A DNA stretch of 64,000 bases from Balanoglossus misakiensis (Eukaryota > Animalia > Hemichordata), in contig CM082577.2 of assembly GCA_040954595.2 (NCBI GenBank), forward strand, positions 19,256,303 through 19,320,302, in the 5' to 3' direction. The position numbers and the translations under genes were made by a program. Below are positions 1 to 64,000 of the stretch, piece after piece (position 1 is the stretch's first letter; every line of letters starts with the position of its first letter). Under the pieces are notes generated by a model. The model made no database searches. It was given only the letters and a program-made list of their open reading frames with translations, and had not been told where the DNA came from.

Positions 1-1822
1 TTAACATATGCAAATGAAGAAAGTACTTCAAACCATGTAGCCGTTAGAGTGGGCCCCGCTGACGGGTCGCGAAATAGGCCATTTTTTTACTCGATATTAT
101 AGAGCTGTTTTCAGGCGATGTGGATTATTTTAAGACAAAACCGTGAATTCACTTGAAGGTAGGTATACTGGATTGTTACTGAATGATTTTTTGGCAACTT
201 CTGTCGAGTAGTTTCTTTGTAATCACGAAATTTCTGACGACTGTGAAAAAACACATAGCGTTGACATCCTCTCGATTATTTTTAAGCTGACCGTTACACA
301 TGGATTTTACCACGAAATTTCAAACTTTTATCAAAATATAGACATCAAACTCCCTCTCTTTGAGTTTTCATTCACTTCCAAGCTTTGATAGTGACGATAT
401 GACCAGTTCAATTTTGTTTACCTTTCTTGTTTGCTTACCGCTCAACCTGTGAGCGCCATTTTGTTTACTTTTCAACCCGTGAGCGCCACTTCTTCTGCAA
501 AATGGCGGGAGAAGACAGCATGCATGTGTACGTATATACGCTGGCGCAGGCTTGATCCTGGGTTTTACCAGCTGCGTAGTTTTCCCTCCTCTCTCGTGCG
601 AAGAAATTTTGATTTCTGATATGTAATCCCGAGTTTTACTAAACCCTAACAATTATTTTATGAAGGTTTGCCCGTCAAGGAAACTCACTTTTTTTAATTT
701 TATTGTTCTTTCAGATTGATGAAGACTGATTTTTGTGGTGGTGGTGGTGTTGCAGTTGACTGTTTTATTTTAGCTGTCTGAGTTGACAATTTATTCTGTA
801 TTTTGTTGTATTTTTAACTCTTTATCCTGTATTTTGTAGTAGTATTTTGAACACTGTTTAATAAATAAATTACTATTATTATTATTTATCGACCCAATGC
901 AATGATGACAAATCGCTCGCCTTCAGACACAAATGTTGTATTTATTGCATATATCATCGGCGAATAAAGGGAAGTGGTTTCGACGTTACACTTGGCATTT
1001 TCGAAAAGTCTACTTATATCCCACGATGCGGAGAAAAAAATATATACAAAATACGTCAGCTGAGCTCCTCACGTACGGTAAACCTGGCATTCTGTGCATG
1101 GGTAATCAAATATTTGTTTGTAGCCCAATGTAGGCGAACGGCGTGGAGCACCCGGTCGCGGCACTCGTGCGATTGATCGATGTTGTGTCGAAATCAGGCC
1201 AGTAATTAAGTTAAAACTTGGCTGATATGTTACCTTAGAGTGTTATACACTATCCAGTAACTTTTACTTGACAAGTGTCTTTTAGAAACTGTTTTCCCCA
1301 CGATAAACGTGTCGTTTCACGAGCAACGCAACACTTCCGTATTTACAAGCCTAACATGGAGAGGTCAACGTAGGGCCTATACTTCCGGGTCATATCGTCG
1401 AACTACATCGATTATTTTTAAGCTGACCGTTACACAAGCATTTCGAGTTAATTTCTTTTCACGGATGTTGGGACCGATATTAGACCTATCTGTCACGAAA
1501 ACTTGGTTAACTTCCGAGGTCGTCTTCAAATGATTTTTGGCACGTTTGTGGACGTCTCTTCCGAGGTCACCAACATACCACCGAAAACACGCTAAAAACT
1601 ACTACTATTACCGACAGATTCTCATAAAATTTACGTCTGCAGTGCAAAATAGGAATCACTTTCGAAATTTATCGAGCTAGCATGGTATTTTATTGTACCA
1701 CGGAGTGTAAAAATCAAGTTGAAAATCACCTTGAAAACTGGCCTATTGCCGTCTGTTTGAAAATTAACGGTCGCTGGCTTGACGAACTTTCATATGCAAA
1801 TGAGCACCGTGCGATCTGACTG
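1..1822. mobile_element. Right part of a non-autonomous DNA transposon (ends ...GACTG, Academ-like) inserted in Gypsy pol; left end outside the window
   Basis: Gypsy pol-like coding (EDLFQKSCTNLSPGETDKLKELLNDYQDVF) starts abruptly after ...catatgcaaatgagcaccgtgcgatctgactg (1822). This end resembles the terminus catatgcaaattcactacccagtttctcgactg at 57449. An internal duplicated segment occurs at about 274-300 and 1409-1436. Confidence 0.55.
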
Positions 1823-3707
1823 TAGAGGACCTGTTCCAAAAATCATGTACAAATCTGAGTCCGGGGGAGACAGACAAACTCAAAGAGCTGCTGAATGATT
1901 ACCAGGACGTGTTTGCAGCCAATGAATTTGATCTTGGGAACTTTACCGCCCTTAGCCACCGCATTGACACTGGGGACGCGAGACCTGTCAAACAAAAGAT
2001 GCGCCGCACACCGCGTTGTTTCGCAGGCGAGGAAGAAACGCATTTGAAGAAAATGTTTGATGCAAAGGTCATTCGGCCCTCCGTATCGGAATGGGCATCC
2101 GCCCCTGTTCTAGTTCGCAAGCGCGACGGCAGCGTGCGTTGGTGCGTAGACTACCGCGCGTTAAACAACCAAACGGCTAAGGACGTGTTCCCTCTTCCGT
2201 TAATCGAAGACTGTATGGACACGCTGTCCGGAAACCGTTGGTTCTCCAAACTAGACGCAAATTCCGCCTATTGGCAGGTGAGGGTTGACCCCGCTGATTG
2301 TAAGAAAACTGCATTTGTCACCAAGTACGGGCTTTTTGAGTTTACTAGAATGCCCTTCGGGTTGTGCAATGCCCCAGCCACTTACTCACGGGTAATGAAT
2401 TTAGTGTTGCGGGGTTTGACCTGGGATGTCGTCCTCGCATTTCTGGACGACATTATGGTACTAGGGACCGATTTTGACCACCATCTACAGAACTTGCGCG
2501 GTGTTTTCCAGCGCATGCGTGACTATCAGCTCAAGTTAAAACCAAGGAAATGCGAATTGTTCTGCACGGAAGTGACCTTCCTTGGGCGCAGGGTAAAGCA
2601 AAATTCCATCGAGTTGGAGGCAGACTCCATCCGCGCGATTGCAGAATGGCCCCGCCCCACAAAGACAAGGGAAGTCGAGAGTTTCCTAGGGCTTGCGAAT
2701 TACCATCGTTCGTTCATTAAGGGATTTGCAGAAATGGCCGCCCCCCTATACGCAATCACAGGGAAACAGGCATACGCATGGGGACCCGAACAGCAAAGCG
2801 CATTCGAAGAAATTAAGACCGCGCTAATGTCGCCACCAGTGCTGACTTTGCCCAACGACGAAGACCCATTCATATTAGATACCGATGCGTCAAACCATGC
2901 GCTTGGGGCAGAATTAATTCAGGTGCAGGGTGGTAGGGAACGGGTAGTGGCGTATGGCAGCGTAAGCATGACCCCTGAACAGCGCCGGTATTGCACCACT
3001 AGACAAGAACTGTTGGCCGTAATTAGGTTTACCCGCAATATCGCCATTATTTGCTAGGGAAGCGTTTCCTACTAAGGACTGACCACAGCAGTTTGACTTG
3101 GCTACTTAGTTTCAAGGAACCCCAGGGACAGTTAGCCCGTTGGCTCGAAGAGCTGAGTCAATATGACATGAAGGTAGAGCACCGCCCGGGGAAGAAACAT
3201 GTAAACGCCGACGCACTCTCACGGGTGCAAGACCCCAAGCAATGTTCCAATTTCAGCCATGGGATAAGCCCCCAAGACCTTCATTGTGGGGGTTGTAACT
3301 ACTGTGAGAAGGCCCACTTGAGATGGAGTGCTTTCATAGAGGAGGTAGACGATGTGGTCCCCTTAGCTAGGGCAATAGGGCAGGGGAAGACGGTCAGCGA
3401 CACACCAGGGGCAGAATCTCCGCCGGGGGAAACCTTATCCCCAGGCCGGGACACACCAATTCCCCAGGGGTGTGACTGTCCACCTTGGCCTTGGGACCCA
3501 GGCGAGTCATACGAGGGCCGAAATGTGCATGAGGGAAATTGGTTGGAAGCCCCCCAATCCCACATTGATATCGAACAGGGTTGGGATAGAGAACAGGGGA
3601 AGCCCAAAGCATATGTAGTAACGCGTGCCAGTGAAAAGCAGGAGGGCACAGCTATCGTCGGGGTAAGCATGGCCGAATTCCGGGAAATGCAACAAAAAGA
3701 CCCAGAC
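1823..3707 (+). pseudogene. pol: Gypsy pol: reverse transcriptase and RNase H, with a 1-nt frameshift near 3037
   Basis: Motifs SEWASAPVLVRKRDGSVRWCVDYRALN, FTRMPFGLCNAPATY, AFLDDI, FILDTDAS, TTRQELLAV, then after the frameshift LRTDHSSLTWL and HVNADALSR. Adding one base at acccgc^aatat restores FTRQYRHYLLGKRF. Confidence 0.95.
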
Positions 3708-4699
3708 CAGGCAAGGCAAAGGGGGGGTAATTACAGCGGTGACATCAAAGAGATCTATTTGAATGTGAACGTCACTGAGTGGCAGTTACGGCCGGTTGGA
3801 AAAATTTTCAAACGGAGATTTTCGGTACTTCAAGTGATCGTAGTGCATCCATTTTTCTAAGACGTGTATGAAACACCACAGTCAATGATAGGATGATTTT
3901 TCGTGAAGTTTTAACGACGCGTTCCCGAGAAAGACAGTTTCGGTATGTTGGTTTAAATTGTGGTCCCTGACTCACGGAAAAGATTTCTTGTCTTGAAAAA
4001 AATTGGGTAGGTTAGGAAGATATTGAACTAAGTTACCGTGAATTTATAATAGTGTGAGCCGCTCCGTTGTGGAGTAATGACGGTGTAAAAATTGCCTTCG
4101 CCATCGACGAGTACAGCCGTGTTTGCCATATGTGTATGCATTGAAGTAGGTCAACGCATGTTAACCCATGACGTAATGGCTTCCTTTTCAACGCGTCGTT
4201 AACTCTCATTAGCATATTACATACGGAGTCTATACACTATTCACGCTGACTGACTTCTCAGGACTGACCTATGGCACTGTAAATTGTGGTCCTTGACCCA
4301 CGGCATGGATATATTCATGTCAAAATTATGAATAGAGGAGTTTAATAATGTTTCTAAAACCTGAGGGGGTTAATTTTTGTGTGGGTATGGCAGATATTTT
4401 TTTTTTGATTTTTTAACTTCAAGGACACTTTGAATTTCGTGATCACAATTTTGTAAGTGGAATTAAAGAAATTCTTCTCGATAAAACTTTATGAAAAATC
4501 ACATGTAGTACATTCATAGTACCAGTAATGTGCCTGGGGTGAAATAATTGTCAGAAATGGGTTGCAAGTTACTGAACTTTCGTTCTGAAAAAAGTTGAAA
4601 AACTGTATGCAAATGAGGAATTCAAACGTTACTGGCCAGTTCAAGTGTTTGCATTGCATAATCCCCTGCTGTTTAATTACCCCCCCTTTGCCCTGCCTG
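3708..4699. mobile_element. 992-bp non-autonomous TIR element (CAG...CTG, 3-bp TSD GAC; Academ-like) inserted in Gypsy pol
   Basis: TIR caggcaaggcaaagggggggtaatta / taattaccccccctttgccctgcctg. GAC at 3705-3707 and 4700-4702. Removing the element and one GAC restores the reading QQKDPD-LSDLLHW in frame. Confidence 0.9.
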
Positions 4700-6193
4700 G
4701 ACCTTAGCGATTTATTGCATTGGGTTGAGACAGGGAAAGAACCCCTAGAAGGGAAACTTATGCTATCAAGCCCAGCCGCCAAGAATTATTGGGTAAACCG
4801 GGAATTGTTCTGTGTGATTGATGGAGTCTTATGGAGGGAGGAAATTGACTCAGGCCACAAATTATTTGTAGTCCCCCGAGACATGAAGGAGGAAGTCATA
4901 GACTTAAATCACACTATCCCATCTGCCGGACATCAAGGTGCCCAACGGACCTTGTCCAGAATAAAACAGAAGTACGTCTGGTACAAAATGCATGAGGAAG
5001 TGAAGGATTTTGTGGCCACATGCCCAGAGTGTAATCAGAACAAGAAAACCCACCGGTATGGCAGGGCAGAAATGAAAAGTTTCCATGCAGGCTCCCCCAT
5101 GGAGCGAGTCCATCTGGACTTTCTCGGGCCCCTCCCCAAGACACAAGGGGGAAACGAATACATCCTGATGATGGTCGATCAGTTCTCAAAATGGGTGGAG
5201 TGTATCCCACTACCGTCACAAACGGCGGAGGTCACCGCCCAGGCAGCAGTGAATGAATTCTTTGCGCGCTTCGGGTACCCTTTCGAGATCTTTACCGACC
5301 AGGGGCGTAATTTCGAGAGCCAACTTTTCGTAGCGATTTGCGAGCTGTTGCGTATTCACAAATGCAGAACGACCCCTTATAGACCGTCCGCGAATGGCCA
5401 GGCAGAACGAAATAACCGTACGCTCATGGACGCAGTGCGTTGCTTCATCGGAAATCAGCGCGAGTGGGATGTACACCTACCCCAGATAGCAGGGGCAATG
5501 CGCGCATCAGTGAATCGCAGCACAGGGTACACGCCAAACCGTTTAATGTTGGGAAGGGAACTTAACTTGCCAGCAGATCTGGTGTTTGGGGTGACCACAG
5601 GGCAGGGGAAAGACAGCACTGACAAGTTTTCCAATGAAGGGGAAAGGGCCGAGGGGTATGTTAGGGAATTGGAGAGAGCAATCAGCACGGCCCATGAAAC
5701 CGCCCGTAATACCTTAAGGGCCACCCAGGAACGGATGAAAAGGGACTATGATTTGAGAACACACACCAAAGCTTATGGGGTGGGGGATTGTGTATACATT
5801 TTAGATACCGCCACCACAAAAGGGAAATGTCGCAAGCTCAGTCCCCCCTGGAAGGGCCCAGCCGTGATCATTGGGAAATTCTCCCCATACCTGTACAAAG
5901 TGAGGTTGAAAAGGGCAGAGATGACTGTGCACCATGACAGGATCAAACTATGCAGGGATCGGGTCTTACCCCAGTGGATCGTTAGGCACCAGGCAAACAT
6001 AGCCAACGACACGGGGGAAACCGAAAGCCCAGGGAATGACCAGTACTGCATTTGTCGGGGACCGAACGATGGCAGCCCAATGATCCAATGCGACAAGTGT
6101 TTTGACTGGTTCCATATGTCCTGTGTGGGAATTCAGTCAGGAAAGGGAAGCACGGGGGACTATTTCTGCCCCCAGTGCACTCAACAAGCCTAA
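4700..6193 (+). CDS. Gypsy integrase (HHCC zinc-binding region, DDE core, GPY/F-like motif) with C-terminal PHD finger; 3' part of the disrupted pol
   Basis: H-x6-H...CPEC; RVHLDFLGPLP, FTDQGRNF, NGQAERNNRTL; WKGP; then YCICRGPNDGSPMIQCDKCFDWFHMSCVGI...YFCPQC (C4HC3) and stop at 6191-6193. The first ~35 residues of the 4595 ORF come from the insertion. Confidence 0.93.
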   Translation, partial: DLSDLLHWVETGKEPLEGKLMLSSPAAKNYWVNRELFCVIDGVLWREEIDSGHKLFVVPRDMKEEVIDLNHTIPSAGHQGAQRTLSRIKQKYVWYKMHEEVKDFVATCPECNQNKKTHRYGRAEMKSFHAGSPMERVHLDFLGPLPKTQGGNEYILMMVDQFSKWVECIPLPSQTAEVTAQAAVNEFFARFGYPFEIFTDQGRNFESQLFVAICELLRIHKCRTTPYRPSANGQAERNNRTLMDAVRCFIGNQREWDVHLPQIAGAMRASVNRSTGYTPNRLMLGRELNLPADLVFGVTTGQGKDSTDKFSNEGERAEGYVRELERAISTAHETARNTLRATQERMKRDYDLRTHTKAYGVGDCVYILDTATTKGKCRKLSPPWKGPAVIIGKFSPYLYKVRLKRAEMTVHHDRIKLCRDRVLPQWIVRHQANIANDTGETESPGNDQYCICRGPNDGSPMIQCDKCFDWFHMSCVGIQSGKGSTGDYFCPQCTQQA

Positions 6194-6216
6194 CATGTTC
6201 TTTTTTATGTCCGCAG
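6189..6216 (+). promoter_or_regulatory. Candidate branch point and splice acceptor in front of ORF3
   Basis: cctaac (6189-6194), pyrimidine tract ttcttttttatgtccg, then CAG ending at 6216. Confidence 0.55.
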
Positions 6217-8639
6217 ACCCAGCCCCATTCAGTATGCCAAGACCCATGCCCAAGCTCACCATTGAGGATGTCCGGCGGGCCACTCAGGCACGCCGTCTCC
6301 TAGGCCCCAGAGAGGTCATCCACGGCATTATGATGGCCCCCAAGCGAGAAGCCCAAGAGGCACTCCTAGCCCAATATGCGGTGGCCAAATCCAAGGGAAA
6401 CTGGGGGTGGGTGTTTAATATCCAACGAGAAGCGGATGTTATGTTTCCAATCCCCTGGATCACACAAAACATGCCACACATAAACCCAGCTAAGGACCAC
6501 CAGCCCCCACGCCCCAAGAAGGCGGTGGCGATGCCGGAGGAGTATTCCCAGCGGGGTATGTGTAAGGACATCCGTTTACTGACGCAACCAGACTTACCCG
6601 TCCGACGCACCCTGGAAACCGACAGCGGAACCCAGGAAGTCGCATCCGGAGGGTGGAGTGCGCCCAGCTCATCGGGTCCACCGCCCAGCTCTGCGGGACC
6701 AGGGGTTTCCCCAGGTTCTCTGGAGCGGGGACAGGGCCAGACTGAGCGGGGAAGGGACTCCAGTCCTTATAGGAGAGAAGTTTCCATGGTCATGAGCCGA
6801 TCAGAAGAGAGGGAGGTGGAGGTGCCCATAGCGCCATACGAGCTCGGCGATAATCTCAGTGTCGGGGCACGGAGGCTCATCATCCGTACCATCACCTGCA
6901 GCGAGTTTCGGCAAACTACGGAAAGCCCAGGTGCTGAACCGGGGCATCCGCAGGCTGACGAGGCGATGGAAGTAACGGAGGAAACGGAAGAACCGCCCAG
7001 ACGGTTAGTCTTAAGACCAGCGGGGGATATACCAAGCCCGAGCCACCCTGAGTCCACGACAGCCACCACCAAGCGCAAGGAAGAAAAAAACAGTTCGCGC
7101 CAGCGCTGGAGATCTGCAAGCTCCCGCTCCCGAGTGTCGGCATCGGTGGAGAGACCGGAGAAGAGGCCATCGGAGAACGAGCCTTGGAGGCAACCCAAGA
7201 AAGCAAGCCCAGAGAGGCCACCTGGTCTCTCGGGGACAGTGGGAAAGCCTCCAGCAGCGGAAGCCCCAGCGGCACCGCGACCACAACCACGCGGGAAAAC
7301 CTCCTTCTGTCCGATTCCAGGAAAAGAATCAGTGTGCCCCATACCGGATTGCGGACATTCTTCAAAGTGGCTGAAGGAGCACGTTTATAGGCGCCACTTA
7401 CCATCATACATGCGGGGAGAGATCCGCAAAGCCGATCTGGACGCAATCGTCAGCTTGCTAGGGGGTTTGACCCAGCTTCTTGTGGGGACGGAACAACCCA
7501 TCGTCGCCCTTTTCCAATATTTCCTAACACACGGCCTCGGACGTTTTCCGACAACATCCAAGATTCTCCCGGAAGGTGAAGAGATTATGCGACGAATGTG
7601 CCACCGAATGGGATGGGAAGTACCCCGAAAGATACGGTTGTCGCCGCCCAACACACCCGCAGTGTTGATTCACTGGAGGGTTCTCCTCACGCTCCTTGGA
7701 GACCTGTCGCCGGAGGAACGGGAGACTATCCAGAAGTGGCCCAGAGGAAAGATGCCCCAAGCAAGCGCTGGCAGTCCAGACGTCCAACCCCGTGTGGCGT
7801 CACCGGCCGGGGGATTACCCCAGGCCATAGACGCCCATTTTCACCCGGACCGCATGAGAGCCCAGGCGTCCCGAAGTGAAGGAGCCACCACTTCCCGTGA
7901 ACTGTTGCAATTGTCGCCAGGGCGAGAGCCGGAAGTGCCAGTGGAAGTGGTGGGAGGGGTCGAGATTTATTGCGACCCCGAAGACTATCCAAATGTCCTG
8001 CTGAGGGAGCCGGGGTGGAAAATTGCGGTCGGACTTCACCCCAAAAAGGCCAAGAAAATGACAGAGGAGCTGTTGCAGCGGATCAAGGGGCTGGTAACCC
8101 ATCCTTTGGTAGCGGCTATGGGCGAGATAGGCCTGGACAGGACCGCACCAGTCCATGAATGGGGCCAGCAGGAGGAAGCCCTCCAACGCCTGTTGGAAGT
8201 GGCACCTGAAGACAAACCCATCGTACTACACATCAGGGGCGCTAGGAGAGATCCCCACGCCAGCGATGTACATGCCCTGGCCCTGATGCTGGTGTCTGAA
8301 ACCTGCCCTGCAACCCAACCAATCCAGCTGCACAACTTCGGGGGGGACCGGCGCACCTTAAATAGATGGACCCAGGCCTTCCAGAACTGCTACTTCAGTT
8401 TTTCTGCCAGCGTGGCCTGCTTTGACAGAACCCAAGCCCAAGCGCTGAGGGAAGTTCCCGAGGACCGAATCCTGTTGGAGACGGACGCCCCACATCTATC
8501 CCTGCGGGGGAGTCAGCGTTTCAACTCCCCTGTTTTTCTGGGTGAAGTGGCTCGGGAAGCAGCCCAGGTGCGAGGCGTGACAGCAGAAGAGCTGCTGGAG
8601 GTCGCGGCCAACAACACGAGACGCCTATTCCTGTTTTAA
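6195..8639 (+). CDS. Retrotransposon ORF3: low-complexity N-terminus, C2H2-like zinc finger, helical segment and C-terminal TatD-family (TATDN2-like) nuclease
   Basis: Uninterrupted frame from ATG 6195 (814 aa; next ATGs 6207, 6234). TatD motifs at about 7827-8636: IDAHFH, IYCDP, VGLHP, MGEIGLD, PIVLHIR, LHNFGG, RILLETDAP, NSP, NNTRRLF. Zinc finger CPIPDC-x9-H-x4-H at about 7335-7397. Confidence 0.9.
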   Translation: MFFFMSADPAPFSMPRPMPKLTIEDVRRATQARRLLGPREVIHGIMMAPKREAQEALLAQYAVAKSKGNWGWVFNIQREADVMFPIPWITQNMPHINPAKDHQPPRPKKAVAMPEEYSQRGMCKDIRLLTQPDLPVRRTLETDSGTQEVASGGWSAPSSSGPPPSSAGPGVSPGSLERGQGQTERGRDSSPYRREVSMVMSRSEEREVEVPIAPYELGDNLSVGARRLIIRTITCSEFRQTTESPGAEPGHPQADEAMEVTEETEEPPRRLVLRPAGDIPSPSHPESTTATTKRKEEKNSSRQRWRSASSRSRVSASVERPEKRPSENEPWRQPKKASPERPPGLSGTVGKPPAAEAPAAPRPQPRGKTSFCPIPGKESVCPIPDCGHSSKWLKEHVYRRHLPSYMRGEIRKADLDAIVSLLGGLTQLLVGTEQPIVALFQYFLTHGLGRFPTTSKILPEGEEIMRRMCHRMGWEVPRKIRLSPPNTPAVLIHWRVLLTLLGDLSPEERETIQKWPRGKMPQASAGSPDVQPRVASPAGGLPQAIDAHFHPDRMRAQASRSEGATTSRELLQLSPGREPEVPVEVVGGVEIYCDPEDYPNVLLREPGWKIAVGLHPKKAKKMTEELLQRIKGLVTHPLVAAMGEIGLDRTAPVHEWGQQEEALQRLLEVAPEDKPIVLHIRGARRDPHASDVHALALMLVSETCPATQPIQLHNFGGDRRTLNRWTQAFQNCYFSFSASVACFDRTQAQALREVPEDRILLETDAPHLSLRGSQRFNSPVFLGEVAREAAQVRGVTAEELLEVAANNTRRLFLF

Positions 8640-8753
8640 AGGAAGGCAAGGGGACTTTGGGGAATCTACTGTTTGGGATGGGGGTACCCGGGGTTTTACC
8701 AGAAAGGCCAAAAATAGGGGAAGGACGGGGACCACCTGGGGAATTTGTATCGA

Positions 8754-8985
8754 GAGGGAATTTTTGTCTAAAAGGGGAACAAAATCCAGCAAATGGACCA
8801 GTGGGGCATATCTTATAAAGCCCAGCTGGAGGGAATTTTTGTCTAAAAGGGGAACAAAATCCAGCAAATGGACCAGTGGGGCATATCTTATAAAGCCCAG
8901 CTGGAGGGAATTTTTGTCTAAAAGGGGAACAAAATCCAGAAAATGGACCAGTGGGGCATATCTTATAAAGCCCAGCTGGAGGGAA
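8754..8985 (+). repeat. 75-bp tandem repeat (3 near-identical copies plus partial) in the 3' untranslated region of Gypsy 1
   Basis: Unit gagggaatttttgtctaaaaggggaac...aaagcccagctg starts at 8754, 8829, 8904, 8979. A degenerate further piece lies at about 9007-9040. Confidence 0.95.
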
Positions 8986-9145
8986 AACAAAAGAAACAAA
9001 CCGGCCGACCAGTGGGGCATACCCAGTAAAGCCCAGCTGGACTTTCTATCTTTCGATTTTTGTTATTGTTGTGTTCAATGTTGTGTTATCCCCCGGTGTT
9101 TTGGGGGAAGAAGACGACGCCCTTCAAAAATATGGTGGGGAAGAG

Positions 9146-9325
9146 TGTTGTGAATCTACATCCGTGATGACGTCACTGACCCCACTCACCCCTTGGGCGG
9201 ATATAGTTCGACCCTTCTTCTACGAGACCAGCTTTCAGCCACACGCTTTTATCTGAGCTCCGAGAGATTCTACAAGTTATTCAGTCTACCTACTACGCAG
9301 TATCCTTTTACCTTTATCTAAGGTG
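9146..9325 (+). repeat. Truncated 3' LTR of Gypsy 1, preceded by polypurine tract
   Basis: tatggtggggaagag|TGTTGTGAATC. No matching ...CA end is seen before unrelated minus-strand protease sequence begins near 9327. No second LTR is in the window for comparison. Confidence 0.6.
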
Positions 9326-9326
9326 A

Positions 9327-10960
9327 GCATATCGGCTTTCGCAACAACAGGTTCAACACTAGCATTGAGAACTCTAACTGGTAAATGGGTAGATCTCGTG
9401 GTCACTAAAGCTTTACATGTCATAATGCCTTGCTCCAGCAATTTACCCCCTTGTACTGGTAACACAACCACTGTAAGACAAATATCCGGGGAAGACTTAT
9501 CTGTTCTCCCCACCCAGGTCGAATGAATTCTCATTCCCTGTGCACACCCACTTCCAACCTTTGCTGGTCCCGCAAACCAAGGTTCACTGGCGATGGGAGT
9601 CCTACACATTTTAGCCGGAATAATCATTTCATGTCCAGGGGGAACAAAAACGTCTCCTGCTACCTTTACACGACAAATGAACGGTTTCATTGTACCAGTG
9701 TTACTACATTTCAACCGTTCCTCTTTAAGTTTAATGACTAGCTCCCCTGTCCCTGTATCAATAATACACCCAATTGAATGTAGAAAGCTTATACCAATAA
9801 TGCCATCAGAGCATAGTTCAGCTACTAATACCGGAGAGATAGCCCTAGCCCCACCCAAGCAGATATCTAGGTTAACAACTCCACTAACCATAAGTGGTGT
9901 ACCATCAGCTTGGTTCACCTTTACATTTATTGGTTGCAATGCACCGTGAACTCCCACTGAAATTTTCCTATACATTTCTTCTGATATCACCATATCAGTT
10001 GCTCCCGTATCAACCAGAAAATTCCCCGATACACCACCGGCAGAGGCCTGTATGTACATACTTCTGACACTTGTATTGTTATTAGCCGGTTGAATTTCCC
10101 TAATATTTCCAGTAGTCTGCACACACTGATCAACTGCCTCCCCTTTGGGTCCATACTGGTTGGCTGAGGGTTGACCCGACTTCCGCTCAGCCCCTAATCG
10201 TTTCCGGAAACCTTGGGTCGGGTGGGACAGTCCCGCTTCAGATGCCCTGATTCATTACAGTGCCAACACAAACGGCCACCAGAGGGCGCACCACTCTGAG
10301 CTTGTCCAGATGTTTTTTTTATACTAGTGTTGACAACACGGGCCTTAACCTTTTGGTCAAGTTCAGCTAATTTGTCGGTGATCAAATCAACTTCTCACTT
10401 GTTTACCCAACCCTTTATTGGTTTCAGGGCCACGGCTTTTCTCTAATAACTGAACATTCTCTTCCCAAACTGTAGCCTGTATAACGTCGTCAAGTGTGGC
10501 ACTGGGGGTCCTACCCGCTTCATTAACACGCCTACGCATAGCAGAATCAGTCAATGAATTGAAAAATGCGTCTATACATAGCCGTTCGAATATGTGACCT
10601 TTGGCATCAGGGTACCCAAGTGTTACCATTTCCCTGATATCCTGTCCAAGCCCACTTAGAGACTCGCTGGGCTTGAGTACTCTTTGTCTTAATTTTAAAC
10701 GATAGGTGTCTTCCTGTCTCCCAAAACCAAATCTATGATCTAGTAGTTTGCACAGTTTCTGGTATGTCAATGACATTCTGTCAATTGATGTTAACAGCCG
10801 CTGGGCTGCCCCATACAACATGGCTTGGAGATACTTCAACTTTTCAACCTCTCTCCACTCATTTATTTCCGCATAAATTTCAAAGTGTGCGAAATAATCA
10901 TGCCAAGCAAGCGATCCATCATACTTATCAGGCTTAAGTATGGACCCGTGTTTACCTGTA
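9327..10960 (-). pseudogene. Decayed gag-protease of Gypsy 2
   Basis: ORFs 10387-10839, 10194-10385 and 9286-10122 are consecutive pieces broken by a stop or frameshift at about 10387; the gag N-terminus is missing. Confidence 0.85.
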
Positions 10961-11374
10961 CATGATTTGCTATAGATCCTTCACTACGCACGGCGATATA
11001 CCGCAGTGCAAAATCGGTCAGTCAATAGTTAAATCACTTCACTGGAGAACACACAATTTCCACCCTCCTGAACCAAATACCTAGAAAACCCTAGCTAAAC
11101 CTTGGAATCGAATTTCCAAACAGACTATCGTTGTTTCCCGTTCCGGCAGATAATTGTTTTGCTACCGTGTAGAGCGGGTAGATGAATCCACCCACATAAG
11201 GAGTATGCCCCCGGCCCTACGCGGTTTGTGCAACGTGCCGGATCGAACAACAACGACGTCTACCCAGTATGCAAGATGGCTACAATATGGTGCCAAAACG
11301 CATACACTCGCCAACACTAACAGAGTTACTTACAGCAGATCTGGAAACCGATGCGTTCACCATGCAGTACAACT

Positions 11375-11394
11375 ATCCCAACCGCTGCACACCA
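11375..11394 (-). promoter_or_regulatory. Primer-binding site (degenerate tRNA-Leu type) of Gypsy 2
   Basis: Minus strand reads caaca-t-TGGTGTGCAGCGGTTGGGAT, close to the tRNA-Leu complement TGGTGGCAGCGGTGGGAT. Confidence 0.7.
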
Positions 11395-11395
11395 A

Positions 11396-12064
11396 TGTTG
11401 TAGTTTTCTCAGCGTAGCTAGATTTCTCGTCGTGGACCCGGTAATGGTAGCATCGCCCACAATGAAATCCTCCCGTACACTTCGACTGGACTACCAACCA
11501 CCTCGACAGGGTCGGATCGCTTGGAATAGTTGTCAGTGAACACCCTCTCACATGTACATTGACGCAGCGCAACACCAGCCGGAATGGTTAACAAGAACAA
11601 CGGATTTATTCGTATTTCGACTGTGTTACAAACTTTCACGTCTGCCCAGTTCGGAGGTGGAAACCCAAGAGAGCGAGAATGAGGTGAATCCTCAGCAAAA
11701 GTAGCCCACCCCAACTATTACCCAATCAGCACGAATGTGAAGTTCACGTGATATAGTCCGGCCAATCACAGTTCCAGCCTACTTCCTGATAGGCTCAAGC
11801 AGCGGTAACTTTGCAAGGTTTTCCATGACATTATTGTGATATATAGGTGAGAAATATATTGGAAAATGTCTTCATTACAAAAATATGTCGTGAAATTATT
11901 GACTAGCAAGAACCATGTGTATATGTATGGCCAAGAGGAAATTTTTAACTTCTAGTTCTGAACATTAACGTTATTGCGCAGGCTACTGTAACCACATTCA
12001 AATAATACATACAATTTTCTGTTGCACCAGTGCTTTGACCTTACAGTAATTAATTACTACTACA
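11396..12064 (-). repeat. 5' LTR of Gypsy 2 (about 669 bp)
   Basis: Bounded by tgttgtagt (11396) and actactaca (12064), an imperfect inverted pair. AATAAA on the minus strand near 11605. Directly abuts the PBS. Confidence 0.65.
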
Positions 12065-12707
12065 CAGGTCAGGAACACTGAGAAGGCGGCCTTAAATTAT
12101 GCATTTGGTATTGGTACATTTCGGATATATCTAAATTGTACCAATTTGAGTCTAGAAATATGTATACCTTAGGTAGCTTTTGTTTTCAAACAAATGGTTC
12201 ATTAGGTATACCTAAATTATGGTTCATTGGGTATACCTATTTATGGCAAAACGACCAAATCCAAGATTTTTTTTCCAACCGAATGAGGCATTTCAGGAAT
12301 ACCTAAATAGTACCTTTTCAATTGAAAAAGTATACTTTTGGTATACCAATTAGTAAATTTAAAGACCAAATCTGGACTACCAAAGGTAGCCCTTTTTTAA
12401 AGCAATAGGTACATTTTAAGTATACCTAAATAGTACCTATTTAGTCCGGGAAAGTATACCTTAGGTATATTTCTAGTGTACTAGAATTTCGTAAGGGTGT
12501 TCCTGCACACCAGTTACTGCTTGCCTTGTTCCTGCACTAGTGCAGCAACACCTCATTTGCATGCGAAAAAGTCGCCTTGCAGCAGAGCTGCAGCAACTTT
12601 CTATTGCACCGGTGCTGCAACCTTGTGGTATTGCTACTGCACCAGTGCAGCAACACTGTGCAGGAGGCCTTAAATTTTCATAAGGGCTATAGGTATGCAC
12701 ATAATTA

Positions 12708-13000
12708 ATGATGTTTGAATATGATACTAGAAATGTACAGTACACTGATACACTGATCAGCTGACCTTTTGTTTACGCATACGCCATTGCTCCGTTCTCG
12801 ATCTGTCTCCGAGTCTGAATTTTTCGCACCTATAGATTTTAAAGATTTTTGAAGTCTGCAAATTCACTGGCATTGACAAAACTATAACATAATAAGTATA
12901 ATGTACGCCCCATAATGTACTCGGCATTCGCCTCACACATTATGTTGCACAATGTGTGCTTTCGTCCATTATGGGTCTTCGGGGCGTACATTATTCTCTA
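12708..13000 (-). mobile_element. Partial hairpin-ended element, same family as 46426-47430
   Basis: Reverse complement of about 46426-46747, with part of one hairpin arm deleted. Confidence 0.75.
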
Positions 13001-13018
13001 ACCAATGATCATTGCTCA

Positions 13019-13497
<479 letters not shown>

Positions 13498-13769
13498 CTG
13501 TTGAGGGTAAAGTAGAGAACACATTAGTGATTTGGCTTACAGACTGACCAACACAGACGTGGACAAGGGTGTTATGTCCATGAAAATCTACCTAAATATG
13601 TACATTCGCAATGGCAGAATTCATGAATGTTCCTGCAACTTTTACTATTAAACTCTGATAAAAGTGAATTGTGGTTACTAGGCAGTGGTTGGTCAGAATT
13701 TCTACTTAGAGTTTCCTAAGTAGTTTTTCCTTCTTTCCTCCCCACAAAGCACACTTCTAAACATTGACA

Positions 13770-16190
13770 GCAAAGTCAGTCTTGTGAAACAAAATTTTGT
13801 AGATGTAAAAAAAATAATCTGTGTGGGCCTTGAAGTACATGTAGAAAATGTTTAAATACAAATCCTGGCACTACTGAAGACCCTGTCACTGATAGACACA
13901 CATTAGAAAGCCACAAATGAGTTATTGTTAGAGGAAATGAATGTAGACAGTGAGGAGGATGAAAATTGAAATAGAAATCAAATTAAAGCTGCAAGCAGCA
14001 TTGAAGGGGCCCAAGCATAGAGTTAATAACCATTAGAATCCATTCAGGGTTGTACCATTCAAATGCGTAGGCTGTATTTGCTCTCGATGTTGAGATATGG
14101 GGAAGTAGGCAACCACCCGAAATGCATGTCCTACAAGAACAAACACAACAACCAAAGGTGAACTTCTCCGTTGTAAGTACTTCAGTAAGTACTTCAAAGG
14201 TCAGGTGAGGGTACCCAAAAATTGGGCCAAAAATTAGGATTCTTATTTGGTTCATATTCAAGACAACGGAAAGTCCTCGCCGTTTGGGTTGGTCAAATTA
14301 GATATGGCCATAATAATGAGTTACGCAAGTAAGTTACAGGTGGCCCCAGGAATTTAGCATTTCATGACGCAGAGGGTCCTACCCTACCCCTCCAAACACC
14401 TGGCTATATATGATGTGCATGCTAACATATGGAAAGCAGGTCAATGGACACCTGAGGTCACCCAAATATTTGACAAAAATTTTTCATTCCTGCTTATGTC
14501 ATGTGCAACAAATCCTACATTTGCAGCCCTTTCACTTTGCCTACCATTAGGTATGCACGTAATACATGAATCAAGCAGGTGTCACAGGTATCCCCCTGTA
14601 TTTGGCATTTTATGATAGTTTCATCCCTCCAAATACCAAAGCTGCACCTGTACAACGTGCTGAGATATGGCACTGTACGACAGAGGTCATCCAAATCACC
14701 TTATACATTTGGGCAAAAACCACCTGACACTTACATTCGTTCCTGTGGAACAAAAACCACACATATCGCCCTGTTGGTTAGTGTCCAATTAAATGTACAA
14801 AATCAAAGACTTAGGCAGGTGCAACAGGTGACCCCGCCTTTGGTATATCATTATGGTCCCATCCGTATATCCCCCCCCCCCCACCACGCCAAAGCTGCAT
14901 GCATCTGCTGTTATTCACTAAGCAAAAGTAGGTGAAATGTCACATAAGGTCGCCCACAACTTGACAGGAAAATCGGACTTCATATTGATCCATGTGCAAC
15001 AAATACCACGCTAGCATCCCTTTCATTGACCCCACAATTACGCATGCACATAATAGAGTTACGCAGGTACGGTGTCACAGGTGACCCCCGAATCGGGCGT
15101 ATTATTTTGGTCCCATACAGCTGCATGAAGCTGCGTGCCATTACGGGGGACCTGATAACCCCCACGGCCACCTGCGGGCCGAACCCAATACTGAACGTCC
15201 AGTTGCAACGTCACGACTGAAGTAGGAACTTTTGAACGGCAACTAAGCCTGATCTCTGATGGAACTATACTCCCTTCGTGCAAGAAAATCACTGGTCTGC
15301 TTACGTATTTCGGCCAATTTCCCGAACTACTATCCACTACATGTGACTACCATGCTAATGATGAAACCTCCCACAACATTAGCGACTAAGGGTCAAAGTC
15401 CGCTGCCGCATTACATTGAATGTTAACCAGTGTAGCCGGGTCTGTGTAGACACATTTGAACGGCAACAGCTAACAAACTCAGCGTATTTCAATAAAACGC
15501 CCTAACACAGCCTGAACTCCGATAATGTGTTGTCCCAAAATTCATTCCGTGGAAAATAATCACTGGTCTGTTTACGTATTTCAGCCGATTTTTCAAGGAC
15601 TACTGCAGCCCGCCTGCTAATGAGATCTCCACAACATGACGTAATGACGTTCAAAGTCCGATGCCCCAGTGTTCGTCCTCAGCCCACCAAAAAATGCGAA
15701 AAAATATTACAAAAATCTTCTTCTCAAAATCAACGTGGCCTAGGACCTTGAAATTTGGCACAGGGGATTTTGGCCAAATGGTCTACAAAAATCGCGAAAA
15801 GAATGTACATGCCCCCATTAACGTGCAAATTAGGTCAATTTGAAAATTTCGCTCGATTATAGCCACCAGGTCACGTGACTAATTACAAATTCAAAGGGCA
15901 GGTGCACCAGTACTCATGGGCCCCAATCACCGTGCCAAATTTCAAGGTCCTAGGCCAAGTCGATTTTGAGAAAAACGGGAGCAAAAAAACGACTCAAGAA
16001 GAAAGAAGAAAAACTCCAGCAATAACAGAAGGGGACCAAGCGCCTGAGGGCGCTTGGTCCCCTAATAACTTTATAAGAGGAGGAAGAATATGATCGACCT
16101 GAAGAATATGTTGTAGAGTTGGAAAAAAGAGATGCATATGAAAATGGTACTAGTGTATTTGAAAATAAACTGGATTTTGAGAAGTGATGT
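13770..16190 (+). pseudogene. Decayed Academ-like transposase C-terminus (Cys-rich finger plus acidic tail), split by a HINE
   Basis: About 13775-13867 translates SQSCETKFCRCKKNNLCGP*STCRKCLNTNP. Acidic coding-like sequence lies on both sides of the 13982-16067 insertion. Same layout as 52137-52540. Confidence 0.5.
13982..16067 (-). mobile_element. Helentron-type non-autonomous element (HINE), family A copy 1
   Basis: One end has the palindrome ggggaccaagcgcctgagggcgcttggtcccc plus an AG-rich microsatellite. The other end has the sub-TIR ggggcccaagc and the short hairpin gctgcaagcagc. A/T flanks, no TSD. Related copy at 52851-54886. Confidence 0.8.
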
Positions 16191-16846
16191 AGAGTAATTA
16201 TAAGCTCGAGCTCTGCATGCCCAGTACCTTGAAAACATGGTATTGACGACACTGAAACCCCCCCCCCCTCAATATGTCAGTGTACCAGTAATTGACCATG
16301 TAAAACCATAAAACATGCATCAGGAATTCTGCACCAGATTGGAAAACTAGCAGCAAAAAAACACCAAATACACTGAAATATGACTGCAAGTGCAATAATT
16401 CGATGTGTTTATTCATACAAAGAAATGTCCCATAACTGTTTAAATCAACTGAGGAAAACGAATAAGAAGGATCAGAGCTGTACAACATATAGAAACGCAG
16501 CTCACCCCCCCCCCCCTAACAGCTGTGTATACGTTTCCACAGCTACACTGCGTGACATGCCTCCAACATTTTGGGACGAACTCCGGTGCAATGAAGCTAG
16601 GGACTTCAAACTTGGCACACACATTTCTTACATATACATGTATGTGCCACGACCTGTAAAGTTTCAGACTGAACAAGTTCGAAATCCTTTTATCTGAAAT
16701 TTATTCAAGCTGCAAACCACTTTCATTGCAACAAATAACTATCTAGGAAAACAATTACCTACAAATTTGAGATTCCAAAGTCGTAGGGAGCCTGTTTCAA
16801 GCCCGTATTTCGAACACGGCGTATCCAGTGTGGAAGGGCTCCCGCC

Positions 16847-18082
16847 CAATCTGATTAAAATCAGATGTAGGGAACGGTTTTTTTATGCTGTCGCCTCACA
16901 CTACATCTGACCAACTCTCAATGGAGATCCCGCTGAACTCTACGAGATTTACTGGGAATATAATCCAATCAGAAGGCGCCTTATAGCAAACGATACATTG
17001 TAGGCATCCCACAATCACATGACCTGGCCCCTTGCGGTTGTTACCATGGAGCTACCACAGACATATATCCCAGGCGCGAGAGTCGAATCAGCGTGGGTAA
17101 TGGTTTCGAGCCGGTTCAGCGTGACGACTGAACCTCTATATTCCACCGGTCAACGGAACGTATAAGACGTGGCAACAAGTCGCAGTAAAATTGTTAGAGA
17201 ATCGATTACAATTGTGTAAGGCCGTCCCAGGAAGAGATTCTGTCGCCACGATCGTTTGTATACACGAGAGTGTACCGACCGACTGCACAGTGCACTGACT
17301 AGCTCTGCGGTAGCTGCGTGCAGGTCTGTGTGTTCCCGGCGTTACACGGACGTTAGAAGAAGTTAATCGCATCATATTTGGGGTCGGTTGAAGTAGACAG
17401 GGAAAGGATTTTGCTTCGATTAAATCGAATTTCGACAGAAAAAGCTGCGGTCGGGCGTCCGGGTCCGGACCGCAGACGCACCAGTTTTGTCTATGGGGCC
17501 TTATGCTGTGGTGCGTCGGGAACACACAGACCTGAACGCGGAGCTATGACTTGACATTCCTTAGCCGAAGTTAGCATTCTTTTTAAAAATCTGTCACATA
17601 AATTGTTTTGGGATACATGGCAGTGAAATTTGGTTTATTTTTTATAAACTTTTACATGAAGTACGTCATTTTCCCGACTGGCAACATGACTACGAGGGCG
17701 AACATGACGACTTATTAGGAGAGTTTATAAATGATCAACGACAGTTCATCATTTGTATATGGCTACAGCTCGACGTTTCACTGCTCTGCGAAAACCACTC
17801 GCATACGATGACGCCAAACAAAGAAAGATATCATGGGATTACATGTAATTGTTCACAAGAGAAAGCCAATCTTTCGTATTCTGTGCGATACTCGAAGTCA
17901 ACAACAACATTTCTCCCATCTCCCAGTGCAATTCTTTAGTCGGCATAACACGCAATCTGATTGGCCGGGTCGGAACGCGAGAGTTCAGCGGGATCTCCAT
18001 TGAGAGTTGGTCAGATGTAGTGTGGGGCGACAGCATAAAAAAACCACGTCGCCGTTCCCTACATCTGATTTTAATCAGATTG
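16847..18082. mobile_element. 1236-bp TIR element with 10-bp TSD GGCTCCCGCC (AcademH-like), containing a nested TAG-type MITE at about 17300-17546
   Basis: About 95-bp TIR caatctgattaaaatcagatgtagggaacgg...gatcccgctgaactc. TSD at 16837-16846 and 18083-18092 (an 8-bp reading is also possible). Confidence 0.8.
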
Positions 18083-18354
18083 GGCTCCCGCCATACTTGT
18101 TTTGAAGGAGAATTGACCTAATTTTGTATGGACAGCGCCCTCATAGTTAGTACCCTCCTTTCAGACTGAAGGTCAATCTCAAGAGCATGGACCAATGGCA
18201 GAGAAAATGCACAATCCAGGGCAGGATTTGGATAGCTAATCGAAAAATCGAAAATAAAATAGGGAAAATAGTGTTAACAGCCCCTCTCGCCGGGTACACA
18301 TGCAATCAGACCATAAGCCTGCATGGACAGCGAGAGGGGCTTTGAGAGAGTCTA

Positions 18355-19742
18355 GACAGAGAGGTCATCCAAATCACCTTATACATTTGGGCAAAAACCA
18401 ACTGACACTTACATTCGTTCCTGTGGAACAAAAACCACACCTATCGCCCTGTTCGTTAGTGTCCAATTAAATGTACAAAATCAATGACTTAGGCAGGTGC
18501 AACAGGTGACCCGCCTTTGGTATATCATTATGGTCCCATCCGTATATGCCCCCCCCCCCCCCCCCCACGCCAAGGCTGCATGCATCTGCTGTGGATGCTC
18601 ACTAAGCAAAAGTAGGTGAAAGGTCACATAAGGTCGCCCACAACTTGACGGGAAAATCGGACTTTATATTGATCCATGTGCAACAAATACCACGCTAGCA
18701 TCCCTTTCATTGACCCCACAATTACGCATGCACATAATTATTGAGTTACACAGGAGTCACAGGTGACCCCCGAATCGGGCGTATTATTTTGGTCCCATGC
18801 AGCTGCATGTAGCTGCGTGCCGTTACGGGCGACCTGATAACTCCCACGGCCACCTGCGGGCCGACCCCCATACTGAATGTCCAGTTGCAACGTCACGACT
18901 GAAGTAGGAACTTTTGAACGGCAACGAAGCCTGATCTCTGATTATTGCTGGTCCCATACTCCCTTCGTGCAAGAAAATCACTGGTCTGCTTACGTATTTC
19001 GGCCAATTTCCCGAACTACTATCCACTACATGTGACTACCCTGCTAATGAAACCTCCCACAACATAAGCGACTGAGGGTCAAAGTCCACTGCCACAATGT
19101 TAACCAGTGTAGCCGGGTCTGCGTAGACACATTTGAACGGCAACAGCTAACAAACTCAGCGTAATTCAATAAAACGCCCTAACACAACCTGAACTCCGAT
19201 AATGTGTTGTCCCAAAATTCATTCCGTGGAAAGTAATCACGGGTCTATTTACGTATTTCAGCCGATTTTCCAAAGACTACTGCAACCCGCCAGAAGTGAG
19301 TACCCTGCTAATGAGACCTCCACAACATTACCAAATGACGGTCAAAGTCCGATGCCCCAGTGTTTGTCCTCAGCCCACCAAAAAATGCGAAAAATATTAC
19401 AAAAATCTTCTCAAAATCGACGTGGCCTAGGACCTTGAAATTTGGCACAGGGGATTTTGGCCACATGGTCTACAAAAATCGTGAAAAGAATGTACATGCC
19501 CCCATTAACGTGCAAATTAGGTCAATTTGAAAATTTCGCTTGATTATAGCCACCAAGTCACGTGACTAATAACAAATTCAAAGGGCAGGTGCACAAGTAC
19601 TCATGGGCCCCAACCACCGTGCCACGTTTGATAAGCGCAGGTGCAGGGGTTTCTGAGAAAAGTGTGGGCAAAAAAACGACTCAAGAAGAAAGAAGAAAAA
19701 CTCCAGCAATAACAGAAGGGGCCCAAGCGCCTGGGCCCCTAA
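18355..19742 (-). mobile_element. HINE family A, truncated copy
   Basis: Matches about 14680-16067 and ends in the gggcccaagcgcctgggccc palindrome. Confidence 0.8.
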
Positions 19743-19787
19743 TCATAGTTAATTTCGTTGCCAGTGCCGGAAGGGCACGGTTCAGCC

Positions 19788-19828
19788 TAGTGTAACGCCG
19801 GGAACACACAGACCTGTACGCAGGGCTA
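19788..19828. mobile_element. 41-bp collapsed TAG...CTA MITE with 9-bp TSD
   Basis: ggttcagcc at 19779-19787 and 19829-19837. The body is TAG plus a single TIR of the 21354-21735 family. Confidence 0.8.
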
Positions 19829-20218
19829 GGTTCAGCCGACATATGTGGCCAAAGGACAGAAATAACTGCATTGTCTTTCTTAGTCTGAAAATGGGTTAGC
19901 CTAATTCAAGATTCATGTTTCAAGTTTCACGTTCCATGGCCCAAGATTCAGCAGTGAACTTGGATTCACGATTCACTTCCAACACTAAACTTATATTCTG
20001 ATTCAGATTCGAGTCTTGTCTAATATGTTTATGCTGCCGTAACCAGGGGTGCTTACGATTGTTTATTGTCCTCGATCCCCGCCCAAGCAAGGTTCCCCAA
20101 ATATTCTGTTCGATTATCGCGTGACGTCATTGTCGGGAATCTCTTCAAGTTCAGTTTCAACAACATTTTTCAAAGAGAGATGCCCCCTATTTATTATTTT
20201 CTAACACATGAATGACCC

Positions 20219-22576
20219 TAGCTCTGCGTGGCAGGGCTGTGTTGTTAATGTTACGGCGAGCCCTCCACCCACAGCCCTGCAAAGCTCCATAGACAAAACT
20301 GGCGAAACTCAGCGGATTTGTATCGGAAGGGTTTCCTTACCAAAAACTGCCGATTTCGAACTCAAAACGTGCGTCGATCTTCGTCACTGGCCTCGATTAC
20401 CCCAGTCGCTAGCAATTTGAGCTAAACTCTACCTGATCATAGACCCTAGAGAAAGAAGGACGTGCAACTGCGGCAAAGATCAAAGGGTTTGGGGATTATC
20501 AGTATGATGATGTTCTTTTGCATATAATTAACACCTAGGACAGTGGCAGGCGTGAATCTCCACTTTGGCATGCGTCAATGTCATTACATGTAGCATATCA
20601 TTAACATGCACCAAAAAATAAAAGCAACTCTGTGATGTGCAACAGTAACCAAAAACTGGCACTTCTATATTTCAGCAGCCACTGCGTTTTTTTCTAAAAT
20701 TCAAAAAGTATTATGTTGTCTGTGCTATTTATTATGGTTTGGTGTTCGTCTGTCGGTTGAACGGTCATTTCTAGTGCCACAAGCTTCATTTAAAAATTGT
20801 AAACAAATCATCCATGTTTTTTGCATGTTCGACTGGGCACTCATATATATAACTTTCTACTAACTGAACGCTAAAAATAGTTTTGCGGCAAACTTTCGCG
20901 CAAAGGCTCCTGGGTAAACTCATTGGTCAGCGAGATTCAAAATGGCGGGGTTCTTAGGAGTCTTCTCGCATAAACATCGAAAATGGGGCTTAACGCAAGC
21001 AATCAGGTCATAGACCCTAGAGAAAGAAGGACGCGCAACTCCAGGTTTTTCTTGAAACGATGTTCTTTTGCATACATTATTTCCGGATAATACCCAATAA
21101 TCCAATTTGCAAATAAACTACATATAAACTAACGCAAAGTCTCGCGTTTTGCGAGAAGTTATCACAAACACCTCACAACATCTCGCAAAAGACGAGAAAA
21201 CTGCAAAGTGGTTGAACTGCAGCGTTCATTTATGGAACACATCTGGACGAGTTAAACACGAATTTGGCACTTCTGAGTCTGACAGCGTCCAAAACAAGCA
21301 TATTTTGTCTAACAGTCCGGGTATTTGACAAGGCTGTGAGCTAACCGTACCTATAGCTCTGCGTACAGGTCTGTGTGTTCCCGGCGTTACACGGCCTCCA
21401 CCCACAGCCCTGCAAGGCGCCATAGAAAAAACTGGTGCTTCTGCGGTCCGGATCCGGACCGCAGCTTTTTCGGCCAAAATTCGATTTTATCGAAGCAAAA
21501 TCCTTTCCCTGTCTACTTCTGCCTCCTAACCGACTCCAAATATGATGCGATTAACTTGTCCTAACGTCCGAACCACTCGCATTTGATTCATTTTTGTGTG
21601 TTTACATGTTGAGATCGCCATATTAAATATAAGGCTTACAGCGAGTTTATCTCCATGGGTAAACAAAAAAGTTTTAGAAAGCGAGCGGTGGAGGCCGTGT
21701 AACGCCGGGAACACACAGACCTGTACGCAGAGCTAACCGTACCTAGGGTTTCCTGCCATCGTCAACCATGAAAAACCAAGATGGCGGCCATAGCGCACAC
21801 GTGAAAATCCACCCAGTTTGTTTACAAATTGTTTTCGTGAAATCTGTTTTATTGTTCACTCAATGCGAAATAAAATGCCCCTAAACCACAATTTTTGTTT
21901 CAATGCTTCACGCAAACATAAAATTATTACGAAAAGTGTCAACATTACCAAGATATATGAGTGCCCAGTCGAACATGCAAAAAACATGGATGATTTGTTT
22001 ACAATTTTTAAATGAAGCTTGTGGCACTAGAAATGACCGTTCAACCGACAGACGAACACCAAACCATAATAAATAGCACAGACAACGTAATACTTTTTGA
22101 ATTTTAGAAAAAAACGCAGTGGCTGCTGAAATATAGGAGTGCCAGTTTTTGGTTACTGTTGCACATCACAGAGTTGCTTTTATTTTTTGGTGCATGTTAA
22201 TGATATGCTACATGTAATGACATTGACGCGTGCCAAAGTGGAGATTCACGCCTGCCACTGTCCTAGGTGTTAATTATATGCAAAAGAACATCATCATACT
22301 GATAATCCCCAAACCCTTTGATCTTTGCCGCAGTTGCACGTCCTTCTTTCTCTAGGGTCTATGATCAGGTAGAGTTTAGCTCAAATTGCTAGCGACTGGG
22401 GTAATCGAGGCCAGTGACGAAGATCGACGCACGTTTTGAGTTCGAAATCGGCAGTTTTTGGTAAGGAAACCCTTCCGATACAAATCCGCTGAGTTTCGCC
22501 AGTTTTGTCTATGGAGCTTTGCAGGGCTGTGGGTGGAGGGCTCGCCGTAACAACATAGCCCTGCCATGCAGAGCTA
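20219..22576. mobile_element. AcademH-like non-autonomous element with ~630-bp TIRs and 9-bp TSD
   Basis: TAG...CTA termini. About 20219-20850 is the reverse complement of about 21955-22576. TSD gaatgaccc at 20210-20218 and 22577-22585. Confidence 0.88.
21354..21735. mobile_element. 382-bp MITE (TAG...CTA) with 10-bp TSD
   Basis: TIR tagctctgcgtacaggtctgtgtgttcccggcgttacacggcctccacc. TSD accgtaccta at 21344-21353 and 21736-21745. Confidence 0.92.
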
Positions 22577-24904
22577 GAATGACCCTAGGCCTGAGATCGC
22601 ACCATGGCCGGCAATCTCGGTATTCACAGATACTTTTAAGCGTAATTCTGATATAATTAATAGGTTTAGGGTCCGGGTATAGGGATAAACTGTGTTACCG
22701 CCATCTTGAAAATTTGCAGTGCATTGTGGGTAAAATTAGTTCCGGTTGGGGGGGAGTAGCGTCTACAATCTATCCAATTTTCCAGCGGTTTTGTCAGATT
22801 TTCTTCAAGTTACGTTAGTAGTAGTAGTTACATGAAAACTGAACGGTCCCTAATTCCTATATTCTGAATCAAGTGAATGCAATGTAGACGGCGAAAGGAC
22901 GTGACAAGACTCGAATCTGAATCAGAATATAAGTTTAGTGTTGGATGTGAATCGTGAATCCAAGTTCACCGCTGAATCTTGGGCCATGGAACGTGAAACG
23001 TGAATCTTGAATTAGGCTAACCCTCTGAAAATGCTGAGACCACGGTTATACCCTAGGAGATAGGTGCCGTTAATCAGAATTTTTGGTTTACAAGGAAGGT
23101 TTGAGAAGTCCATTCTATGTAAAAAATGGTGCTGATTCCAAAAATGTCAGTCTTATTGACCCCACTCAAGACAAAATTGCCATTTTGGCCATTTTTAACC
23201 CAAAAATGGTCTTTTTTAGAAAACACTAAAAACACACTGTTTTCGTCACATTCTGAGATCTGATGACATATGATATGCTTATTCTATGTAAAAATTGGTG
23301 AATATTACGAAAAAAGTAGTCCGATTGACCCAAAACAACACAAAATTGCCTTTTTGACCATTTTTTGCCCAAAAAACGTCATTTTTAGAAAAAATTTAAA
23401 ACACACGGGTTTCGTCATAATAATTGATCTGGTGATATATGGAAAGTCAATTCTATGTTAAAAGTGGTGACTTTAAAAAATAAAGCAGTCTTTTTGACCT
23501 CAATCAATACAAAAATGCCATTTTTGGCCACTTTTTGAGGTCAAAAAAGGTCATTTTTACAAAAAAACTAAAAACAAATTGTGTTCTTCATATTCAGAGA
23601 TCATTGGATATATGAAATGTCCATTCTATGTAAAAAATGGTGCTGATTCCAGAAATAGCAGTCTAATTGATCCTACTCAAGAAAAAATGCCATTTTTGCC
23701 ACTTTTTGCCCCAAAAACGTCATTTTCAGAAAACGCTCAAAATTTATATATTTTCTTCTTTTTTCGGAGATCTGATAATGTATTATATGCCCACCCTATG
23801 TAAAATTTGGTGATTATTCCAAAAAAGCAGATTTATTGACCCATCCTAATGCAAAAATGCCCTTTTGGAAAGTTTTTGCCCAAAAAGGCCATTTTTAGAA
23901 AAAAAATTTAAAACAAACTTTTCTTCATAAAGCTCAGAGATCATGTGATATATGAAATGTTCATCCTATGTAAAAAAAATGGTGCTGATTCCAGAAATAG
24001 CAGTCTTATTGATCCTACTCAAGAAAAAAATGCCATTTTGCCACTTTTTGCCCCAAAAACGTCATTTTCAGAAAACACTCAAAATGTATATATTTTCTTC
24101 ACTTTCAGAGATCTGATAATGTATTATATGCCCACTATATGTGAAAAATTTCCAAAAAAGCAGTTTTATTGATGCCACTCAAGATAAAAGTGCCTTTTTG
24201 GAAAGTTTTTGCCCAAAAACTGTCATTTCTAGAAAATACGAAAATATGCCATTTTCTTCCCATTGGTGATCTAATGATATATAAAAGTAGTGACATTAAA
24301 AAAAACTCACTCTTACTGACCCCACAGAGGGGAAAAATACCATTTTGGCCTCTTTGGGTAACTGTTAGAAAAAAAAAATACAAACTTATTCCTTCATATT
24401 CAGAGCCCTTGTGATGTATGTAAATTCGTTTTTGTTTTGTTTTTTGTGTGTGCAAAAAATACGCTGATACCAGCACAACGGTCTTATTGAGACACCCCGC
24501 TCAGTACAAAATTGCCATTTAGCCATCTTTTGGCCAACAATAGTCATTTTCAGAAAACGAATATAATTGATGTGTCTGCCTTTTGAGTTCTGATTTTGTA
24601 TATGCATATTTAAAACGTCATAACCATATATCAATTAAATTGATGATATTGAAAGACAGAGTTGCCACAATTTGGCACATTTAGCGCAAAACTGAACTCA
24701 ACAATAAGACGATCCATGTACACGCACTGTCTACTATAAGTCGATTATGCGTGGTGTGAAATATTTAGGTTCAGATATGCCAGCTCGAGAGAGATTGTTG
24801 AAATTTATTCTCTTCAATCTGAATACAAAATCGGAAATTATATTATTATTTATATCATGATACCTCCGTCATACTGATTGGACAGGAGTGCAACCCAACG
24901 ATGC

Positions 24905-25222
24905 TAGAATTAAGCAATAAAACACCCCCAGCCATGGTATACCACGAGATTTTGACCAGTTCACGACATATACGCACGAGCGATAGCGAGTGCGTATATG
25001 GAGTTGAACTGGTCAAAATCGAGTGGTATACCATAGCTGGGGGTGTTTTATTGCTATTATATTATGCCAGTATATTGAAACTTTGCATAAAACATTTTAA
25101 AAAGGCATTTTCTTTGACTATGATATATGACTGTGGTATATGGCTAATATATCACGGTCACGTGTCGTGTCTCGACCAATCAAATAGCGTGATTTACACC
25201 ATCAATATACTGGTATGATATA
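24905..25222 (+). mobile_element. Hairpin-ended non-autonomous element (tentatively Crypton-like)
   Basis: ~145-nt palindrome centred on cgagcgatagcgag, followed by a segment (about 25058-25079) inverted at the far end (about 25202-25221). Confidence 0.7.
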
Positions 25223-26051
25223 ATACTCAATAGAGCACTGCTAAAACTGGCCCCTGAACTAGCACGCAGCAGGAAAAATGTGGGCTTAAACCAAATAAAC
25301 ATAATAAAAACACTTAAATTCCTTGACGTTTTAATTTGGAACTGCTGTATGCCTGTCTTTTGTCATCTGTATCATGTTTGGAGCTTGGTCCCGGGCGGCG
25401 TGTTTACATTCATCGACGCGAGTTTTGTTCAATTCGTAACTTCTTTTCCTCTCGACGCTGTTTCATCATCATTATGAGTTCAACTTGGGCTAATTTTGCA
25501 AAAACTCCAAATACAAACATTTTTTCGGTACAAAATGGCTAAAAGGATAAATTTTTCTTGAGTAGATCTTTTTTTGGCTACAAATAGCCAAAAAGGCAAT
25601 TTTGACTAGAGTGGGGCCAACCAGACTGCCGTTTTTGGGATAGTCACCAAATTTTACACAGAATGGACTTTTCATACATGATCAGATCTCTGAATATGAA
25701 GAAAACAATTTGTCTTTAGTTTGCTTGTTTTTAATGAACTATTTTGACCAAAAAAGTGGCCGAAATTTCAATTGAATAGGGTAAGTAAGACTTCCGTTTT
25801 TGGAACAGTAACCACGTTTCAATATAGAATGGGCTTTTATTTATAATAAGATCACCGAAAGTGAAGAAAAGAGAATGCTATTAATATATTCTTAAAAATA
25901 ACAATTTTGTGCAAAACTTAGCCAAAAAGGCGATTTCATCATGGTTGAGGTCATTAAGACTGCATTTCTGGAAACAACACCTATTTTACAATACATGTAC
26001 TTTTCACACACCATAGAATCTCCAAATAATAAGAAAACAGTTTGTTTTTAA

Positions 26052-26550
26052 AGGCACGTAAGCTGTAACTTTTGGGATAATTTTCATAATTTTTGTTTCA
26101 CACTGCACTACCATTAGTCCATGCAGATGAAGGCAGTGAACTATTCACAAGCATTAAAAACCCTAAATATGAGTGCATATGCAAGTTTTAACCAGATAAA
26201 TAATAAAGCTTTGCCGCAAGCGATTATGGCCGCCACCGTGGGAAAATGAAAGAAACAATGAAAATGTCGCATTTCCGGTTGTGAAACTTCACAAACAAAA
26301 CATGATCTCATCCACTTGAGCTCATGGAAGGAAATGTACACCACTGAGACATCAGATTTTCATTTTTCATTGCAATATTGTACTTTTTTAAAAATTTCAG
26401 GAATTTTCGTTTTTCTTTAATTTTTGGCCATTTTGTCATAAATAAGTGCTGAGCTTGATATATTATCATGGCATTTAATAGATATAATTAAGAGCATATA
26501 TGAGATTATTTAAAACATTGATTTTTTATCCAGTTGCAGCTTACGTGCCT
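26052..26550. mobile_element. Kolobok-like 499-bp element with TTAA TSD, copy 1
   Basis: ttaa|aggcacgtaagctg...cagcttacgtgcct|ttaa. Nearly identical copy at 43743-44241. Confidence 0.88.
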
Positions 26551-28335
26551 TTAATGATTTTCGAAACGTGGCTTTTTGGGCACTGTTTTCTTGAGTGTCG
26601 CCAGTAAAACTTTTTTTTGGAATTTTTTTCACATAGAGTGGGTATATAATACATCATCATCTCCAAAAGTGAAGAAAATATAAAAGTTTTGGGTGTTTTC
26701 TAGAAATGACACTTTTGGGGCAAAAACTTGCCAAAAAGGCACTTTTATCTTGAGTGGCATCAATAAAACTGCTTTTTTGGAAATTTTTCACATATAGTGG
26801 GCATATAATACATCATCAGATCTCCGAAAGTGAAGAAAATATATAAATTTTGAGTGTTTTCTAAAAATGACGTTTTAGGGGCAAAAAGTGGCAAAAATGA
26901 CATTTTTTCTTGAGTAGGATCAATAAGACTGCTATTTCTGGAATCAGCACCATTTTTTACATAGGATGAACATTTCATATATCACATGATCTCTGAGCTT
27001 TATGAAGAAAAGTTTGTTTTTAATTTTTTTTCTAAAAATGGCCTTTTTGGGCAAAAACTTTCCAAAAGGGCATTTTTGCATTGGGTTGGGTCAATAAATC
27101 TGCTTTTTTTGGAATAATCACCAAATTTTACATAGGCTGGGCATATAATACATTATCAGATCTCCGAAAAAAGAAGAAAATATATAAATTTTGAGCGTTT
27201 TCTGAAAATGACGTTTTTGGGGCAAAAAGTGGCAAAAATGGCATTTTTTCTTGAGTAGGGTCAATAAGACTGCTATTTCTGGAATCAGCACCATTTTTTA
27301 CATAGAATGGACATTTCATATATCCAATGATCTCTGAATATGAAGAACACAATTTGTTTTTAGTTTTTTTGTAAAAATGACCTTTTTTGACCTCAAAAAG
27401 TGGCCAAAAATGGCATTTTTGTATTGATTGAGGCCAAAAAGACTGCTTTATTTTTTAAAGTCACCATTTTTAACATAGAATTGACTTTCCATATATCACC
27501 AGATCAATCATTATGAAGAAAACCATGTGTTTTAAATTTTTTCTAAAAATGACGTTTTTTGGGCAAAAAATGGTCAAAAAGGCAATTTTATGTTGTTTGG
27601 GTCAATCGGACTACTTTTTTCGTAATATTCACCAAATTTTACATAGAATAAGCATATCATATGTCATCAGATCTCAGAATGTGACGAAAACAGTGTGTTT
27701 TTAGTGTTTTCTAAAAAAGACCATTTTGGGTTAAAAATGGCCAAAATGGCAATTTTGTCTTGAGTGGGGTCAATAAGACTGACTTTTTTGGAATCAGCAC
27801 CATTTTTTACATAGAATGGACTTCTCAAACCTTCCTTACCAAAAATTCTGATTAACGGCACCTAGCTCCTGGACTATTATTACTAGTAACCCTGCTGAGA
27901 CTTACCACGTAGCGAGCTGGGATTGGGTTGGTCGAAAATATAACAGTAATCCTGCTCCCGGATAATGTTAGCAGCGTTGTAACCCCATATCGACGGACAA
28001 ATGTACTCCTTGCAGCTGAAAATGACAGTTTAATCACTCGGACACAAAGTCCACCGCCATTTTGTCTCGACGAGACTCTTGCAATAATGTACCACGTGAC
28101 AAAAGTTTGAGTCACCTGACTTTAGCGAATGGCTGAAAAACATAGTCGCATTTGTGTACGCTCAGAAAAGTACTACGGGTCACAATGTTTACGTTCATCA
28201 CGCAACATGCTTGTAATGTAACAGATCGTTAACGTATAAACCGGAAGTGATGTTGACCTTCGATTGTTTGATCAACACAACAAACGTAAACGTTTTGGCA
28301 AAGGATGTAATTGACCGTTCAATCGTGAACCAGTA

Positions 28336-28435
28336 TAGCTCTGGACTTATGCGCTGTTTGGGTCTACGCTGCTCTCCGTCCCCACTAACAGCGTAGACCC
28401 TACGTAGACCCAAACAGCGCATAAGTCCAGAGCTA
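28336..28435. mobile_element. 100-bp MITE (TAG...CTA) with 9-bp TSD
   Basis: TIR tagctctggacttatgcgctgtttgggtctacg. TSD gaaccagta at 28327-28335 and 28436-28444. Confidence 0.9.
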
Positions 28436-28660
28436 GAACCAGTACAGTGAAGGGTCGAGAAAAACTGTATTTCTACATTTCTACTGTTTATTTTTAGACT
28501 TGAATGAATTATTGTTTTTTTTTTATCATTCAGAACACAGTTTTTTTTTCCTTTCAAATGTTCATGATGGTGTAATCACTAAACATAGACGTATCTCAAT
28601 ATTCCATGCTGATGATGGATGCAGTCATTTATTTAGATCTTGTGTATCTGATGGTACTAA

Positions 28661-29757
28661 GGGACCGTTCAGTTTTTACGGCCGGGGGGGGGGGCGGCAA
28701 GTTTGGGTCATCGGTTTCAAAATCAGGCCGACTCCCCCTTCACCTAGGACCAAAAAATGATGAACCCCCCCCCTGACAGACCCAAAAATATGATGACCCC
28801 CCCCCCCCCACGCTGAAAACATTCGCCGTCCTGATCCTATGCACACTGTATCCAATAAAGGGAATGAGACTCCTCACACCTCAATTATAAATTTCTTAAA
28901 GTAATTGAAGTCGTTGCAATAAAAAAATCTATGAACAAAATAAAATGACAAGTCAATACAATATTTGTTAGTATTGGCAAAACAAGAAAAGTGGCGGGGG
29001 TGGGAGGGGGTGTCCCCCTCCCACCTAAGAAAATTTTGTAAAATACGGTGCTCAAAGTAGCATTTTAATGAACTCAAAAGCAAATTAACTCAATGTTAGG
29101 CAGGACAAATTTTAATTTTGCCACTCCACTCAAAGTAAGCATCGGGGGTGGGGTGGGAAGAAGTCTGCCCCGGTACACTAGACAAACCAGCGAATAAATG
29201 ATATGTGGCAAAGAATGGAGGGGGTGGGTGTGGGAGGGGGTGTGTAAAATATGTAGCTCAAAGTTGCATTTTTATGAACTCAAATCAAATTATCTCAATG
29301 TTTGGGAGGACCAATTTTACTTTTTGCCACTTCACTCAAAGTTAGAAGATTTGGCGTCATCTTCGTCATGACATCATTTATAAAACTTCTAGTATATAGA
29401 AGATGCAGCACGAAACTATCAGTTATGCGAAATGGTTTAAACGATTATTCTCCTTTATGTATTTACTTTGTTAAACAAATATTATCATCGGTGGGGTTGG
29501 GGTGGCAATCACTCTGCCCTGGTACACTAGACAAACCAGCAAAAAAACGAAATGTGGCGGAGAATGAAGGGGGTGGGTGTGAAAATTTAAAAAAAAGGGC
29601 GCGAAACTGCAATTTTGTGGACTCAAAAGCAAACGTTCGGTGGCAAAAGTATGTGACCCCCCTAAGCGTTTAAAGAAACAGATGACCCCCCCCCCCCCTT
29701 TTGGACTTCAAAATTTAAGTGACCCCCCCCCCCCGGCCGTAAAAACTGAACGGTCCC
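28661..29757. mobile_element. PIF/Harbinger-type non-autonomous element, TAA TSD
   Basis: taa|gggaccgttcagtttttacggccggggg ... cccccggccgtaaaaactgaacggtccc|taa. Confidence 0.9.
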
Positions 29758-30043
29758 TAAGGTAGGTTAACTGTCAGTTGTAAAAGCAAACACATAAACT
29801 TTTAACTGTGCAACCTTGTGTAATATTTTAATTTAACAAGTAATACAAAAAGCTAAACAAAGTTAAAGAAAGACAAACTACAAATGTACAGTTTATCACA
29901 TATGTGGTACGGTATCACAATTTGTTTATTCCTTTCACACAGTACAGTATATTACACACTATATTACATACTATTTTAATACTTCCTTTTGCTTTGCAGA
30001 TATTCACGGAATAAATCCTGAGTCCACGGACACATCAAGGTAA

Positions 30044-31242
30044 GGGAGCCGTCATTATTTATGGCCTGGGGGGGTCGGAGGAATCAAGGGGGGGGGGGGG
30101 TTTCTCAAAAATTGGAAGGCTGCAGGGGGGGGGGGTTCTCAAAAATTGTAGATGAAGAGGGGGGGTCACTCATTTTTGGGAAATGTTTCAACTGAAAAAG
30201 TTAATTGTGTGCTGTGCAAGTGCTGCAGCGCTCCGCGACCTCTGATCGCGGAACACTAGAGTGTCCACACTGCACTATCAAAGTATTTTTCCCAAAATTT
30301 GCTGATAAAGGATTGGCATGCTTGCCTGATCATGCATAAAAAACATTACTCCTTATTATTTTTTAAGAAATAAATATTATTATTATTTATTAAAATACTG
30401 AAAAATGCATACTACATGTATATTCAAGCAAATGTAAGTTTTTGTTTTCTTTGTCTTTTTTCTCTGACCTCTTTGTCACACGTTTGGTAATCTCTTGAGT
30501 CTATGGATAAACACAATATTGCAGAAATAATGTTTTGATAACATAAATAAAATAAAAAATCTCAAAAAATGCATTCTAAGCACATAAATGATTCTTTGAT
30601 ATAGAATGTTTCATTAAGGTTAAATATAAAACATAAATAATTTAACAGAATAAACGTTAACTATAAAACATGAAAAAGGTTAAATATAAAACATATAAAT
30701 ACTTTAACAGAATAAATGTTAACTAAACATGAAACAAGGTAAAAATAAATACATGTAAAGCCATTATGTATCTGAGTTTTTGGCGGAATGCTCCCAGCAG
30801 ATACCTATATTAGCACATAGAACTGAACTACCTGAACTGTTGTTAATTCACAGAAATATATTTTCACCAACAAAGTTTGATAATCATTTTGACTTTTAAC
30901 GATGCCTGTCCAAATTACACAATGCTACTTGATGGTTACTGGTTATGGGTGAGCTTTTACGGTAATCATTATTTAGTTGTGACTTTGAGATTGTTTTGTT
31001 GTTTCACCCTTTTCAATCCATCATGATGCAACTGATGATCACCTACAATGTAGCAGGGTGAACCTGGAGTTGAAAGGTCTTTTACTACACTACTGTAATA
31101 GTGATTTATACAGATACATGTATACGTGGGGGGGTTTCTCAAAATCTGCATGCTTGGCAGGGGGGGGTTTCTCAAAATTTTGGAGTTTCTAGTGTAATTC
31201 CTCCGACCCCCCCCCCCCAGGCCGTAAATAATGACGGATCCC
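30044..31242. mobile_element. PIF/Harbinger-type non-autonomous element, TAA TSD
   Basis: taa|gggagccgtcattatttatggcctggggg ... cccccaggccgtaaataatgacggatccc|taa. Confidence 0.88.
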
Positions 31243-31553
31243 TAAGGGTAAGCCTAATTCAAGATTCACGTTTCAAGTTTCACGTTCCACAGCCCAAGAT
31301 TCATATTCTGATTCAGATTCGAGTCTTATCTAATAATATGTTTATGCTGCCGTAACCAGGGGTGCGTATGATTGTTTATAGTCCTTGATCCCCGCCTGCG
31401 CCCAAGCAAGGTTCCCCAAATATTATGTTCGATTAATATGTGCCCTATTGGTATTAATATGATAATTATGTGCCCTATTGGTATTACTGGCTTTTTTTCT
31501 TCTACTGATTTTTTTTCTTGAGCAGTTTTTTCGGCCACTTTGATCTTGAAAAC

Positions 31554-31671
31554 TGTTACGATATATGACTGATATAGCAGTGAGATATGCTAATTACTAC
31601 TGTTCACCTTTGACCCCTACTCCAGTGTAAGCCGCCATCTTGAGCTACAATAAAACCCACTACACGAGACA
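31554..31671 (+). repeat. 5' LTR of Gypsy 3
   Basis: tgttacgata...aataaa...cgagaca; duplicated at 36800-36917. Confidence 0.97.
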
Positions 31672-31686
31672 TGGTGTCAGAAGTGG
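31672..31686 (+). promoter_or_regulatory. PBS complementary to the tRNA-Leu 3' end
   Basis: TGGTGTCAGAAGTGG immediately after the LTR. Confidence 0.85.
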
Positions 31687-31866
31687 TCGATTTGGTGTAA
31701 TTTCAAGCCACTAAATCGCAATCGAACGATAACTCACGAAGCCTAACGACACAGCGGTGCGTTTCAGAAGACTCCATCGTTAGTAAGTGAAGCAAATAGT
31801 GATAAAATACGAATCACTGCATCGACTGAAAAGCCAGACAGTCACGTGCGCATTGAATGAACAAAC

Positions 31867-34800
31867 ATGGCGACGAGCAATTTTCCCGTTCCGGCAGCCA
31901 TGGACATGAAAGGCGATCTCGTACAGAATTGGTCTTTCTTCAGATCACAGTGGGAAGACTACAAAGTCGCAACAGCTCTGGAAACCAAAGGTGATGAGAT
32001 CAGAGTTGCCACACTACGTTCTGTACTGGGAAAAGACTGCCTAAGAGTATACAAACACCTCGATATGACGGAGGACGACAAAAAGAAGGTCAAACCAATT
32101 TTAGATGCGCTAGAGAAACATTTTGAGCCAACCAGAAACGTGATCTACGAACGGTATGTATTCAATACCAGTGATCAGGATGCTACTGAAACCATTGAAC
32201 AATATGTCACCAGATTACGGCAACTGGCTGACACTTGCAAATTTGAAGCCCTGAAAGATGACCTGATCAGAGATAGAATAGTACTGGGTACAAAAGATAA
32301 TGCTGCACGAGCCAGGATGCTGAGAGAGTCCAAGCTGACCTTGAACCTAGCCATAGAAATGTGTCGCAGCAGTGAAGCCACACAAATGCAGCTGAAACGA
32401 ATCAGTACCAATACAGAAGTTCAAGCAGTAAACTTCGCATGCAAAACAAGACAGCAGTACAAAAGAAAACCGAACTCATACAAGCGTGACAGCACACAAA
32501 CAGAACATAAAGAGAAAAAAGAGCCAAGAAAATGCAGATACTGTGGAGGAAAACACATCATAGACAAAACTCTGTGTCCTGCATATGGTGAAACATGTAA
32601 ACTGTGTAAGAAGAAAAACCATTATGCAAGAGTTTGCAAACTGAAGCAACACGACCGAGCCAATCGTGATGGACAGAGGAGAAAAGTCCACATGATAGAT
32701 GAGCAAGACGAATACTCATCAGATGAATCAGCCCTACACATCCAGCATTATGTGGGATCAGTCAAGTCTACCGGAAAACATTGGTTTGTGAAACTAAACC
32801 TGACTGCCGATGGTGGTGACAGATACCCACTAGATTGTCAGCTGGATAGTGGTGCAACATGCAATATGATCAGTTATAGAGACTATTGCAGAATTACACA
32901 GGATGGACCTGATCCACCCCTACAGCCAAGCAAAGTGAAACTGAGACTGTACGGTGACACAACCATGTATCCAAAGGGACAGTGCAACCTGAAATGCAAG
33001 TACAGAGGTCACATGTATAACTTGACATTCCAAGTAGTGGACACAACACAGAAACCACTATTGTCAGCAGAAACATGTGAGATGTTGAAACTGCTTACTG
33101 TCAATGTCAAGCAGCCAGTGAATACGGTCACAGCCACTGAACTGAAGCAAATGGATACACATGAGCAGCAACCACATGGCAGAGAAATGCTGACTGAAGA
33201 GCAAATACTCACAGAATATTCTGATGTTTTCCATGGTCTTGGATGTTTGCCAGGTGAATATCACTTTGAAATTGACAAGAATGTGAAACCTGTAAAGCAT
33301 CAACCACGGAAAGTTCCAGTTCCGATGAGAGCTGAACTGAAAGCAAAGCTAGAATCCCTAGAGAAACAAGGAGTGATAACCAAAGTTACCACCCCTACCG
33401 ACTGGATCAGCAGTATGGTCGCAGTCAAGAAACCCGGTAAACTACGTGTCTGCTTAGACCCCAGCGATCTGAACAAAGCGCTGAAGCGACCACATTACCC
33501 TATGCCTACGATAGAGGAAATACTGCCAAAGCTCACAAATGCCAAACTGTTTACAGTCCTGGATGCCAAGGATGGCTTCTGGCAGGTCAAATTAGATGAA
33601 GAAAGCAGCTATTTGACCACCTTTTGGACACCTTTCGGACGCTACCGCTGGCTACGGATGCCATTTGGAATCAATAGCGCCCCTGAAGAGTTCCAAAGGA
33701 GACAACATGAAGTACTTGAAGCACTGCCAGGCGTAGAAGTGATAGTTGATGACATACTAGTGTATGGCAGTGGCGATACAATGGAAACAGCAGAGAGAGA
33801 TCATGACCAGAACCTGATAGGAGTGCTGAATCGTGCCAGGAAAGTGAATCTGAAGCTGAATAAAAGGAAGCTGAAACTCAGACTCACATCTGTGCCGTAC
33901 ATGGGACATCTCCTGACCACAGAAGGTTTGAAACCGGATCCAGAAAAAGTCCGAGCAATACTTGAGATGGAAAACCCCAAAGATGTACAAGGCGTACAGC
34001 GATTTGTAGGATTCGTCAATTACCTCACAAAATTCCTGCCACACCTGTCTGAAGTGTGCGAGCCCCTTCGTAGACTTACAGACAAAGAAGCAATATGGTC
34101 ATGGCAACCACATCATGATGAAGCAGTAGCACAGGTGAAGCAACTTGTCACCAATTCCCCGGTGCTCAGATACTATGACGTCAGAGAAGAAGCAACAATC
34201 CAATGTGATGCAAGTGAGACTGGACTCGGCGCAGTACTACTACAGAATGGACAGCCTGTTGCGTTCTCGTCCAGGTCCCTCACGCAGACGGAACAATATG
34301 CACAAATTGAAAAGGAGTGCCTAGCAATCGTCTTCGCATGCGAGAAGTATGATCAGTACATATTGGGACGTGATCTTGTCACAGTAGACTCAGACCACAA
34401 ACCCCTAGAGATCATCTTCAGAAAACCTTTGCTGTCCGCACCGAAAAGACTACAACGAATGTTGCTGCGATTGCAGAAGTACAACATAGAAGTGCACTAC
34501 AAACGAGGAAAGGAGATGTATATCGCAGATTTCCTATCTCGAGCATCGCTGCCACCCAGACAAATACAGAGTGATACACCGCAGTACGCGATCTTCAACA
34601 TCAAAGAAGAATCGAAGCTGAGGACTGAGATAGAAAACATCAATGCAGCAGATTACCTGAATGTAACAGACCAAAGAATGCAACAGATACAGCGTCACAC
34701 TCAGCAGGACGAAGCCCTTCAAGTCCTGAAGTCTACTACACTTGTTGGATGGCCTGAGCTGAAGGAGGAAGTACCATACGCCATCAGGGAATACTGGCAA

Positions 34801-34968
34801 TACAGAGATGAGATTACTGTGCAAAATGGTGTTCTATACAGAGGTTCCCGTGTCATCATTCCCAAAGCAATGCGTCCAGAGATGCTAGCCAGAGTGCATT
34901 CAAGCCACTTGGGTGTTGGTTCGTGTCTACGCAAAGCCCGAGACACTATCTACTGGCCGCACATGAAT
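31867..34968 (+). CDS. Gag-Pol polyprotein of Gypsy 3 (gag, two zinc knuckles, protease, RT, RNase H, start of integrase), cut by an insertion at 34969
   Basis: CRYCGGKH...CPAYGETCKLCKKKNHYARVC; LDSGAT; WLRMPFGI, IVDDIL; IQCDAS, YAQIEKECLA, SDHKPL; HSSHLG. Confidence 0.95.
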
Positions 34969-35512
34969 TAGAGGTTATAAACGGCTAGCGAGGGTATTTG
35001 GTTGCGGATATAAGACCTCTCAGGTGAAAATTAGCATATTTGGCGGGAAATAATCACCGAGCGAAGCGAGGTGATTATTTCACCCAAATATGCTAATTTT
35101 CACCTGAGAGGTCTTATATCCGTACCAAATACCCGAGCGCACCGTTTATAACCTCATTATAATATGCTTTTGCTTGATAAAGATAAACAATTTCATTTTT
35201 TCAAATCCGTTGTTTGGTTGGGGATAAATCGTGCTAGTTCTAGGGCCTCGTCGCGCACTGTTCCAGAACGCGCAAGCTGAGCTTGTGCAAACGCGTTCTA
35301 GAATTTCTAAAGTCACGCGATTTTATGCCACCGCCAATAGAATGTGGAAAGTGCGTTCTATTCAGGCGCGTTCTCTTCTACGTGTTCTATTTCGGTTACT
35401 TTTTAAAAAACTATTCACTGTTCAGGGTCCAGGTACTAGGTCTTCTTGTCGAGAATATAAACCCCGGCTCCAGCCAATCAGCGAGCTAGATTCACACCAA
35501 GCATATTATAAT
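34969..35512 (+). mobile_element. 544-bp hairpin-ended element (tentatively Crypton-like) inserted in the Gypsy 3 integrase
   Basis: Palindrome 34971-35155 centred on cgagcgaagcgag. 14-bp inverted repeat at 35156-35169 and 35499-35512. Removal restores YWPHMN-DEIRDTI in frame. Confidence 0.9.
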
Positions 35513-36592
35513 GATGAAATACGTGACACCATCAGTCACTGCAGCACCTGCAATGAATACGCACAACAGAACCAGCAGAAAGAAACACTCATGACTCATG
35601 AAATACCAGATAAACCTTGGAGCAGAATAGCAATGGATCTATTCACATATCATGGCGACAACTACCTTGTCATGGTTGACTACTATTCTGACTTTTGGGA
35701 AATGGACCACGTAACAAGTACCACAGCAGAAACCATCGTCAACTGCTGTAAAGCCCAATTCAGTCGACATGGAATACCAGAAGTTGTCATGTCCGACAAT
35801 GGTCCACAATTCGATTGTGCCGAATTCAGAAGTTTTGCCAACGACTGGGAATTTCTACATGTTACATCATCGCCGTACCATAGCCAGTCCAATGGTAAAA
35901 TTGAGGCAGCAGTCAAAATTGCGAAACGACTCATCAAGAAAGCACGCAGAGATGGCAACGACCCCTGGAAAGCAGTCCTTGATTGGAGAAATACCCCAAT
36001 GGAAGGAATGCAGAGCAGTCCAGTACAACGACTCATGTCACGTCGCACTCGTACATCACAGCCCACTGCAAACCGTCTACTCATACCCAAAGTAGTAGAA
36101 GGAGTCACAGAGGAGATAAAGCACCGCAGGAAGAAATCCAAATTGTACTACGACCAACGAGCGAAGGATCTTCCAGACCTACATATTGGCCAAACAGTTC
36201 GGATGAAGCCACTACCGACAGACAGAGAGCAGAAATGGCGTATAGGAACCTCTTTGGATCAAGTCGCTCCACGCTCATACAATGTCAACGTCGATGGTCG
36301 AGTATATCGTCGTAACCGTACATTTCTACGAGTCACAAAGGAACGCATGCCACCACCGATGGAGAGTGAGATCATACATGCAGATTCTACAAGTGCCAGC
36401 ATGAAGCCTGATACTACAGTTTGTGATATGCCATCACCAGCCCGTGATCCAGTATCAGTCCGTGTGAAACAAACAACTGACAAACCTAGTGTAGATAGAC
36501 ATCACACAGACGCATCATCATCATCTACTCGATACACACGCACTAGAGTAGTCAGCACACCCACACACTTCAAAGATTTTGTGTTGAAATGA
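35513..36592 (+). CDS. Integrase remainder of Gypsy 3
   Basis: CSTC, PWSRIAMDLF, VDYYSDF, SDNGPQF, SSPYHSQSNGKIEAAVK, YRRNR. The first 94 residues of the 35231 ORF come from the insertion. Confidence 0.93.
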   Translation, partial: DEIRDTISHCSTCNEYAQQNQQKETLMTHEIPDKPWSRIAMDLFTYHGDNYLVMVDYYSDFWEMDHVTSTTAETIVNCCKAQFSRHGIPEVVMSDNGPQFDCAEFRSFANDWEFLHVTSSPYHSQSNGKIEAAVKIAKRLIKKARRDGNDPWKAVLDWRNTPMEGMQSSPVQRLMSRRTRTSQPTANRLLIPKVVEGVTEEIKHRRKKSKLYYDQRAKDLPDLHIGQTVRMKPLPTDREQKWRIGTSLDQVAPRSYNVNVDGRVYRRNRTFLRVTKERMPPPMESEIIHADSTSASMKPDTTVCDMPSPARDPVSVRVKQTTDKPSVDRHHTDASSSSTRYTRTRVVSTPTHFKDFVLK

Positions 36593-36799
36593 CTGCACAT
36601 AGTTGAGTTGCACAGATTCAATGTGAACTGAGATTCGGACGATGTTTTGAACTTTTCTTGTTGAAAGACACTGAACTCATGAACATTGACTCATGAACTG
36701 ACACTGACAATGTGTTGCAGAGTTATTCGATTTGCTGTTTTATTGTTCCAGAAAATTGTTGATGTTCGTGTTCTTTTCAATTTTTTATGAACAGGGGGA

Positions 36800-36917
36800 T
36801 GTTACGATATATGACTGATATAGCAGTGAGATATGCTAATTACTACTGTTCACCTTTGACCCCTACTCCAGTGTAAGCCGCCATCTTGAGCTACAATAAA
36901 ACCCACTACACGAGACA
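36800..36917 (+). repeat. 3' LTR of Gypsy 3
   Basis: Identical to 31554-31671; preceded by the PPT. Confidence 0.97.
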
Positions 36918-36999
36918 AAAACGGCTGAACCTACAAATCTCAAACTTGGCACAGTGGTGCACGCCTATGAGAGCTGGTGCAGTACCCTCGTGAATATTT

Positions 37000-38306
37000 A
37001 ATAAGTAATAATAATATAATAATGCTTTATTTGCATTTCAAGGCCTCCGGCCCATGTGCAAAGGGGGGTTACATTCAGTATTTCCATTACTTCGTCAAAA
37101 CAAAACAAAAACAAAACAAAAAGATACAAACATCACGTGGATAATGAAAACGGAAGTAAGTTACAGTGGGAGACAATTAAAAATCAGTAGTGAAAATGTT
37201 ATACATTTGCATCAGCTCTTTCTCTGAGCTTGACTGCTCTATGAACAAAATTACAAAGCCTGAGTATGGTGTCTGAATCATTTGTGTTCATTACATTGGT
37301 AAACTTATAAAAGTTTGGCTCTAAAAACAGATAAGTCGGTAAGTATCGTACTCTGAGATTGTTATACAGTGGACAAATTACTAGAAAGTGGTACTCATCT
37401 TCAACTGCTTTGGTGTTACAAAATTTACAATGTCTGTCTGCTGGGGCGATGTGGTGTCTTCTGCCTTCCTCTATAGCGAGGGGAAGTGAAGAACACCGAA
37501 AACGTGAATACATTTGGATAACATTGTGGTGACACTGGATGGAAAGATATTTTCAGGTTCTAAAATACTCTTGAATTGAATGTAAGTGCGAAGTTTTGGT
37601 TTCAATGCCATGTTTTCTCTCCATTGTTGTCTAAAAATATCCTGCACTCTTAGTTGAAATGTCGAAAGAAATAATTGCTTGTTGCCCACTTCCTGAGCAA
37701 CCCATGCAAAACCTAGCCCAAATGAGAACAGAATATCCTTTATAGATGACGCCCAAGTACGTCTGCCTATACTGTCCAAATTACATAACATAATATAAGC
37801 TTGTTTCTGAATTCTGTCATTGGGCATTTCTAACAGCTTTAACCAAAAACTGATACAACGTTTCAGGGTGTAATAATAAATAGGGAAGCGCCCACATTCT
37901 CCTAGTACAGCTTCATTTGTCGCATTCTTAGGTAAACCCAATATTCTTCTGCACCAATTCCTTTGAATTTTCTCTATAGCATCAAAATATTGATGGCCCC
38001 AGACTTCTGAACCATAACAAAGGATTGGCAGAATAAGCACATCAAACAGTTTAAAATGAACATTACAATCAAAGTGACCAAGTTTCCACCTTGCGACTGA
38101 GAGTGAAGTTAAGGCTTTGTTTGCTTGGTTGGCTAAGGTGCAAACTGCTTTGGACCATGAATTTCGTGAGGAAAGGAGAAGGCCAAGGTACTTATAATAA
38201 GAAACAATCTCAATCGCAGTTCCATTAAAATGCCATTTCTCCCATCGCGAACGATGGCCACCTTTACGAAATATCATTACCTTTGTTTTATCAAAATTGA
38301 TCTGCA
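37000..38306 (-). mobile_element. 5'-truncated non-LTR retrotransposon (RTEX-like LINE) 3' end with (ATT)n tail
   Basis: INFDKTKVMIFRKGG...IEIVSYYKYLG, PILCYGSEVWG, AVLGECGR; frameshift near 37550; then CKFC..VEDEYHFLVICPLY. AATAAA and an ATT-repeat tail on the minus strand at about 37005-37031. Confidence 0.88.
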
Positions 38307-39505
38307 TACGCCATTTGCCATTGCATAAGTCATGTGACCTGATGACCATATATGGGCAAAGTTTTCAAATGGGCCTAATTTGCATATGAATGGAGATATC
38401 AAAATTCTTTTAGCAATTTTTGCGGACCATGTGGTCAGTGTCCTACATGCCAAATGTCAAGGCCGTGGGCCAAGTCTATTTTGAGAAGAAGATTTTTTTA
38501 TTTTTCATATTATTGGACCCAGCCATAGGCCTATACTTTCTATAGTTAAGCTATTGCGCTATGTCCACGTCGGCTGTGCAATGGTCCTGTACAGTGACTC
38601 TCTATTGGCCTGTGAGCAGAATGGGACCACAATAAAAGGCAAAATTTTGGGCTCACCTGTAACACCTGCTTAACTCATTAATTATGTGCATACCTAATAC
38701 CAGGCTAACTAATAGGGCTAGAGGTTTTGTTCTTGTGGGACATGGACCAGTATGGGATCAAAAATTGTTGCCCAAATTTTGGGTGACCTCAGGTGACCTT
38801 TGACCTACTTTCCTATATCTCGGCATCCAGAGCAGGTACAGACTCGGCGTTTGGAGGGTTGGTACTAAAATTGAAAAGACAAAATTGGGGTCACCTGTGA
38901 CACCTGCATATCTCATTAATTATGTGCATACCTCATTCCAGGCTAGCCAATAGGGCTAGAGGTTTGATTTTTGTTGAACATGGACCAGTATGGGGTTAAA
39001 ATTTCTTGCCCAATTTTGGGTGACCTAAGGTGACTTTTGACCTACTTTACCATATCTCGGCAACCAGCCCAGATACAGCCTTGGCATTTGGAGGCATGGA
39101 ACTCCTAATGGAGCCTTATACTTTACCTCATTAATTATGTGCATATCTAATTGTAGGCGAACCAATAGGGCTAGAGGTCTGGTTTTTCTTGGACCTGGAC
39201 TAGTATGGGGTCAAAATTTTTTGCCCAACTTTCGGGTGGCCTCAGGTGACCTTTGACCTACTTTCCTATATCTCGGCATCCAGAACAGGTACAGCATTTG
39301 TGTTTGGATAGATCGAACTATTGTTGGACCTTGACTAGTTTTGCCCAAATTTTGGGTGACCACATATGACCTTTGACCTTCGGCTTAAGCTTGTGCCCGT
39401 CATAGCTGCTTGCAGCTATATTTCATATATGTATTACTAAGCAGCTGTATGCATGAAATTATGACATTTGATTAGCAATAACTTCTGACATAGCTATCAA
39501 CCTAC

Positions 39506-39745
39506 CTTTTCAGTTTTCTGTTGGAATTCCATGAGATCCCTATATCCGCTTTCAATGAGAGCATCTCCTTATGACTCACTCTTGTTCTTGGTATTTTGTC
39601 AAATATTTGATCTATTCTTTGTTGCTTTGATGCCACTTGTATCTCATCTCTGTGCTGCTGGTTTGTACTGCCCTTACTAATTATGTCCCTTTGTTCTTCC
39701 AGTAGTCCTTGTTGCCTGCTCTGGTGATTTTCTTGGTTGTGGAGT
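39506..39745 (-). pseudogene. Possible isolated transposase-like exon remnant
   Basis: Open ~79-codon frame ending ...HKEMLSLKADIGISWNSNRKLKR at an AG|GTAGGT donor. Resemblance to DNA-transposase helical motifs is a pattern impression only. Confidence 0.3.
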
Positions 39746-39981
39746 GTGCATCACAACAAGATTTTTGAAAGTCATTAAAGACACAATAAAATTACTATTT
39801 CTTTAAATTAATTTCTTAATTTGATGCTTTACAGGAATTTTAGGAAATGTAGTAAATTAATTGAGTAAATTTTCCCAAAACAAAAAGAGTTTCAAACTTT
39901 CTGGGCTGTTGACATTTTATTGAAACCAAACAAATGTTCCAAGTATATTCCAGTTTCATTTTGAATTGAAAGGGTTAAAGA

Positions 39982-40063
39982 ATCATCATCATCATCATCA
40001 TCATCGTCATCGTCGGCATCGTCATCATCATCATCATCACCGTCGTCGTCGTCTTCGTCGTCG

Positions 40064-40131
<68 letters not shown>

Positions 40132-40156
40132 GTCGTCGTCGTCGTCGTCGTCGTCG

Positions 40157-40191
<35 letters not shown>

Positions 40192-40262
40192 GTCGTCGTC
40201 GTCGTCGTCGTCGTCATCATCATCATCATCATCATCATCGACGACGACGACGACAACAACAA
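39982..40262. repeat. Compound trinucleotide microsatellite (CAT)n/(CGT)n/(CGA)n
   Basis: Directly visible alternating blocks of cat and cgt. Confidence 0.98.
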
Positions 40263-40548
40263 GATGTTCCCTGTATAAAACAGCCGAGGAACAGTATTTT
40301 TGCCTGGCATAAAAGTTTCAAATTTAATTTCTTGATTTTTAGATGTGACCTAATATCATTACGTATTTCATTTTCATCATTCCTCAGTAAAAAAAACAAA
40401 AAAAACACAGATTTTTTCGCGTCGTAAACACACGGTAAAAGTATTAGAATAGGTCCGCGTCACCTTTGACACTGCAGTGATTGCATCATAGCGTTGTTCA
40501 TTTGTTCACGCGTGACCCTTTCCTCACCTCAGTCGCTGAAATACCAAC

Positions 40549-40669
40549 ATGGCGACTCAGGGAACGAAGTTACACACGATGTCGTCAAAATCAAGGGTAT
40601 GGTTACAACCCGACAGTCCTGCCGGCAAATATGTTCTGTCTTCGTGTGCTGCCACAGTGGCTGAATTAG
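40549..40669 (+). CDS. SLC25A27: Mitochondrial uncoupling protein 4, coding exon 1
   Basis: ccaacATGG start; MATQGTKLHTMSSKSRVWLQPDSPAGKYVLSSCAATVAEL, matching UCP4 KFLLSGCAATVAEL; phase-1 donor G|gtatgt. Confidence 0.92.
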
Positions 40670-40947
40670 GTATGTTTTGAACATTCCACCCACGCCTACC
40701 CTCGATTAAAACAGCGGAAAAGTGCGTAGATTTCATTCATCACGACAATTTGACCGACAGCATGGGACGGATCGCGGACAGGAGGTAAAGTCCGCATGCA
40801 GACCTGTAGTAGTACGTAGAGCAAGCGTTCACAGTGTAATCCCAATTTGACTCATTTGTACTGGAGTAACTGTCGGACCACCACGAACTGGTGTGTTCGC
40901 AGTCAACCTAGCAGCACCCGCTACAATCAGTGCAGCTACTATGGACC

Positions 40948-41029
40948 TAGCCCTGCGTACAGGTCTATGTGCTCTACCTCTCGGTGTAACACCGGGATCA
41001 CAGTTCACACAGACCTGTACGTAGGGCTA
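40948..41029. mobile_element. 82-bp MITE (TAG...CTA) with 9-bp TSD
   Basis: TSD ctatggacc at 40939-40947 and 41030-41038. TIR belongs to the 21354 family. Confidence 0.88.
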
Positions 41030-41859
41030 CTATGGACCGAGCTCATCTTGAATAACCGACGGTCATATGGTTGAATTCTACGTTTTCTGTTGTTTACACT
41101 AGCACTACAGGCACAGTATCTTGTCATGAGTCGCGGTTTGTGCACGCGAGTTTGTCGAAGATGGAATGATTAATTTCCATGATTCAGGCAATTGTTGTCA
41201 GATCTGGATAATTGGGCATCTGCCACTCGAGACACATTTTTCAAATCATCTGGATTTCACATTCATATTCACAACTGGGTTGCCCGCGTAGCTGCAGTTC
41301 AGTAGCTCGAGGTATTCCTTTTGGACAGCGCAGCTGACGGCAAAACAATTCTGTTTGGTGACCTCTAGTGCTCTTTCGATAATTGTAGGTTGGGCCTGCT
41401 ATTTTATCTTGTCATTTTCTTGCTAAAAAAGAGAATTACTACACGACATAGAAGAAACACTATGTCACCATGCTTGATTTTGTGAGATGTCCTCTGCAGA
41501 CATTTTCACCATACGAAAACTATAATTTTAGTAAATAATAGGCATTAGGAATGCGAGAAAAGTGCTGACTCAGCATTATCCACAATATTTGTGACCTCTT
41601 AACTGAAAAAGTAGGAAGGGAATACCCTATTTTCTCTGTATTTTTTTTGTTCAAAATTCATTGATATACAATATATACAGGAAAATAACAATTTAGGTGG
41701 TCTGAGTTTCTATAGTTTTGTTCAAATTGTTGCAAAATTTTGAGCAATTTTGCCATTTTTGGTCAAAAACCTTTTTCTCTAAAACCGCATGTCAGATTGC
41801 TAAATGCAATTTGGTAGGCATTTTCCTAGGGGTAACCAAAGTAAGATGTTAAACAAATT

Positions 41860-43492
41860 CTGATATTTGAAGTCGATCTGACTTGTAGTTTCTGAGATCT
41901 GAGATTTGCATTTTTTCAGAAAATCCAATATGGCCGCCATGTCACGTGACTAATTAAGTATTCACAAGTCACTGCACATCTACTAATTCACCTTGACCAC
42001 TGTAGCAAGTTTGAGAACTGTACCTGCAGCGGTGTCTGAGATCTAGAGCAATAAAGAATGGAACCAAGAATAAAGAAAGAAAGAAAGAAAGAATTAAAGC
42101 TGCAAGCAGCATTGTCGGGCCCAAGCGCTGATCCGGTATTATATATCACCTGAGGTCACCCAACATTTGGGCAAAATTTATTGACCCATACTGTTCCATG
42201 TCCAACAAAAACCAAACCTCTAGCTCTATTGGTTCGCCTGTAATTAGCTATGCACATAAATAATGAGGTCAGCAGAGGTCAAAGGGGTCATGAAAGTAGC
42301 AAAATATTTTGATCACACACAAATCAACATGCATCAAAAACCAAATGTCTAGCCCTATAGGTTAGCCTGGAAATAGATATGCAGAAATAATAATGTGTGA
42401 AAAGTAGGTCAAAGGTCATGTGAAAAATCGACAAAATTTTTTAACATATTTTAGTCACATGACGATTGATATCCATAAAAAGAATTTATAATGCTATCAA
42501 TTTTTAGACTAGAAAAAAAATTTCAATTTTTCACTGCTTTTTACAAAATCCAATATGGCCACCATATTAATCAACCAATCACAATGCTCTTTGCAAACTT
42601 GATAGACATCAATGTAGTGACCATACTCCCCGAATCTTGCGACTCAGTCATCGCTTGTTCTGGAGAAGAAGATTTCTGGAGTTTAACTATGGTTTTTCGA
42701 AAATCCAATATGGCCGCCATAATCTCCGACCAATCACAATGATCTTCGCAAACTTGATAGACATCAGTTAGGTGACCACATACCCCAAACCCCGTGTCTC
42801 GGTTATCACCGGTTCTGGAGAAGAAGATTTTTGAAATTTAAGCCAGATTTCAGAAAAAAAATTGTAGCAAAAAAACTGCAACATTGACAGCAAAATTTCC
42901 AATTACAAAAATGATAGGTAGAAGGTAGTCTACCTGCATGCCAAATTTGAAGTCGATCTGACTTGTAGTTTCTGAGATCTGAGATTTTATTTTTTTCAGA
43001 AAATCCAATATGGCCGCCAGGTCACGTGACTAATTAAGTATTCACAAGTCATTGCACATCTACTCATTGACCTTGACCACTGTAGCAAGTTTGAGAAGTG
43101 TACCTGCAGCGGTGTCTGAGATCTCGTTGCCCAAAGAATTGACACAAGAATAAAGAAAGAAAGAAAAATTCCAACGAAACCAATAGGGCCCAAGCGCTTG
43201 CGTGCGCTTGGGCCCTAAAAATTCCAACGAAACCAATAGGGCCCAAGCGCTTGCTTGCGCTTGGGCCCTAAAAATTCCAACGAAACCAATAGGGCCCAAG
43301 CGCTTGCTTGCGCTTGGGCCCTAAAAATTCCAACGAAACCAATAGGGCCCAAGCGCTTGCGTGCGCTTGGGCCCTAAAGACAGAAAAACCCCAGCGAAAC
43401 CAATACGGGCCCAAGCCTGGCTTGGCTTGGGCCCGTAAAAATTCCAACAATACCAATAGGGGCACAAGCCCGATAGGCTTGTGTCCCTAATA
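41860..43492 (-). mobile_element. Self-nested HINEs (family B) ending in a stack of six terminal palindromes
   Basis: An inner copy begins ttaaagctgcaagcagc at about 42094 inside an (AAAG)n tract. ~52-bp units aaaattccaacgaaaccaatagggcccaagcgc...gcgcttgggccct start near 43165, 43217, 43270, 43323, with two diverged units to 43490. Confidence 0.8.
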
Positions 43493-43742
43493 ATTCATAG
43501 CAACCGGAAAGCAGCAAGCTGTACAAGTCTATGGGCCTACGCGTTCCCTACACATAATGAAGCCCATAGACTTGGAGCAAGTCTACATGGGACCTTATGG
43601 AATCAGTTGCGTCTGTATCAGTGTATGTATGGATGGATGAATGTCTGTGTTGTGTTATCTATTAATGACTGGACACTTACGCACCACATACTAACAAATA
43701 CTACTTTATTCAATGCAGACCATTGCCGTCTCCGGCTCTTAA

Positions 43743-44241
43743 AGGCACGTAAGCTGTAACTTTTGGGATAATTTTCATAATTTTTGTTTCACACTGCACT
43801 ACCATTAGTCCATGCAGATGAAGGCAGTGAACTATACACAAGCATTATAAACCCTAAATATGAGTGCATATGCAAGTTTTAACCAGATAAATAATAAAGC
43901 TTTGCCGCAAGCGATTATGGCCGCCACCGTGGGAAAATGAAAGAAACAATGAAAATGTCGCATTTCCGGTTGTGAAACTTCACAAACAAAACATGATCTC
44001 ATCCACTTGAGCTCATGGAAGGAAATGTACACCACTGAGACATCAGATTTTCATTTTTCATTGCAATATTGTACTTTTTTAAAAATTTCAGGAATTTTCG
44101 TTTTTCTTTAATTTTTGGCCATTTTGTCATAAATAAGTGCTGAGCTTGATATATTATCATGGCATTTAATAGATATAATTAAGAGCATATATGAGATTAT
44201 TTAAAACATTGATTTTTTATCCAGTTGCAGCTTACGTGCCT
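43743..44241. mobile_element. Kolobok-like 499-bp element with TTAA TSD, copy 2
   Basis: Same TIR and length as 26052-26550; only a couple of substitutions visible. Confidence 0.88.
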
Positions 44242-44779
44242 TTAACAACAAAAACAATGACATACTGATGACGTACTATCAATAGCGCCCTCACAGACGT
44301 ATATAGCAAATACTGGACACTACAGTCTGTATGTCCGTCCACATCAAAAACTTGATGGGAGTTTGTTCAAATATGCTGGGAAAATGTGAAATTGGTCAAA
44401 ACTCAAAAACTCAACAACCACTGGACAGATTGATTTGGAAATTGGTATGCCGGTACTGTATGTCAACCTCATACAGTCCTGTATGTCTTGAGCTAATATT
44501 TTCTATTTTCTATTTTTTATGCATTTTCCACATTATTGGTAAAATATCGTCATTTCTGAATGGGACTTCTTTGAAATTTAGTATGAAGCTTCCTGGCCAC
44601 CCCTATATATATGGGAAGGTCTGCCTTTAAATGTATGTCCTTGTCTGTTCTCAATATCAAAATATCAGAGATCCTTTCATTCCACAATTTTATTACTGTA
44701 CACTCCTTTTATCAAATTGAAATTTGATCAATTATAGGTGCGTGAAGTTGGTTACTAGTTCCCGGTTCCTGACGATCAA

Positions 44780-44925
44780 GCTTCATTGAGATGAAATGAC
44801 AAATGTTTTTAATTCTGACCAAAAGAAAAGAAAAAATTCGACAGAAAGTCCATCACATCCCGGAGACTTGTTAGCTGCCATGGTCTTCAAAGCACGCAAA
44901 CATTCTTTTAGTCCTGGTAAACTTA
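44780..44925 (-). pseudogene. L1/Tx1-type LINE ORF2 fragment
   Basis: Translates LKECLRALKTMAANKSPGCDGLSVEFFLFFWSELKTFV (KSPGxDG pre-RT motif). Confidence 0.75.
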
Positions 44926-45887
44926 TTTTCCAAATAATCGTCAATCATCCGATGGCAACATTTTCGCTGATAGATCGTCTGTCTGTCCCCGCAGAATTTG
45001 ACCCTTTACTTTGAGGCATTAGTCAGTTTGGCTATGTGAATAACATCCACGTGGTCTGTCACTGAGATAATGGCGACTAACATGAGCTGTAAGTGAATAA
45101 GACTGACGATTTTTTAAAACTTAGCCTGTCGTGTATGACACCCTAAAATTAGATTTTACGAGGACAGTCTATGATTTAACGCATAATATTCTCTATTTAC
45201 GTGTGACTTGTCAGAATCTGTTTTGATTGTACGACAGAGAGCATTATCTGAGCATTCAAATGAGCAGTCAAGTTTTTAAATATGTGAATGGTATGCGATG
45301 GTACGCATGTTTTCCGATATCAATGCATAATGCATTGTTTCAGTTGTCAATGGTGGAACTCAACTGTTTTGTTTACGATGTAACGTGTGTAAGTTGGCCT
45401 GCTTACACACTTGCGGGAGTTTTAGCTCTGAAGAGCTCTGTCACACCATTTCCACTTATTTTTATACTAAGTTTTACTTGGAGTTTATTTGACTGTATGG
45501 ACCTTAATGCCAGACTCTCTTGGCTAAATTTTCTAATTATTGTGTCTTGTAAAAATCTAGCATCTCCATGCATAGCCCTGCGTACAGGTCTGTGTGATCG
45601 CGGCCTTACACCCCCTCCATCACATCTTCGCAAAGGTCCATAGACAAAACTGGTGCGTCTGCTGCCCGGATCCGGACCGCAGCTTTTCGGCCGATTTTAT
45701 CGAAGCAAAATCCTTTCCCTGTTTCCTTCTACCTCATAACCGACTTCAAATACGATGCGATTAAATTCTCCTAAAGGAGGTGGAGGCCGTGTATTCGCTG
45801 AACATTGCGTCTCACGTGACTAGGCAAAAAGACGCGTCACGAAGATAGATGCAGATAACTGCCATCCGCCATTTTGTAATGTGTTAG

Positions 45888-48286
45888 TTTTTAGGTCCCA
45901 TTTGTATAGGTATATATACCATGGGACCTTATGGGATGGGTTGCGTCTGTATGTATGGATGGATGGATGTATGTCTGTATGTCCGTCCACATCAAAAATT
46001 TGAAAACCGCTGCGCGTATCACGTCAATATTTGGTGTGTAGATGCAGGCTGGGCTGTAGATGGGAGTTTGTTCAAACGAAGTTGCCAGGCCCCAAAATAT
46101 GCAAATTAGCTTGTAAAATGTGAAATTTATCAAAACTCTGAAACTCAACAGCCACTGGTCAGATTGCTTTTAATTAAAAATTGGTATGCATGTACCTTAT
46201 GTCAACCTCACACCGACCTGTAAATGTTCAGTTAATATCATGAATGTTTTATTTTTTATGAATTTTTTAGTCTTTTTCAATATTTTAGGTAAAAGATTTT
46301 TTTTCTGAAAGTGATGGGCTTACTTCTTTGAAATTTAGTATGAAGCTTCCTAATGGTTGTCTGAGTAACCATAGTTTTGTTCAAATTGTTGCAAAATTTG
46401 CATATTTATAATTTTGAGCAATATTTAGAGAATAATGAACGCCCCAAAGACCCATAATGGACGAAAGCACACATTGTGCGTCATAATATACGAGGCGAAG
46501 CCGAGTATATTATGGAGCACAATGTGTGCTTGAGTCCATTATGGGTCTTTGGGGCGTTCATTATTCTCATTATTTTATAGTTTTGTCAATGCCAGTGAAT
46601 TTGCAGACTTCAAAAAGTATAGGTGCGAACAATTCAGACTCGGACACGGAGATCGAGAACAGAGCAATGGCGTACGCGTAAACAAAAGGTCACCTGATCG
46701 CGGTGTGTCAGTGTACTGTACATTTCTAGTATCATATTCAAACATCAGGAAATAAATAATGAAGGTTTATTTACGCATGTGAAAATTCATTTAAGGGTTC
46801 TGCGGAAATATATCTGAAAAAGTTTCGATTTTTGTGTAATCTTTAGGCGGACTCGGGGAATATTTGAATTCGTTTGCGTTCTCAGGAAAGTTCACGTATA
46901 CGGGCGCTCGGGTGGTTGCAATACATAAACAAACTCGCCCTCGATCGATCCCTCCGTATCGCGTAGACAACATGACAGTGACACTTGCGGCATATTTTTT
47001 TTACGTATAGCTTCGTTGACATGACTGCTTGGTACATGGTACACTGTATGTATGGTGAACGAATGTCAAATCCAGCATCATCGAGAGGTTTGCTTTACGT
47101 GCGTGAGCGAGCCATGTTGACTGCGCGTGATTCAAGAGCAGACGACATGTACTGCAGCCGTAGGAAGAAAAAATAAACAAAACGCCAGTCGAGGACAGAT
47201 TTGGAAATTAATAAATATCGCCGTATTTATTCTGTGTACGTTTGCATTTCTTTTTTTAGCCCTTAAAATGTTCGCATTGTTTGAAATCCTCCGTTATTCA
47301 GTCGGAAATTGTACACGTCCACTGGTTCTTGGGCGCGTCGCGCGTCCATCGAATAACACGATACATTATCAGTAATAATGTATAGCTATGACGTCACAAA
47401 ATTCACTGGTATTGATAAAGCTATAATATAATTGCCATTTTTGGTCAATTTTTTTCTTCTTTAAAACCGCTTTGCAATTTGGTAGGCATGTTCGTAGGGG
47501 TAACCTTAGTAATATGTTGTAAAAAAAATGTGATATTTGCATAAATGTGTTATCGGGGAAACTTTTGCAACTTTTGTTAAACATTGTTTTCTCTGAAACC
47601 GCTTGTCATATTGCATTAAACTTTGGCAGGCATGTTCCTTGTAGTGATTGAAGTAAGATATTGTACAATTTGGTGATATTTGCATATATGTGTTTTTGCC
47701 ACTTTTGAACAAATATTTTCTGTGAAACTGTTTGTTGGATTGCTTTGAAATTTGTTTTTTCTCTGATTGCTTTGAAATTTAGGATATAATAACATAACAC
47801 ATACATGTATATGTGCAACTTTTATTCAATTCTGATATCAGAAATAGTCAATATTTAGCGAATGTAAGTTTCTTTGTTTTTGATTAACAAATCTTCTCCT
47901 AAACCAATTGTCCAGTTGTTTTGAAAGTTACTGTTTACAAGGAGTTGTTACCGCCAACTTAGACATGTTTACATAACTTTAATGGGCCAGCTGTTACAGA
48001 GACCACCGGCTATTAAATTTTAATTACCAGTGGCAGGTCAGAAGTTGCTTCTCATATGTGTTTGTACAGACAATTTTTGGTCAATTTTTTTTCTAGCACC
48101 ACTTGTAAGACTGCCATGACACATGACCGTTTATTGGGCATGTTCTTTGATAATTTTCTTACATTCCATATTTCTATATCGTAAGATCATATCTGCTTGC
48201 AATGTCACCTGTAATTTTTATTCTGGTGTGTCACTGTTTCCGCATAATCCTGAAATGGGACCACAGTGTCCTTGACGCTATTTTTT
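45888..48286 (+). mobile_element. HINE family C (sub-TIR ggtcccat) containing a hairpin-ended insertion
   Basis: ttttaggtcccat...atgggacc plus (GTAT/GGAT)n at the start; atgggaccacagtgtccttgacgcta-ttttt at the end. Related pieces at about 43585-44640, 48925-49117, 51205-51410 and 55255-56300. Confidence 0.7.
46426..47430 (+). mobile_element. Hairpin-ended element (tentatively Crypton-like)
   Basis: Palindrome about 46428-46568 centred on cgaggcgaagccgag. ttatagttttgtcaatgccagtgaattt after the hairpin is inverted at about 47398-47426. Confidence 0.78.
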
Positions 48287-49158
48287 GACACTCTGGTAGT
48301 GGGCTAATGCGCATGTCTGTTGTAAAACTTATGTACATTTGTGTCAGTAGTTGTATTGATTTCAGCTTCACTTCCATCATAAACTGTTGGTTTTTTAAAA
48401 ATATGCATATTCGGGAAGAGTAAAAATGAATGTCAAGAAACGCGACAGATTGAATCTAGCCCGGAAGTTATAGAACGTTCATTTATTAGCCAATCAGATT
48501 CCACAATTCTAAATATGGCGGTTTGTGCTTACCTGCCTCTTAGATATTTGTCACCGAGGCACGGTACCAGCCAAGGCCGTGTAACGCCACGAACACACAG
48601 ACCTGTACGCAGTGCTAATGGCTATGGTTGAAATGATCCTGAATTCCTACATATATTTTGTCTATTGTCAGTCATAACGTATTAGAATTAAACTGTGGCC
48701 ATCATTTTGTACGATGGCACGCTGGATAAGCTTCCCTCGCTAAAGTATCACAAAACTAAACAATTCCGGTTAGCGCGATTTCGTTTCAGGAATGCAAATC
48801 TTAAAGAAGAAAACACAGTTGAGGAAATAAATCAACGAACGAACGCAAAAACTTTGACCCTTATTAGATATATGACATTTAATTGGTCAATCCTATTCCA
48901 CTGAGACATTACACGGACTGCTAACTGTTAATGAGACGAGCTGTTCTATTTGGTGTATGTACAGTACACTTGCCATTGGCAGCTTATGGGTCAGTCAGGG
49001 TTTGCCCATTGATCTCTATGTGTAATCTCTGTCTGTCTGTATATGTACTCCCGTGTAGACTTTTTTTTCTTGTCCAATCCCTTAATGGGACCACAGTGTC
49101 CTTGACACTGTTATTTATGTCATGATATTGTATGGTTTCTTGTGATCTCTCCTCTCAG

Positions 49159-49284
49159 TGACATTTCCATTGGATTTGACAAAAACAAGATTGCAAGTAC
49201 AAGGTGAAGCTGCAGCCCTTGCACACAATGGTACAACTCCAAATATAACATACAGGGGTATGGTGAGGACAGCTGTGGGTGTAG
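49159..49284 (+). CDS. SLC25A27: UCP4 coding exon 2
   Basis: ctctcag|TG...; (V)[41 protein letters not shown] with the carrier signature PxDxxKxR; donor G|gtatgt; phase 1-1. Confidence 0.95.
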
Positions 49285-49807
49285 GTATGTACAGCAATAG
49301 TTAAATTTTCTACTTCAAAAAGCAGACGTAAAGAGGGAGACTCAATTTGTTTGTTAGCCAAAATTATTTTAGAAATTATTGATCTTTGTGTGACCTGCAT
49401 GTATGGTTGGCAGAAATGACTTCTATCAGGTAACCAACCTCCTAGGACGTACTGGTCCATAAATCGATAAATCTGCCTCAGAAACACCTTGTTTTTAAGA
49501 TGGTTTTCATAATATTTTTATGATAATTAACCTCAACCGGTAGTGAGATTTAAAATTGAAATTTTTACATTTTGTGCAGTGTGTGTCTTTGTGTTACTCT
49601 GCAGTGTCAACTCGCACAACATGATGGGAAAGCTCCATTAAAAGTTAGGACCTCACTTCCTCACTTAGATATCAAGGGATTAATCATATTCAAATATTTG
49701 AAGGGATAAAAAAGTACAGTAGTGAGCAGTCTCTTACATTTTTACTACTTGGTTGCAATAGATCGAGAATAGATATCAATGCGCACATCTACTCCACGCG
49801 TCAAATA

Positions 49808-50180
49808 GTAACAATTAAGCAATAACTACCGCCGCAGGCGGGTATACACGAGATTTTGGTACAATTCGAGACATATAGCACGAGCCGTTAGGCGAGTGCT
49901 ATATGGAGCAAATTATACCCAAATCGAGTGTATACCCAACTGAGGCGGCGGTCATTGCTAATATATTATAACAACAACTGAATTTGTGGATATCAGTGTC
50001 TTTTTCTTAACGAAACAGCGTCAGAAAAAGAAGTTATGATCGTGAACCAACATGATGACGATGAATGTAAACATGAGCGGCCCGGGATCGAGCATTAAAC
50101 ATGAAGCAGACGACAAAAAGTGACAAAAGTGCAAAATATTCAGAGCAGAACAGTTCCAAAATAAAACGTCCGTAAATTCA
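49808..50180 (+). mobile_element. Hairpin-ended element, 5' part
   Basis: Palindrome about 49818-49961 centred on cgagccgttaggcgag; far end not identified. Confidence 0.6.
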
Positions 50181-50184
50181 AGTG

Positions 50185-51162
50185 TTTTTAGCTCTGCTGT
50201 CACTTGTGTCAGCCGAGCTGTAGCAGTAGGTTGATAAGTGTCCGTCCGTCGTCCGTCAACTTTTGGTATTATAAATCTTCTTTAAAACTACTTGGCATAT
50301 TTAGCTGAAACTTGGTTGGAATGTGTGTTATAGAGCCCTTACCTGATTTTGTTAATTTGGATTTGATGGGGTCATGAATATGCAAATTAGATCTAAAAAT
50401 AGAATTTTGGGTCAAAAATCTTCTTCTCCATAACTACATGTACGATGGAGCTGAATTTTGGTAGGAATGTGTGTTATGGTGTCCCTACCTGATTTTGTTA
50501 ATTTGGATTTGATCGGGTCATGAATATGCAAATTAGATCTAAAAATAGAATTTTTGGTCAAAAATCTTCTTCTCCATAACTACATGTACAATGGAGCTGA
50601 AATTTGGTAGGAATGTGTGTTATGGTGCCCCTACCTGATTTTGTTAATTTGGATATGATGGGGTAGTAAATATGCAAATTAGATCTAAAAATAGAATTTT
50701 TGGTCAAAAATCTTCTTCTCCATAACTACATGTACGATGGAGCTGAAATTTGGTAGGAATGTGTGTTATGGTGTCCCTACCTGATTTTGTTAATTTGGAT
50801 TTGATCGGGTCATGAATATGCAAATTAGATCTAAAAATAGAATTTTTGGTCAAAAATCTTCTTCTCCATAACTACATGTACAATGGAGCTGAAATTTGGT
50901 AGGAATGTGTGTTATGGTGCCCCTACCTGAATATGCAAATTAGAACCTTGGTGCTTCATTTTGATGTTGTTCTTTAGGATTCAATTCTTTCTTTCTTTAG
51001 CACAATGAATCAAGCTGGATTTGGATAAATACTTGTGATGTCTATGTTTGGTTTTGTTCAATAGAATACAATTGTTATGAATTAAAACCTAGGGTATTCA
51101 TATCATTGCCCAGGTTACACTGTTAAAGTCAGCAGAGCTCTTTTGACCGACAGGTCACTTGT
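50185..51162 (+). mobile_element. HINE family D with internal ~146-bp tandem array
   Basis: tttttagctctgctg...gagct and (GTCC)n at the 5' end; cagcagagct plus hairpin tgaccgacaggtca and cttgt at the 3' end. Units start near 50414, 50560, 50707, 50853. Confidence 0.88.
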
Positions 51163-52850
51163 ATACGCGGCAAATTCCTGCATGTTTGTATAACTGGCTA
51201 ACTTTTCAAGAGACCAGCTGTGTATTTGGTGTATGTACAGTATATGCCATTGGCAGCTTATGGGTCAGTCAGAGTTTGCCCGTTGATCTCATTATGTGTG
51301 TGTCTGTTTGCATGTCTGTACAACATATATATAATGTACGATGTACTTTAGTGTAGATTTTCCCTTGTTTAATCCCTAAATGGGACCACAGTGTCCTTGA
51401 CGTGATTTTTTGATCATTGCATTCAAACAACAGGCCCATACAGTCGAGAAACTGGGTAGTGAATTTGCATATTTTATCATCACCGGAGCCTCGCTTTCGA
51501 ACACGCGGGAGCTGCAAACATGGCGTTCGCAACCCTCGCCGTTGTCATGTAAACAAATTTTTAGAAGTGGTTTATCTCAGTTAAAAACACCGAAAGAAAA
51601 AGAAAAATCAACTTTTCTGAGGTATTATAAAGTAATTATTGGGATAACGAAAAAATCCGCCATTTTTAGCGTCATTTCTTGCAATTAATGACCTATCTCG
51701 GCACCAGTCATTACGGTGATTTACCGCGCTACGACGGGCCAATTTTCAGCGAACGGGTAAGGGGTCAAGGAGGTCGTGAGCCATCACGATATTTCAAACA
51801 CATGATTTGGAAAGTTCAAAGGTACTTCAGTCCAAATATGGGATATGCAGTGTTTACTGATCCAGGTCACGTACTTCCGGGTTTCGATGTTGCGCGCAAT
51901 GTGTATGCGTCGAAGTTAGTCCTGCGTACAGGTCTGTAGGTTCCCGGCGTTAATTAAAGCCGCCCGGCCGCTAACCACACGATGTGGGCTAAAGGCCAAC
52001 CTGCACGACCCAGTCCACTAGGGCTACAATTATTGCGGCTACGGTTATGCGAAATACTGACTCTCCTTGCAAGTCACCGCGTATGTTGCATGACCCCCCC
52101 CCCCCCCCCCCCCCCGCCACATACAGCCACACTGAGTTAGTAACATGCCCCCTGGCAAATACATTTGCTAGTTTTACCCAGCAATTTCATCATCACTGTC
52201 AAGGTGCTATCATCAACTTCGAGAACATTTTCTTCTGGTAAATCATATTCTTGTTCATCGTCAATAATTTCTTCTATTTCACAATTTGTGATTTCATTAT
52301 CATCATTATTGGTTTCTTCTTCAATAATTTCATCAGTTTCTGTCTGCAGTTCCCTGCCCTTGTTATTGTATTGTTCACACAGTTCAGGCAATTACAGCCT
52401 GGGCCACACATCATGCCCTTCTTTTTGCATTTACATGTATTATTCTTGCATCCTGTTTTCGTACATTTACACCCTTTTGTGTAAAACATCACACGCTCTT
52501 GAACCTTCTGCATATTTTCCACAGAATCCCATCCCACAGTATATTTATTTTCCCATTTTCCACATTGTATCCTGAGTTTTCATAAGGAGGAAGTGTAATG
52601 TGATGTCGGTGAGCTTGTGACCACAGTTCAGAAATAAAACACGTTCTATACCAGTGATATTTTAGTGCAGTGTCATTTGGAATTATCTCTTGCTCTGTCT
52701 GCGTTCGTACTTGTATAATGTGTCTCTTATTTTACTCAGCCACTTTGTGTGTAATTCCACTGGACTGTCTGATTGGTTTTGTACAGATCAAAGGGGCTTG
52801 ATGATTCTGAAGAAAATTCACTGTAATGTTTTTGGTAATACAGTGTACCA

Positions 52851-54886
52851 ATTAAAGCTGCAAGCAGCATTGAAGGGGCCCAAGCATAGAGTTAATAACC
52901 ATTAGACTCCATTCAGGGTTGTACCATTCAAATGCGTAGGCTGTATTTGCTCTGGATGTAGAGATATGGGGAAGTAGGCAACCACCCGAAATGGATGTCT
53001 TACAAGTACAAACACAACAACCAAAGGTGAACTTCTACGTTGTAAGTACTTCAGTAAGTATACTTCAAAGGTCAGCTGAGGGTACCCAAAAATTGGGCCA
53101 AAAATTAGGATTCTTATTTGGTTCATATTCAAGACAACGGAAAATCCTCGCTGTTTGGGTTTGTCAAATTAGATATGGCCATAATAATGAGTTACGCGAG
53201 TAAGTTACAGGTGGCCCCAGGAATTTAGCATTTCATGACGCAGAGGGTCCTACCCTACCCCTCCAAACACCTGGCTATATATGATGTGCGTGCTAACATA
53301 TGGAAAGCAGGTCAATGGACACCTCACCTAAAAATTTGACAAAAAATTGTCATTCCTGTTTATGTCATGTGCAACAAATCCTACATTTGCAGCCCTTTCA
53401 CTTTGCCTACCATTAGGTATGCACGTAATACATGAATCAAGTAGGTGTCGCAGGTATCCCCATGTATTTGACATTTCATGATAGTTTCATCCCTCCAAAT
53501 ACCAAAGCTGCACCTGTACAACGGGCTGAGATATGGCACTGTACGACAGAGGTCATCCAAATCAACTTACACATTTGGGCAAAAACAAACTGACACTTAC
53601 ATTCGTCCCTGTGGAACAAAAACCACACCTATTGCCCTTTGGTTAGTTTCCAATTAAATGTACAAAATCAATGACTTAGGCAGGTGCAACAGGGGACCCC
53701 GCCTTTGGTATATCATTATGGTCCCATCCGTACATGTATATGCCCCCCCCCCCACCCCCAAACGCCAAAGCTGCATGCATCTGCTGTGGATGTTCACTAA
53801 GCAAAAGTAGGTGAAATGTCACATAAGGTCGCCCATAACTTGACAGGAAAATCGGACTTCAAATTGATCCATGTGCAACAAATACCACGCTAGCATCCCT
53901 TTCATTGACTCCACAATTACGCATGCACATAATTGAGTTACACAGGTGTCACAGGTGACCCCCGAATCGGGCGTATTACTAGTATTTTGGTCCCATACAG
54001 CTGCATGAAGCTGCGTGCCATTACGGGCGACCTGATAACCCCCACGGCCACCTGTGGGCCGACCCCCATACTGAACGTCCAGTTGCAACGTCACGACAGA
54101 AGTAGAAACTTCGAAGTCTGATCTCTGATTATTGCTGGTACCATACTCCCTATGTGCAAGAAAATCACTGATCTGCTGATGTATTTTGGCCACATTAGCG
54201 ACTGAGGGTCAAAGTCCGTCGCAGCATTACATTGAATGTTAACCAGTGTAGCCGGGTCTGGATAGAAACATTTGAACGGCAACAGCTAACAAACTCAGCG
54301 TAATTCAATAAAACGCCCTGAACTCCGATAATGTGTTGTCCCAAAATTCATTCCGTGGAAAATAATCACTGGTCAGTTTACGTATTTCAGCCGATTTTCC
54401 AAGGACTACTGCAACCCGCCAGAAGTGAGTAGCCTGCTAATGAGATCTCCACAACATTACGTAATGACGGTCAAAGTCCGATGCCCCAGTGTCCGTCCTC
54501 AGCCAACCAAAAAATGCGAAAAATATTACAAAAATCTTCTTCTCAAAATCGACGTGGCCTAGGACCTTGAAATTTGGCACAGGGGATTTTGGCCACATGG
54601 TCTACAAAAATCGCGAAAAGAATGTACATGCCCCCATTAACTTGCAAATTAGGTCAATTTGAAAATTTCGCTCGATTATAGCCACCAAGTCACGTGACTA
54701 ATTACAAATTCAAAGGGCAGGTGCACCAGTACTCATAGGCCCCAACCATCGTGCCAAATTTCAAGGTCCTAGGCCACGTCGATTTTGAGAAAAACGGGAG
54801 CAAAAAAACGACTCAAGAAGAAAGAAGAAAAACTCCAGCAATAACAGAAGGGGACCAAGCGCCTGAGGGCGCTTGGTCCCCTAATA
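52851..54886 (-). mobile_element. HINE family A copy 2
   Basis: Colinear with 13982-16067, same termini. Confidence 0.85.
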
Positions 54887-55254
54887 AGACGATAAAATGA
54901 AAGCAACCCCCTTTCTCTACAGATGAATTCTGTGTATAAATGCATCCCCCCTTTTGTTGGTATATTTATTCGTCCATACAAGGGTTTTCCCTGATAGAAT
55001 AATTTGAAACTATCAGTATTCAAATTTAATTCCTCAGATATTACATTTTTCAAGGAGCTGACATATGGATCTGTGAGCCGAAAAAAATACTCATGTGAAT
55101 TTAGATGAACAATTATGTCACATCCACTTGCAATCTTTTTATCAGATTGAATTGCCTTGAATTTTGATTTGAGTCTACAAAATCTGCTTTGTATGTCACA
55201 TAGCAGGAGTAAGGCTTGACTCTCATTCACATTTGTCTTGCATTGTGACAAACG

Positions 55255-56300
55255 TTTTTAGGTCCCATTGGTATAGGCCTATATACCATGGGACCTTATG
55301 GGATGGGTTGCGTCTGTATGTATGTATGGATGGATGGATGGATGTATGTATGGATGTATGTCTGTATGTCCGTCCACATCAAAAACTTGAAAACCGCTGC
55401 GCGTATCACCTCAATATTTGGTGTGTAGGTGCAGGCTGGGCTGTAGATGGGAGTTTGTCCAAATGAAGTTGCCAGGCCCAAAAATATGCAAATTAGCTTG
55501 TAAAATGTGAAATTTATCAAAACTCTGTAACTCAACAATTACTGGTCAGATTGCTTTGAAAATTGATATGTATGTACCTTATGTCAACCTCACACCGACC
55601 TGTAAGTGTTAAGTTGATATCATGGATGTTTTATTTTTTATGAATTTTTTAGTCTTTTTATTAAATTTATACCTTTACTTATACCTCTATGGTTAAGCTA
55701 TGTCCACGTCTTATTGTGGAATTCTGGTCTGTGCAATAGTCCTGTACAGTGACTGTCTATTGGTCAGTGAGCACAATGGGGCCAAAATAAAAGGCAAATT
55801 TTTGGGCTCACCTGTAACACCTGCTTAACACACTAATTATGTGCATACCTAATTCCGGGCTAACTAATAGGGCTAGAGGTTTCGTTCTTGTGGGACATGG
55901 ACCAGTATAGGGTCAAAATTTCTTGCCCAAATTTTGGGTGACCTAAGGTGACCTTTGACCTACTTTTCCATATCTTGGCATCCAGAGCAGGTACAGACTT
56001 CGCGTTTGGAGGGTTGGGACTAAAATTGAAAAGCCAAAATTGGGGGTCACCTGTGACACCTGCATATCTCATTAATTATGTGCATACCTAAATCCAGGCT
56101 AACCAATAGGGCTATAGGTTTGGTTTTTGTTGAACATGGACCAGTATAGGGTCAAAATTTCTTGCCCAAATTTTGCATGACCTCAGGTGACCTTTGACCT
56201 ACTTTTCCATATCTTTGCATCCAGAGCAGATATGCTTATTGCTATGTTGCTATGTGCTATGTCCTCAAATGGGACCACAGTGTCCTTGACGCTATTTTTT
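55255..56300 (+). mobile_element. HINE family C copy
   Basis: Same 5' palindrome, microsatellite and 3' end as 45888-48286; inserted in a T run. Confidence 0.78.
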
Positions 56301-57492
56301 AATCATGGTTTCGGCCATAATAATGGACTTGTCTTTTATAAATCTTTGGCGATACTCATGGCAATGATGTTTTAGAGGTCCTGACATTTTGCACATAGAC
56401 CGCAGCGATTTTTTAAACTCTTGCAGTTGATTACACTGTTTTTATTTGTTTCACTACATTATTTTTAACTTTACACTTATCCCGCATTTTTGTAATACAA
56501 ATATTATATCGATGCTCTGCCAGTCGTACAAAATGTGGAAATATGGTACTTGTAAGCTTTGTAATTATTAAATGAAGGCTTGCTAGCACTTTTAAGCCAT
56601 GCATTTAAAATATTTGCAACTTTTGTTTTTATTTCAGTTGAGTTTGTATACAGAACCTTGTTTTTTTCCACTTCAGAGCAGGTTTTGTTAATTTGCAACA
56701 GTGCATTTTTACTGACAGAGTTTATGCGTGAACGATGCACCCTCCTTGTCCACAAAGGAAGATTGACTCCACATACAATCACCATTTTTATGCGTTTTAT
56801 GGTTATCTGTAGTACTTAAGTAGTATAACCCTGGAAGCCAACAATGCACCAATAAATCCGAAAAAAATCAACTTCTCTGGTAAAACAATAGCAAAGAGAT
56901 AGCTATGTTAATGTGAGACGAAAAAATGCACGATTTAGTCATACACAAGTCCAAAGAATCATGCGTGGCACGTGGATGCACCTCAGTGACACGATCACGA
57001 ACCGATGTAAACAATCAGCAGCGTGTGATCGCCATATTGGATTTTACTGGCGTCGACCACCCAAAACCTACTCAAGTTCAATGGCCCGAAACACTCCACT
57101 TTGGGAAGCTTGAGCCAAAACGAAACAATATCCGTTCAAAATATAAGATATAAAACTAATACAAAAAGCACACTTGAAACAATTTTATGCTTGCAAACGG
57201 AAACGACGCAGTGTTTATTTTACCACATTCGCTAGACGTAGCGTACAAATAATATCAGAGATCGAACAGAAATACGATAAATTTTCCACTTTCAACTCGA
57301 TAGGATGATAGGTTACGTCTATTAAACCTGAGCGACGAAGTTTGGTGGCACAAATCTCACCAACGGTTCTTGAAGTAATGGTGGCGCTGTTGAAATTCAA
57401 AGTAAAATCTCATTAACATATGCAAATTCACTACCCAGTTTCTCGACTGCATAATCCTGTCACACTTGTCAAATTTCAAGATTTTTATAGTA

Positions 57493-58093
57493 CAGTAAAG
57501 CATCGATTATCTTAACGTTGATTATACGAATTGTTTGGCCATCCAAGCTCACTCTGTGTCCCCCCAGAGTCTACATGTAGACGTATAGGCCTACCTTGTT
57601 TAGTTAATCATTGTTTGATGATCACGGCCCTCTCTGTCAAAGGACGGCATTATAGTACAGCACTTTCCTATTTGCCTTTTGTTTTGTATCCTCGGGTATG
57701 TATCATTTGGATGCAATCGCAAGAGGTGTGAAAATAAACAGCTCGACAATGGCACAGTTCGTCAGCTGCATAGCTTTGTCAGCTTTGCTATAAAAAGGAT
57801 GCGACCGACATTTTGTCAAAAATGACAATGTCATGAAACGAAGTGTCACTTCATTCTTTTTTTTTTTAACTTTCTCATTATTTTACTTTGTACAGTGTTT
57901 GAAATGATCCAAATTTACTTAGAAATAAAAATAGAATGGAAAACGATGTGTCTTGTCTACTATGATACAGGTTTATGTATGCGTGTTATATGTGAGATGT
58001 GACCCCGCCCCCTAAGATTGCATATCCGAACCGATTGCATATCCGAACCAAAAGCCTGTCCCCCTAGCTGTTCGGATAATCGACGGTTTACTG
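57493..58093. mobile_element. Old Tc1/mariner-pogo-type MITE
   Basis: ta|cagtaaagcatcgattatc ... gataatcgacggtttactg|tg (imperfect TIR; right TA mutated). Confidence 0.55.
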
Positions 58094-58136
58094 TGCTCCG
58101 AAAAGTTTTTCTTCATAAGATATATGAATTTAAGTA

Positions 58137-58341
58137 CTGTGAACACTTTATTTCGCAAGTTTAAATTATCGCGATACCGAGAGAGGCCACTGTTTCGCGA
58201 GTATTAATTTTCGTGTTCTCTTATTTTATTCACTGCATCGTTATCTTTAAAAAAAACTTAGCGACTTTTTATTTTCACGCTATTTTGGCTCTCGCGTATT
58301 TCGCGAAAAATTTTTGCTCGTGAAAATAAAGTGTTTTACAG
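58137..58341. mobile_element. 205-bp MITE flanked by TA
   Basis: ta|ctgtgaacactttatttcgc ... gtgaaaataaagtgttttacag|ta. Confidence 0.7.
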
Positions 58342-58555
58342 TATTGTCTAGGTTGGTCTACTACATGTATACAGGTAGGAGCTTTCAGTAAAAGGGATTG
58401 TTGGATACTACATGTAGGTGCAAGAAATCTATTAAAAATAAGTCGTACATACCTCTTTGTGTGACTGTGCATTGTGCATGTGTTTTCACCACATCATGAA
58501 TATTAGCTGGTTGCATGTCATTAATGAACTGAAATGAAATCTGGTTTATTTTCAG

Positions 58556-58618
58556 TGGAAGAAGAAGGATTATTTCGATTATGGCAAGGACTTACACCAG
58601 CAATATACAGACACATAA
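58556..58618 (+). CDS. SLC25A27: UCP4 coding exon 3 (gene continues beyond the window)
   Basis: ttttcag|TG...; (V)EEEGLFRLWQGLTPAIYRHI, matching UCP4 EEEGFLKLWQGVTPAIYRH; donor A|gtaagt; in phase with exon 2. Confidence 0.93.
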   Translation, partial: WKKKDYFDYGKDLHQQYTDT

Positions 58619-60817
58619 GTAAGTGATTTGCAAAATAAGTTTGAAATTGTGTGGAATGTAACGACTTTAATCTTACATGTAGGTGTGTTTGATGTACAGT
58701 ATAGTGTAAATTACAGTTGTGGCTGTGCGCTACCATGTTTGGAATGTTGTATTATGTCACTTTTTTCATCTTGTTGGTTGGCAGTTTGATTTAATTTTCT
58801 CTGCCTATTTGTTGGCAAAGCAGTCAAACCTTTTGCTGCAGACTTTGTAGTCCTAACAAGCGATTTTACATCACTATCATGGAGTATTTCACAAGGAACA
58901 GCAAAATTTAGCTCAGGACAAAAATAGCCGTAATGCAGAAACAAAAAATTCTAAGGGGTCCAAGTTGTGATCATTTTATATACAGTTAGGGAATACTAGT
59001 AGCATGGCGGCATAACAGTATGATTCAATCGTATTTATTGAAGTCAGGGGGAAAACCGGAAGTTTTTATGAGTTTTTTGGCTGTGTTAACTGAACACTGA
59101 AGAAGGGCATACAAATGAACAAGATGTTTCTTTTTCTCTGCTTGGATAACACAATGGACGCAATGTACAGTATGCACTTGTAACAGGAAACACTTGGTAT
59201 GCATACACCCCCTGCGCTAATATCTGGTCACTTTCATGAAAATGCGTACCTACGCTGCATAGCAAACGAATTCCTACAGGTCATGCCATTTTTCTCACTC
59301 TCTGAAGAAATCCAGACACAAGCCAAGTCATGTTTGGGTAAAATGAACAAAGGTCAGTTAGGTGACCACATACCCCAAACCCCGTGTCTCGGATATCACC
59401 GGTTCTGGAGAAGAAGATTTTTGAAATTTAAACCAGATTTCAGAAAAAAAATTGTCGCAAAAAAACTGCAACTTTGACAGCATAATATCCAATTGCAAAA
59501 ATGATGGGCATAAGGTATACTAGCTGCACACCAAATTTGAAGTCAATCTGACTTGTAGTTTTTGAGATCTGAGATTTGCATTTTTTCAGAAAATCCAATA
59601 TGGCCGCCAGGTCACGTGACTAATTAATTATTCACGAGTCACTGCACCTCTACTCATTGACCTTGACCACTGTAGCAAGTTTGAGAAGTGTACCTGTAGC
59701 CGTTTCAGAGATCTAGGAGAGCAAAGAATTGACACAAGAATAAAGAAAGAAAGAAAGAATTAAAGCTGCAAGCAGCATTGTCGGGGTCCAAGCGCTGATC
59801 TGGAATTATATATGCACATTATGAATGAGAAGAAAAATAATGCTCTATAAGGTGTTTTGTCTCATGAAATAACAAGGATGTATGTATTTTTGGTTCTGAT
59901 AAAGATTAAAGTAGGTCAAAGGTCACCTAAGGTCACCCAACATTTGGGCAAAAATGTTTGACCCCATACTGGTCCATGTCCAACAAAAACCAAACCTCTA
60001 GCTCTAATGGTTCGCCTGTAATTAGGTATGTGCATATTTAATGAGGTCAGCAGGTGTCACAGGTGACCAAAAAATGTGGCTTTACATTTTGGTCCAATCC
60101 TGCCAAATGCCAAGGCTGTATCTGCTCTGGACGCTGAGATTTGCGAAAGTAGGTCAAAGGTCACCAGAGGTCACCCAACATTTGGGCAATTTTTTTTTAC
60201 CCCATACTGGTCCTGTCCAACAAAAACCAAACCTCTAGCTCTATTGGTTCGCCTGCAATTAGCTATGCACATAATTAATGAGGTCAGCAGGGGTCAAAGG
60301 GTCACGAAAAGTAGCAAAATATTTTGATCACACACTAATCCACATGCATCAAAAACCAAACGTCTAGCCCTATAGGTTAGCCTGGAAATAGATATGCAGA
60401 AATAATAATGTGTGAAAAGTAGGTCAAAGGTCATGTGCAAAATCGCCAAAAATTTGTAACATATTGTAGTCATATGACGATTGATATCCATAAAAAGAAT
60501 TTGTATGCTATCAATTTTTAGACTAGGAAAAGGAATTTCAATTTTTCACTGCTTTTTACAAAATCCAGTATGGCCGCCATAATCTTAGACCAATCATAAT
60601 GCTCTTTGCAAACTTGATAGACATCAGTGTAGTGACCATACTCCCCGAATCTTGCGACTCAGTTATCGCCCGTTCTGAAGAGGAAGATTTTTGGAGTTTT
60701 ACTATGGTTTTTCGAAAATCCAATATGGCTGCCATAATCTTCGACCAATCACAATGATCTTCGCAAATTTGATAGACATCAGCTAGGTGACCACATACCC
60801 CAAACCCCGTGTCTCGG

Positions 60818-63761
60818 CACAGGGGGCTGCAAACATGAAAGTTGTAAATGGCGGAAAGTTGTAATAATGTTTCATCTAACCTTTGAAAGGAGTATAATAA
60901 AAATGAAATGACCACACCTAATGTGCATTTCTTGTTCACGTGTGGGGACTATATGTGTGCGTAATGATCCAAATGCAAGGGGTTGTGTGAACAGGCCTTA
61001 AATAATGAGTTTGCGTTAAATAATGAGTTTGCGTTAAATAATAAGTTGACAAACGGCGCGAGTGCATTTTTTCATGGTTTAGAAATCACTTATTTATATA
61101 TAATTCATTATATAATGTAAATCACTCATGATATATATATAATAGACTTGCACTTAAATTATTTATAAATCACTCATGATATATATATAATAGACTTGCA
61201 CTTAAATTATTTATAAATCACTCATGATATATATATAATACACTTAAATTTTATTTATTTATAAATAATTAATTAAATATAAATAATTATGTACATCACT
61301 CATGATATATATATAATAGACTGACACTGACATTGTTTATAAATAATTTATTATATATAAATAAAACAGCATAAAATACATTTTATGTATATAATTGAAT
61401 CGACTTGAAATTATTTATAAATAAATTGTCAGGACTTAAATGGTTTGCAAATCTATAATTACATACATATAAGTATGTTAAATAACGACTTTTGAACAAA
61501 TAATTTAGCTAAATAATAAGTTAACACATGGCACCCCATATAGCCCGAGGGAAAACAGACTGTTTTGGTGTGACTGGCAGTCCCGAGGTCATTAAAAATA
61601 CACTGTTGCCCGAATATGTCAGTCATCATGTGTTTTATAACACACCAAACCGATCGAACTGATGCCCTAGGCAACAGTTCGAAATGACTAAGGTCACGTG
61701 ACGTCGTATTGACGAATCACGATCGAGGGTTCGCTGCATGGTGTGTTATAATACTTGATGAACAGTCTTTGTGCTTGTTTATTTTTCTGTGTTACCTCCA
61801 CCTTATCAGTTGCTAATCCAGAATACAAGCTATCGCATTTCCCATAAAGCACCTGCTAACGACTTAACCTGTGTGCCCCATCCTTGGATTTTGTGGATAA
61901 AGTAAACATCGGTCAGTTCTCACTCGGTAAGAAGAGAAAGGGAGGAAACTCGCTCAAGGCATGTCCAGAGGTTGCCCGTAAAGCCGGAAACCACTTAATA
62001 TTCATATATTCAGGGAGCTAAACACTTGAATATGTATAAGTTTAATGCACGGAAGCCAGGTAGGAAGAATTACGAACGTGTTGCCTGGCGCGGCGTCTGT
62101 ATTTGTTCGGCAGCACATTTAGATTTTACGATATTTATAGACTTATCACATGAACTGGCCCGTATAGCCACTTGTAAGAGGTAAAACAGGTCGAATTAAA
62201 TTTTTTACTGATTCGCCCGTCCGTCGCTGTAACTTTCTTGTAAAACGAAATTACAAGTGCATGTACTGGTAGTTGTACATATATGAAATAAAAGAAATAT
62301 GGTTGACGTTCCATTAGAATATCGGTTGGTAAAATCAATACAAGAAAGGTGGATTTGAAAAGTGGACGTTACACGATCGTGAACGTGTACACCCCCTAGA
62401 CCAGTATCCGGTCGGTATCATTACCTGGTCACTTCGTGGAAAATTCGCGATATAGTGATAGTCGCGATATCCACGCGATATTCAAGAGTCACAGTATTTG
62501 ATGGGTATACTCATTAGTAATCTGTAGAAGTTTCGACGTCGTACGGGTTGAACTTGAGCAGAATCGCCCGAAAACAAGAGGTGCATACAATTGTTCATTT
62601 CCTTCATACTACGCATTTTATGGTAGCTACGCAAGAGTTGCACTTTAAAATTCGGCCTGTCGTCAATATTTTTGAGCTTTTGCACCAAAATTACTGTTCT
62701 AGTACTTGTCGAGTCATCATGAACAAATTCATGTATCAGATTTCAAAATTGGCGCAAACATTTACGCGCCTTTCCCGTAGATCGAGAGGGTTGCTTTAGA
62801 CCGTTAAGCCGGTCATGTGGACTTGTAATAGAAAAGGCGTGCACTGTGGGCTAGTAAGTCCTGACTTCCCGACCGAGGTGAGGTCGACTTCGTAGCTTTT
62901 TTCTTTGAATGAAAGTCTGTATATTCATGATTCTACTGATAAGGAGCCAAATACTTTACACGAATATGCATTCTATTTGAATCTAGCTGTGTTTGTGCAA
63001 CTGATGCAAAGTGACCGGAGAACTGGTCCAAGTGACCGCATACAGGGACGTATGAACGAACGTGAACCATATGAGTGCAAACAACCTGATTCCAACAGCT
63101 GGATAAATAGGCTTTCCAAAAATATATGTCTGCAAAACTCCTCAGGGGGGGGAGGGTTTCGGTCTCTGGCCCATGGACTAATAGACTTATGCGTGAACCT
63201 ATGCGTTTGAACCTTGACCCGACTGACAGCTCAAAGTATGTGGGTAATTTGTTTACCTCTGAAGCTCACGTGGTCTTGAAATAAACAGTCAAAGGTCAAA
63301 AGTGATTTCTGGCTTTACGGGCGACCTCTGGACATCGCCGAGTGAACGTCCAGTCACGTTTTTTGAGACAACGAAGCAATTTCCACGCGTCCAAAGCGAG
63401 CTGCTCACATTTTTAAGCATAAGAAAACTGATGATGACTGTTTAATTGGTAGGCATGGCTTGAAAAGTACGAAACTGCAGACATGCCTTGAGCGAGTTTC
63501 CTCCCTTCCTCTTGTTATACCCAGTACTCGCTGACCGATGTTTACTTTATCAACTTAACCGTGGATGGGGCACACAAATTAAGTCGTTAGCAGGTGAATA
63601 ATGGGAAATGGATAGCTTTTATTCTTGATTAGCAAATGATAGACAGGTGGAGGTAACACAGAAAAATAAACAAGCACAAAAACTGTTCATCAAGTACTGT
63701 TTATTGGGGGAAAATGCAGAAACTCCGCCATTTACAACTTTCATGTTTGCAGCACCCTGTG
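60818..63761. mobile_element. 2944-bp non-autonomous TIR element with 7-bp TSD (P-element-like, CACAG termini)
   Basis: TIR cacagggggctgcaaacatgaaagttgtaaatggcgga / tccgccatttacaactttcatgtttgcagcaccctgtg. TSD gtctcgg at 60811-60817 and 63762-63768. The empty site ccccgtgtctcggttatcacc is seen at about 42790. Confidence 0.88.
61118..61320. repeat. AT-rich ~47-bp tandem repeat
   Basis: aaatcactcatgatatatatataatagacttgcacttaaattatttat repeated 2.5-3 times plus a diverged copy. Confidence 0.85.
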
Positions 63762-64000
63762 GTCTCGGTTATCACCGGTTCTGGAGAAGAAGATTTTTGA
63801 AATTTAAGCCAGATTACAGAAAAAAAATTGTCGCAAAAAAACTGCAACTTTGTCAGCATAATTTCCAATTACAAAAATGATGGACAGAAGGTAGTCTACC
63901 AGCATGCCAAATTTGAAGTCGATCTGACTTGTAGTTTCTGAGATCTGAGATTTGCATTTTTTCAGAAAATCCAAGATGGCAGCCAGGTCACGTGACAAAT

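Follow-up and report, generated by a model that had tools for sequence, protein, structure and literature searches.

An open reading frame for a TatD-type nuclease, lying between pol and the 3' LTR of a Gypsy retrotransposon, raises a question: does the nuclease belong to the element and, if so, what would the element gain from it? We addressed this question for one such frame, ORF3, in a 64,000-nucleotide stretch of Balanoglossus misakiensis DNA (hereafter, the window). A preliminary description of this DNA had proposed that a captured nuclease had become a dedicated accessory gene of the retroelement. It had named three observations that would speak against this proposal: absence of ORF3 from other copies of the family, a true 3' LTR located before position 6195, and loss of catalytic residues with a dN/dS near 1 across copies.

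The features of the window copy are collected in Table 1. A Pfam search placed reverse transcriptase (RT), RNase H and an integrase with a PHD finger (40 bits vs. a cut-off of 24) upstream of ORF3, which is the Ty3/Gypsy order; the complete order gag-PR-RT-RH-IN is present in two relatives, L003 and L089. Downstream of ORF3, a polypurine tract (PPT) precedes an LTR with TG...CA ends, as in LTR retrotransposons. In contigs from the same organism (three runs of one sample, possibly the source of the window itself), unrelated flanks are joined exactly at 9146, the pattern expected of solo or 5' LTRs. A neighbouring minus-strand element does not match its own other copies until 9347, and the terminal ACAACA closes at 9349; thus, the LTR probably spans 9146–9349. 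A 3' LTR cut off at 9286 was also considered and dropped. The intron-less 814-codon frame of the preliminary description, opening 2 nt past the pol stop at 6193 and lying inside the element before the PPT and the LTR at 9146, was borne out.

Table 1. Features of the retrotransposon copy in the window (positions are counted from the first nucleotide of the window).
Feature	Position	Strand	Basis
pol, 5' part: RT core (1999–3000) and RNase H; frameshift near 3035–3057	1823–3704	+	Pfam; left edge marked by loose ends at 1823
High-copy insertion of 995 bp in pol, bounded by terminal inverted repeats; foreign to the retrotransposon	3705–4699		Contig joint
pol, 3' part: integrase (H2C2, rve), PHD finger (6047–6178), stop (6191–6193)	4700–6193	+	Pfam
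ORF3: open for 814 codons from 6195 (probable start ATG 6234, giving 801); lacks a transmembrane segment	6195–8639	+	ORF list, hydropathy
Predicted splice acceptor: pyrimidine tract, AG 6215–6216 (alternative AG 6231–6232), then ATG 6234	6198–6232	+	Sequence; same layout in relatives
Small conserved N-terminal domain of ORF3, without a Pfam match	6258–6464	+	Comparison with relatives
Middle domain of ORF3, family-specific: CPxxxC...H...H Zn-finger-like motif and helical bundle	7329–7739	+	Relatives; model pLDDT 94.5
TatD nuclease domain, class II (HxH): H548, H550, E644, H679, H713, E762, D764	7830–8630	+	Pfam, fold, alignment
3' UTR with about three 75-bp tandem repeats	8640–9133	+	Sequence
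PPT	9134–9145	+	Sequence
3' LTR, TGTTGT...ACAACA, probably complete; splice donor 9320–9328	9146–9349	+	Flank joints; right end inferred

The window copy itself is broken: its RNase H is frameshifted, its pol carries a 995-bp insertion, and gag and the 5' LTR are missing from the 64-kb window. The depth of the inserted element is about 30–100 times that of pol, and the joint 3704/4700 occurs without the insert in runs X1 and X2; that is, other copies are uninterrupted. Among the relatives, the LTR is followed by a primer-binding site (PBS), though their contigs are collapsed or permuted. An apparent 1187-bp LTR pair in L089 proved to be a collapsed contig overlap that comprises 3' UTR, PPT, an LTR of about 340 bp and the PBS, so no date was taken from it. 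The window copy is nested among other repeats, and a dead, nested copy is what one might meet if ORF3 were a one-off retrocopy, a passenger gene or an assembly artefact. However, two run contigs (4 and 17 differences) span the junction of integrase and ORF3, and the link therefore exists in diverged copies too.

What does ORF3 encode? Its layout consists of an N-terminal domain, a long low-complexity linker, a middle domain and TatD. The match to TatD_DNase (PF01026) reached 128 bits (cut-off 27; E = 4e-37); the only other Pfam match to ORF3 was a weak one to Amidohydro_2, and no DEDDy (RNase D-like) domain was found. The motifs expected in the last part of the protein are indeed kept (DAHFH at 546, YCDP at 592, GEIGLD at 643, LHIR at 678, LHNF at 712 and ETDAP at 762), and all seven active-site residues are present. 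By sequence, ORF3 matches 12 solved TatD-family chains, the closest being YcfH/TatD; for a model of residues 378–814 (mean pLDDT 92.5), the top 15 fold matches all belong to the TatD family. The C-terminal part of ORF3 is a class II TatD_DNase domain with a TIM-barrel fold and a predicted nuclease activity. The middle domain gave no Pfam match over the cut-off and no PDB sequence match, and in fold comparisons the best results were E = 1.1 in Foldseek and Z = 3.4 in VIA (rmsd 3.8, 81 aligned); Atlas matches stayed below 0.9, with none for a full-length relative. As modelled, it is a confidently folding unit without a Pfam family or a clear structural match, which does not in itself prove a new fold. 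The highest 19-residue hydropathy in ORF3 was 1.37, and no transmembrane segment was seen, contrary to what an env-type fusion glycoprotein would have.

We then asked how widely ORF3 occurs among related elements. A metagenome search with ORF3 returned 80 loci, mostly bacterial TatDs, and in two of them (L001 and L003) a PHD-integrase lies directly upstream of TatD. IMG/VR scans with ORF3 or the integrase gave four TatD loci or no match, and the first scan of genome contigs gave no match. An integrase-only search, with a profile from three TatD-bearing integrases and meant to avoid circularity, found 15 loci, ten of which have the middle domain and TatD downstream. The remaining five end too early: L090 stops 164 nt past the integrase, L097 and L099 stop within it, the distant L098 ends after 403 nt, and L095 ends after 1061 nt yet shows the ORF3 N-terminal domain. 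These records are bacterial genome bins, the contigs in question presumably being animal host DNA; most of the context loci come from two related bins (G001 and G002) and represent many element families from few hosts. G001 holds at least 118 contigs with an integrase match (26 further matches are spread over four genomes), 23 with TatD and 15 with both. Where the integrase match reaches the end of the PHD finger, TatD is present in 14 of 15 G001 contigs; the one that lacks it, L170, is not an integrase.

A 41-row tree of integrases places the window in a clade of 16 with 100/100 support. Thirteen members have a whole TatD, L003 has a frameshifted one and two are truncated; TatD is thus present in 14/16. 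Outside the clade it occurs in 1/25 rows (L096), a comparison for which only the best-scoring outgroup contigs were taken and in which 9 of the 24 TatD-less rows reach at least 2.2 kb past the integrase. On the L096 branch, TatD occurs without a PHD finger, and there is no match to a helix-hairpin-helix (HhH). L172, close to L096, shows no ORF3 in 1388 nt, and the sister L171 has terminal repeats without ORF3; this pattern reflects either losses of ORF3 or a second gain, and ORF3 is therefore not needed by all kin. Within the clade, Gag starts with an HhH in eight of the nine frames listed (vs. 0/4 outgroup frames), and the RNase H acidic triad D-E-D is kept. The same gene, position and domain order recur in many elements of 39–80% integrase identity.

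The nuclease also bears the marks of maintenance. Among 25 TatD domains from the loci (one of them broken), H548, H550, H679, H713, E762 and D764 are kept in 25/25 and E644 in 24/25. Strict motif patterns each match 102–114 of the 129 full domains of the protein search; long homologues that have lost catalytic residues exist (P0106, P0048 and P0076). For TatD, dN/dS was 0.14 in two unsaturated pairs (dS 0.13 and 0.22) and 0.09–0.17 in six near-saturated pairs, and pN was below pS in 300/300 pairs. Of the TatD-domain changes listed within the species of the window, the 33 with the best support (there are 128 further rows) comprise 23 synonymous and 10 non-synonymous ones, a synonymous share of 25–32% being expected. 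TatD and integrase distances correlate (rho = 0.68, p = 1e-4, 14 elements), as descent within the element predicts; the faster-evolving of the two is TatD, with a median identity of 36% vs. 55% for integrase. There is hardly any doubt that ORF3 lies inside the element, occurs clade-wide with intact catalytic residues and is under purifying selection. None of the three contrary observations named at the outset was made, and the proposal of a dedicated accessory gene is supported. The notion of a one-off retrocopy, passenger gene or artefact is refuted by the clade-wide presence, the selection and the integrase tree; we assign it a negligible probability.

When 1.84 billion cluster representatives were searched with a profile, 1151 homologous proteins were returned at E ≤ 1e-30, of which the best 150 score at least 279 bits. 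Among those 150, the middle domain is present in 95 of the 99 proteins with at least 170 residues ahead of TatD. The nearest named homologue is from the hemichordate Ptychodera flava (49% identity over the 445 residues searched). Other named members or cluster mates come from sea urchins (Diadema antillarum and Lytechinus variegatus), bivalves (Argopecten irradians, Pecten maximus, Ostrea edulis, Saccostrea cucullata and Dreissena polymorpha) and an abalone (Haliotis rubra). Members of the family are annotated as bacterial TatD (from contaminated genome bins), as "uncharacterized", as "mucin-like" or as "TATDN2" host genes. We infer that the named homologues sit in elements too, and the lineage is likely a widespread one of marine invertebrates.

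How might ORF3 be expressed? The first 13 codons from 6195 (MFFFMS...) are a pyrimidine tract and an AG, and in relatives the pol stop is followed by a pyrimidine tract, then a YAG and, shortly after it, an ATG. The real start is probably ATG 6234, giving 801 aa; the frame 6195–8639 is open as first described, with a start that was probably placed 13 codons too early. A fixed rule found an acceptor and ATG at 14/21 loci vs. 11/184 control windows, although its first match in the window is ATG 6195, AG 6216 (or 6232) and ATG 6234 having been chosen by eye. A splice donor (at least 7/9 consensus positions, in the last 80 nt) was present in 7/7 LTR ends—all of the delimitable ones, with boundaries set by eye—vs. 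13.6% of 4749 background windows, and the window LTR donor fits 8/9 positions. Because the LTRs carry a donor, ORF3 is likely a separately spliced gene. Fusion of ORF3 to RT or integrase was seen in none of the best 150 of the 1151 homologous proteins. Very probably, then, ORF3 would be expressed from a spliced subgenomic RNA that uses the 5' LTR donor and the acceptor just past pol. The LTR donors may also serve introns of the gag leader.

The YCDP motif had been noted as reminiscent of the animal TATDN2 subfamily. In a tree of 37 element-type and 24 bacterial-type TatD domains with no host TATDN2 among them, all 37 fall on one side of a branch with a support of 99, and the sole protein labelled TATDN2 (P0193) lies within the element clade. 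An [FY][CS][DENH]P motif occurs in 32/37 element domains and an FPN-type motif in 27/37, vs. 0/24 bacterial domains in both cases. Human TATDN2 has SDFCDP and YFPNMS-V-GFT in the machine-read PDF text of the Fig. S1B alignment (PMC10085689); in that text "FCDP" occurs once, and the FCDP-type and FPN motifs are not in the other seven rows. So far as the available parts of the papers go, ORF3 and animal TATDN2 share the class II HxH site, the E...ETD acidic triad and the FCDP-type motif (PMC10711561, PMC10085689, PMC12709183), along with an FPN-x-x-[FV]-G motif and a long disordered region before the nuclease. They differ in that ORF3 is intron-less, multicopy and inside an LTR element, has an activity that is predicted, and carries two domains not known from TATDN2. 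The bacterial YcfH/TatD proteins (PDB 1yix, 2gzx, 6l25 and 1j6o) have the same fold and metal ligands, but the 99-supported branch separates them from the element type. The resemblance to TATDN2 stands as an agreement of motifs, from which descent is read; as the tree is without host TATDN2, capture from TATDN2 is likely rather than demonstrated.

What could a TATDN2-like enzyme do for a retrotransposon? In the accessible passages of PMC10711561, TATDN2 degrades the RNA of R-loops, with a disordered N-terminus required for binding; its action on plain RNA:DNA duplexes is minimal and that on DNA slight, and it cleaves hairpin RNA both exo- and endonucleolytically. In fish, tatdn2 keeps R-loops and germ-cell death in check (PMC12709183, in part). 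In 37/84 proteins, an NLS-like K[KR]x[KR] motif occurs in the 60 residues that precede the Zn finger, compared with 15.9 expected by shuffling and 1/53 in a control linker; the strict motif is absent from these 60 residues of the window ORF3 and likewise from 47/84 relatives. From these motifs, a nuclear location of the protein seems reasonably likely. The separate message, the lack of a Pol fusion, the intact RNase H and the NLS-like motifs together favour a nuclear role over in-particle proofreading.

We tentatively propose, at a little under even confidence, a spliced, nuclear, TATDN2-like enzyme that clears R-loop RNA at the element's own copies. The 5' LTR donor would join the acceptor past pol to yield the subgenomic RNA and, from it, ORF3 protein, which would enter the nucleus and act outside the particle. 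There, the middle domain would aim the TatD nuclease, and in germ cells TatD would degrade the RNA strand of R-loops that form where copies of the element are transcribed; this clearance may sustain the supply of full-length RNA and the survival of the germ cell that carries the element. RNase H keeps its D-E-D in the clade, so TatD would add to RNase H rather than replace it. The R-loop activity of human TATDN2 and the germ-cell role in fish favour R-loop clearance by analogy; as the substrate and benefit of ORF3 it is plausible, though short of probable. The G-skew of integrase DNA was not higher in TatD-bearing elements (0.078 vs. 0.066 in TatD-less ones, p = 0.86), and nothing therefore shows that TatD-bearing elements are more R-loop prone. 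More GGG runs were seen in the same comparison, confounded with GC. Substrates vary among TatD classes, and class membership therefore does not reveal RNA specificity. Against the R-loop reading, the host presumably has its own TATDN2.

Counter-silencing and cDNA processing are close rivals of R-loop clearance. In the former, a nuclear ORF3 would be an RNase that breaks down antisense RNA, dsRNA or small guide RNAs, or else the scaffold of nascent RNA on which Piwi/RNAi silencing depends; the separate message and NLS-like motifs fit this equally, and the faster evolution of TatD would suit it. The 3' ends of piRNAs are methylated and resist 3' exonucleases, which speaks against such a role, as do the low dN/dS, unlike an arms race, and the lack of any sign of small-RNA binding. 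With the hairpin cutting by TATDN2 (PMC10711561, in part) and the unrelated DEDDy 3'-5' exonucleases in the same slot of rotifer elements (PMC5408684, in part) on its side, counter-silencing remains, in our estimation, rather improbable.

Alternatively, ORF3 might process cDNA in the particle or pre-integration complex, where, in concert with the Gag HhH and the integrase PHD, it would clear away residual primers or RNA, trim 3' ends or cleave AP sites. The available text of PMC10085689 gives TatD enzymes both 3'-5' exonuclease and AP endonuclease activity; the DNA-binding-type HhH of Gag and the tracking of integrase distances by ORF3 distances point the same way, whereas the minimal action of TATDN2 on plain RNA:DNA duplexes and its low activity on DNA (PMC10711561, in part) point the other. 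ORF3 lies outside Gag-Pol and therefore has no built-in route into the particle; the intact RNase H, and an L096 branch that has TatD without PHD or an HhH match, also argue against this reading, which we consider unlikely.

Host TREX1 clears retroviral cDNA, avoiding innate nucleic-acid sensing. ORF3 could clean up surplus cytoplasmic cDNA in the same manner, and TatD proteins typically act as 3' exonucleases on ssDNA (PMC10085689, in part). The enrichment of NLS-like motifs and the TATDN2-like motifs, TATDN2 having little DNase activity (PMC10711561, in part), make this very improbable, and the enzyme would threaten the element's own cDNA.

Returning to R-loop clearance, the most complete account we can offer, and a more doubtful one, is of an old Gypsy clade of hemichordates, echinoderms and molluscs that would be defined by three additions, an HhH-tipped Gag, a PHD-tipped integrase and a spliced, TATDN2-derived nuclease fused to a previously undescribed Zn-binding domain, and that may bring its own R-loop resolvase into the germ-cell nucleus. 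If true, a retroelement would manage the RNA-DNA hybrids of its own loci, and many invertebrate sequences that public annotation calls "TatD/TATDN2-like genes" would in fact belong to this element. The finding bears on annotation, as family members are filed under bacterial TatD or host-gene names. To our knowledge, fixed accessory enzymes are rare in LTR retrotransposons and mark a life-cycle-limiting step. The retention of TatD and its active site across a multi-phylum clade, with an unrelated 3'-5' exonuclease in the same slot in rotifers, suggests a recurring nuclease need unmet by gag-pol, and hundreds of natural ORF3 variants could be used to test it.

Like the env of errantiviruses and retroviruses, ORF3 is a third frame between pol and the PPT with a predicted spliced subgenomic message; unlike env, it has no transmembrane segment and would be an enzyme, not a fusion protein (PMC13524379, in part). 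"TatD" and "PHD" have no occurrences in the main text of the errantivirus paper (PMC13524379), nor has "TatD" in that of the rotifer paper (PMC5408684). The TatD passages available in PMC5408686 and PMC6962438 are unrelated, and the available part of PMC6431247 is without mention. We found no description of a TatD-bearing retroelement in a literature search that left Repbase, subscription journals and bioRxiv supplements uncovered; library entries may exist. The closest precedent, in the available sections of PMC5408684, is the DEDDy ORF3 of the bdelloid rotifer elements Juno and Vesta: the same slot and the same broad chemistry with a different fold. Both sets of elements are of Ty3/Gypsy type, and in each ORF3 is not an env but a 3'-5' exonuclease that is, to all appearances, catalytically intact; the rotifer frames are typically spliced, according to that paper. 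TatD is a TIM-barrel, an unrelated fold to DEDDy, and its ORF3 has extra N-terminal and Zn-finger/helical domains; it is clade-wide and co-diverges with pol over several phyla, whereas the rotifer ORF3s are family-specific. A Gypsy element with an enzymatic, non-env ORF3 is thus of a known kind, of which one with TatD as that enzyme would be a new form.

In the TatD clade, i.e. the Ty3/Gypsy elements whose ORF3 carries a TatD nuclease, Gag proteins begin with a ComEA-type helix-hairpin-helix motif (loci L085, L089, L090, L091, L092, L093, L159 and L160); Pfam returned an HHH_3 or HHH match for all six of those scanned, four of them above a cut-off. The leader upstream of Gag is long and AT-rich in these elements and contains signals resembling those of introns.

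A second, deeper branch of TatD-bearing ORF3s comprises L096, L137, L146 and L165. Here, VFP replaces CDP, and ORF3 is shorter (about 500 aa). L096 lacks the PHD finger at the integrase end, and L172, a relative of this branch, has no ORF3. At L170, an open frame of 1075 aa (2-3226) starts with a PHD finger; beyond it, Pfam detected nothing else, neither an integrase core nor TatD.

Contigs assembled from sequencing runs of the same organism contained high-depth, internally deleted derivatives of the TatD element. These retain remnants of TatD and of the 3' end (window 7996-8208 and 8989-9153), with deletion joints at 8048/8165 and 8208/8989, and they probably constitute a non-autonomous subfamily.

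Other repeats adjoin, interrupt or lie apart from the TatD element. The minus-strand LTR element breaks off where it abuts the 3' LTR of the TatD element, and it was probably the target of the latter's insertion. The 995-bp element has terminal inverted repeats of ~22 bp and a flanking repeat of 3-4 bp. Farther away, the pol of the plus-strand LTR element is split near 34971-35228, and a search of the 297-aa frame against Pfam at E 0.01 gave no match.

Other repeats in the window
Feature	Position	Strand	Details
995-bp element	3705-4699		very high copy number; within pol of TatD element
Second, distinct LTR element	9350-~11879	-	LTR ~11396-11879 (by eye), PBS ~11377-11394, gag, protease
Perfect inverted repeat pair, 600 bp, and ~170-bp repeat arrays	20249-22552 and 23092-27886		arrays in both orientations
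Unrelated gag-pol LTR element	31861-36592	+	RT, RNase H, integrase
297-aa frame	37471-38364	-	like non-LTR retrotransposon ORF2 tail (by eye)

Many Gypsy contigs were found inside four genome bins filed as bacterial (G001-G004), with 141 integrase matches in G001. Because these contigs sit in such bins, ORF3s of host retrotransposons are filed as bacterial "TatD family hydrolase".

Three long homologues (P0106, P0048 and P0076) retain the ORF3 middle domain, but catalytic residues of their TatD domain have been lost. In P0048, which clusters with an Ostrea edulis protein, the middle domain is present twice; the cluster of P0076 is labeled mucin-17-like, from Lytechinus variegatus. All three are possibly domesticated or pseudo-enzyme forms.
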